Shown: one piece after another, positions 1 through 32,000 of the stretch
Layout: the number at the start of each line of letters is the position of its first letter
How positions within the stretch are numbered: the stretch's first letter is position 1
From: Candidatus Saccharimonadota bacterium
GTDB taxonomy: Bacteria > Patescibacteriota > Patescibacteriia > 2-12-FULL-60-25
NCBI GenBank assembly: GCA_963718585.1
Contig: OY970357.1
Coordinates: forward strand, 990,001 to 1,022,000
Length of the DNA stretch: 32,000 nucleotides
Reading direction: 5' to 3'
The notes under the pieces: model-generated
What the model saw: the letters and a program-made list of their open reading frames with translations, nothing else
What the model was told of the DNA's origin: nothing
The model's database searches: none
Position numbers and translations under genes: made by a program

Positions 1-2391
1 GACCGTGATCGTGCTTACGACGACGGGATTCGTCGGATCCGCGAGATCGACCACAGAAACCGTTCCATCCCCCGAATTCGTGATATATGCATACCGTCCG
101 CTCAAGGCGACTCGGGACGGGGTTGAACCAACAGCTACCGTCGCCGTCAGGACCGGATCCGTCGAGCTCGCGATATCGACCACGGCCAAAGTGCTGGAAC
201 CGCTGTTGACGACATAGGCGTACTCACCGGAGTACGCGACATCCGTCGGAGCCGCGCCGCTCCCGAGGGACAACGTGCCAAGAACGGATGCATCCGTGGG
301 ATCAGAACTCAGAATCATGAATGAATCGGATCCGTAACCCGTGACCAGGAGCTCGGGACCGTCTGCCGCAACCCCACGGGGGATCGTCCCACCACTGAAC
401 GTCGTCGATGACGCGATGAAGGGTGCGCTTGGTTTGGAAATATCGACGACGTTGAGTTTATCACCATCAAGAGTGATATACGCGTACTGCCCCTGGATCG
501 CGACACGTCGAGGATCCGTCATCCCAATGCCCGTAAGCACCGTCGGCGTCGAGGGGTCTGCAAGATCCATCGTTGCGATCGTTACGGCATTTTGGGCGGT
601 GATGACCGCAACGCGCTCCGTGACGGCGATATCCGTGGTGCCGATCGACGAGTAGGTGAATGCCCCGAGCGCCTCCGGCTTCGACGGGTCGGTGATGTCG
701 TAGGTCTGGATCGTATTTGTCGCGGCCAAGTAACCGAACGTTCCTTTCGGGACGAACTTCACTGGAAATGTCGCGGCCGCTGTGGTCGTCACGGTCGTGA
801 ACGATTGTCCCGTCTCCAAGATGTTCTGGACGTTTCCGACGACAGTCAGTTTTGCGGCTGACGACGTCGCTGTGCCGATCACGACACGCGTGTCCGTGTT
901 GTACCCAAAATAAGCGGTCGAGACACCCGTTGTGCCGCCGGACAGGTCGAAGTAGATCGGCGCGCCTGCCGTCGAGGTATCCGCCGCGCCAAGGACGACA
1001 TCCGTGGTCGCCGTCGCATTGTGCACGAAGTCCCCGGACGCATCATATGTCCAATTGAGGTCGAATCCCCCACTTGAGGCCGTGCAGTTCGTCCCGTCCG
1101 CAAGACAGACGAGCTGACCTTGGACCGTCAACGATGAACCCGATGCAGAAGTGAAGGCGAGTGTCGTCGCCGTCGCCTCGGTCGCGGTGAGGAAACTCGA
1201 TGTCAGATTGGTCACGACCCCATTCGTCGCGAACAGGTTCGTCGTTGTTGCAGATGTACCGGTTGCAAAGGTATAGGTCAAAGTCTGAAGATCTGCCGTT
1301 CCGGTCGATGTCAACCGGCTTCCCACAAGGACCCCCCCATATGCGTAGATCAGATCCGTCGTATTGTCTCCATTGTCTGTGATCGTTTGGAGTGTCGCGG
1401 TCGTCGCCGGCGCGCCGCCTGTGATCGCCGTCCCGTTGACGTAGAGATTCGTCGTCGAGACCGTGGTCGCCCCCAACCAACTCGATGTTGCGTTCGTAAA
1501 CACCGCGTTGGTCGATGAGACGGTCGTCGCAATGACGTTCGTCGACGTCACCGTCCCGACATTGAGCCCAAGCCATCGCAAGCTGGCCGAACCGAGCGAA
1601 TAGGTCAGATCCGCCACTGGCAAGACATCCGTGTTGATGTGCCCATTCAGCGCGATCAGATCAGACGCACCGGAACCCAAGGTCGTACTCCCCTGGATAT
1701 CGAGATTTCCGGTAGACGTGACGCTGCCATTCCGGGAAATACTGAACACATTGGTCGCCCCAGCGAATCCTTGAACGAGGAAGTCATTACTGTCCGACGT
1801 CCCATCCGTCTGTACGACGAGCGCGGTCCGGGTCGCGGCCGCGGCATCGGCGGTCGTTTGATGGACCGCAAAGAGGGATCCACCCGCGGACGTGATCGAA
1901 GATGACGCGTATTGGCCCTGCAACTGTTCTGCGTTGAATGCATTTGGGACGGACGAAAGACGCTTTCGGGGCGTCATTTCCGAATCCGAGCCGACGGTCA
2001 CCCCCAGATACAGTCCATCCTGGTTCCAATCAATGTCGAACGCGTTCTGCCCTTGGAAGCTCGTATCCCCAAGGAGGATGGAGAACAAACCACTGGAGAC
2101 ATCGACATTGATCGAGGTCGGAACTGCCGTGGTCCCGGATGCGGTCCAGATCGGCGTTCCCCCGCTCGCCTGTGTATAGACCGAGAATTTGATGGCGTAT
2201 GAGCCATCCGCGACATTTGTTCCTCCGGATGAAAGGAGTCGGCCTTGGTAGTTGAAAAAGTGAGGGATCCCATTAGCCGCTGAAGCAGGCGTTGCCGTGA
2301 TAAGAACGAGGCTCAACAAACACAAAAGTCCATAGCCTAACCTATGTTTGAGATTCCTTAATACCTGTGATGTGGGCAAGGTGTTTTTCAT
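1..2391 (-). CDS. Large secreted repeat protein, 3'-truncated by the window edge. It has a signal peptide, a tail-fibre/adhesin-like N-domain and LVIVD-type beta-propeller repeats.
   Basis: It is absent from the ORF track because it has no stop inside the window. I read plus-strand triplets 1-3, 4-6 ... 2389-2391 and found no TTA/CTA/TCA, giving 797 uninterrupted minus-strand codons from the ATG at 2391-2389. The translation starts MKNTLPTSQVLRNLKHRLGYGLLCLLSLVLITATPASA (signal peptide), then IPHFFNYQGRLLSSGG. Toward position 1 there are repeated units YAYITLDGDKLNVVDISKPSAP, YAYVVNSGSSTLAVVDIASSTDP and YAYITNSGDGTVSVVDLADPTNP, which fit the LVIVD-repeat pattern. Confidence 0.85.
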   Translation of the reverse strand, partial: MKNTLPTSQVLRNLKHRLGYGLLCLLSLVLITATPASAANGIPHFFNYQGRLLSSGGTNVADGSYAIKFSVYTQASGGTPIWTASGTTAVPTSINVDVSSGLFSILLGDTSFQGQNAFDIDWNQDGLYLGVTVGSDSEMTPRKRLSSVPNAFNAEQLQGQYASSSITSAGGSLFAVHQTTADAAAATRTALVVQTDGTSDSNDFLVQGFAGATNVFSISRNGSVTSTGNLDIQGSTTLGSGASDLIALNGHINTDVLPVADLTYSLGSASLRWLGLNVGTVTSTNVIATTVSSTNAVFTNATSSWLGATTVSTTNLYVNGTAITGGAPATTATLQTITDNGDNTTDLIYAYGGVLVGSRLTSTGTADLQTLTYTFATGTSATTTNLFATNGVVTNLTSSFLTATEATATTLAFTSASGSSLTVQGQLVCLADGTNCTASSGGFDLNWTYDASGDFVHNATATTDVVLGAADTSTAGAPIYFDLSGGTTGVSTAYFGYNTDTRVVIGTATSSAAKLTVVGNVQNILETGQSFTTVTTTAAATFPVKFVPKGTFGYLAATNTIQTYDITDPSKPEALGAFTYSSIGTTDIAVTERVAVITAQNAVTIATMDLADPSTPTVLTGIGMTDPRRVAIQGQYAYITLDGDKLNVVDISKPSAPFIASSTTFSGGTIPRGVAADGPELLVTGYGSDSFMILSSDPTDASVLGTLSLGSGAAPTDVAYSGEYAYVVNSGSSTLAVVDIASSTDPVLTATVAVGSTPSRVALSGRYAYITNSGDGTVSVVDLADPTNPVVVSTITV

Positions 2392-2489
2392 GCCTTCATC
2401 ACCACACAAAAGATCATATGTGGTTCTGTATTTGGCGTTTGGCTCTCCGAACGAACAAAGCCCAACGTCACTTCATATGGTACCAGTAA

Positions 2490-2513
2490 CAAAAATTCGC
2501 TCAGTAGAGCGAA
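2490..2513 (-). terminator. Rho-independent terminator downstream of the 1088-aa gene
   Basis: On the minus strand: stem TTCGCTC, loop TACT, stem GAGCGAA, then TTTTTG. In plus coordinates the stems are 2496-2502 and 2507-2513 and the A-run is 2491-2495. Confidence 0.6.
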
Positions 2514-2548
2514 CTTTTATAAATACCGTCCTGTGGAAAAACTGTGTA

Positions 2549-5500
2549 CTAAAGTGGAGTGAGTGAAATATTCTGGTCAACTAAGCCCTCATCTTTGTTG
2601 CTGAGATCGATATCTGGACTCCGGTACGGTTTGTATTGTGCCTTCTGCGCAGTCAGATAATAGACGTTCCGTCGAACGAAGAAGCCGTACTTTCCATTTG
2701 CATCCGTAACCTGTGTCTCCAAAAGCTTGTTGAATTTTTTATCGAAGATGCGCACGATAACTCGATCCAATGGTTTCCGCGTCTTGGCATCGAATGTGAC
2801 ACCCCAGCTCTTCGCCTTTGCGGGCAAAGCCAAACGACGGAAAAGCAGATAGATACCGACTTGTGCCATCACCAAAAGAGCATTCAGAAGCGAAGGACTG
2901 ATGACGAGGACCACCATACCCAGCAAAACCCCGCTGAACGCCACTCCGTGTCGTAACCGCCGTGCGAATTTCTGCCACAATATCTTCCGCGGCGTCTCTT
3001 CTGCCGTCACCGGATCCAGCGGAATGTTCATGGCGATCACTTCACCCTCCGTTCGCTCCATGGGAGCGCCATGATAGAGGTCCGTATAATCAACGTCTTC
3101 CTTATGCCCGGTAAGATAACTCGTTGGGAAGACAAAACCAGGCTTGACGACCTCGAGAAGGTATCGCCCTGCATGAACGACAAACCAGTATCGTCCGAAT
3201 TTATCTGTGACTCGCGTCTGCAGGACGATCCGTGTTTGCGCATCCAGTAAACGAACGATCGCCAGCTTCACCGGCTCTTTTGTCAACGAGTTATAGATCG
3301 TTCCCCACTTCCGCTTACGACGACGCTCAAACAGCAGAAGCGGCTGTGTGAAAAGATACTGGAGATATGCAAGGAGGTTGAAGAGGGAAAGGGATGCCGC
3401 CGCATTGGCAAGAACGGCGATCATGATCAACGGGGCGGCGATGGCATTCGCCGCCTGGACCGCGGGCGATTGAAGCGTTTGACGGATCAGCTGAACGCCA
3501 TAAGAGGTTTGCGAGGCGAGGTTCGTGACAGCTGCGGCTACTCGTTCCGCTAAAGTCGACGTCGCGGTGAGCACTGGCACGACGGGGATCTTGATCAATG
3601 AGACCTGCTGATTGAAAACATTGTCTCCGATCTGGGTGGGCACCGTCACCGCTGTGCGATATCCATCATGTTGTACCTCTATGTAGTAGCGGCCATTCGG
3701 GACCGTAAACCCGTACGCGCCATTCGCGTCTGCCGTTGCACTCCCATATGGGGTCCACACGCCATTCACGTCTCGGTAGAGCTGGATCTGAGCACCTGGG
3801 ACCGTCGTACCCGTCGGACCTGTAAGACCCTCTTCCACCACCGTGCCTGCGGACTTGGCTACGAGCGTATTTGAAACGATCGCCTGCCCCCCACCACTGA
3901 ACTGGACCGTGACGTTCGATGGATAGACCCCCGCAGAAGGGACCACGAAGATCCCACGATAGTCCGTGCCATTCGGTCCAGGCTGAAGGGCATATAGCGA
4001 CCCACCCACATTCAGCGTCATGGACGTCGGTGTCTGCCCGATCCCCGCAAGCGGCACGATCACCTGGATCTCTGATCCAGAGAGAGCACTGATGTTCCCG
4101 TTCACATCAGGCACGAGCTGGATCGACCCGTTGTTCCCGTAGTAGTAGACCGCGACATCCACCGTCACCGTCGAGCCTGCCGGGGTCGGAGTCGGACCGA
4201 CCGGTGGTACCGATGGAGGTGTCGGCGGCTGCGTGGCTGGCGAGGGGGGTGCAGGGGGTGTCGACGTTGGCGTAACGACCGGAGAAACACCGTTCGGCGT
4301 TGCCTGTGCAAGCGCGCCCGATGCGAAGTTACTATTCGTATCATAGGCGTATGCGCCGTAGAGATACGTCACGCCGTTGGTCAAGCCGGTATCCACCGTC
4401 GAGGCGCCTGTCCCATCGTACACAAGGATCCCATCGAATGGTCCGGTCGGGTAACTCCCTGTCTTGCGTAAGATCTTTGTGCCCGCAAAGTCTGCATCCG
4501 GCGGTAAACTCCATGAAAGAGACACGGTGGTATCACCCGGGACCGCCGTCAGATTAGAGACATTCGCCGGCGGCGTCACATCGCCACTGGTCGTGAAGGT
4601 CCCATCAGAGCTGTTCGTCGTATTCCCCGCGACATCAGAAGAACGAACGAAAAAATGATATCCGGTCAAAGGACTTAAGCCGTTCAACTGGACCGCGTGG
4701 GTCGTCACATACCCGGTCGTATTCGCGGTGAAACCGTATGATACGGTCGTCCCATAAAAAACATCAGACGTGGATGGTTCATTCGTCGACCACGTTACGA
4801 GCGCAGACGTCTCTGTGATGTTCGTGACCTGGATGTTCGAGATCACCGGAGGCGTCGTATCCCCAAGCGTCGTAAAGGTCTGGTCGGACGAGACCGCTGT
4901 CAAAGATGTCGAATCCGTTGACTGGACATAGAAATGATAGACCATCGACGGCGTAAGACCGGTCAGGTCAAGCGCGTGATTCACGACGAGCGTTCCATCA
5001 GACACCGTCCCGCTCGCATAGCTCGTCGTCTGTCCGTATGAAACGGAGGAATTCGCCGGCTTATCCGTGACCCACGTGATGTGCGCGGAATTCGATGTGA
5101 TGTTCGTGACCTGGATGTTCGAGATCACGGGAGGAGATGAACCTCCCGTACCGCCGCCCGTGCTCCCTCCGCACGTCGTACACGGTGGGGTGGTCGTCGC
5201 CGATGGAACGACGGCGGAAACGGTGACGGAATCATTGTCGATGATCGCGATGCCTATTGTCGACGTATCTCCGAACGTCCCACCGATCGTCTCATATGCC
5301 GGACCAGCGGTACCCGGGTTGACCATCTGATGAGAGCCCCCGGCATTCAGACCGATCCGCACCGTGATGCGATCATTTGAAGGGATCGAACCGGGTGCAC
5401 TATCCGTCGGTGCGGTAAGCGTGACCGTCGTTCCACTGATCCCGACACCCCAGGTACCCGCGGCCGGGACGGCCGCGACGGAGGTCGTATGTTCGTTTCC

Positions 5501-5815
5501 AGTCACACCCCACAAAAGACTGACGTCGCTCGACGTCAGTGTGGACAGATCAAATCCCGAAAAGGTCAATACGATCGTGTCCGACGATGCATCGATCCCG
5601 GAAGGTGTTTTAAAAAGGAGTTCGTGGTTTGCCGCGGTACTGACCTTCAAACGGCTCAACGTATCGCTTGCAGGTGTTGCGAGCGCCGCAGAGATGCTCC
5701 GAGCGATCAACGCAAAAACAACGATACTCAAGATCGTCCCTGCGATTCGAATACGTGGGCGCTTCACGAAAAAATAACGGCCCCTGACTTCAGGAGCCGC
5801 CACGCCCCCTGACAC
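2549..5815 (-). CDS. Large surface/membrane protein with an N-terminal signal anchor, three FN3-like modules, a Pro-rich linker, and three CarboxypepD_reg-like beta-sandwich domains interleaved with TM helices
   Basis: 1088-aa ORF. Signal anchor: ILSIVVFALIARSISAALA. FN3-like modules: PPVISNIQVTNITSNSAHITWVTD..., PPVISNIQVTNITETSALVTWSTN..., PPANVSNLTAVPGDTTVSLSWSLPP.... Pro-rich linker: TPTSTPPAPPSPATQPPTPPSVPPVGPTPTP. CarboxypepD_reg-like segments: GAQIQLYRDVNGVWTPYGSATADANGAYGFTVPNGRYYIEV, AIVRLLDAQTRIVLQTRVTDKFGRYWFVVHAGRYLLEV and VIVRIFDKKFNKLLETQVTDANGKYGFFVRRNVYYLTA. These are separated by hydrophobic stretches such as APLIMIAVLANAAASLSLFNLLAYL and VAFSGVLLGMVVLVISPSLLNALLVMAQVGIYLLF. 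The start codon is uncertain. Confidence 0.85.
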   Translation of the reverse strand: MSGGVAAPEVRGRYFFVKRPRIRIAGTILSIVVFALIARSISAALATPASDTLSRLKVSTAANHELLFKTPSGIDASSDTIVLTFSGFDLSTLTSSDVSLLWGVTGNEHTTSVAAVPAAGTWGVGISGTTVTLTAPTDSAPGSIPSNDRITVRIGLNAGGSHQMVNPGTAGPAYETIGGTFGDTSTIGIAIIDNDSVTVSAVVPSATTTPPCTTCGGSTGGGTGGSSPPVISNIQVTNITSNSAHITWVTDKPANSSVSYGQTTSYASGTVSDGTLVVNHALDLTGLTPSMVYHFYVQSTDSTSLTAVSSDQTFTTLGDTTPPVISNIQVTNITETSALVTWSTNEPSTSDVFYGTTVSYGFTANTTGYVTTHAVQLNGLSPLTGYHFFVRSSDVAGNTTNSSDGTFTTSGDVTPPANVSNLTAVPGDTTVSLSWSLPPDADFAGTKILRKTGSYPTGPFDGILVYDGTGASTVDTGLTNGVTYLYGAYAYDTNSNFASGALAQATPNGVSPVVTPTSTPPAPPSPATQPPTPPSVPPVGPTPTPAGSTVTVDVAVYYYGNNGSIQLVPDVNGNISALSGSEIQVIVPLAGIGQTPTSMTLNVGGSLYALQPGPNGTDYRGIFVVPSAGVYPSNVTVQFSGGGQAIVSNTLVAKSAGTVVEEGLTGPTGTTVPGAQIQLYRDVNGVWTPYGSATADANGAYGFTVPNGRYYIEVQHDGYRTAVTVPTQIGDNVFNQQVSLIKIPVVPVLTATSTLAERVAAAVTNLASQTSYGVQLIRQTLQSPAVQAANAIAAPLIMIAVLANAAASLSLFNLLAYLQYLFTQPLLLFERRRKRKWGTIYNSLTKEPVKLAIVRLLDAQTRIVLQTRVTDKFGRYWFVVHAGRYLLEVVKPGFVFPTSYLTGHKEDVDYTDLYHGAPMERTEGEVIAMNIPLDPVTAEETPRKILWQKFARRLRHGVAFSGVLLGMVVLVISPSLLNALLVMAQVGIYLLFRRLALPAKAKSWGVTFDAKTRKPLDRVIVRIFDKKFNKLLETQVTDANGKYGFFVRRNVYYLTAQKAQYKPYRSPDIDLSNKDEGLVDQNISLTPL

Positions 5816-5843
5816 ACGTCAGGGGGACAAACGGACCTTGAGG

Positions 5844-6920
5844 TCACTTCTTTGATTCTTCTTTTTTCTTTGCTTTACTGACTGCACCCTTGATGACCAT
5901 CGCATTATACCCCTTGATCAAGAGAAGGAGGAGAATGAATGCCGCGAGGATGAGAAGGAAGAGCCTCCACGGAAAGATCCAGAACGAAACCGTCGCATTC
6001 AAGGGAGCGTGCGCGCTCCCATACGTCCCTTCAAGTGTCGCTGTATATTTCCCGATCCCGAAGCCACTCCACTCTGCAGCCAATTGGTCAAAGAATCCTC
6101 CTGACTTTGCATACGAGTTCCCCCATTCTGTACGGACACGGCGAATGCTGTTCGGGAGGACACGGCTCCCCTGAGGATTCGCCGACACTTCACCGACCGT
6201 ACTCCCGAACATATTTTTGATGACCACTTTCCCTCCAAGCGCGAAATGGACGCTCCCTTCATTTTGAATACGCGTCTCAAACAATGCCGGAAGATGGTCG
6301 ATCTCGGAAACAGGCGTCTCATGCTCCGGGTCAGCCGCACTCATCACGCTGAATGATTCAACGGTCGCCTGCTCATGAATGTCACCATTGACCGTGACCA
6401 GCAGCAATACACCCGTCTTAGCCCCAACGCCGACGGCCGTAGCCCCTTGTTCCGATGGCGGAATGGTCGAGAAGAACACGGCGGCATAGTGACCGCCTGG
6501 TTCGGCATCTTTCGGAAGAGAGATCGCAAAAGCGAAATCTCTCGACTCCCCTGCCTTGAGCGTCACCGATGGTTGATCAAGAGCGACCCATGAGACCAAG
6601 CCGCTCGTATCCGTCTCCGGCATGAAGCGCTGTTGCCCCTCTTCTCCATATGGGACGAAATTTTGGACCGTTGCGTAATAGGTCTGTTCCCCATTCGAGT
6701 CATTCGTCAGGTGTAAGACCTCTTGCGCCCTACCGCCTGGATCAAGACGCTCCTCAAGGAGAACTGGTGAGACCGCAAATGCATGTGCGGCCAAGGGGAA
6801 AAGAAGCGGACTCGCAAAAAGGAACAGAACGGCGATACGACGTCGGAGTTCGGACATATATGGAGGTGAACGAATCAATTCTGCAGTTCTGACGCCGGAA
6901 GACCCGGCGTCAGTCAGCAA
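5844..6920 (-). CDS. Secreted cell-surface protein resembling DUF916/DUF3324 (CscA-like), with a C-terminal TM anchor and basic tail
   Basis: 358-aa ORF. The likely true start is the internal ATG at 6857, giving MSELRRRIAVLFLFASPLLFPLAAHA as a signal peptide. The body is FAVSPVLLEERLDPGGRAQEVLHLTNDSNGEQTYYATVQNF...VSWVALDQPSVTLKAGESRDFAFAISLPKDAEPGGHYAAVFFS. The C-terminus is WRLFLLILAAFILLLLLIKG followed by KAKKKEESKK. The family assignment is from recalled pattern similarity, not from a search. Confidence 0.8.
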   Translation of the reverse strand: MLTDAGSSGVRTAELIRSPPYMSELRRRIAVLFLFASPLLFPLAAHAFAVSPVLLEERLDPGGRAQEVLHLTNDSNGEQTYYATVQNFVPYGEEGQQRFMPETDTSGLVSWVALDQPSVTLKAGESRDFAFAISLPKDAEPGGHYAAVFFSTIPPSEQGATAVGVGAKTGVLLLVTVNGDIHEQATVESFSVMSAADPEHETPVSEIDHLPALFETRIQNEGSVHFALGGKVVIKNMFGSTVGEVSANPQGSRVLPNSIRRVRTEWGNSYAKSGGFFDQLAAEWSGFGIGKYTATLEGTYGSAHAPLNATVSFWIFPWRLFLLILAAFILLLLLIKGYNAMVIKGAVSKAKKKEESKK

Positions 6921-6926
6921 GATCGA

Positions 6927-8006
6927 CTAGAAGGAGGCCGTGACCGTATAGGTCACTGTCTGCTGGTAGTTACCTGCAGGAGTACTTGCACTCATAGCTG
7001 CCGCGTGTTCGACAAGTGTCGTCGCAGTGGTCGATGGGGCTGCACCCGCCGTGAACGCACCTCCGTAGGAGATGAAGTTCTGCGCCGTCGATGTCGGGAC
7101 CGGCGATGAGTCCACATCGAACGTGTACCCAACCGGCGAATCTTCAACGACCGGCTGGTCGAAGGCAGAGGTATCCGTAGTCGAACGTCCGCCCTGTGTC
7201 GCTCCAGTCAGTGTCTGGATCCCATAGGATTCCGAACCTGAGCTAAAGGCGGTGTCATTCGTGATGTCCGTCATGGTTGCACTCCCCGAACCCAGGTCGT
7301 GATCTGCGAGGATCTGGGCCTGGAAACCATTCGCGGCATTCGTCGCGATGCGCAATCGATACTGACAGGTGCTCACAGACGAGAGAGAAAGGGTCCCCAG
7401 GTCACACGAGTTGGTGTTCGACGTGTCCGCAGCGTTGCGGATGACGAATGAAAGCGTGGCCGGAACGTTTGCCGTCACATTCACCTGGTTGCCACCGTTC
7501 GCATAGAACAGCGCAGCGCCGAAGTCCGCCGGGTTGGAGGTGAAGACGGAGAACGAGTAGTTGGTCGACGTCGTACCGTTGAAAGTGAACCCCAACGGGA
7601 CCGAGTAGGTCGTTGCGGTATTATCCGTCGTGGTCGCCACGGTGAAGGTAATGTCGAACGTGCTACCCGTGGAGCTTGCGGTGTATTGGGTATCCGTTCC
7701 ACCAGGACCATCGATAGGTCCGGTAACGCCATCAAGATTGAAGTCGGATGAACCCGTCACATAGTAATCCGTGAGCGGAGTGAGACCGCTATCAAGACCA
7801 GCAGCGACGCTGATCGTGATCGTGGTACCCGTCGCATAGGTCGTCCCTGCGGCCTTTGTCCAACTTAACGTAACGGATTGCGGGGAGGTCGAGCTCGACG
7901 AGGGCGTGAGCGTGACCGTCACACCCTCTGCTCCGACCGGCATGACGGCAAATGCCGTGCCGAACAGCAGCGCGATGCTGGCGATCGATGAAATGAACTT
8001 TCTCAT
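6927..8006 (-). CDS. Secreted Thr/Ser-rich surface protein, WxL-like paralog A
   Basis: 359-aa ORF with signal peptide MRKFISSIASIALLFGTAFAVMPVGA. It has low-complexity T/S/G-rich beta-type sequence. The C-terminus STPAGNYQQTVTYTVTASF is shared with the next gene. Confidence 0.8.
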   Translation of the reverse strand: MRKFISSIASIALLFGTAFAVMPVGAEGVTVTLTPSSSSTSPQSVTLSWTKAAGTTYATGTTITISVAAGLDSGLTPLTDYYVTGSSDFNLDGVTGPIDGPGGTDTQYTASSTGSTFDITFTVATTTDNTATTYSVPLGFTFNGTTSTNYSFSVFTSNPADFGAALFYANGGNQVNVTANVPATLSFVIRNAADTSNTNSCDLGTLSLSSVSTCQYRLRIATNAANGFQAQILADHDLGSGSATMTDITNDTAFSSGSESYGIQTLTGATQGGRSTTDTSAFDQPVVEDSPVGYTFDVDSSPVPTSTAQNFISYGGAFTAGAAPSTTATTLVEHAAAMSASTPAGNYQQTVTYTVTASF

Positions 8007-8164
8007 AAAAATATGATCGATGATGTGTTATTTTGCGTGTTATTTTATTTCATGACCACGGCCCTGCATTCCGCGATCGTCGAGCCCGGACTTCGAAGAG
8101 CTTCTTGCTCTTTGATCGAAGAACGGCGAACGGACACATTCAATGTCCGATCGTCGTGACTCGA

Positions 8165-9085
8165 TCAGTAATTGGCTGTCAAAGTGTAAAAGACCGTCTG
8201 ACCGTAATTACCTGCTGGCGTAGAAACCGTCACTGACGCTTTATACACGAGCGCTACGCCTTCGTTTCCACTCGTTGATGATGCGGAGCTTTGTATCGTA
8301 TGTACACTTGTCGAGAACCCAAAGTCCGTACCTGCACCGACCGCCTGATCACCGATGACACTAGCTCCGTACTCTTCTGAACCGATCGTCACAGACCCAT
8401 CCGTGACGTTCGTAATGGAGTTTGATCCATCTCGAAAGTCACCATCGTCTGAAACGTCAACAGTATACCCGTTTTGTGCATTCGATGTCACTCTGGTACC
8501 CGTCAAGGAGGACTTCCCTGTACTTGGACTCAATGTGCCAAGTTCCGCAGAAGCACCATTCATGCGGTAAACAGAGTCATTTCCACCACTCGGGACCGCA
8601 CTTAATGAACTCGGTTCCCCTTGCCAGTTATCCACAGTCAAGAGCGTCCCAACGATGTCCGTGATCTTTCCAAATGCGACTTTTTCATTTAACCCAACAT
8701 CCTCAACAACACCCACCAGATCACCGATGGCATACCCAGAAGCTGAGGAAACGGTCACGGTTTTTGCAGATGCATCAAACGCAGAATACGAGACCTGAGT
8801 CGTATTTTCCTGCGTACCGATCTGAAACGATAGATAGGTAAGATCCTGATCCCCCGTTCTATAGCCGGCACTGACCGTATAGTTTGTACTTGATGAAAAA
8901 CCCGTTGCCTGCTCCCCGACCGTATCGCGAAGCAGATAGTTTGTAGACGTCGCAACATCAACCCCTCCTGAATTTACAGAATCCCAATTGATCTGATAAT
9001 TCGAGCTGCCCATAGCCCAAACATGGCCCGATATCAAAACAAGGGCTATCGACAAGCAAGAAGCCAAAATAAAGATCCTTTTCAT
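8165..9085 (-). CDS. Secreted surface protein, WxL-like paralog B
   Basis: The ORF extends to 9124, but that upstream part overlaps the -35 box of a near-consensus promoter. The ATG at 9085 gives MKRIFILASCLSIALVLISGHVWA as a signal peptide. An S(S/T)NY motif recurs three times near the N-terminus (SSNYQINW, STNYLLRD, STNYTVSAGY). The C-terminus is STPAGNYGQTVFYTLTANY. Confidence 0.8.
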   Translation of the reverse strand: MKRIFILASCLSIALVLISGHVWAMGSSNYQINWDSVNSGGVDVATSTNYLLRDTVGEQATGFSSSTNYTVSAGYRTGDQDLTYLSFQIGTQENTTQVSYSAFDASAKTVTVSSASGYAIGDLVGVVEDVGLNEKVAFGKITDIVGTLLTVDNWQGEPSSLSAVPSGGNDSVYRMNGASAELGTLSPSTGKSSLTGTRVTSNAQNGYTVDVSDDGDFRDGSNSITNVTDGSVTIGSEEYGASVIGDQAVGAGTDFGFSTSVHTIQSSASSTSGNEGVALVYKASVTVSTPAGNYGQTVFYTLTANY

Positions 9086-9095
9086 CTGTATTTGA

Positions 9096-9124
9096 ATTAT
9101 ATAACAAATTGGACACTGTTTCAA
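9096..9124 (-). promoter_or_regulatory. Near-consensus sigma70-type promoter of the surface-protein gene cluster
   Basis: Minus strand: TTGAAA (9124-9119), a 17-nt spacer, then TATAAT (9101-9096). The TATAAT ends 10 nt before the ATG at 9085, so the leader would be only a few nt. No SD is present. Confidence 0.6.
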
Positions 9125-9236
9125 AGCTCAATATAGCCAATCATTAAGCTTCGTAAAATATATATTTATGATTCATGAGCTTGTGAGACCACTGTACTTA
9201 CAATTTGTTCAAGTTTAATAACAGTTGAATCACAAT

Positions 9237-9252
9237 TGTTTCACATGAAACA
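9237..9252. promoter_or_regulatory. Palindrome copy 1, candidate operator
   Basis: TGTTTCACATGAAACA. The two arms TGTTTCA/TGAAACA are perfect; the centre is CA rather than CG. Confidence 0.55.
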
Positions 9253-9337
9253 TTTTGCATAAATTAAACATCTGACAAAATAGATACCAAACGTGAATAC
9301 ACTCAAGGAAAGATACAAATCGAAAAATTATCAAAAA

Positions 9338-9353
9338 TGTTTCATGTGAAACA
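9338..9353. promoter_or_regulatory. Palindrome copy 2, candidate operator
   Basis: TGTTTCATGTGAAACA, with the same arms and centre TG. Confidence 0.55.
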
Positions 9354-9440
9354 CTTGGTTTATTCTAAGCAGGGAATTATATCTATGCTCAATAATCAAT
9401 AATGTGTTTCGATCATTAATACTAGATTATTTCGTTTTCA

Positions 9441-9458
9441 ATGTTTCACGTGAAACAT
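9441..9458. promoter_or_regulatory. Palindrome copy 3, candidate operator
   Basis: ATGTTTCACGTGAAACAT, a perfect 18-bp palindrome with a CACGTG core. Confidence 0.6.
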
Positions 9459-9494
9459 TTTGAATACAATCAATTAAAGTATTTTTACATCCAA

Positions 9495-9510
9495 TGTTTC
9501 ACGTGAAACA
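9495..9510. promoter_or_regulatory. Palindrome copy 4, candidate operator
   Basis: TGTTTCACGTGAAACA, a perfect 16-bp palindrome. Confidence 0.6.
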
Positions 9511-9530
9511 CTGAGAATTTATATTTTTGA

Positions 9531-9562
9531 TAAAAACAAAAACAACGGATTTCACCGTTGTT
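9531..9562 (-). terminator. Rho-independent terminator after tRNA-Ala
   Basis: Minus strand: AACAACGG, loop TGAAAT, CCGTTGTT, then TTTGTTTTT. Plus-strand stems are 9541-9548 and 9555-9562. Confidence 0.7.
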
Positions 9563-9568
9563 ATTGTT

Positions 9569-9645
9569 TGGTGGACCGAGAGGGATTCGAACCCTCGACC
9601 TCTGCAATGCGAATGCAGCGCTCTAGCCAACTGAGCTACCGGCCC
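9569..9645 (-). tRNA. tRNA-Ala (anticodon CGC), CCA encoded
   Basis: The reverse complement is GGGCCGGTAGCTCAGTTGGCTAGAGCGCTGCATTCGCATTGCAGAGGTCGAGGGTTCGAATCCCTCTCGGTCCACCA. It folds as a cloverleaf with the G3:U70 alanine identity pair, anticodon loop TTCGCAT and T-loop TTCGAAT. Confidence 0.93.
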
Positions 9646-9817
9646 ATGAATTCTTCATCTTTTAAATCTATGTACCTATCTCATTTGAAAGGAGCCGGCG
9701 AAAGTCACGATCCGTATACTTTTGTCAGATATATTTTCAATGAGAGTTATCAAATGCAAAGGTCAATCGTATATTAGTTCAAATGATCATCAAGGCAACA
9801 ATGAAAGAAGAGAGAAA

Positions 9818-9859
9818 CTAGAAGCTAGAAGCTGGAAGCTAGAAGCTAGAAGCTAGAAT
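9818..9859. repeat. Heptanucleotide tandem repeat (CTAGAAG) x6
   Basis: The units are CTAGAAG CTAGAAG CTGGAAG CTAGAAG CTAGAAG CTAGAAT. The array is flanked by direct copies of AAATGATCA at 9781-9789 and 9868-9876. The frame read from the first unit (9818) reaches a TAG stop after 12 codons. Confidence 0.9.
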
Positions 9860-9912
9860 GACGATCTAAATGATCACGACTGCACCATAGAATATTTTCG
9901 AGTCTTCTCATG

Positions 9913-9930
9913 ATGTTTCACGTGAAACAT
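9913..9930. promoter_or_regulatory. Palindrome copy 5, candidate operator
   Basis: ATGTTTCACGTGAAACAT, a perfect 18-bp palindrome lying between tRNA-Arg and tRNA-Ala. Confidence 0.6.
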
Positions 9931-9963
9931 CAAGATGAGATCAGTCGTTGAATGCACCTGGCC

Positions 9964-9988
9964 GAAGATCTACTCTTGTAGGATCTTC
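9964..9988 (-). other. Stable hairpin immediately 3' of tRNA-Arg (processing or termination structure)
   Basis: GAAGATCTAC, loop TCTT, GTAGGATCTTC: 10 bp with one bulged G. No T-run follows on the minus strand. Confidence 0.35.
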
Positions 9989-9992
9989 AGCT

Positions 9993-10066
9993 TGGTGCCT
10001 CCAGGTGGACTCGAACCACCATCTAGGGCTTAGGAGTCCCTCGTTCTTCCTTTGAACTATGGAGAC
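9993..10066 (-). tRNA. tRNA-Arg (anticodon CCU), CCA encoded
   Basis: The reverse complement is GTCTCCATAGTTCAAAGGAAGAACGAGGGACTCCTAAGCCCTAGATGGTGGTTCGAGTCCACCTGGAGGCACCA. The anticodon loop is CTCCTAA. Overall it resembles the E. coli argW-type tRNA as I recall it. Confidence 0.9.
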
Positions 10067-10192
10067 ATGCGTCGTAAAATATTACGACCGTACTTCACCC
10101 TTTCCGTTTCTTCGCTTGTCAAACAGCTATTTAAGGTGCGAGCAGTGTACGAAACTATTTTTCTACCGTCAATCGAGAGAACCCCAATGTGC

Positions 10193-10221
10193 TTGACGAA
10201 ACTCCGTGAAAGACCTATATT
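10193..10221 (+). promoter_or_regulatory. Sigma70-type promoter of rpsT
   Basis: TTGACG (10193-10198), a 17-nt spacer, then TATATT (10216-10221). The ATG is at 10234, so the leader is very short and has no SD. Confidence 0.55.
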
Positions 10222-10233
10222 CTGGCGACAGAT

Positions 10234-10491
10234 ATGCCTAATAAGAAAGCCTCGATCAAGGACCTGCGTCAAAATCACAAACGCGCCACGCATAATGCGC
10301 GGATCAAACGCAATGTGAAATTCTTGACCAAACAGTCCAAGGATCTGATCACAGCTGGAAAGAAAGAAGAGGCGAAGAAATCCGTCATTGCGCTGCAACA
10401 GGCGATGGACAAGGCGGCGAAGGTCGGCGTCATCTCACGAAACCGAGCGCGCCGAAAGAAATCATCCTTCATGTCCTCACTTACGAAGTGA
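10234..10491 (+). CDS. rpsT: 30S ribosomal protein S20
   Basis: 85-aa basic protein MPNKKASIKDLRQNHKRATHNARIKRNVKFLTKQ...VISRNRARRKKS, the typical S20 pattern. Confidence 0.9.
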   Translation: MPNKKASIKDLRQNHKRATHNARIKRNVKFLTKQSKDLITAGKKEEAKKSVIALQQAMDKAAKVGVISRNRARRKKSSFMSSLTK

Positions 10492-10493
10492 TC

Positions 10494-10526
10494 AAAAAAA
10501 CACCCCCGTTCATCGGGGGTGTTTTG
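10494..10526. terminator. Bidirectional rho-independent terminator (rpsT / holA convergent)
   Basis: AAAAAAA, ACACCCCC, 7-nt loop, GGGGGTGT, TTTG. There is an A-run on one side and a T-run on the other. Confidence 0.8.
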
Positions 10527-10532
10527 TATCTC

Positions 10533-11363
10533 TTATTGTAGTTGTGTCACGTTTTCACGCGCACTCCCCAGACTCGTTCGTGAACCGATGAGGGCACGAA
10601 GGATGGAAAGGAACTTCACGCCCGGATCCTTCATTCGCAACCCATGGAGCTTGCGCGCAACGTACGGATTGATCCCATCCGTTTCACCGTCATGCACTTG
10701 TATGGCCTGTCGTGATTGTTTGACGACGATCGGGATCAACTGATCTGCACCTACCGCATCGACCCGCTGGCGCCACGCACGCGTGTTGCCCAAAAATGCG
10801 TCACCCACATCAAAGACCGACGTTTCATCCAACGCATGTTCCGCTATGTGCGCATGGACGAATGCGCCCGACTTTTGTAGTTCTTGTTCCGCGCGCCATG
10901 GATCGCCGATCGTCTGCTCTGCGATCTGACGCGTGCGCGATTCAGCCACTCCCAGCTCTTTTCCGCGCGCCACGCACCATATCGCGTGTGCTAACGCAGA
11001 CCGAAGAGGATAGGAATACACATGAAGATCCGCGTCCTTGAATTCATCCAGGACTTTTTTCGTCGGTGCTTCGTCCTCCACGACCACGAGGATCGTGGAA
11101 CCGCCATCCGCTGCGAGACGTTTTGCCAAAATACGGACCTGCGCGATCGGCGCTTTTGCCAACAACCCATCGCATCGCACATATCGTTTTTGCGCGAAGA
11201 GAGACGGCGTCCCGATCCGGTTCAATATCTCCTTCGGATCCGGAGAGGGGAGCGTCTCCATGCTCAACCCTTGCGGGTCGAACTTTTTCCGGAACGCGTC
11301 AGCAAGCTCCCGTGCTTTTTGCCGGGCTTGTAGGGTATCCGGACCCGCGCACACGATGATCAT
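10533..11363 (-). CDS. holA: DNA polymerase III delta subunit-like protein (short HolA)
   Basis: 276 aa. MIIVCAGPDTLQARQKARELADAF, SLFAQKRYVRCDGLL, ILVVVEDEAPTKKVLDEFK, and a C-terminal helical part with GDPWRAEQELQKS. This matches the HolA layout by pattern only. Confidence 0.55.
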   Translation of the reverse strand: MIIVCAGPDTLQARQKARELADAFRKKFDPQGLSMETLPSPDPKEILNRIGTPSLFAQKRYVRCDGLLAKAPIAQVRILAKRLAADGGSTILVVVEDEAPTKKVLDEFKDADLHVYSYPLRSALAHAIWCVARGKELGVAESRTRQIAEQTIGDPWRAEQELQKSGAFVHAHIAEHALDETSVFDVGDAFLGNTRAWRQRVDAVGADQLIPIVVKQSRQAIQVHDGETDGINPYVARKLHGLRMKDPGVKFLSILRALIGSRTSLGSARENVTQLQ

Positions 11364-11388
11364 GTCCCAAGCCTAGCGCGCGTGCAGG

Positions 11389-11418
11389 AAAAACAAAACG
11401 CCGCCTCAGGGGGCGGCG
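11389..11418 (-). terminator. Rho-independent terminator after polA
   Basis: Minus strand: CGCCGCC, loop CCCTGA, GGCGGCG, then TTTTGTTTTT. Confidence 0.75.
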
Positions 11419-11429
11419 CGATGACGAGC

Positions 11430-14096
11430 TTACACGAGCTTTGTCATCTCTTCCCAATTCTTTCCCGCTTTGGCATCGACGACCAACGGACACCCAATAT
11501 CTTCGACGTGTTCCATGATATCTTTCACGGCCTTGGCGACCTTCGCAACGTCCTTTTCCGGCACCTCGAGCACGACCTCATCATGGACCTGCAATAACAG
11601 TCGCGCCTCTTTGCAGATCTTCGGCAGTTCGCGGTCGATCACGATGAGTGCGAGCTTCGGGAGATCACCGGTCGCCGTGCCTTGGACCGGCATGTTGATG
11701 GCCATCCGTTCCGCCGCAGCGCGAAACTGCGGCAGGGGAGAGTTGATATCCGGGATCGGCCGACGCCGGCCGAAAAGCGTCTCCACATAACCCTGAGCAT
11801 GCGCCAACGCCTTGGTCTGATCCAGATATTCCCGGATCCCGGAATAGACATGGAAATACTCATCGATGAACTGGCGTGCTTCGGCGTACGGGATCCCGGC
11901 GGCTTTTGAAAGTCCCTGTGGCCCCTGACCGTAGATGATGCCGAAATTGATCGCCTTCGCTGCTCGACGCTGATCCTTCGTCACCTCGTCAAGAGGGATG
12001 TGCCAGATCGCGGCGGCCGTTGCCGTATGAATGTCCAGCCCCTTGCGAAACGCGTCGAGCATCTTCTCGTCTTTAGCGAGAGCGGCAACGACACGAAGCT
12101 CAACTTGGGAATAGTCACAGGAGAGCAGCTCATATCCCTTGGGGGCGACGAATCCATGACGGATCCGGCGCCCGAGCTCGGTCCGGATCGGGATATTCTG
12201 CAGATTGGGATCAGAAGAAGAGAGACGTCCCGTTGCAGCGACCACTTGATTGAACGTGGTGTGGACACGCCCCTCTGGATCGGCGAGTTCTGGCAGCGTC
12301 TCCACGTAGGTGGACAGCAACTTCGCGATCTCACGGTAGGCGGTGATCTTCTCGATGATCGGATGCGCGCCATCAAGCTTCTCCAGCTCAGAGGCCGCCG
12401 TGGAGATCCCCGTCTTCCCGCGCTTGAGCCCTTTGGTCGGAAGATCGAGTACGTCGAACAGGATGTGCGACAATTGGATCGGTGAACCGGGATTGAACGA
12501 TTCACCCGCCAGCTTCACCATTTCCTTTTCTAATTTCGCGCGCACGCGGCGAAATTCCACAGCCAGTGTCTTGAAATACGCACGATCGATCAGGATCCCA
12601 TATGCTTCCATCTTTCCGAGTACCGGAATGAGCGGACGCTCGAACCGTTCCCACACGGATGTCAGGCGTTGCGCTTCCAATTCCTCACCCAGCATCTTTG
12701 CGAGGCGGCGGATCGCATCCACCTCGGCGATCGGATCATCGCTCAACGTGACGCCTAACTCCGCGGCGGCGAGAGAGGGGAGTCCGTGCCCGCCTTCACC
12801 GGCCGCGAGAAGATACGATGCGATCTCTGTATCGAATGCAATACCCTCCAGATCCATCCCATGATCGCGGCACCAATGCCACGCGTGCTTGAGTCCGTGG
12901 CCGATCTTACCCACCTTTGGGTCTTGTAGACATGCAGCTAAGGCTCGGGACGTAGGTGCATCCTTCAAGACGCTCGGCGGGATCAAGATCGTTTCCGCCT
13001 CACTCCCAAGAGCCAACACCGGCGCTTCTGCAAAGAGCGACTCCTGCGCGACCTCCAACGGATGGACGATCAAACTCGATATGCCTTTCAAGAACGCATT
13101 CAGATCCTGCTGTGTGGAGATCGACTTTCCACTCACGGCAGGCAATCCCGTTCGGGACTTTTTTTGAGGCGTCACCGGGGGAGGGGAGGAGGGGCGCGTT
13201 GCAGCAGGCTTTTTCGGTGCCGACTTCCCGATCCGGGATAGAAGCGAAGCGAATCCATATCGAAGAAAGAGCGTGCGGATCCGATCCTCATCTGCCGGAC
13301 GGCGTTTCAGATCCTCGTCTTTGATCTTGAGCGGAACATTCGTCACGAGCGTTACGAGCGACAACGTCTCTTCCGCGGCCTTCGTCCCGTCGATCAACCT
13401 CTTTCGGACCGCGGGCGACATGTCACTCTTCGGATCCTTAGCCGCCTTGAGAACACCTTTCAGATCCACGAATTTCATGAGCAATTCCGTCGCGGTCTTA
13501 TCGCCGATCCCTGGCACCCCCTTCAGATTATCCGATGCGTCGCCGCGCATGGCCTTATAGTCCGCGATCTGTGCCGGCGTCAGGCCCATCTGTTCTTTTA
13601 AGGCCTTTTCATCGATGATCGCGGTTTCACTCACCCCTTTTTTGAATGACATGACGCGTACATGGGGTCCGATGACCTGCCATACATCCCGATCACTCGT
13701 CAAAAGCGTGACAGCGACCCCTTCCTTAGACAGCCGCGTCGCGAAGGTCGCGAGCAGATCGTCCGCCTCATAGCCATCCTTTTCGACATTCGTGATCCCG
13801 AATGCATCCACGATCTCCTTCACGATGTCGAACTGTTCATAAAATTCATCAGGCTGCTCTTCGCGTTGGGCTTTGTATGCGGGCTCAGCTTCGTGCCTAT
13901 ACGTCGGAGCCGGTGTATCCCAACAGACCGCGATATACTCCGGATGCTCAGCTTGCAGGATCTTGATGAGTACGGACGCGAACCCGTAAGCCGCATTCAC
14001 GACCTTTCCATCAGGCGAGGTCAATGGAGGTAACGCGTGCCACGCCCGATGGATGAGCGCGTTAGCATCGATAAGCAAAGCGTTTGGCGTCGGCAT
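11430..14096 (-). CDS. polA: DNA polymerase I (5'-3' exonuclease, degenerate 3'-5' exo-like domain, and polymerase domain)
   Basis: The start is chosen at ATG 14096 (MPTPNALLIDANALIHRAWHAL). The longer ORF to 14351 overlaps the upstream gene and its terminator. Pol motifs: A is DYSQVELRV, B is RRAAKAINFGIIYG, C is QVHDEVV. The positions expected for exo motifs read LIVHPLEV and GHGLKHA rather than DxE and NLKYD, so proofreading is probably inactive. Confidence 0.93.
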   Translation of the reverse strand: MPTPNALLIDANALIHRAWHALPPLTSPDGKVVNAAYGFASVLIKILQAEHPEYIAVCWDTPAPTYRHEAEPAYKAQREEQPDEFYEQFDIVKEIVDAFGITNVEKDGYEADDLLATFATRLSKEGVAVTLLTSDRDVWQVIGPHVRVMSFKKGVSETAIIDEKALKEQMGLTPAQIADYKAMRGDASDNLKGVPGIGDKTATELLMKFVDLKGVLKAAKDPKSDMSPAVRKRLIDGTKAAEETLSLVTLVTNVPLKIKDEDLKRRPADEDRIRTLFLRYGFASLLSRIGKSAPKKPAATRPSSPPPVTPQKKSRTGLPAVSGKSISTQQDLNAFLKGISSLIVHPLEVAQESLFAEAPVLALGSEAETILIPPSVLKDAPTSRALAACLQDPKVGKIGHGLKHAWHWCRDHGMDLEGIAFDTEIASYLLAAGEGGHGLPSLAAAELGVTLSDDPIAEVDAIRRLAKMLGEELEAQRLTSVWERFERPLIPVLGKMEAYGILIDRAYFKTLAVEFRRVRAKLEKEMVKLAGESFNPGSPIQLSHILFDVLDLPTKGLKRGKTGISTAASELEKLDGAHPIIEKITAYREIAKLLSTYVETLPELADPEGRVHTTFNQVVAATGRLSSSDPNLQNIPIRTELGRRIRHGFVAPKGYELLSCDYSQVELRVVAALAKDEKMLDAFRKGLDIHTATAAAIWHIPLDEVTKDQRRAAKAINFGIIYGQGPQGLSKAAGIPYAEARQFIDEYFHVYSGIREYLDQTKALAHAQGYVETLFGRRRPIPDINSPLPQFRAAAERMAINMPVQGTATGDLPKLALIVIDRELPKICKEARLLLQVHDEVVLEVPEKDVAKVAKAVKDIMEHVEDIGCPLVVDAKAGKNWEEMTKLV

Positions 14097-14128
14097 GGCG
14101 ACACAGTACCGCACCCATTGAAATAATG

Positions 14129-14160
14129 AAAAGACCCCGCCGTTCGCGAACAGCGGGGTC
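14129..14160 (-). terminator. Rho-independent terminator after the 309-aa orphan gene
   Basis: Minus strand: GACCCCGC, 12-nt loop, GCGGGGTC, then TTTTC. Confidence 0.65.
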
Positions 14161-14166
14161 AGACGA

Positions 14167-15096
14167 TCAGATGACGAACCGAGCGAACGGATCCGTGGCG
14201 CGATCGGCCTTGGTGTACCGATGCAACCGGATCTCCGTCTCCTCCTTGGGACCGTTCTCCACGAACACGAGCATGCCCTTGGTGGCCGCAGGAGCGCAAA
14301 GCACCGTGCCCACGGTCTTGATCTCGTCGCTCCAGTCCACGCGTGGCTCACCTCCTCCGACCTGGGAGATCGTGAGGATCCGAGCGTTGGCGCCGGCCAG
14401 ATTGACGATGAAGGAGAGACCGTCCGCGGTCAGGAACGGGTTCGAGAACGACATGATACCCGGGTCGCGGAACGTCGCGACCGGCTTCCACTCTCCCTGG
14501 TCGAACAAGGCCTCGGGATACTCTTCCGCCCGCGCGAGCTCCATGCAGACGACCTGCTTGCCGATCCGCTTCTCGTTGAGTCGGATCCCGTAGATCCGCT
14601 TCTCGTTCGGGACGTAGCGGATGCTCGTGATCCCGGGGATCGGGTCGGTCCGATGGTCTGTCCGCACGTACTGCTCACGCGCCCGATGCGGCGACGCAGC
14701 GGCGAGATAGAGCGGGACGCCTTCCGTACCCGTCCGATCCCGAACGCTGTCGAGCGTATCGAGCACCTGCCACAGGTTCCGACGATGCGCCACGATCTTC
14801 GTCGTGTTCGCTTCGAAGAAAAGCAGACGCCCCGCCGGGATCACCGAGGTGATCATCGGCGACTCCGCGGCCTCGAGCCAGACCGACTCCGCGGCCTCGA
14901 GCGAGCGAAGGTAGGTGATCGTCCCCCTGTTCTTGCGATGGTCGACCATGACACTGACGAACCGATCAGCCGTGATGGCGTGATCCTTGATCGCGAGACC
15001 GAGCGTCCCTATCGGGGACTTGGTCGTACGAAGGATCGCGTTCGCGACGGTACGGTCGATGGCATTGGGATCGTTCGAAACGGCATGTACCTGCAT
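14167..15096 (-). CDS. Hypothetical protein (orphan; no signal peptide and no motif I recognise)
   Basis: 309-aa ORF with protein-like composition and its own terminator. The overlapping plus-strand 416-aa ORF is Arg-rich wrong-frame sequence. It contains two in-frame direct DNA repeats (14860-14878/14884-14902 and 14563-14577/14593-14607). Confidence 0.6.
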   Translation of the reverse strand: MQVHAVSNDPNAIDRTVANAILRTTKSPIGTLGLAIKDHAITADRFVSVMVDHRKNRGTITYLRSLEAAESVWLEAAESPMITSVIPAGRLLFFEANTTKIVAHRRNLWQVLDTLDSVRDRTGTEGVPLYLAAASPHRAREQYVRTDHRTDPIPGITSIRYVPNEKRIYGIRLNEKRIGKQVVCMELARAEEYPEALFDQGEWKPVATFRDPGIMSFSNPFLTADGLSFIVNLAGANARILTISQVGGGEPRVDWSDEIKTVGTVLCAPAATKGMLVFVENGPKEETEIRLHRYTKADRATDPFARFVI

Positions 15097-15218
15097 GTTC
15101 TATCCTCATTTCTTCCGTTGGAAACCCAGATAAGAGGTGGTCCGTCATCTCAGATTGAAGAAAGGGCGGGCCGCCTAAGCGGTCAGGGCCTCAATGCTAC
15201 GCATAAACCGCCTGAACG

Positions 15219-15962
15219 TCAAGATGGACGGATCGCGGAGATATGCTTGACGATGGCGACGTCCAAACCCAAACGCGCCGCTTTTCGGGCTTCGCCCGCC
15301 GTGGAGCGCATGTCCCACGCACCCACATGGACCCCCATGCGGCGAAGGCGTGTGACGCGTCGGGCATTCAGGACCGTGACCGGAAAGGCGACGCCCCATG
15401 GTCGAAGACGACGGACACGCGCCCGTAGCGTACGGCCACGGAACGGAAGCGGCCATCGCTGGATCAGGTAGATCGTTCTGATCTCCGGACATTCTCGATG
15501 GATGAGCTCAAGAGTCGAACGGGAGAAAGAGGAGACGATGGCTCGTTCACGGAGTGAGGCGCTTGTCTTGAGCTTGATCGCCAATGCAAGCGCCGCTTCT
15601 CGATGTTTGATCTCAAAGTCAATGACCGCTGGTGCATGTATCGCTGCCGTGACCTCATTGACGGTCGGGATATGCCCTCCGTACCTTAATGGGATCTGTC
15701 GAAGTTCATCCGCGGTCAGCTCGATTACTTTATGCGCATCACCCGCGACCCGGTGAAGATTGGCATCATGGATCACGACCAGCTCCTTATCCTTCGAAAG
15801 ACGGACATCGAGCTCCAATCCATCCGCGCCCTGGGAGATCGCTTCCACAAAAGCAGGAAGGGTGTTTTCCCCATGCGTACGACTGGTGAACCCACGGTGT
15901 GCCAAGACGATCATGTGGGCCGAATCATAGCGCGCGGAGCTCTTTCCGGCCATGGAAGACAT
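15219..15962 (-). CDS. Glycerophosphodiester phosphodiesterase family protein
   Basis: MIVLAHRGFTSRTHGENTLPAFVEAISQGADGLELDVRLSKDKELVVIHDANL contains the GDPD HRG...ENT...E.D...HD signature. The start could be 15962 or the ATG at 15914. Confidence 0.85.
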   Translation of the reverse strand: MSSMAGKSSARYDSAHMIVLAHRGFTSRTHGENTLPAFVEAISQGADGLELDVRLSKDKELVVIHDANLHRVAGDAHKVIELTADELRQIPLRYGGHIPTVNEVTAAIHAPAVIDFEIKHREAALALAIKLKTSASLRERAIVSSFSRSTLELIHRECPEIRTIYLIQRWPLPFRGRTLRARVRRLRPWGVAFPVTVLNARRVTRLRRMGVHVGAWDMRSTAGEARKAARLGLDVAIVKHISAIRPS

Positions 15963-16013
15963 CTCGACATCCCGTCAGCGATTTGATACATTCCACCCGC
16001 TCAATACGGCCCC

Positions 16014-16088
16014 GGCGTGATAGCCAAGTGGTAAGGCACGGGTCTGCAAAACCTGTATTCGCGGGTTCGATTCCCGCTCACGCCTCCA
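16014..16088 (+). tRNA. tRNA-Cys (anticodon GCA), CCA encoded
   Basis: GGCGTGATAGCCAAGTGGTAAGGCACGGGTCTGCAAAACCTGTATTCGCGGGTTCGATTCCCGCTCACGCCTCCA. The anticodon loop is CTGCAAA, and the U73 discriminator is typical of tRNA-Cys. Confidence 0.93.
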
Positions 16089-16137
16089 ACGAAAATGCCC
16101 GCTCCATGCGGGTGTTTTCGTAAGCGGGGATCGAACA
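16069..16137 (+). repeat. Direct repeat copy 1: last 20 nt of tRNA-Cys, its terminator, and 17 more nt
   Basis: 69 bp identical to 16231-16299: GATTCCCGCTCACGCCTCCAACGAAAATGCCCGCTCCATGCGGGTGTTTTCGTAAGCGGGGATCGAACA. Confidence 0.95.
16097..16118 (+). terminator. Rho-independent terminator after tRNA-Cys
   Basis: CCCGC, loop TCCAT, GCGGG, then TGTTTT. Confidence 0.65.
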
Positions 16138-16230
16138 AGGGAAGGATGAAACCGTCAGGTTTCATATTCGGAGGAGGGTATGCGGGAACCCGAAGGTTCC
16201 TGCAAGAGTCCGTAACAGCGGACGACGTGA

Positions 16231-16299
16231 GATTCCCGCTCACGCCTCCAACGAAAATGCCCGCTCCATGCGGGTGTTTTCGTAAGCGGGGATCGAACA
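16231..16299 (+). repeat. Direct repeat copy 2: orphan tRNA-Cys 3' fragment plus a terminator copy
   Basis: A perfect 69-bp copy offset by 162 bp from copy 1. It lacks the 5' two-thirds of the tRNA. Confidence 0.95.
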
Positions 16300-16312
16300 G
16301 GAACAGGTAGCT

Positions 16313-16342
16313 AAACAAAAGACCCGCCGAAGCGGGTCTTTG
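16313..16342. terminator. Bidirectional terminator (3' of the 3D-domain gene)
   Basis: AAACAAAA, GACCCGC, loop CGAA, GCGGGTC, TTTG. Confidence 0.75.
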
Positions 16343-16347
16343 TGGTC

Positions 16348-16866
16348 TTACAAGACCTCGATCGTGACATTGTGGCGGATACCGAACTGCTTCGAGGCAG
16401 GCACGTCCGCCATCCAGATGTCCACGCGATCAGAAAATCGCTTGTTCATCCGGTCATGGACTTCGAAGACCTTGTCTCCGAAGAGTTCCGGGATCCGCAC
16501 CTTGGTCCCGAACTTAAGGAAGTTCGCGGCAATGATACCGTCACGCACGTGCGAACCGTCCGCCGTGATGAACGGCGAATCGTCGGTTTGGCCAGGAACG
16601 GAGTTATAGGAGGTGATCGTCACCTTCATGATCCGTTCCGGCCGTACCGTGAGCTCACCCGTGAGCTCCGTCGGAACGACAAGTCCGCGATCCGGGGCAT
16701 CGGCCTGCAGGGTCTGGCCCGCTTCCCATTGCGGGGCGTCCGGCAGGACCGCTGAAGCGCCCGCTGCCTGGACCCGCGTGCTCGTCAGCAAGAGGATGGC
16801 GGTCAAAACCGCGATCGCCCGCCGCTGGGCAGGATTCAATTTTGTGGCATTATGGAGAAAATCCAT
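16348..16866 (-). CDS. 3D-domain (MltA/RlpA-like fold) secreted cell-wall protein
   Basis: The C-terminus is VTITSYNSVPGQTDDSPFITADGSHVRDGIIAANFLKFGTKVRIPELFGDKVFEVHDRMNKRFSDRVDIWM. The start is chosen at ATG 16866 (MDFLHNATKLNPAQRRAIAVLTAILLLTSTRVQA). The longer ORF to 16998 would run through the divergent PBP promoter and start. Confidence 0.8.
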   Translation of the reverse strand: MDFLHNATKLNPAQRRAIAVLTAILLLTSTRVQAAGASAVLPDAPQWEAGQTLQADAPDRGLVVPTELTGELTVRPERIMKVTITSYNSVPGQTDDSPFITADGSHVRDGIIAANFLKFGTKVRIPELFGDKVFEVHDRMNKRFSDRVDIWMADVPASKQFGIRHNVTIEVL

Positions 16867-16961
16867 ATGTATGGTTTTGTCCCGTTTTCGGAGACTCCCA
16901 TTTTGGGACCACGAACAATGCCACATTTGCCCGTTTTTGTCAAGGGGTATACCCTTATTTT

Positions 16962-16970
16962 TGGTATAAT
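16962..16970 (+). promoter_or_regulatory. Extended -10 element (TGGTATAAT) upstream of the PBP gene
   Basis: TG at 16962-16963 and TATAAT at 16965-16970. There is no good -35. The start codon lies 12-18 nt downstream. Confidence 0.45.
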
Positions 16971-16981
16971 TTAGCCAAATT

Positions 16982-19843
16982 TTGAACATGCCCATCAAAC
17001 ACCTGACCCCTCATGTAAACCCTTCCCCGGCAGGGACCGGGCGTCAGGCAAAAAAGCGGAAAGAACGGATCCGAAAGTGGGTGATCACGACCATCGCAGT
17101 CCTGATCGGCCTCGGATTGCTCGGCGTCCTCGCATTGAGCATCGCATTGGCGTGGATCTCACGCAGTTTGCCGGATCCGGACACGCTCATCACGCGATCT
17201 GTTCCCCTGACAACGCGGATCTACGACCGGACCGGGACCCATGTCCTCTATGAGATCCACGGGGATGAGAATCGAAGCCTGGTGAAGATCACCGATCTTC
17301 CTTCATATGTCCCACATGCCACGGTGGCGATCGAGGACAAGACTTTTTACGAACACCATGGCGTCAGTTGGCAGGGCCTTATTCGCGCGTTCGTGAGCAG
17401 CGTCCTCGAAGGGAAGCGCATTGGAGGGACTTCCACGCTCACACAACAGCTTGTGAAGAACGCCATCCTCACCAACGAACGGACCATCACACGAAAACTG
17501 AAAGAGATCCTGCTCGCCCTTCAGCTTGAACGTGTCTTCACCAAAGACCAGATCCTCCAACTCTATCTGAACGAGATCCCATATGGATCGACCATGTATG
17601 GGATCGAGTCCGCGGCCAAAGGCTATTTTGGAAAATCAGCGAAGGACCTCACCCTCGATGAGGCGGCGCTCCTCGCATCGATCCCACAAGCTCCCGACCT
17701 CTACAATCCCTACGGGACGGGGTTGCACGGGGACAATCGCGATCTCCTCGTCCAACGCCAACATTATGTCCTCGATCAAATGGCCGAGCAGGGATACATC
17801 ACCAAAGACCAGGCAGACGCAGCCAAGAAGGTCGATACATTGAAAAAGCTCGTGCCGAAACAGGTCGGGAATATCAGTGCGCCACACTTTGTGATGTACG
17901 TACGATCACTCTTGGAGAACGAATACAGCCAACAAACGGTAGAGACCGGCGGGCTCAACGTGATCACCACCTTGGATTGGGACAAACAACAGATCGCGGA
18001 AGATGAGGTCAAAAAAGGCGTGGATGCGCGTGGAGAAAAATATAACTTCACGAACGCGGCCATGATCGCGATCGATCCGAAGACCGGACAGATCCTTTCC
18101 ATGGTGGGGTCCAAAGACTTCTTTGACAACGAACACGACGGGCAAGTGAACGTGGTCTTAAGTCCGCGCCAACCTGGATCTTCCTTCAAACCCATCGTGT
18201 ATGCCGCGGGCTTCATCAAGGGCTACACGCCGGATACCACTCTCTGGGACGTGAACACGGTCTTCAAGACCGATATCAAGGACTACCAGCCGTACGACTA
18301 CGATCTGAAAGAGCGCGGTCCGGTCACGGTCCGTCAGGCTCTGCAGGGATCCCTGAACATCCCGGCTGTGAAAATGCTCTACCTCGTGGGCGTGGGACGT
18401 GTTCTCGATTTTGCCGAGCAGCTTGGATATTCGACATTCGCGGACCGGAGTCGGTTCGGTCTTTCCCTCGTGCTCGGCGGAGGTGAAGTGAAGCTCTTGG
18501 AGCACGCCAATGCCTATGCCGCGTTCGCGAACAATGGCGTCCAATATCCGACCTCGGTCATCCTGAAAGTGACCGATGCGGATGGGAAGACGCTCGAGGA
18601 GTGGAAACAACCGGATGGGAAACAAGTGATGGACCCGGCGATCGCAGAACGAGTGTCGAACGTCTTGTCTGACAACAATGCGCGCGCCTACGTCTTTGGC
18701 CTTCACAGCGCACTGACGCTACCGGGACGACCGGCTGCCGCAAAGACCGGAACGACCAACGACTTCCACGACGCGTGGACGCTCGGCTACACCCCATCAC
18801 TGGTCGCCGGCGTCTGGGTCGGAAACAATGACAACGCGCAGATGAAACGCGGAGCTGACGGCTCTGTCATCGCCGCGCCCATCTGGCAAGGATTCATGAC
18901 GCGCGCGCTTGAAGGCACGGCCGCCGAATCCTTCACCCCGCCGCCGCCGGATCCGGTGACAAAACCCGTCCTCCTCGGTCAGGCGACGGATGTCACGCTC
19001 AAGATCGACAAAGCGACCGGCAAACTGGCGACCGACCTCACCCCACCCGACCTGGTCGAGGAGCGAACATACCACCAAGCGCACAACATCCTCTACTACG
19101 TGGACAAAGATGACCCGCGCGGACCACAGCCCACAGACCCCACGCAAGATCCGCAATATGCGAACTGGGAAAACGCCGTGCAGAACTGGGTCACGAAAAA
19201 CAATTGGAACACTACATCGACACCCCCGACTGAAACGGACGACGTACATACATCCGCGAACCAACCACAGGTCATCATCACCTCGCCGAATACGAATACC
19301 ATCATATCGACACGGAACACGTCCGTCAGTGCGACGGTGAATGCCCCGCGTCGTATCCTACGAGCAGAGGTCTGGAGCGAGGGGATCCTCATCGGTCGAA
19401 CGACTGCTCCACCATGGACCGTACCGGTCACGTTCCCAAATGCGATCGGAAAAGGTTTCCACGACCTCGAGGTCCGCGCCTTTGACGATGTGGGCAATAT
19501 CGGGACCGCAACGGTGACCGTCAATCTGACGGCAGACCCATCCACCTACGATATCTCCATCACCTCGCCATCATCGGGGACACAGCTCAGCGCATCCGAT
19601 TTCCCGGTCCCGGTCACGATCACGGCGAACGACATCAACGGTGCGAAGAAGATCGACCTCTACCTTCAATCACCGGATGGAACGACCCGTCTCATGGCCT
19701 CGGATATCACCCCCACGCAGAACTCCGTCCAGATGGACTGGACATACGATCCAGGCCCAGGGGACTACACCCTGTTCCCCGTCCTGATCGATGCAAACGG
19801 GAATTCCCAACCCGGAGAACGCACCCCGGTCACGATCCAATAA
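16982..19843 (+). CDS. mrcA: Class A penicillin-binding protein (GT51 glycosyltransferase plus transpeptidase) with a C-terminal Ig-like extension
   Basis: N-terminal TM helix. GT51 motifs: EDKTFYEHHGV, GGSTLTQQLVKN, RKLKE. Transpeptidase motifs: SSFKP, SLN, KTGTT. The ~300 C-terminal residues include two ~95-aa beta-rich repeats. Confidence 0.93.
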   Translation: MNMPIKHLTPHVNPSPAGTGRQAKKRKERIRKWVITTIAVLIGLGLLGVLALSIALAWISRSLPDPDTLITRSVPLTTRIYDRTGTHVLYEIHGDENRSLVKITDLPSYVPHATVAIEDKTFYEHHGVSWQGLIRAFVSSVLEGKRIGGTSTLTQQLVKNAILTNERTITRKLKEILLALQLERVFTKDQILQLYLNEIPYGSTMYGIESAAKGYFGKSAKDLTLDEAALLASIPQAPDLYNPYGTGLHGDNRDLLVQRQHYVLDQMAEQGYITKDQADAAKKVDTLKKLVPKQVGNISAPHFVMYVRSLLENEYSQQTVETGGLNVITTLDWDKQQIAEDEVKKGVDARGEKYNFTNAAMIAIDPKTGQILSMVGSKDFFDNEHDGQVNVVLSPRQPGSSFKPIVYAAGFIKGYTPDTTLWDVNTVFKTDIKDYQPYDYDLKERGPVTVRQALQGSLNIPAVKMLYLVGVGRVLDFAEQLGYSTFADRSRFGLSLVLGGGEVKLLEHANAYAAFANNGVQYPTSVILKVTDADGKTLEEWKQPDGKQVMDPAIAERVSNVLSDNNARAYVFGLHSALTLPGRPAAAKTGTTNDFHDAWTLGYTPSLVAGVWVGNNDNAQMKRGADGSVIAAPIWQGFMTRALEGTAAESFTPPPPDPVTKPVLLGQATDVTLKIDKATGKLATDLTPPDLVEERTYHQAHNILYYVDKDDPRGPQPTDPTQDPQYANWENAVQNWVTKNNWNTTSTPPTETDDVHTSANQPQVIITSPNTNTIISTRNTSVSATVNAPRRILRAEVWSEGILIGRTTAPPWTVPVTFPNAIGKGFHDLEVRAFDDVGNIGTATVTVNLTADPSTYDISITSPSSGTQLSASDFPVPVTITANDINGAKKIDLYLQSPDGTTRLMASDITPTQNSVQMDWTYDPGPGDYTLFPVLIDANGNSQPGERTPVTIQ

Positions 19844-19873
19844 AAAAACACCCCGTCCTACGGGGTGTTTTTT
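19842..19873. terminator. Bidirectional terminator (PBP / rpmH convergent)
   Basis: AAAAAA, ACACCCCG, loop TCCTA, CGGGGTGT, TTTTT. Confidence 0.8.
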
Positions 19874-20021
19874 AGCGGGCTTTCTTCACAGCTATCTGTT
19901 TGCGACCCTTGGCCCGGCGTCGGGACAGGACCTGTGCGCCCTTTTTGGTCTTCATCCGGGCACGAAACCCGTGGACCTTCACATAACGGCGCTTTTTCGG
20001 CTGATACGTGCGCTTAGGCAT
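19872..20021 (-). CDS. rpmH: 50S ribosomal protein L34
   Basis: It is below the size cutoff of the ORF track. The minus-strand translation is [49 protein letters not shown] (49 aa), a classic L34 sequence. Confidence 0.92.
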
Positions 20022-20130
20022 GCGGATGTCGTTTGAGGGATTATGGCGGTGAGCATATCGGAAACCACGAGATTTGACAACCCCTCTGCCATTTATGGAT
20101 CCGATCAGAGCCTCACACAGCCCTTAAAAA

Positions 20131-20221
20131 GGTGGATAACAAAGACATCATTGTGTATGCTTCACATCATTATCCACGTTTTATCAACATGTTTGACTTT
20201 TCACTTTCCGACTGTTGATAT
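20131..20221. promoter_or_regulatory. DnaA-box cluster and putative dnaA promoter
   Basis: Boxes with one mismatch to TTATCCACA: GGTGGATAA (20131-20139, reverse), TTATCCACG (20170-20178), TTATCAACA (20181-20189). A weaker box is TGTTGATA (20213-20220). Possible promoter: TTGACT (20193-20198), 17 nt, TGATAT (20216-20221). Confidence 0.55.
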
Positions 20222-20250
20222 CTACATCGAACATTCCTCTCGCACCTCCT

Positions 20251-21645
20251 ATGGATACAAACGAAATCTGGCGCGCCTCACTTGGAGAGCTTGAATTGAC
20301 ACTCTCCAAGGCCAACTTCACCACGTGGTTCAAAAACACGTTCATCTCATCATATGACGGGACGCGCGTCGTGATTTCTGTTCCGAACACTTTCACGAAA
20401 GCATGGCTTGAGAAGAAATATCATGACGCGATCGTCCACGCTCTGCGGAACGTGACCCAAGCGAACATCCGGGATGTCACGTACCGCGTCGAAGTGCGAA
20501 ACACGACGCCGCTCCCGCAGTTCGCGGATCAGATCGAGCCCGATCGCGTTGAAGAGGATTTTCGCATGTCTGCACCGGCGTCGAGTGCATCATCATCTAC
20601 CCCACCATCAGACGTCGGACTCAATCCCCGATACACCTTCAACTCCTTTGTCGTCGGCAAGGCGAATGAACTCGCACATGCCGCAGCCATGGCCGTAGCG
20701 GCAAAGCCCGGTGACGCCTACAATCCGCTCTTCATCTATGGCGGCTCGGGTCTCGGCAAGACCCACCTGCTACAGGCGATCGGTCATCATGTCATCGCCT
20801 CACGCCCGGATGCCAAGATCCTGTATGTGACCTGTGAGCGATTCACGAACGATTTCATCCAGTCGGTCCGCGGGGGCCGAGCGAAAGATTTCAAAGACCT
20901 TTACCGCAACGTCGACGTCCTCCTCATTGATGACGTGCAATTCATCACCGGTAAAGAAAGTACTCAGGAGGAATTCTTTCATACCTTCAACGCCCTCCAT
21001 CAAGCCAACAAGCAGATCATCCTGACAAGCGACCGCTCACCGAAAGATATCCAAGGCCTCGAATCCCGACTTCTGACCCGGTTCGAATGGGGGATGATCG
21101 CGGACGTGAGCAGTCCTGACTTTGAGACGCGGATCGCGATCCTTGATGCCAAGGCGCGAGAAAAACACGTCCAACTCCATCCGGAGATCCTCCGATACAT
21201 CGCCGGGACGGTCCAATTGAACGTCCGCGAACTTGAAGGGGCATTGAACAAGATCATTGCCTATCATCAGTTCAAAAACGTCTCTCCGACCTTGGAATCC
21301 GTCCAAACCCTCCTGCAGAGCTTTGTTCCTAACGCTCCGAAACGGACGATCACGCCACGCCGCCTCATGGAGATCGTGGTCGAATATTATGATCTCCCCA
21401 TGGAAGATCTAATGGGCAAAAGTCGTGAACAACGCTTCGCCTTCCCCCGACAGGTCGCGATGTATCTCATGCGCGAGGAAGCGAAGTGCTCCTTCCCAGC
21501 CATCGGGAACAACGTCGGCGGCCGTGACCATACAACGGCCATGCATGCCTGCAGTAAGATCGCTCAACTCCTGAAAGACGACGATAAACTTCGTCATGAC
21601 ATCTCGCTCATCCGTGAAAAACTCTACAGTGGATCCTCTGGATAA
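20251..21645 (+). CDS. dnaA: Chromosomal replication initiator DnaA
   Basis: [27 protein letters not shown]. Walker A is [11 protein letters not shown], Walker B is LLIDDVQF, and the C-terminal DNA-binding signature is [12 protein letters not shown]. The ORF track starts at 20215; ATG 20251 is preferred. Confidence 0.95.
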
Positions 21646-21867
21646 CGCGCCTGCAGCCTGCGGATGAAACGTGCACCGTTCGTGGATGGATCACGTCCTC
21701 GATAAAGCGCCACGGATCCATCCACGCGGTACGCACGGACCATCCACCTCACCTGTGGGCGCCTCAGACGCGATCCAGTCAAGGAAGAAAGCCCTTTCCA
21801 CTCCCATCCCCATCTTCCACACCCCTTACTACTACTACTGATTCTATTTATCTTTAAATTAATAACT
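21637..21867. promoter_or_regulatory. Candidate oriC module between dnaA and dnaN: DnaA-box-like repeats plus an AT-rich unwinding-type stretch
   Basis: TCTGGATAA (21637-21645; the reverse complement TTATCCAGA has one mismatch). Three CCATCCAC-type motifs: GTGGATGGA 21682-21690 (reverse), TCCATCCAC 21717-21725, CCATCCAC 21740-21747. Then (TAC)x4 at 21827-21838 and an AT-rich run ATTCTATTTATCTTTAAATTAATAACT up to the dnaN ATG. Confidence 0.5.
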
Positions 21868-23001
21868 ATGAAGTTCGCGTGCACCCAGGAAAATCTCCTT
21901 CAAGGACTGAACATGGTCAGCCATGTCGCGGGAAAGAATGTGAATCTTCCGGTCCTTGGAAACGTCCTTCTTAAAACAGAATCTGGATCTGTGAAGATCT
22001 CGAGTACGAATTTGGAGATGGCAGTGAACTGTACGGTGCGGGGTAAAGTGGAAGAGGAGGGGGAATATAGTATCCCGGCAAAACTCTTTCAGGATTTCAT
22101 CAGCGTCTTACCGAGTGGGAAGGTGGAGTTGGTCCTGGGGGAAGAGGGATTGGAAGTCCGTGCCGGAGATCAGGAGACGGTCCTCAAGGGGATGCCCGCG
22201 AGCGAATTTCCATTGCTTCCAAAGCTGACCAAGGAAAAAGGATATACCTTCAAGACCGGTGATCTCCGTCGTGCGATCGGCCAGGTCGTCTTTGCAGTCT
22301 CTGCTTCACAGTCCAGACCGGAACTATGCGGGGTCTACTGCGCATTCGGGGATCCGGGAAAGGTGGGGTCAGCCTGCTTGGTCGCGACCGACTCCTACCG
22401 GCTGGCAGAGCGCCTGACGCCCTACACGGGCGGCTCAGGCGAGCGGAGGGCCATTGTGCCCGTACGGGCGCTTTTGGAAGTTTCGCGCATCCTGGGGGCC
22501 TACAAGGATGAACTAGGCATGCCGGACGAGGTTGAGTGGTCATTCACGGACAATCAACTGGTCGTGACCTACGGCAACGTCGAGCTGGTCACCCGTTTAG
22601 TGGAAGGAAACTTCCCGGACTACAAGCCGTTCATCCCTCAGGAACTGAAGACCGAGGCATTGTTGGATCGTATTGAACTGCAAAAGGCCGTGAAAGCCGC
22701 GAGTCTATTCGCCCGACAAGGGATCTTTGATGTTCATCTTGCGTTCGATCCGGAAGCAGGGACGTGTACGATCGCATCTGCGGATCAAGGGACAGGGAAG
22801 ACGAAGATGGTCCTCAAGGGGAAGGTCACGGGAGAAGTGAATAATGTGACAGTGAACTATCGATATCTCGCGGATGGGATCGGCGCGATCAGTTCCGACG
22901 AGGTGAAGGTCGGCCAGGTGGATGCGATGAATCCGCTCCTTCTTGTGCCGGCGGACGATCAGGAGGGGTATCGGTACATCGTCATGCCGATCAGGCAATG
23001 A
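21868..23001 (+). CDS. dnaN: DNA polymerase III beta sliding clamp
   Basis: 377 aa. MKFACTQENLLQGLNMVSHVAGKNVNLPVLGNVLLK... is the typical DnaN N-terminus, and the gene lies immediately after dnaA. Confidence 0.93.
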   Translation: MKFACTQENLLQGLNMVSHVAGKNVNLPVLGNVLLKTESGSVKISSTNLEMAVNCTVRGKVEEEGEYSIPAKLFQDFISVLPSGKVELVLGEEGLEVRAGDQETVLKGMPASEFPLLPKLTKEKGYTFKTGDLRRAIGQVVFAVSASQSRPELCGVYCAFGDPGKVGSACLVATDSYRLAERLTPYTGGSGERRAIVPVRALLEVSRILGAYKDELGMPDEVEWSFTDNQLVVTYGNVELVTRLVEGNFPDYKPFIPQELKTEALLDRIELQKAVKAASLFARQGIFDVHLAFDPEAGTCTIASADQGTGKTKMVLKGKVTGEVNNVTVNYRYLADGIGAISSDEVKVGQVDAMNPLLLVPADDQEGYRYIVMPIRQ

Positions 23002-23130
23002 GTCGTCCGGGCTTAAGGCATCCCCCTTGTGGACGTTCCGTGTTTTCCTTCGTGTACGTTATAGTACGCATGATAAAAAGCCCCGTGTTCTCCGCGGAGG
23101 GTCTCCAACTCTGAACGTCTTTCCTGGGAT

Positions 23131-23535
23131 ATGTTGCCCAAACCAAAACGCCTGACCAAGAAGCGCGACTTTGCGAAGCTTGGTACGCAAGGACGGACCG
23201 CATACGGCCCGCATATGACCATGCGTGTCCGTCCCTCCAAGGAGGAGGCACCAAAAGTCGCGTTCATCACGTCCACGAAGGTGATGAAAAAAGCCGTGGA
23301 TCGCAACCGGGCGAAGCGACGGATGCGTGATGTGGTGCGAAGATCGTGGGAAAAGATCCCACCACGCGTCCATGTCCTTTTCGTCCTCCAGCCGCCGGTG
23401 AAAGACATCCCGCACGCGGAACTCGTCGCAGAGGTGGAGCATTTGTTGGAGAAGATCCCGACGACGTTGCAAAAGCCCGCGCGGATGTCGCCACGAGCGC
23501 GGAAGCTCCACGAAAAACGGAAGAAGCGTTCATGA
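23131..23535 (+). CDS. rnpA: Ribonuclease P protein component
   Basis: [22 protein letters not shown]...[18 protein letters not shown] carries the RNR.KR signature. It has a basic C-terminal tail. Confidence 0.88.
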
Positions 23536-23783
23536 ACCCGCTGAACCTCCCACGTCGCGTCGGTCAGTTGTGCATCGTGGCATATCAATACACGCTTTCA
23601 CCGGATCACGGATTCATGTCGCGGTTCGTGCGGTATCGCGTGTGTCGCTATGAGCCGACCTGTTCTGAATTCGGCTATGAAGCGATCGGGAAATATGGCC
23701 TGCTCAAGGGCGGATGGATGACATTTTGGCGCATCCTGCGATGCACGCCTTGGCACCCGGGGGGTCACGACCCCGTGCCTTAG
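23532..23783 (+). CDS. yidD: Membrane protein insertion efficiency factor YidD
   Basis: [24 protein letters not shown]...[46 protein letters not shown]. The ATGA overlap with the rnpA stop suggests translational coupling. Confidence 0.9.
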
Positions 23784-24019
23784 GGGAGTTCCACGATCTT
23801 CGTCTTTGCGTTATGGCCTTTGACGATCCGGATCATGGATTTGGGGGTGTCGTAGTGGTCAGATAACAACGCGATCAGCGCGTCGTTCGCCTTCCCATCC
23901 ACGGGAGGAGCGGCGAGCCGGACTTTCAAGACGCCGAGTTCGCGTCCGACGATCTCGGACTTCGACGCGTTCGGGATGACGCGGATGGTCAGGCGGGTCA
24001 TGTGCTTTGTATATGTCAT
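23780..24019 (-). CDS. yggU: DUF167/YggU-family small protein
   Basis: [69 protein letters not shown]. The start ATG at 24019 overlaps the nfo stop as ATGA. The 3' end overlaps the yidD stop by 4 nt (convergent). Confidence 0.85.
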
Positions 24020-24078
24020 TCCCGCGGAGGCGGGAATCTGGTCCGGCCGGTCTGGGTCCCCGCCCTTGCGAGGACGAC
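24015..24078. repeat. Double-hairpin palindromic element (VIPAxAGI / SFPRRRES-type sequence)
   Basis: GTCATTCCCGCGGAGGCGGGAATCTGG ... TCTGGGTCCCCGCCCTTGCGAGGACGAC. The left hairpin is ATTCCCGC/GCGGGAAT (24018-24037). The central palindrome is CCGGCCGG. The right hairpin is GTCCCCGC/GCGAGGAC (24056-24075). The two halves are imperfect inverted copies of each other. Confidence 0.6.
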
Positions 24079-24921
24079 AGGAGTGTCGCGAAATTTCTTA
24101 AGCTTCTTGATATCCTCTGCCACCCCGTCCGGTTCGGTCTCGCAATAGAGATTGAGATCCGCGTTGAACTTTTTATATGCCACGATGGCCTTGAATCCAT
24201 CGAGACCGATGAACCCTTTGCCGAGATGTTCATGGCGGTCTTTATGTCCGCCGAGCTCGATCTTCGAGTCATTGCAGTGCGACATCTTCAGTCGCTTCAA
24301 CCCCACGAGCGTATCGAATGCGCTGAAAGTCTTATTCACGGCCTTTGCATCACGTAGATCGTAGCCGGAAGCGAATGCATGCGCCGTATCGAAGCAGATC
24401 CCGAGCTCCGGATGATCGATCCCATCGAGCAATTCAGCGAGTTCCTCGAAGGTATCACCGATGACCATGCCCGCTCCGGCAGACATCTCGATCAAAAGTT
24501 TTGTCGATCCGTCGTATTCGTCCAAGACCTTTTTTATCCCTTGGATGCAGTGCTTCATCGCCTCGACCTCTCCGACATCCTTCGCGCTTCCGGGATGGAA
24601 CATCACGTAGTTCGCGTTGATGAGCGATCCGCGTTCCAGCTCCTCGCGGATGATGCGAATGGAGTTTTTGCGGGTCCGTTCAAGTCCAGAGGCGAAGTTG
24701 ATGTAGTACGGCGAATGGATCACCCAGTCGGTCAGCTTATGTGTCTCACACCCTGCAAGGAATGCCTCCACGATCTCCGGCGTCAGCTTCGGCGCCGGTC
24801 CGCCTTGCGGGGACCGGGTGAACATCTGGAAGACCTCCGCTCCGATGGCCGCGGCGTTTTCCGGCGCGTTCTGGATCCCGCCCGCGATACTGACATGTGC
24901 GCCGAATTTCATGTCCGTCAT
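24016..24921 (-). CDS. nfo: Endonuclease IV (AP endonuclease, TIM barrel)
   Basis: MKFGAHVSIAGG, HSPYYINFAS, MFHPGSA, FDTAHAFASGYD, HCNDSKIELGGHKDRHEHLG. The start may be 24921 or 24912. The last ~24 codons ([24 protein letters not shown]) lie in the palindromic element. Confidence 0.92.
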   Translation of the reverse strand: MTDMKFGAHVSIAGGIQNAPENAAAIGAEVFQMFTRSPQGGPAPKLTPEIVEAFLAGCETHKLTDWVIHSPYYINFASGLERTRKNSIRIIREELERGSLINANYVMFHPGSAKDVGEVEAMKHCIQGIKKVLDEYDGSTKLLIEMSAGAGMVIGDTFEELAELLDGIDHPELGICFDTAHAFASGYDLRDAKAVNKTFSAFDTLVGLKRLKMSHCNDSKIELGGHKDRHEHLGKGFIGLDGFKAIVAYKKFNADLNLYCETEPDGVAEDIKKLKKFRDTPVVLARAGTQTGRTRFPPPRE

Positions 24922-24935
24922 CGTAGCCTACATGA

Positions 24936-24968
24936 AGAAAAAGAAAAACGACCGCCTTGGAGCGGTCG
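24936..24968 (-). terminator. Rho-independent terminator after tig
   Basis: Minus strand: CGACCGC, loop TCCAAG, GCGGTCG, then TTTTTCTTTTTC. Confidence 0.75.
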
Positions 24969-24973
24969 TTGGA

Positions 24974-26272
24974 CTATGCTTGCTTGATCCCTTTTTCTTT
25001 GAGTAGCCCCAGGACCATCCGGTTCTTCATCTGCACCGCAACGTATTCGCGATACTCCGGAGAGCTCACCTGTTCCCGTGCCTCCGTGTCGCCCGGTTTG
25101 AGCGCGGCGAGGATCTTGTCGATCTCCGCATCGATCTCCGTGTCATTCACCGTAACATTCTCTCGTTTTGCGACCTCTTTGATCACGAGGGCGGTCTTGA
25201 TCCGTTCAAGCGCACGCGGGATGAACTCTATCCGGAGATCGTCGAGCGTCTTTTTGATGCTCGCGAGGTAATCTTGCATGTTTCCGCCTTGGTTCATGAT
25301 GCCGCGCTCGAGTTCGCTTAGCATGCGTCTCACTTCTTCGGTCGTGAGGAGATCCGGGATGTCGCTGAAACGGCTTTCTTTCACCAAGGTTTCGAGCAAT
25401 TCGATCTCCGCAGCCTCATCCGCTTTTTGGTCCGCTTCGTTTTGGAGGTTTTGCTTGATGACCTCGCGGAGTTTTTCCATGCTCTCAACGCCGACCCCTT
25501 TTGCGAAGGCATCATCCGCATCCGGCAGGCGCAACTCGTTCACATCGAGGACCGTGACATCGAATTGTGCCGGGTGGCCAGCGAGCGTCTTGTTGTAGTG
25601 GTCCGCGGGAAAGTCGAGAGAGAAGTCGAGGTGGTCACCTTTCTTTGCGCCGACGAGTTTCTCGGCGAATCCCGGGATGGTGTTCTGTTCGTTGAGATAC
25701 ACGCGGTAATTCTTCGTGGTCCCGCCCTCGACCGGCACGCCATCCTTTTTGATGACGAGGTCGATCGTGAGCATGTCTTCTTTGGTCGCTGGACGATCCA
25801 CAACGGCTTCGGTCCGACGCATGGCCCGAAGTTCTTCGATCGCCTTGTCGACCTCCGTATCTGCGACCTCCTGCCTCTTCTTCCGTTCCACGATCTTCCG
25901 ATCATAGTCCGCGAGATTCGTTGCGTGCGGCATCACATCGGCCGTGACCGAAAAGACGATATCCTGCTGTGGGACGAGCGTATCCACGGCAACGGACGGG
26001 GAACCGACCGTCTCGATCCCTTCATCAAGGACCGTCTTCACATATTGGGCGCGGACGATCCGTTCGAGTGCCGTCTCCCAGATGTGCATCTCGCCAAAGG
26101 CGCGGACCGCGTCATCGTATGTCGCCTTCCCGGGGCGGAATCCTTTGATCGGTTTGGCGGTGGTGAGGTCGGTAACCGCTTGGTCGAGATAGGGCTTCGC
26201 ATCCTCAGGTGTCACGGTGAATGTAAGCTTGACCTGGGATTTCGGGAGATGGGTGATCGTCGGTTGCTGCAT
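24974..26272 (-). CDS. tig: Trigger factor
   Basis: MQQPTITHLPKSQVKLTFTVTPEDAKPYLDQAV...IKGFRPGKAT, followed by a PPIase-like middle and a helical C-terminal domain. The start at 26272 is preferred because the longer ORF (26308) overlaps its own promoter. Confidence 0.92.
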   Translation of the reverse strand: MQQPTITHLPKSQVKLTFTVTPEDAKPYLDQAVTDLTTAKPIKGFRPGKATYDDAVRAFGEMHIWETALERIVRAQYVKTVLDEGIETVGSPSVAVDTLVPQQDIVFSVTADVMPHATNLADYDRKIVERKKRQEVADTEVDKAIEELRAMRRTEAVVDRPATKEDMLTIDLVIKKDGVPVEGGTTKNYRVYLNEQNTIPGFAEKLVGAKKGDHLDFSLDFPADHYNKTLAGHPAQFDVTVLDVNELRLPDADDAFAKGVGVESMEKLREVIKQNLQNEADQKADEAAEIELLETLVKESRFSDIPDLLTTEEVRRMLSELERGIMNQGGNMQDYLASIKKTLDDLRIEFIPRALERIKTALVIKEVAKRENVTVNDTEIDAEIDKILAALKPGDTEAREQVSSPEYREYVAVQMKNRMVLGLLKEKGIKQA

Positions 26273-26286
26273 AGGTTTGTCGGTCG

Positions 26287-26315
26287 AGAGTAGGTGAAAA
26301 TGTCCCAAATGTCAA
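26287..26315 (-). promoter_or_regulatory. Sigma70-type promoter of tig
   Basis: Minus strand: TTGACA (26315-26310), a 17-nt spacer, then TACTCT (26292-26287). The ATG is 14 nt downstream of the -10. Confidence 0.55.
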
Positions 26316-26326
26316 TCGATAGAAAG

Positions 26327-26356
26327 CTCCCGGCATTGAGCCGGGAGTCCTTTTTT
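26327..26356. terminator. GC-rich hairpin with flanking A/T runs, 3' of the LysM/M23 gene
   Basis: CTCCCGG, 7-nt loop, CCGGGAG, then TCCTTTTTT on the plus strand. On the minus strand it is followed by CTTTCT, which is weaker. Confidence 0.5.
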
Positions 26357-26358
26357 CA

Positions 26359-27927
26359 TCAGCGGATGTAACTGAGCGGATTCACGCGTTTACCGTTCAC
26401 GTAGACCTCGAAGTGCAGGTGCGTTCCGGTGGAGTGTCCCGTCGTCCCGACCATGGCAATGACCTGTCCGCGCTTCACGTGATCGCCAGCCTTCACGAAC
26501 ATCTTGGAGCTATGTGCGTATCGCGTTTTCATGCCGTTTGGGTTATCGATGAGGATCATGAGCCCATAGCCTCCATTATTCCATCCCGCGATCTCGACGA
26601 CGCCGTCGGCGGCCGCGTAGATCGGAGAGGAGTAGTCACCGTCGATGTCCACGCCTGTGTGCTTCCAGCTGTAGTATTGCGTGATGACGTGTCCGGATGT
26701 GGGCCAAAGAAGTTTACCGCTCGCCGGCACAGTACCCGTATCCGGCGGTTTTGGCACAGAGATCGGTGCCGTGACCGAAAGGGGCGGGGGTGAAGATGCG
26801 CGGGCGACGGCGACCGCTTGTGTTTGTACGATCGCCGGCGGCGTCCCACCTGGGACCATGACCTCTTGCCCAACGGCAAGGGTCGCATCAGTAGAAAGAT
26901 GGTTGAACGATGTGATCTCATTCAGGTCCGCGCTGGTGCGTGACGCGATCTTTTGGAGGGTATCGCCTTTTTGGACCGTGACCAGCAAGCCGGACACCGG
27001 CGGGATCTTGAGCGTATCACCCGGTCTGATGTATTCCCGTTCGGACAGGTTGTTGTTCCATAGGATCGTGCCGACGTTCACCCCGAATTTTTGTGCGATC
27101 CCACCGATCGTGTCGTTCTCTTGGACCGTGTAGGTCTCTGTCTTGGTGCGCGGCGTGGCAGGAGCGCCCTGCGCTGTCTCTTCGATCGGCTGAGCCGCGA
27201 TCGTTCCGGGGACAACGATCGAAGGAGCGACATCCGTCGTGATGTCGGAGTAATCAAAGTCGACATGTGGGATCGCGATGACCGTCGCAGATCCGAGGTA
27301 GGCGGTGTTTTTCGTCGCCGTTTCCGGGCGGACCTGTTCTTCCACGATCTCGGTCTGTTGACCGGTCGCGAGGGCGAAGAGAAGCGACTGCGTCCCGATG
27401 TCCTTTGCATTTGCCTGGCGTCCTTGGAAGTTCGTGAGGATCGTGGCGATCGCGATGATGCCGAGGGCTGCATGAAAGAGGTACCGGTTGGTCACGAAGA
27501 AGATGACGAAGCCGCGTGCGGGGAGGGCGAGGCGGCGGACACGCAAACGGATCATGATGCCGATCCGGTATATCGGAAGCACGAAAAAACGGACGAAGAG
27601 TCGTCCGAGTGGCGAAAGGCCACGCCCCAACGCGCGGAAGATCCGTTGGACTCCGCGTTTGATGCTTCGCATCACCCGAAAAGCGATGAGTGCAAGCCTG
27701 GTAGCGAAATGGGAGAGAGGAGAGGGAATAGAGACCTCGCTGACCCGTCGTACGCGTCGGGAACCGGAAGATCCGGGTATCCCGACAGGCGCGGACTGGG
27801 ATGGGACGGTTCCGTTGGTGCGGAACCGGTTGTGACCTTTTGAGTGCGAATGACCGTACCAATGCTGCGGGGGAGGGTCAAGGGTCTTTGGCGCAAAAAT
27901 GGCTTTGTTTAGCGGTAAAATGAGCAT
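26359..27927 (-). CDS. Membrane-anchored LysM (x2) plus M23 family metallopeptidase
   Basis: TM helix FVIFFVTNRYLFHAALGIIAIATILTNF. LysM repeats YTVQENDTIGGIAQKFGVNVGTILWNN and VTVQKGDTLQKIASRTSADLNEITSFN. M23 motifs HTGVD (HxxxD) and GTHLHFEV (HxH). The start codon is uncertain. Confidence 0.9.
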   Translation of the reverse strand: MLILPLNKAIFAPKTLDPPPQHWYGHSHSKGHNRFRTNGTVPSQSAPVGIPGSSGSRRVRRVSEVSIPSPLSHFATRLALIAFRVMRSIKRGVQRIFRALGRGLSPLGRLFVRFFVLPIYRIGIMIRLRVRRLALPARGFVIFFVTNRYLFHAALGIIAIATILTNFQGRQANAKDIGTQSLLFALATGQQTEIVEEQVRPETATKNTAYLGSATVIAIPHVDFDYSDITTDVAPSIVVPGTIAAQPIEETAQGAPATPRTKTETYTVQENDTIGGIAQKFGVNVGTILWNNNLSEREYIRPGDTLKIPPVSGLLVTVQKGDTLQKIASRTSADLNEITSFNHLSTDATLAVGQEVMVPGGTPPAIVQTQAVAVARASSPPPLSVTAPISVPKPPDTGTVPASGKLLWPTSGHVITQYYSWKHTGVDIDGDYSSPIYAAADGVVEIAGWNNGGYGLMILIDNPNGMKTRYAHSSKMFVKAGDHVKRGQVIAMVGTTGHSTGTHLHFEVYVNGKRVNPLSYIR

Positions 27928-27950
27928 ACTTCTGATAACAAAGCCAAATT

Positions 27951-29465
27951 TTAGGCTTCACCGACCCGGCGGTACTGGAGGGCTTCTGCGACGTGTTCCA
28001 CGAGCACGGAGTCGGATGCGGAGAGATCTGCGATCGTGCGGCTGACCTTTAAGACTCGAAAGTACGCACGTGCGGAAAGGCGGAATCGATCGATCGCTTG
28101 GCGGAGGAGCGAGCGAGCGTCCGGTTCCAGGGTCACGAGCCGCCGCGTCTGTTCGCTCGTCAGTTCTGCATTCATGACGACCCGTGATCCGGCATATCGC
28201 TTTGACTGCAGATCACGAGCCGCTTGGACGCGCTGTCGGACCTGATCGGACGGTTCACCGGGCGAGAGGTCTGTCAGCTTGTCGGTCGGGACCTTCGGGA
28301 CTTCGATCGCCAGGTCGATCCGATCGAGTAATGGACCTGAGAGTCGTTTGCGATATCGCATCAGTTGGAGCTGGGTACAGGTGCACGCGCGATCCGGATC
28401 CGTCGCGTACCCACATGGGCATGGGTTCATGGCTGCAACAAGGAGAAACCGTGCCGGGAAGACGACCGTACCCTGCGCGCGTGAAACAGAGACGAATCCA
28501 TCTTCAAGCGGTTGGCGCAGATGTTCTAAGACGGCACGTGGGAATTCAGGGAGTTCATCCAAAAAGAGGACCCCGCGATGCGCAAGGGAGATCTCACCGG
28601 GTTTTGGGATCGATCCGCCACCGACGAGGGCGATGCCGGATGCCGAGTGATGTGGGGATCGGAATGGTCGGTGGGAAACATACCCTGTCGCCGGCAAGTT
28701 TCCGGCGACCGAATGGATGCGTGTCACATCCAGCGCCTCCTCGACCGTCAGTCGAGGTAGGACGCCGGGAATGGATCGGGCAAGGAGGGTCTTGCCGGAA
28801 CCAGGCGGTCCTTGGAGCAGGAGGTTGTGGCCACCGGCGGCTGCGACCTCAAGCGCGCGCTTGGCTTGCTCCTGCCCGCGGATCGCAGAAAGATCCGGTG
28901 CGGTGATCATCAGATCCGGTGCGATCTCGCGTGGCTCCGTCCGTGCAAGAGGTGTCCGTCCGCGGATATGATCGACCACGTCGCGGAGCGTCCGTGCCGC
29001 GCGCACGGTCACGGACGGGACCAGGGAAGCTTCCTCCGCGTTCGCTTCAGGGACGATGATCTCTTCGATCCCCAGCGATACGGCGAGGAGCGCTGTGGAG
29101 AGCGCGCCGGTGATCGGTCGGAGCCGTCCATCGAGGGAAAGCTCACCGGCATAGAGACAGGCGCGCGGATCGCGGGTCGGAAGGTCCCCGTTCGCTGTGA
29201 GGATCGCGATCGCAATGGGAAGATCAAAACCGGTCCCGGCTTTTCGCAGATCAGCAGGGGCAAGGTTGATCGTGACCTTGGTCCGCGGAAATGGGAGCTC
29301 GGTATGTTTCATCGCGCTTTTGACACGCTCTCGGGCTTCTTGGACTGCGGCATCCGGAAGTCCCACGATGAGAAAAGCGCCCAGACCGGGAGAGATATCC
29401 GCTTCCGTCTCGACCGGATGTGCGTCGAGTCCGATGATCGATGATGTGAGGATGCGTGAAGACAT
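27951..29465 (-). CDS. comM: Mg-chelatase-like AAA+ ATPase, YifB/ComM family
   Basis: MSSRILTSSIIGLDAHPVETEADISPGLGAFLIVGLPDAAVQEARERV. Walker A is GPPGSGKTLLA and Walker B is VLFLDELPEF. The ORF track start 29486 is 7 codons upstream. Confidence 0.9.
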   Translation of the reverse strand: MSSRILTSSIIGLDAHPVETEADISPGLGAFLIVGLPDAAVQEARERVKSAMKHTELPFPRTKVTINLAPADLRKAGTGFDLPIAIAILTANGDLPTRDPRACLYAGELSLDGRLRPITGALSTALLAVSLGIEEIIVPEANAEEASLVPSVTVRAARTLRDVVDHIRGRTPLARTEPREIAPDLMITAPDLSAIRGQEQAKRALEVAAAGGHNLLLQGPPGSGKTLLARSIPGVLPRLTVEEALDVTRIHSVAGNLPATGYVSHRPFRSPHHSASGIALVGGGSIPKPGEISLAHRGVLFLDELPEFPRAVLEHLRQPLEDGFVSVSRAQGTVVFPARFLLVAAMNPCPCGYATDPDRACTCTQLQLMRYRKRLSGPLLDRIDLAIEVPKVPTDKLTDLSPGEPSDQVRQRVQAARDLQSKRYAGSRVVMNAELTSEQTRRLVTLEPDARSLLRQAIDRFRLSARAYFRVLKVSRTIADLSASDSVLVEHVAEALQYRRVGEA

Positions 29466-29530
29466 AGTTCGAGGCCGCATCCGCACCCCTCTCTACACCG
29501 CTACGTGTTGTTGATCATCGTGTCAAGAAG

Positions 29531-29554
29531 AAAAAAAGACCCCAAGAAGGGGTC
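29531..29554 (-). terminator. Rho-independent terminator overlapping the stop of the 128-aa gene
   Basis: Minus strand: GACCCC, loop TTCTT, GGGGTC, then TTTTTTT. Confidence 0.7.
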
Positions 29555-29939
29555 AGGACGTTTCTTTGGCCATTGCATCAAGACGGCGTTGAAGGGAGGT
29601 TCGCTCCAGATCGATGTCTTCGCGAACGTCCATGGGCATGGCGTGATATGCGTACTCGAGTGCGCAGAGCCGCATGAAGTGCTCACCGTATGGCACGGTC
29701 TTGCAGACCACGATGGCACGGCCACAGTCCGAACACTGGGCGACGCGAACATGGAAATCCTGTTCGAGCGTCTTGCCAGTCGGACTTTTATGCGACGGCA
29801 ACTGACCGACGAAGGTAAAGGTCCGACCGCCGATCAGTGTATGTGTGCACGTCTCGTGCGGCGTATCGATGGCACTGACCAACAGGATGGTACTTGCGAG
29901 GAGAAAAAAGACCAAAACGAACGATGAAACCATGCGCAC
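29553..29939 (-). CDS. Small secreted or membrane-anchored Cys/His-containing hypothetical protein
   Basis: 128 aa. Signal peptide MRMVSSFVLVFFLLASTILLVSA. Six Cys, including a CSDC pair. It has its own terminator. The antisense 140-aa ORF has no such features. Confidence 0.55.
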   Translation of the reverse strand: MRMVSSFVLVFFLLASTILLVSAIDTPHETCTHTLIGGRTFTFVGQLPSHKSPTGKTLEQDFHVRVAQCSDCGRAIVVCKTVPYGEHFMRLCALEYAYHAMPMDVREDIDLERTSLQRRLDAMAKETS

Positions 29940-29975
29940 CTCCGCGCACGAACGTAGCGGAGCTTGGTCGGTCCG

Positions 29976-30416
29976 TCAAGCCTGGTGACGACGCGGTACG
30001 AGTAAAAGAAGGATCCCAAGACCGATGGCGATGTCAGCCACATTGATGACGGATCGATTGAAGAGAAGGATCCAATCAAAAACGAATCCCCAGGCAATGC
30101 GATCCGTGAGGTTCCCGAGTGCGCCCGCGAGGATACAGGCCCAGGCGATCGCGTCTCGCGTTTGATCGTGGCGAAGGCTGCGGATCAACAGGATGAGGAC
30201 GCCGAGCGAGATCACACCCGTCAAAACAAGGATCGCCGTGTAGGGGACCGGCGCATTTGCGAGCAACCCGTGATTCTGATGGACCGTGAGCGCAAGAAGG
30301 TTCGGAATGAGCACGGCGGACGCATTCGCGAAGAGCGATTTTGTGAGACGGTCCAATAGAAAAAATCCTCCACCAGCAGCGAGGCTTACGAGGAGGGTGT
30401 GTTTGACTCGAGGCAT
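29976..30416 (-). CDS. lspA: Lipoprotein signal peptidase (signal peptidase II)
   Basis: 146 aa with four hydrophobic segments and the conserved motifs GALGNLTDR and NVADIAIGLG. Confidence 0.9.
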   Translation of the reverse strand: MPRVKHTLLVSLAAGGGFFLLDRLTKSLFANASAVLIPNLLALTVHQNHGLLANAPVPYTAILVLTGVISLGVLILLIRSLRHDQTRDAIAWACILAGALGNLTDRIAWGFVFDWILLFNRSVINVADIAIGLGILLLLVPRRHQA

Positions 30417-30532
30417 GTGTATTGCGATGCGGACGGTGGAGAATGGGAGGACGTGCGTGTAACGGACGTGATTGTACGGCGAGCAATGACCGGAGCATTC
30501 GACGAACGGTTGCGCCGAACACGCATACCGAC

Positions 30533-30907
30533 CTACATCTCCTGTGTCAGGATCTTCTTGCAGTTGATACAGCTTGAGGAAGCGGGTCGAGCCTCGAGGC
30601 GCTTCTCATCAATCGGTTTGTTGCAGTATTTGCAGACGCCGTAGGTCCCTTTTTCGATCGAGCTCAGTGCCTTGTCTACGTCCTTCAACTCGGCCTCGAT
30701 CCGCGCCTCGATCGACAGATCGTCTGCATACTCCGCGATCTCCACGGCATTGTCATCGTCAGAGTTGCTTCCGGATTCAGGGTACGTCGGTTCAAAATGT
30801 CCCGGCCGCGTCGGGTCGCTTTTTCCAAAATCCTGCAGCTCCTGCTGGAACCGTTCCTTTTCCTGCTTCAATCGTTCCGTGAAGTGGGCGAGTTTCTCCG
30901 GGGTCAT
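30533..30907 (-). CDS. DksA/TraR-family C4 zinc-finger protein
   Basis: 124 aa. It has a coiled-coil-like acidic N-half and the C-terminal CKYCNKPIDEKRLEARPASSSCINC (CxxC-N17-CxxC). Confidence 0.85.
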   Translation of the reverse strand: MTPEKLAHFTERLKQEKERFQQELQDFGKSDPTRPGHFEPTYPESGSNSDDDNAVEIAEYADDLSIEARIEAELKDVDKALSSIEKGTYGVCKYCNKPIDEKRLEARPASSSCINCKKILTQEM

Positions 30908-31004
30908 ATCGATAGAGTAGCGCTTTGTTGCGGTACATCATAGTCAGGATCTCCTCTAGTGTCAATCTATGAGGCCATCCGTGATCAGAGGAGGTGTTGA
31001 TTTT

Positions 31005-31071
31005 TGGGCAAAAAGAAAAGAGCCGCGGTGGGACCCTTATGCATAATGCGCAAATATGGTCTCGCGGCTCT
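31005..31071 (-). terminator. Strong rho-independent terminator on the minus strand
   Basis: AGAGCCGCG (31019-31027) pairs with CGCGGCTCT (31063-31071), and an inner helix GGGACC/GGTCTC is possible. On the minus strand the hairpin is followed by CTTTTCTTTTTG. Confidence 0.55.
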
Positions 31072-31600
31072 TAGGCCGGAGTGCGGTTCGTTTCGTCGAG
31101 AGCTTCCAAGGGGAAGCGAGACGGCTGGTCGCCGTGACGATATGAACACGAGCTGGATTCCGGTCCAGAAAAAAGAACTGCTGTCCTGACCCAATCCTGG
31201 CGGTAGCCCCAAACGGGCCGATGGCACGTTATCGTGGGGACGCCTCGAAGCGTTTTCGTTGTGGTTTTTGATTTCATTTGTACCCACACGAAGCAGGTAC
31301 TGGGTTTGAGTCAAGGCACTTGGATCGACCTCTGTGCTGTTTTGGGCACCGAGATCTATTTTGTATAGCAGTTTTGCAAAGAGCGTGAGGTCGTCGGCGC
31401 GCTTGGCGCCTCCTGAAAGAGTGTTGGAATCAGGCGGTTTCCGCGAGATTCTGCAGGTATACTGGAAAGAGCGTTGCCGCCGTAGCGGCTACACAGCAGA
31501 TGCGCTGTGTATATACATGATACGTCGAAAATGGATCTGAATCAATCCACAGGGTTCACGGTGCAGGGTTAAGCGGAGAAACGAACTTATCCACAAAGCT
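31072..31600 (-). ncRNA. Candidate structured non-coding RNA or long leader (family not identified)
   Basis: No credible ORF on either strand. Many local hairpins: GCTTCC-AAGG-GGAAGC (31101-31116), CTGGA-TTCCGG-TCCAG (31153-31168), GCCGC-CGTA-GCGGC (31476-31489) and ACACAGC-AGATGC-GCTGTGT (31491-31510). The region ends at the minus-strand terminator. The boundaries are guesses. Confidence 0.25.
31587..31595 (+). promoter_or_regulatory. Isolated perfect DnaA box TTATCCACA
   Basis: An exact 9-mer consensus match. It is a single copy, so its function is not implied. Confidence 0.3.
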
Positions 31601-31615
31601 GTGCAAAATGATATT

Positions 31616-32000
31616 TTAGGGTGTGGAAAGTTTTGACACGCAAACGAGTGCCTTACCGTCTTTTTCTGCGATGGAGAGGTCAAAAGCTAGGCGGAGTCCA
31701 GGGATCACACGATGAAAGAGGTCGGTCATGGCTGATCGAGAAAGATGGGCGATCACCGTGGCGTCATCACAAGGTGGCGTGCTGGATGTATTGACCCCAT
31801 CTAGGACCGAGGCTGTGGTTTCTGTGAGACGGACTCGTGTGCCGGAGACGGCTTCCCAATCCGTGTATGCGGAGACGCTCGTGGCGTTCGGGAGAAGCAT
31901 GCGTTCGGCGAGTGTTCCGTCTGGTAGCGTAATGGGTTCAAAGTCCGCTCGACGGCCGAGAGCGGCCACGGCTTGCCGCGTCGATGTTGGGAGGGACGGT
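31616..32000 (-). CDS. Hypothetical protein, C-terminal part (5' end outside the window)
   Basis: The frame stays open upstream of the GTG at 31969 to the window edge (…PSLPTSTRQAVAALGRRADFEPITLPDGTLAERMLL…). I recognised no motif. Confidence 0.55.
   Translation of the reverse strand, partial: PSLPTSTRQAVAALGRRADFEPITLPDGTLAERMLLPNATSVSAYTDWEAVSGTRVRLTETTASVLDGVNTSSTPPCDDATVIAHLSRSAMTDLFHRVIPGLRLAFDLSIAEKDGKALVCVSKLSTP

Follow-up and report, generated by a model that had tools for sequence, protein, structure and literature searches.

What do five adjacent genes for exported proteins build at the start of the 32,000-nucleotide window analysed here, where all five lie on the minus strand (8165-9085, or 8165-9124 from an upstream start, 6927-8006, 5844-6920, 2549-5815 and 1-2391)? 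In this order, they are called T, P, C, M and L below. The initial annotation had listed them as five secreted-type genes; every open reading frame (ORF) was found in place, and a Kyte-Doolittle scan located a hydrophobic, signal-like segment at each of the five N-termini. They are genuine conserved genes and not chance ORFs, as the pilin (P) has 108 and the 358-aa protein (C) 271 database homologues. We consider it probable that the locus encodes a donor-strand pilus of the 'Pam' type found in the CPR, assembled with a chaperone and without an usher, and known here from its genes; its product is most likely a thin adhesive surface filament of an ultra-small CPR bacterium. Homologue searches placed the host in the CPR, as had been suspected. 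The accompanying suggestion of an undescribed apparatus did not hold, since the locus matches the Pam pilus system, which a 2026 preprint (bioRxiv 10.64898/2026.03.03.709456) reports from Ca. Mycosynbacter amalyticus and for which NCBIfam has the models NF058579 and NF058581.

The Pam system comprises the pilins PamA/B/E, the tip PamT, the chaperones PamC/D and the anchor PamR; its pilins consist of an N-terminal domain, a linker and a C-terminal domain, its transmembrane (TM) chaperones are PapD-like, and its FN3 anchor carries a donor strand (bioRxiv 10.64898/2026.03.03.709456). T (8165..9085, minus strand; 306 aa) is a tip-type, PamT-like subunit by its NCBIfam matches, its signal-like segment and its place as the first gene, a place it holds in about 30 loci. 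A signal peptide is followed by a PamT-like N-terminal region (CPR_pilus_PamT, E 2e-14, residues 4-119, below the curated cut-off) and then, at the C-terminus, by an acceptor domain of the Pam-pilin kind (CPR_Pam_pilin_C, E 5.7e-7, residues 176-306, likewise below cut-off); a linker (donor) motif is absent. ATG 9085 is favoured as its start, because TTG 9124 overlaps a -35 hexamer and the orthologues measure 302-313 aa.

P (6927..8006, minus strand; 359 aa) is the major pilin. Its signal peptide precedes an N-terminal beta-sandwich, which a linker joins to a C-terminal acceptor domain containing the pair Cys201-Cys214, both invariant in the pilin family. CPR_Pam_pilin_C matches residues 197-359 over the whole model (E 3.5e-11, below the curated cut-off), as it does 52 of 56 pilin-family members, and the AF2 model (pLDDT 88.6) shows two beta domains. 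Measured against the curated NCBIfam cut-offs, 55 bits for Pam_pilin_C and 240 bits for PamT, the window proteins score lower throughout (43.4 and 29.7 bits, and 53.6 bits, respectively); the source lineage, Uhrbacteria-like Patescibacteria, and the subfamily fall outside the curated Pam models. The full-length pilin model returned only generic tandem-Ig matches in Foldseek, and the pilin profile found nothing in the PDB. T and P are paralogous over their C-terminal halves, as originally proposed (31% identity over 181 aa, E 3e-12); Ser and Thr make up 26% and 31% of the two small proteins, which end in STPAGNYGQTVFYTLTANY and STPAGNYQQTVTYTVTASF. The pilin family spans 1151 representative clusters, was found almost exclusively in Patescibacteria-labelled records, and includes numerous adhesin-pilin fusions of 850-1570 aa, as expected if adhesins are fibre-borne.

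Between the two domains of P lies a candidate donor strand (NQVNVTANVP, residues 172-182; 7461..7493, minus strand), suggested by its inter-domain position and its conservation: N173, V175, V177 and A179 vary little or not at all across the family, and the AF2 monomer model assigns no secondary structure to residues 170-184. Its role as donor strand is proposed by analogy to the cryo-EM structures of PamA/PamB. The short motif V.V.A.[VIL] occurs in 27/35 pilins and 17/29 M proteins, in none of 37 tips, in 7/97 chaperones and in 17/295 unrelated ORFs, a background of 6%. In M, a second candidate donor strand (DSVTVSAVVP, residues ~195-204; 5204..5233, minus strand) was picked by the motif and by alignment to the pilin linker, and is followed by a Pro/Gly-rich linker. 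V.A.V is kept at the aligned position in at least 80% of M orthologues, and hhalign matches the M N-terminus to the N-terminal domain of the pilin together with its linker (E 4.2e-5, score 35; reversed control 12, not significant). A linker motif present in P and M and missing from T fits a polar polymer.

C (5844..6920, minus strand) is a membrane-anchored chaperone of WxLIP/PapD fold, as judged from its AF2 model (pLDDT 91.4), Foldseek, hhalign and the TM scan. Two Ig-like domains follow its signal peptide, and a TM helix (~318-340) with a basic tail forms the C-terminus; ATG 6857 is its likely true start, given that P0109, its database protein, is 337 aa long. In Foldseek, the best match is the E. 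faecium WxLIP 9i1y (1.1e-10), followed by the chaperones CfaA, CsuC and Caf1M (E 3e-10 to 2e-7); the sole significant PDB match of the C-family profile is EfmWxLIP1 (E 5e-4). Pfam WxLIP_PGBD is matched by 34 of 59 family members, and hhalign against four Firmicute WxLIPs gives a probability of 97% (E 1.2e-10) across both domains. C is thus remotely homologous to WxLIP, a DUF916/DUF3324 protein with a TM helix; this upholds the first reading of C. Chaperones of the same family (HMM E ~1e-100) are encoded directly downstream of pilins that score 172, 145, 67, 65 and 58 bits with Pam_pilin_C, above the cut-off of 55. This link between Pam and WxLIP is made neither in the Pam preprint nor in the other papers retrieved.

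In the mechanism that we propose, Sec would export all five products, and C would be held on the outer face of the membrane by its TM helix, capturing subunits and completing their incomplete C-terminal Ig-like domain. T, which has an acceptor domain and lacks a donor strand, would for this reason start the fibre as its tip. P subunits would then be added one by one, each inserting the linker between its two domains (NxVxVxAxVP) into the preceding subunit's acceptor domain. M, with a linker motif and no acceptor domain, would hence cap growth and tie the fibre to the membrane via its FN3 stalk and three TM segments, and L, a giant LVIVD propeller fibre, would be a co-located adhesin.

M (2549..5815, minus strand; 1088 aa), identified by Pfam, TM scan, hhalign and synteny, would accordingly be an enlarged analogue of PamR, the putative base or anchor of the fibre. 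Its likely start is GTG 5767, as the orthologues do without the first 16 residues. M begins with a signal sequence and the pilin-like domain with linker motif; three FN3 domains follow, then a P/T-rich linker leading to Ig and prealbumin-like domains, and then three TM segments. Pfam reports fn3 and three SdrD_B (prealbumin-like) stretches, and the Kyte-Doolittle scan places further TM segments at ~788-818 and 954-997, in line with the FN3 multi-TM protein first described. Two prealbumin-like domains are probably cytoplasmic, judged by positive-inside charges. This architecture, polytopic and with two predicted cytoplasmic domains, exceeds what a PamR-type tether needs, and the gene follows that of the chaperone in most loci and stays next to it even in distant relatives. 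Both observations would suit a variant of the fibre model in which M is an usher- or polymerase-like assembly platform that recruits chaperone-subunit complexes, its cytoplasmic domains coupling assembly to the cell interior. We regard this variant as unlikely: a pilin-type linker motif and a partial pilin-like domain ahead of an FN3 array form a PamR-like layout, Pfam finds no usher-like beta-barrel or pore domain in M, and the Pam preprint argues that a trans-envelope machine is unnecessary (bioRxiv 10.64898/2026.03.03.709456). The anchor reading also agrees with a PamR-like 299-aa protein of another locus (L046), which shares the strand-linker-FN3-TM layout and can be aligned to M (8e-24).

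The kinship of C to WxLIP raises a second alternative, in which no filament forms and the small proteins instead sit non-covalently on the wall as a WxL/Csc-type complex, stabilised 1:1 by the WxLIP-like protein and displaying adhesins. Besides the homology itself and the best structural match, AF2 predictions of a WxLIP strand that completes the WxL sandwich, reported with no mention of polymerisation (PMC10599100), would suit this arrangement, as would two WxL motif contexts that resemble pilin motifs in the same order (GTNAGWSL/ATNAANGF and YTTTLTWNL/YQQTVTYTV). The small proteins had indeed been proposed to be WxL-like. Against this, no member of their family matches Pfam WxL, hhalign scores 13.5 where reversed controls score 9-10 and is not significant, nor are HMM cross-searches with WxL proteins, and the WxL motif is missing from T and P and an LPXTG motif from all five proteins. 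What remains of the likeness is a collinear resemblance of motifs. The small proteins match instead the C-terminal domain of pilins shown in filaments by cryo-EM, and the distribution of the linker motif speaks for a polymer, so that we give the wall-bound complex slightly less credence than the platform variant of M.

L (1..2391, minus strand) covers the first 797 aa of a giant exported protein, a fibre or beta-propeller adhesin, and its frame is still open after 797 codons at the window edge. The LVIVD assignment made earlier is confirmed by Pfam (E 2.6e-20); NCBIfam/HMM searches add Bdello_MAT_N (E 0.0015) and a yvtn repeat, and the N-terminus resembles phage or Bdellovibrio fibre proteins. 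Orthologues reach 3777 aa. L follows M in about 20 of the 26 loci with this region visible and is absent where dnaN-dnaA come directly next; any physical link to the filament is putative. Conservation of the gene order, which had been put forward as a check, is evident: about 30 related species retain T-P-C-M(-L), P-C(-C)-M is conserved more widely across 79 loci, and the pilin-chaperone pair recurs far beyond those 30 species. That the five are unrelated surface proteins (S-layer, cell-wall proteins, adhesins), neighbours by origin-proximal synteny only, is very improbable: polA, rpsT, the parS cluster and the dnaA/dnaN region are all syntenic in close relatives, and terminator-like hairpins separate C, M and L, but P-C adjacency persists in distant classes with other flanking genes, often as duplicated P-C pairs, and the component families match an experimentally established system.

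With Pam, the locus shares a pilin C-terminal domain of one HMM family, the three-part pilin layout with paired cysteines, a linker-less tip, a two-Ig-domain chaperone on a C-terminal TM helix, a membrane-bound FN3 anchor with an N-terminal donor-type strand, the lack of an usher and a pilin family found almost exclusively in Patescibacteria-labelled records. It differs, besides its scores below cut-off, in having one chaperone and one major pilin instead of two and three, an anchor that has a pilin-like domain and three each of FN3 domains and TM segments (in PamR, two FN3 domains and a single TM helix), and a giant LVIVD protein downstream. Its neighbours are parS, tRNA genes, rpsT and polA, with no ATP synthase, CorB or MFS among the annotated window ORFs, and its lineage is neither Saccharimonadia nor Microgenomatia. 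WxL/Csc clusters of Lactobacillales and Bacillales encode small WxL, large WxL, WxLIP (DUF916-DUF3324-TM) and LPXTG proteins (PMC1534035, PMC9772566, PMC10599100; PDB 9i1y, 9i25), and the cited papers treat WxL proteins as wall-bound platforms, polymerisation going unmentioned. Common to both are the WxLIP-type protein with its TM helix, adjacent small partners with similar C-terminal motifs in the same order, and, in the wider pilin family, large proteins with N-terminal adhesin domains and a C-terminal partner module, comparable to 'large WxL'; here, however, the host is a CPR bacterium, the partners are Pam-family pilins with a linker motif, and no WxL domain or LPXTG protein is detectable. 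Chaperone-usher systems (Pap/Fim, CFA/I CfaA, Csu CsuC, Caf1M) share the PapD-like chaperone fold and, presumably, donor-strand complementation and exchange between incomplete Ig-like subunits. In contrast to these, the present locus has neither outer membrane nor usher, its chaperone is membrane-anchored and not soluble in a periplasm, and the donor strand would be an internal inter-domain linker, not an N-terminal extension.

Expression of the five genes from one near-consensus promoter in an AT-rich leader, as initially proposed, stands in part. A promoter-like site (TTGAAA-17-TATAAT; 9096..9124, minus strand) is the best in positions 1-10300, called by consensus matching at 11 of 12 positions; if used, it would give T a very short leader, ATG 9085 lying only 10 nt past the -10 hexamer. 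The adjoining DNA of 28-35% GC was rejected as a regulatory leader, since canonical parS sites cluster there, close to dnaA, along with two tRNA genes. Strong terminator-like hairpins after both C and M make it doubtful that one promoter drives a single transcript. Between the chaperone and base-subunit genes, two tandem GC-rich hairpins with a U-run (5762..5830, minus strand; -40.6 kcal/mol, z -6.8) form a predicted terminator- or attenuator-like element, and a terminator-like site was also called at 5803-5774. After the M stop codon, a hairpin with an A-tract on one side and a U-tract on the other (2485..2530, minus strand; -18.4 kcal/mol, z -5.7) is predicted to resemble a two-way terminator.

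On the sequence and model evidence, the locus probably encodes a Pam-type, usher-less donor-strand pilus of a divergent subfamily. All five minus-strand frames of the initial annotation were found: T, the tip-type protein (8165-9124, with ATG 9085 favoured, giving 306 aa), P, the major pilin (6927-8006, 359 aa), C, the chaperone (5844-6920, 358 aa), M, the base or anchor protein (2549-5815, 1088 aa), and L, the giant LVIVD-repeat protein (1-2391), read as 797 uninterrupted codons before it exits the window. L had been described as invisible in the ORF track, because the ORF listing omits frames that run off the source sequence. A hydropathy scan, used instead of SignalP, placed a hydrophobic, signal-like segment at the N-terminus of each of the five products and a TM segment followed by a Lys-rich tail at the C-terminus of C, both as annotated, and additional TM segments at about residues 788-818 and 954-997 of M. 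Pfam bore out FN3 domains in M and LVIVD repeats in L (E 2.6e-20), and assigned three SdrD_B (prealbumin-like) stretches to M. T and P, annotated as T/S-rich paralogues, contain 26% and 31% Ser+Thr and share 31% identity over the C-terminal 180 residues (E 3e-12). The anatomy given initially was therefore accurate, and only the starts of C and M probably need correcting: ATG 6857 is the likely start of C, because its database version has 337 aa, and GTG 5767 that of M, because orthologues lack its first 16 residues.

The NCBIfam Pam models used for comparison stem from a preprint in which the pilins PamA and PamB were identified by filament cryo-EM in Ca. Mycosynbacter amalyticus. Further products of the Pam operon are PamT, a tip subunit lacking the linker, and the PapD-like chaperones PamC and PamD, both with a TM helix at the C-terminus; PamR combines two FN3 domains and a C-terminal TM helix with an N-terminal strand, whose proposed role is to cap the fibre and anchor it (bioRxiv 10.64898/2026.03.03.709456). 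The description of the locus as an undescribed apparatus was thus overtaken by this 2026 preprint on Pam pili.

No Pfam family was matched in T or P. P matched CPR_Pam_pilin_C (NF058581) with E 3.5e-11 and 43.4 bits, covering model positions 2-148 of 148, while T matched the same model with its C-terminal part (E 5.7e-7, 29.7 bits) and CPR_pilus_PamT (NF058579) with its N-terminal part (E 2e-14, 53.6 bits); these scores stay below the curated cut-offs of 55 bits for NF058581 and 240 bits for the PamT equivalog. Among the aligned relatives of P, 52 of 56 matched Pam_pilin_C (best E 1.6e-13). Similarity of the C-terminal domain of P to the Pam pilin model is significant, full-length and continuous with that of pilins above the cut-off. 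A database search with P returned 108 homologues, almost all unnamed or labelled Patescibacteria/Uhrbacteria, and an exhaustive profile search (E <= 1e-3) expanded the family to 1151 representative clusters. In the family alignment, a Cys201-Cys214 pair is invariant and a linker, N173-x-V175-x-V177-x-A179, is conserved. In the AF2 monomer of P (pLDDT 88.6), the connection between two beta domains has no secondary structure assigned to it and carries this NxVxVxA linker. Sequence searches of the PDB with T, P and the P-family profile yielded nothing useful, and Foldseek with the full-length P model returned generic tandem-Ig adhesins and integrins only. T has the traits of a tip subunit: it matches the PamT model, and the linker motif occurs in 0 of 37 T orthologues.

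For C, the initial DUF916 call was correct in the sense of a remote WxLIP homology. C alone scored below threshold against WxLIP_PGBD (DUF916, PF06030; E 0.056, 13.9 bits vs the Pfam cut-off of 27.3), PF06030 was matched by 34 of 59 relatives of C (best 2.9e-7), and several relatives are already annotated as DUF916 proteins. With the C family profile, EfmWxLIP1 (9i25, 9i1y) was the sole significant match in the PDB (E 5e-4), and hhalign of the family against four Firmicute WxLIPs from plasmids gave a probability of 97.0% and E 1.2e-10 over 225 columns across both domains. In the AF2 model of C (pLDDT 91.4, with low confidence at residues 152-168), a pair of beta-sandwich domains is followed by a long helix at the C-terminus. 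Its top Foldseek match was the WxLIP 9i1y (1.1e-10), closely followed by CfaA, CsuC and Caf1M at E 2.7e-10 to 3e-7 and probability 1.0, with low TM-scores (0.3-0.56). C is WxLIP-like and PapD-like at once.

A scan with the chaperone profile identified relatives of C in at least 169 GTDB species genomes, of which 79 loci were fetched; the C gene and the pilin gene are neighbours in the window, as they are in most of these loci. In loci such as L046, L041 (Ca. Microgenomatus auricola), L055 and L072, the genes immediately upstream of chaperones of the C family (HMM E 1e-101 to 1e-117) encode pilins that score 172, 145, 67, 65 and 58 bits on Pam_pilin_C, all over the curated cut-off. As its members adjoin pilins above the Pam_pilin_C cut-off, we take the family of C to be the Pam chaperone family. 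An NCBIfam search of the family matched no Pam chaperone model. By the profile and fold comparisons, the Pam chaperone family is thus homologous to WxLIP. In the Pam preprint, PamC/D are described as PapD-like, with no mention of WxL or DUF916 (bioRxiv 10.64898/2026.03.03.709456), and a literature search found no paper connecting DUF916 to PapD, to chaperone-usher systems or to CPR bacteria. The homology of Pam chaperones and WxLIPs was thus found neither in the preprint nor elsewhere in the literature searched.

In M, the pilin linker motif reads VTVSAVVP (residues 197-204), and a Pro/Gly-rich linker leads from it into the FN3 array. The motif V.V.A.[VIL], the candidate donor strand, was counted in 27/35 pilins and 17/29 M orthologues, and in 0/37 tip proteins, 7/97 chaperones and 17/295 unrelated ORFs. 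The end of the N-terminal domain of P together with the linker aligned to the N-terminus of M in a profile comparison (E 4.2e-5; score 35, reversed control 12). The shared region was detected at the profile-profile level only; plain BLASTP between the M N-terminus and the pilin gave no match. The chaperone gene of L046 is followed by the gene of a 299-aa protein in which a signal peptide and the strand EVDIEALVPAPP are combined with FN3 domains and a hydrophobic region at the C-terminus. This is the layout of PamR, and the protein aligns to the FN3 region of M at 8e-24. On account of the linker motif, the alignment to the pilin N-terminal domain and linker, and the PamR-like protein of L046, we interpret M as an enlarged PamR, which would contribute a donor strand without having an acceptor domain and would so cap the fibre and anchor it to the membrane. 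The last two SdrD_B/CarboxypepD_reg-like domains of M (window 2549-3450, residues ~790-1088) each follow a TM segment and a basic cluster and are mutually paralogous. By the positive-inside rule, these two C-terminal prealbumin-like domains are predicted to be cytoplasmic, an odd site for a prealbumin-like fold and one that the anchor model of M leaves unexplained.

Set against the described Pam operon, the locus agrees in a chaperone that has the PapD-like two-domain fold, is TM-anchored at its C-terminus and is encoded beside the pilin; in a PamT-type tip with an acceptor domain and no donor linker; and in a membrane protein, M, that has FN3 domains, TM segments and the linker motif and aligns to the PamR-like protein of L046. 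It differs in its single chaperone, in its giant polytopic anchor, M being far larger than PamR, and in the presence of a giant propeller adhesin.

A WxL/Csc surface cluster, as initially annotated, is matched in C, the remote homologue and counterpart of the WxLIP (DUF916 + DUF3324 + C-terminal TM helix). In other respects it is not matched: the small proteins have no detectable WxL domain, there is no LPXTG protein, and the host is not a Firmicute (Bacilli), the named homologues being mostly Patescibacteria, Uhrbacteria or Kerfeldbacteria. Pfam WxL (PF13731) matched neither the proteins of the window nor any of the 56 relatives of P. The W.L motif is absent from T and P, and the LPXTG motif from all five proteins. 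Comparison of pilins with WxL domains by hhalign, using full-length and trimmed alignments, gave a probability of 0.2% and a score of 13.5 vs 9-10 for reversed controls, and reciprocal HMM searches were not significant either. T and P were therefore rejected as WxL proteins, and the family membership suggested for them initially is unproven. Resemblance is nevertheless real at the motif level: in the sequences compared, WxL proteins (motif description in PMC9772566) have D-x-R-G-T-x-A-G-W-x-L followed by Y-x-T-T-[LI]-T-W-x-L-x-x-x-P, and the pilins R-x-x-A-T-N-A-x-N-G-[FY]-x-[AV] followed, in the same order, by Y-x-Q-T-V-x-Y-T-[VL]-T-A-x-[FY]; hhalign singled out exactly the first of these motif pairs, without significance. 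Chaperone-usher pili share the PapD-like chaperone fold of C, but no usher family is among the Pfam/NCBIfam matches of the five proteins.

A deep homology of the Pam pilin domain and the WxL domain is possible, and is attractive because the chaperone is homologous to WxLIP; the resemblances cited for it are YxxxVTYxV vs YxxxLTWxL and TNAxNG[FY] vs GTxAGW. WxL clusters and Pam pili may thus possibly be one system. In its full form, to which we would give somewhat less than an even chance, Firmicute WxL/Csc clusters and the Pam pili of CPR bacteria would be two branches of a single ancient, usher-less system of single-membrane bacteria. A membrane-anchored PapD-like protein (WxLIP = PamC/D = C) would in this system complete the incomplete Ig-like domains of its partners and pass them on. 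If so, the WxL domain would be a homologue of the C-terminal domain of Pam pilins, and WxL proteins might also be assembled, even polymerised, by strand exchange.

To our knowledge, Pam pili are unique among surface filaments in having been reported solely from CPR bacteria to date. They are thought to mediate host-cell contact. With 1151 pilin clusters and a chaperone in at least 169 species genomes, the predicted system extends well past the classes in which it was reported. The curated models miss the variant with one chaperone and a giant anchor, so that such genes are now annotated as hypothetical. The homology of C and WxLIP ties the CPR system to a widespread, poorly understood Firmicute surface system, and the same donor-strand mechanism is now testable in both.

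The gene neighbourhood is conserved in relatives. The order T-P-C-M was found in about 30 loci (chaperone identity 41-55%), and P-C more widely; of the 26 loci in which the region is visible, about 20 have L after M, and in six loci T-P-C-M directly abuts dnaN-dnaA and L is absent. The initial reading was to be refuted if WxL/DUF916 similarity and a conserved neighbourhood were both lacking; DUF916 similarity and conserved order were both found, so that it is not refuted on these grounds. Distant relatives (Kerfeldbacteria and others) have P-C or P-C-C-M, with two chaperone paralogues or duplicated P-C pairs being common. Two tandem chaperone paralogues (~300-311 aa and ~331-358 aa) sit between the pilin gene and a ~770-980-aa membrane protein in L049, L054, L058, L059, L062, L069, L070, L074 and L080, recalling PamC/PamD; pilin-chaperone pairs are duplicated in L055, L072, L073 and L078. 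Several cluster-bearing contigs (L004, L009, L015, L016, L033 and others, from binchicken MAGs) are titled 'uncultured Gammaproteobacteria bacterium', and others Methylomirabilis or Pirellulales; such non-CPR titles look like placeholders or binning errors.

L was without matches in a PDB sequence search, and one of its orthologues is as long as 3777 aa. Many members of the P family have 850-1570 aa and carry the entire pilin module at the C-terminus (e.g. P0290, P0298, P0301, P0306, P0325, P0326, P0414), preceded by FG-GAP, DUF5122 or NHL propellers, FN3 arrays (six FN3) or MAM domains. From their domain content, these look like adhesin-pilin fusions, parallel to 'large WxL' proteins, and the propeller-pilin fusions of the wider family suggest that giant propeller adhesins such as L may be cargo.

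A single promoter in an AT-rich leader had been proposed for the five genes. A promoter-like site, TTGAAA-17-TATAAT (9124..9096, 11/12 matches), is present, but a single transcript is improbable, as the cluster contains strong terminator-like hairpins: a tandem pair with a U-run after the C gene (5762-5830, -40.6 kcal/mol, z -6.8) and one after the M gene (2485-2530, -18.4 kcal/mol, z -5.7). They suggest graded expression rather than one uniform operon, and attenuation after the C gene would fit a requirement for many pilins per anchor.

The flanking DNA is indeed AT-rich, with 28-35% GC vs 55% in genes, but it is a centromere region rather than a leader. Five copies of TGTTTCAYRTGAAACA, with none expected by chance, were located within 9237-9929 (at 9237, 9338, 9442, 9495 and 9914), and TGTTTCAYRTGAAACA corresponds to the canonical parS site bound by ParB. 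Among relatives, the 2.5 kb preceding the T gene hold 147 of 155 copies, a single locus having as many as 10, and two or more copies occur there in 29 of 37 loci; in L002-L034, L039 and L068 the sites are 0.1-1.7 kb upstream of the T gene. A reading of the palindromes as operators for pilus regulation was rejected, given the canonical parS sequence and dnaA/dnaN at 10 kb distance. The window includes dnaA (20215-21645) and dnaN (21868-23001), and the minimum of the cumulative GC skew falls near 21-22 kb, which places the pilus cluster about 10-20 kb from the replication origin; together with the parS copies, this identifies the presumed leader as an origin-adjacent chromosome centromere region. 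The same AT-rich stretch contains tRNA-Ala and tRNA-Arg genes, with 6.6 copies of a 7-bp tandem repeat, AGAAGCT, between them (9813-9858). Further genes of the window encode a class A penicillin-binding protein with Big_7 Ig domains (16982-19843, 953 aa) and a LysM-M23 peptidase (26359-27927, 522 aa), which indicates that the organism synthesises and remodels peptidoglycan, a layer that the fibre has to traverse.

Follow-up and report, generated by a model that had tools for sequence, protein, structure and literature searches.

An origin-proximal array of five palindromes, probable chromosomal parS sites, among the tRNA genes of a Patescibacteria chromosome

Introduction

Five copies of a short palindrome lie close together among the tRNA genes of an uncultured bacterium. 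What are they for? The first-pass annotation of this locus regarded the five copies as operators of a dimeric transcription factor, and it reported that they match no known operator consensus. That comparison was made with transcription-factor operators only, and a match to parS, the centromere-like binding site of ParB/Spo0J, was missed.

Here we ask whether the palindromes control neighboring genes or serve the chromosome as a whole. The window is the entire 32-kb stretch of DNA that we analyzed. We propose that the five palindromes are very probably chromosomal parS sites, which form a centromere array near the origin of a Patescibacteria (CPR) chromosome. This reading follows from the identity with published parS sequences, the enrichment of the motif, its restriction to a single intergenic cluster, its proximity to the origin and its conservation between diverged flanks.

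Results

Five palindromes form a single intergenic cluster

A search of the window for TGTTTCAYRTGAAACA returns five matches, all intergenic and all within 693 bp. As palindromes they are given without a strand. Site 1 (TGTTTCACATGAAACA, 9237-9252) and site 2 (TGTTTCATGTGAAACA, 9338-9353) each differ from the perfect palindrome by a single central mismatch (CG>CA and CG>TG, respectively). Sites 3, 4 and 5 are perfect copies of TGTTTCACGTGAAACA and lie at 9442-9457, 9495-9510 and 9914-9929. Site 3 is contained in the 18-bp palindrome ATGTTTCACGTGAAACAT (9441-9458). The same 18-bp form surrounds site 5 (9913-9930), which also sits inside a longer imperfect palindrome (9903-9940). The arms are constant in all five sites, and variation is confined to the central CG. 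The five copies, their 18-bp forms and their invariant arms are therefore as first described.

The sites start 101, 104, 53 and 419 bp apart. The first three distances agree with those given earlier. The idea that they represent whole helical turns is weak: they correspond to 9.6, 9.9 and 5.0 turns, and relatives do not conserve them.

Sites 1 and 2 are reverse complements of each other. They also have part of their flanks in common: over 33 nt the two sites form an inverted repeat with 88% complementarity, which probably arose by a small local inverted duplication.

Five copies are far more than expected by chance. One hundred dinucleotide-preserving shuffles yield an expectation of 0.02 copies at up to two mismatches, compared to the five observed. 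When up to three mismatches to the perfect palindrome are allowed, the shuffles predict 0.14 copies, and the 32 kb contain no additional site. Isolated half-sites (GTTTCAC) are not enriched: four occur outside the cluster, where about four are expected (a hand estimate for a 7-mer on both strands).

A supposedly related everted arrangement, ATGAAACCGTCAGGTTTCAT, is indeed present at 16146-16165. It has more than three mismatches to the motif, however, and is an unrelated small hairpin. On either side of it are exact 69-nt repeats of a tRNA-Cys 3' end plus terminator, which are 93 bp apart.

The array lies between two tRNA genes and a surface-protein operon

Two minus-strand tRNA genes, tRNA-Ala(cgc) (9569-9645) and tRNA-Arg(cct) (9993-10066), frame one end of the array. 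Downstream of tRNA-Ala(cgc) there is a terminator-like hairpin (9541-9562). Beyond the array there is a minus-strand cluster of surface-protein genes, whose first member starts at 9124 or 9085, and the pilus-like operon runs from 9124 to 2549. Sites 1 to 4 fall between the hairpin and the start of the first surface-protein ORF, with site 4 about 30 bp past the hairpin. Site 5 falls between tRNA-Arg and tRNA-Ala. The whole region is AT-rich, with a GC content of 0.354 compared to about 0.55-0.60 in the rest of the window. We thus find the same placement as the first-pass annotation.

Two candidate promoter elements, both of them predictions, precede the surface-protein genes: a conserved motif (9161 to 9148) and a -35/-10 pair predicted by a scan (9124 to 9096). 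Both elements lie downstream of the nearest palindrome, at a distance of about 75 bp or more. An Rfam scan of the window returned three tRNAs only, and no family for the palindromes.

The palindrome has the sequence of chromosomal parS

Table 1 of a review of parS sites (PMC7022226) gives TGTTNCACGTGAAACA as the consensus of Bacillus subtilis parS. For Hyphomonas neptunium the same table gives TGTTTCACGTGAAACA, which is exactly the 16-mer found here, and for Burkholderia chromosome I it gives tGTTNCACGTGAAACa. The Spo0J site is described as highly conserved on primary chromosomes across bacteria (PMC4368675). In a literature text search, the exact 16-mer appears alongside the term parS in multiple published papers. 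When we compare the window with TGTTNCACGTGAAACA, three sites match perfectly and two have one central mismatch. Judged by this identity, TGTTTCACGTGAAACA is the canonical chromosomal parS.

One observation counts against the parS reading. Two of the five sites are altered in the central CACGTG core, and work on Pseudomonas aeruginosa reports that this core matters for affinity (PMC4368675).

What remains of the operator interpretation is its first half. A palindrome with invariant arms and a non-random distribution is what a dimeric protein would bind, but the site it would bind is parS and almost certainly not an operator. Hence the feature itself is already known: it is ordinary chromosomal parS and no new gene-regulation motif.

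The array is close to the replication origin

Where on the chromosome does the array lie? Pfam identifies DnaA (20215-21645) and DnaN (21868-23001) in the window, as well as a class A PBP, PolA, trigger factor, a ComM-like Mg-chelatase ATPase, LspA and a DksA-type protein. The genes rnpA and yidD come after dnaN. A minus-strand rpmH, which we read by eye from the sequence, is located between the PBP gene and dnaA. Given its dnaA, dnaN, polA, tig and rnpA genes, the window is the origin region of the primary chromosome.

The intergenic region between rpmH and dnaA (20023-20214, no strand assigned) is a candidate oriC or dnaA promoter. This 190-bp spacer contains three DnaA-box-like 9-mers (20131-20139, 20170-20178 and 20181-20189). 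The cumulative GC skew drops steadily from the left end of the window to a minimum at about 22.0 kb and then climbs. Genes are mostly on the minus strand on both sides of this minimum, which means that the sign of the skew does not track the coding strand. Hence the skew reflects replication direction.

The array is about 10.1-11 kb away from the candidate oriC, on one side of it, a distance that qualifies as origin-proximal for parS. This linkage is demonstrated for the window alone and not for the relatives described below; in one of them (L005), dnaA is absent within 5.6 kb beyond PBP1A.

We also considered the AT-rich parS region as oriC itself. It contains zero DnaA-box-like sites and the GC-skew minimum is 12 kb off, and we rejected it.

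Relatives keep the site but not its flanks

Probing with PolA gave 9 loci from GTDB species representatives and 14 from metagenomes. Overall we fetched 25 loci, 24 of them distinct. Even in the closest relatives, which are labelled Patescibacteria, PolA is just 51-63% identical. Two further close MAGs are tagged 'uncultured Gammaproteobacteria', apparently in error.

Three relatives have both sufficient downstream sequence and preserved synteny, and all three carry the motif in the same slot (polA, holA-like, rpsT, tRNA-Arg, tRNA-Ala, pilus-like operon). In L005 (PolA about 51-55% identical) there are six perfect copies. The order of features is PBP1A, tRNA-Cys, GDPD, polA, holA-like, rpsT, tRNA-Arg(cct), two parS, tRNA-Ala(cgc), four parS and surface proteins, the last being homologues of the 319-, 359-, 358- and 1088-aa surface proteins of the window. 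L002 (PolA 63% identical) has three copies, one of them within the 35 nt that separate tRNA-Arg from tRNA-Ala and the other two 1.3-1.5 kb further on. The most distant of the three, L014 (PolA 41% identical, GC 30%), has four copies around tRNA-Arg(cct). All four are central variants (three times TGTTTCATGTGAAACA and once TGTTTCACATGAAACA), and downstream of them lies a homologue of the large surface protein from the left edge of the window. The array therefore stays linked to tRNA-Arg(cct) even in L014 and, in the two closer relatives (L002 and L005), to tRNA-Ala(cgc) as well.

The L014 locus bears on the two variant sites of the window. Since it uses a CA/TG core only, the variant-core sites of the window may be read as functional; the comparison suggests that they are not decayed copies.

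Copy number and spacing vary between genomes (in L005 the spacings are 32, 262, 56, 61 and 380 bp). To see what else is conserved, we compared the intergenic sequence of the window with that of L005 and L002, scoring shared exact stretches of at least 10 nt. Three kinds of block are conserved: the tRNAs, the parS 16-20-mers and a single short promoter-like motif. Other shared stretches are scattered, non-collinear matches of 10-12 nt in AT-rich spacer only. In L002, L005 and L014 the site is thus kept at orthologous positions between diverged flanks. No copy of the 16-mer lies outside the syntenic cluster in the 24 distinct related loci, and in the 32 kb of the window together with the fetched loci this cluster holds the only copies.

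Conservation of the 16-mer without its flanks argues for selection on the 16-mer itself, as a protein-binding site and not as a mobile repeat. Membership of a dispersed repeat or MITE family with conserved flanks had been named in advance as a finding that would overturn the operator interpretation. The flanks are not conserved between the window and its relatives, and the motif survives this check.

Two loci, L004 and L013, are organized differently. Here the slot after rpsT is taken by comM-lspA-dksA, genes that in the window lie beyond dnaA, on its other side, and this rearranged slot contains no parS. Judged by gene order, this is an origin-spanning rearrangement in the L004/L013 lineage.

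A cognate ParB is predicted from the conservation of its sites

If the palindromes are parS, then a ParB should read them. Pfam and NCBIfam scans of ORFs detected neither parA nor parB, whether in the window or among the 25 loci that we fetched (24 distinct). A tblastn search of the window and the loci with an approximate Spo0J query gave a best match of E=1.7. Weak matches near parS in L002 and L005 (E=2.5-5.8) were considered as parB and rejected as chance; one of them is antisense to a surface-protein ORF. In the open-access literature we found no relevant paper on ParABS in CPR, Patescibacteria or Saccharibacteria.

The pattern of conservation nevertheless argues strongly that a protein reading the sites exists. 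We infer that the genome encodes a cognate ParB that binds them, together with every step that would follow binding.

Genomes of CPR bacteria are reduced, and one may ask whether ParB has been lost here and the sites are relics, nonfunctional or taken over by another protein. The reduced genomes and the missing ParB gene in the window and the fetched loci fit such a loss. However, three of the window's five sites match the palindrome perfectly, and in three relatives three to six perfect or uniformly variant copies persist between flanks that have diverged completely. Such conservation indicates ongoing purifying selection, which is unexpected for relics. We therefore consider relic sites very unlikely.

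Alternative functions of the sites

The primary role of the array is almost certainly that of a centromere and not operator control of tRNA or surface-protein genes. Three other functions need to be weighed against, or in addition to, this role.

The first would add to it. The sites could be true parS, and the ParB complex spreading from them could in addition adjust how strongly the adjacent pilus-like operon or the tRNA genes are transcribed. Similar effects have been reported for other bacteria: chromosomal ParB represses promoters beside parS3 and parS4 in P. aeruginosa (PMC5521831), and ParB modulates the neighboring com operon in Streptococcus pneumoniae (PMC4488948). The array stays linked to tRNA-Arg, to tRNA-Ala (in the closer relatives) and to the same surface operon down to a PolA identity of 41%. 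Yet synteny can be inherited without function, and in L004 and L013 the linkage is broken. Such dual use is a secondary reading that we consider unlikely, if conceivable.

The second would replace the centromere altogether. The sites would be operators of a dimeric transcription factor unrelated to ParB, controlling the tRNA genes, the surface (pilus-like) operon or both. Several features speak for such operators: every site is intergenic, four sites precede the first gene of a conserved surface-protein operon, L005 and L014 show the same arrangement, and invariant-arm palindromes are typical of dimeric regulators. All of this is outweighed by other observations. The sequence is identical to parS. 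We looked for a co-occurring regulator gene and found none adjacent to the array. An operator should sit at the core promoters of its regulon, but the nearest site keeps its distance of about 75 bp or more from both candidate elements, which are themselves predictions. One or two sites lie between or right beside tRNA genes, in L002 even within the 35-nt tRNA-tRNA spacer. Number and spacing of the sites are not conserved, and neither in the window nor in the related loci does the motif precede any other gene. An operator function is thus highly improbable.

The third, a small dispersed repeat (MITE) or a hairpin RNA element such as a terminator or processing signal, can practically be dismissed: the palindromes are perfect and lie in AT-rich noncoding DNA, sites 1 and 2 are alike over about 33 nt and site 5 is part of a longer imperfect palindrome, but beyond the local similarity of sites 1 and 2 the flanks are unrelated among the 18 copies (window, L002, L005 and L014), dispersed copies are absent from the window and the fetched loci, no Rfam family matches, no T-run follows the palindromes, and the terminator-like hairpin is elsewhere (9541-9562).

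Discussion

The array compared to known centromeres

The centromere reading places the array among well-studied systems. The three perfect copies are letter-for-letter the same as B. subtilis Spo0J parS and H. neptunium parS, and like these they are origin-proximal. The arrangement differs from both. H. neptunium has two parS sites, compared to five here. In B. subtilis, parS sites are spread across hundreds of kb. Eight of its ten sites are in the ori domain according to the review cited above (PMC7022226), whereas the window packs five sites into 693 bp.

Clusters of several parS sites near oriC, with a mix of perfect and one-mismatch copies, are also present in P. aeruginosa, Caulobacter crescentus, Myxococcus xanthus and Streptomyces coelicolor. 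The clusters of these four species usually include or adjoin the parAB operon. The array in the window is instead found among tRNA genes and beside a pilus-like operon. A second difference concerns the sequence: the four species use GC-richer variants (TGTTCCACGTGGAACA/G), and in the window the mismatches sit in the central CG. For P. aeruginosa, four high-affinity sites (parS1-4) are reported to be clustered less than 16 kb from oriC (PMC4368675), and all parS sites listed for C. crescentus (5/5) and M. xanthus (22/22) are in the ori domain (PMC7022226).

Two other types of ParB-family sites resemble the array less. Secondary chromosomes and plasmids also have clustered palindromic ParB sites as centromeres, but the sequence is a different one, for example gTTTATGCGCATAAAc on Burkholderia chromosome II (PMC7022226). 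Moreover, the window belongs to a primary chromosome with dnaA, dnaN, polA, tig and rnpA. In Firmicutes, the ParB paralogue Noc binds Noc-binding sites (NBS), which like the motif in the window are palindromes of 14-16 bp bound by a helix-turn-helix protein of the ParB family. The NBS consensus, ATTTCCCGGGAAAT, is different from our motif. NBS are also spread over the chromosome except for the terminus, in contrast to the origin cluster in the window.

How the array could work

Studies of ParB from other bacteria suggest how the array could work. ParB dimers bind the 16-bp parS, and parS catalyzes the CTP-dependent closure of ParB into a clamp that slides on DNA. The clamps spread to adjacent DNA and form a partition complex, which is the adaptor for the ParA ATPase and for SMC loading (both as described in PMC8494293, PMC8299390 and PMC7022226).

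For the array in the window we envisage the same sequence of events. Each 16-bp site would be recognized by a ParB/Spo0J dimer through its helix-turn-helix domains. The site would then catalyze the CTP-dependent closure of ParB into a sliding clamp, and the clamp would escape to the flanking DNA. Repeated loading at five close sites could produce a dense, origin-proximal partition complex. Five sites within 693 bp would thus act as a strong and concentrated ParB loading zone. ParA would use the partition complex to segregate sister origins, and the same complex would double as a loading point for SMC.

What the array means for this lineage

The array matters mainly for annotation, as it marks the centromere of the chromosome. 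Combined with rpmH, dnaA and dnaN, it pins down the origin region of an uncultured CPR genome, and it leads us to expect a ParB gene in that genome. A false lead also falls away, since the motif is not a new regulatory operator.

Some residual interest attaches to the fact that quite distant relatives keep the array next to tRNA genes and a CPR pilus-like operon, and to the central-CG variant that L014 uses exclusively. One could speculate that in this lineage a compact parS array is fixed by tRNA-Arg(cct), tRNA-Ala(cgc) (in the closer relatives) and a Pam-pilus-like operon, that the ParB complex may do more than segregate chromosomes, and that the CG>TG core could mark a shifted specificity of CPR ParB. 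We regard this combination as a long shot. If it were true, the ParB complex could silence the pilus-like operon or time it with the cell cycle, and strong tRNA transcription might bound the ParB domain. The CG>TG core itself, counted in either orientation, is found in two of the five sites of the window and in all four sites of the AT-rich L014.

A promoter-like motif beside the surface-protein genes

A short motif, ATATTTTACGACGC, directly adjoins the 5' end of tRNA-Arg(cct), and a second copy with one mismatch lies immediately upstream of the first surface-protein gene. Both copies are on the minus strand (10069-10082 and 9148-9161), giving an observed count in the window of 2 against an expected 0.09. 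The motif is kept among the related loci that were retrieved with PolA as probe, as distant as 41% PolA identity. It occurs once in L005 (15210-15224), twice in L002 (15163-15178 and 16968-16980) and three times in L014 (15105-15121, 15161-15175 and 15898-15911; coordinates of each locus). We propose that ATATTTTACGACGC is probably a promoter element (-10/start) typical of the lineage.

Two proteins of the surface-protein cluster resemble components of the Pam pilus. The 319-aa protein (8165-9124, minus strand) matches the NCBIfam model for PamT (E=2e-14) and also that for the Pam pilin C-domain, which the 359-aa protein (6927-8006, minus strand) matches as well (E=3.5e-11); every Pam score falls below the curated cut-off. 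Three further minus-strand ORFs (5844-6920, 2549-5815 and 1-2472) are probable members of the same cluster. The Pam pilus system is CPR-specific (2026 bioRxiv preprint, doi 10.64898/2026.03.03.709456). A relationship between the cluster and this system may be taken as a lead only, and the Pam-type matches also support the CPR origin of the window.

Variation around the parS sites

In L014, an AT-rich relative (GC 30%), all four parS-like sites (15265-15777) carry an asymmetric variant of the core, CG>TG/CA, and none is a perfect palindrome. Such cores could reflect a loss of CpG that ParB tolerates, or else a shift in ParB specificity.

In the window, the fifth parS site is surrounded by a longer imperfect palindrome (9903-9940) with 19-nt arms and 84% complementarity. 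About 55 bp from this site, the stretch separating tRNA-Arg from tRNA-Ala contains a tandem heptamer repeat, (AGAAGCT) x 6.6, at 9813-9858. The counterpart of the fifth site in L002 falls within a tRNA-Arg/tRNA-Ala spacer of 35 nt, and thus would be transcribed as part of the tRNA precursor.

The polA neighbourhood

About 1.1 kb (14081-15219) separates the GDPD gene from the conserved start of PolA in the window. L005 lacks this stretch, and its GDPD and PolA genes are directly adjacent. The PolA ORF encodes 973 aa, with similarity to other PolA proteins starting at residue ~91. The stretch has an elevated GC content (0.63) and contains ORFs overlapping on opposite strands, 14167-15096 (minus) and 14221-15471 (plus), neither of which has a match in Pfam or NCBIfam.

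Between polA and rpsT, a 276-aa ORF (10533-11363, minus strand) is predicted to be a very divergent holA, encoding the DNA polymerase III delta subunit. It matches TIGR01128 under the cut-off (E=4.6e-10) and has no match in Pfam. Its position is kept in relatives, at an identity of merely 26-42%.

Rearrangement across the origin and a repeat at tRNA-Cys

In two other related loci, L004 (5521-9565) and L013, the genes immediately after rpsT are comM-like, lspA and dksA-like; their counterparts in the window (27951-30907) lie across dnaA/dnaN from rpsT. This difference in gene order implies that the lineages differ by a rearrangement spanning the origin.

An exact direct repeat of 69 nt (16069-16137 and 16231-16299) comprises the final 20 nt of tRNA-Cys(gca) and 49 nt 3' of the gene, including a terminator-like hairpin. 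ARAGORN finds only one intact tRNA-Cys in the window. The repeat pair resembles the attL/attR-type scar that an element integrating at the tRNA 3' end would leave, with the interior nearly gone. Within the 93 bp that separate the copies sits a hairpin at 16146-16165.
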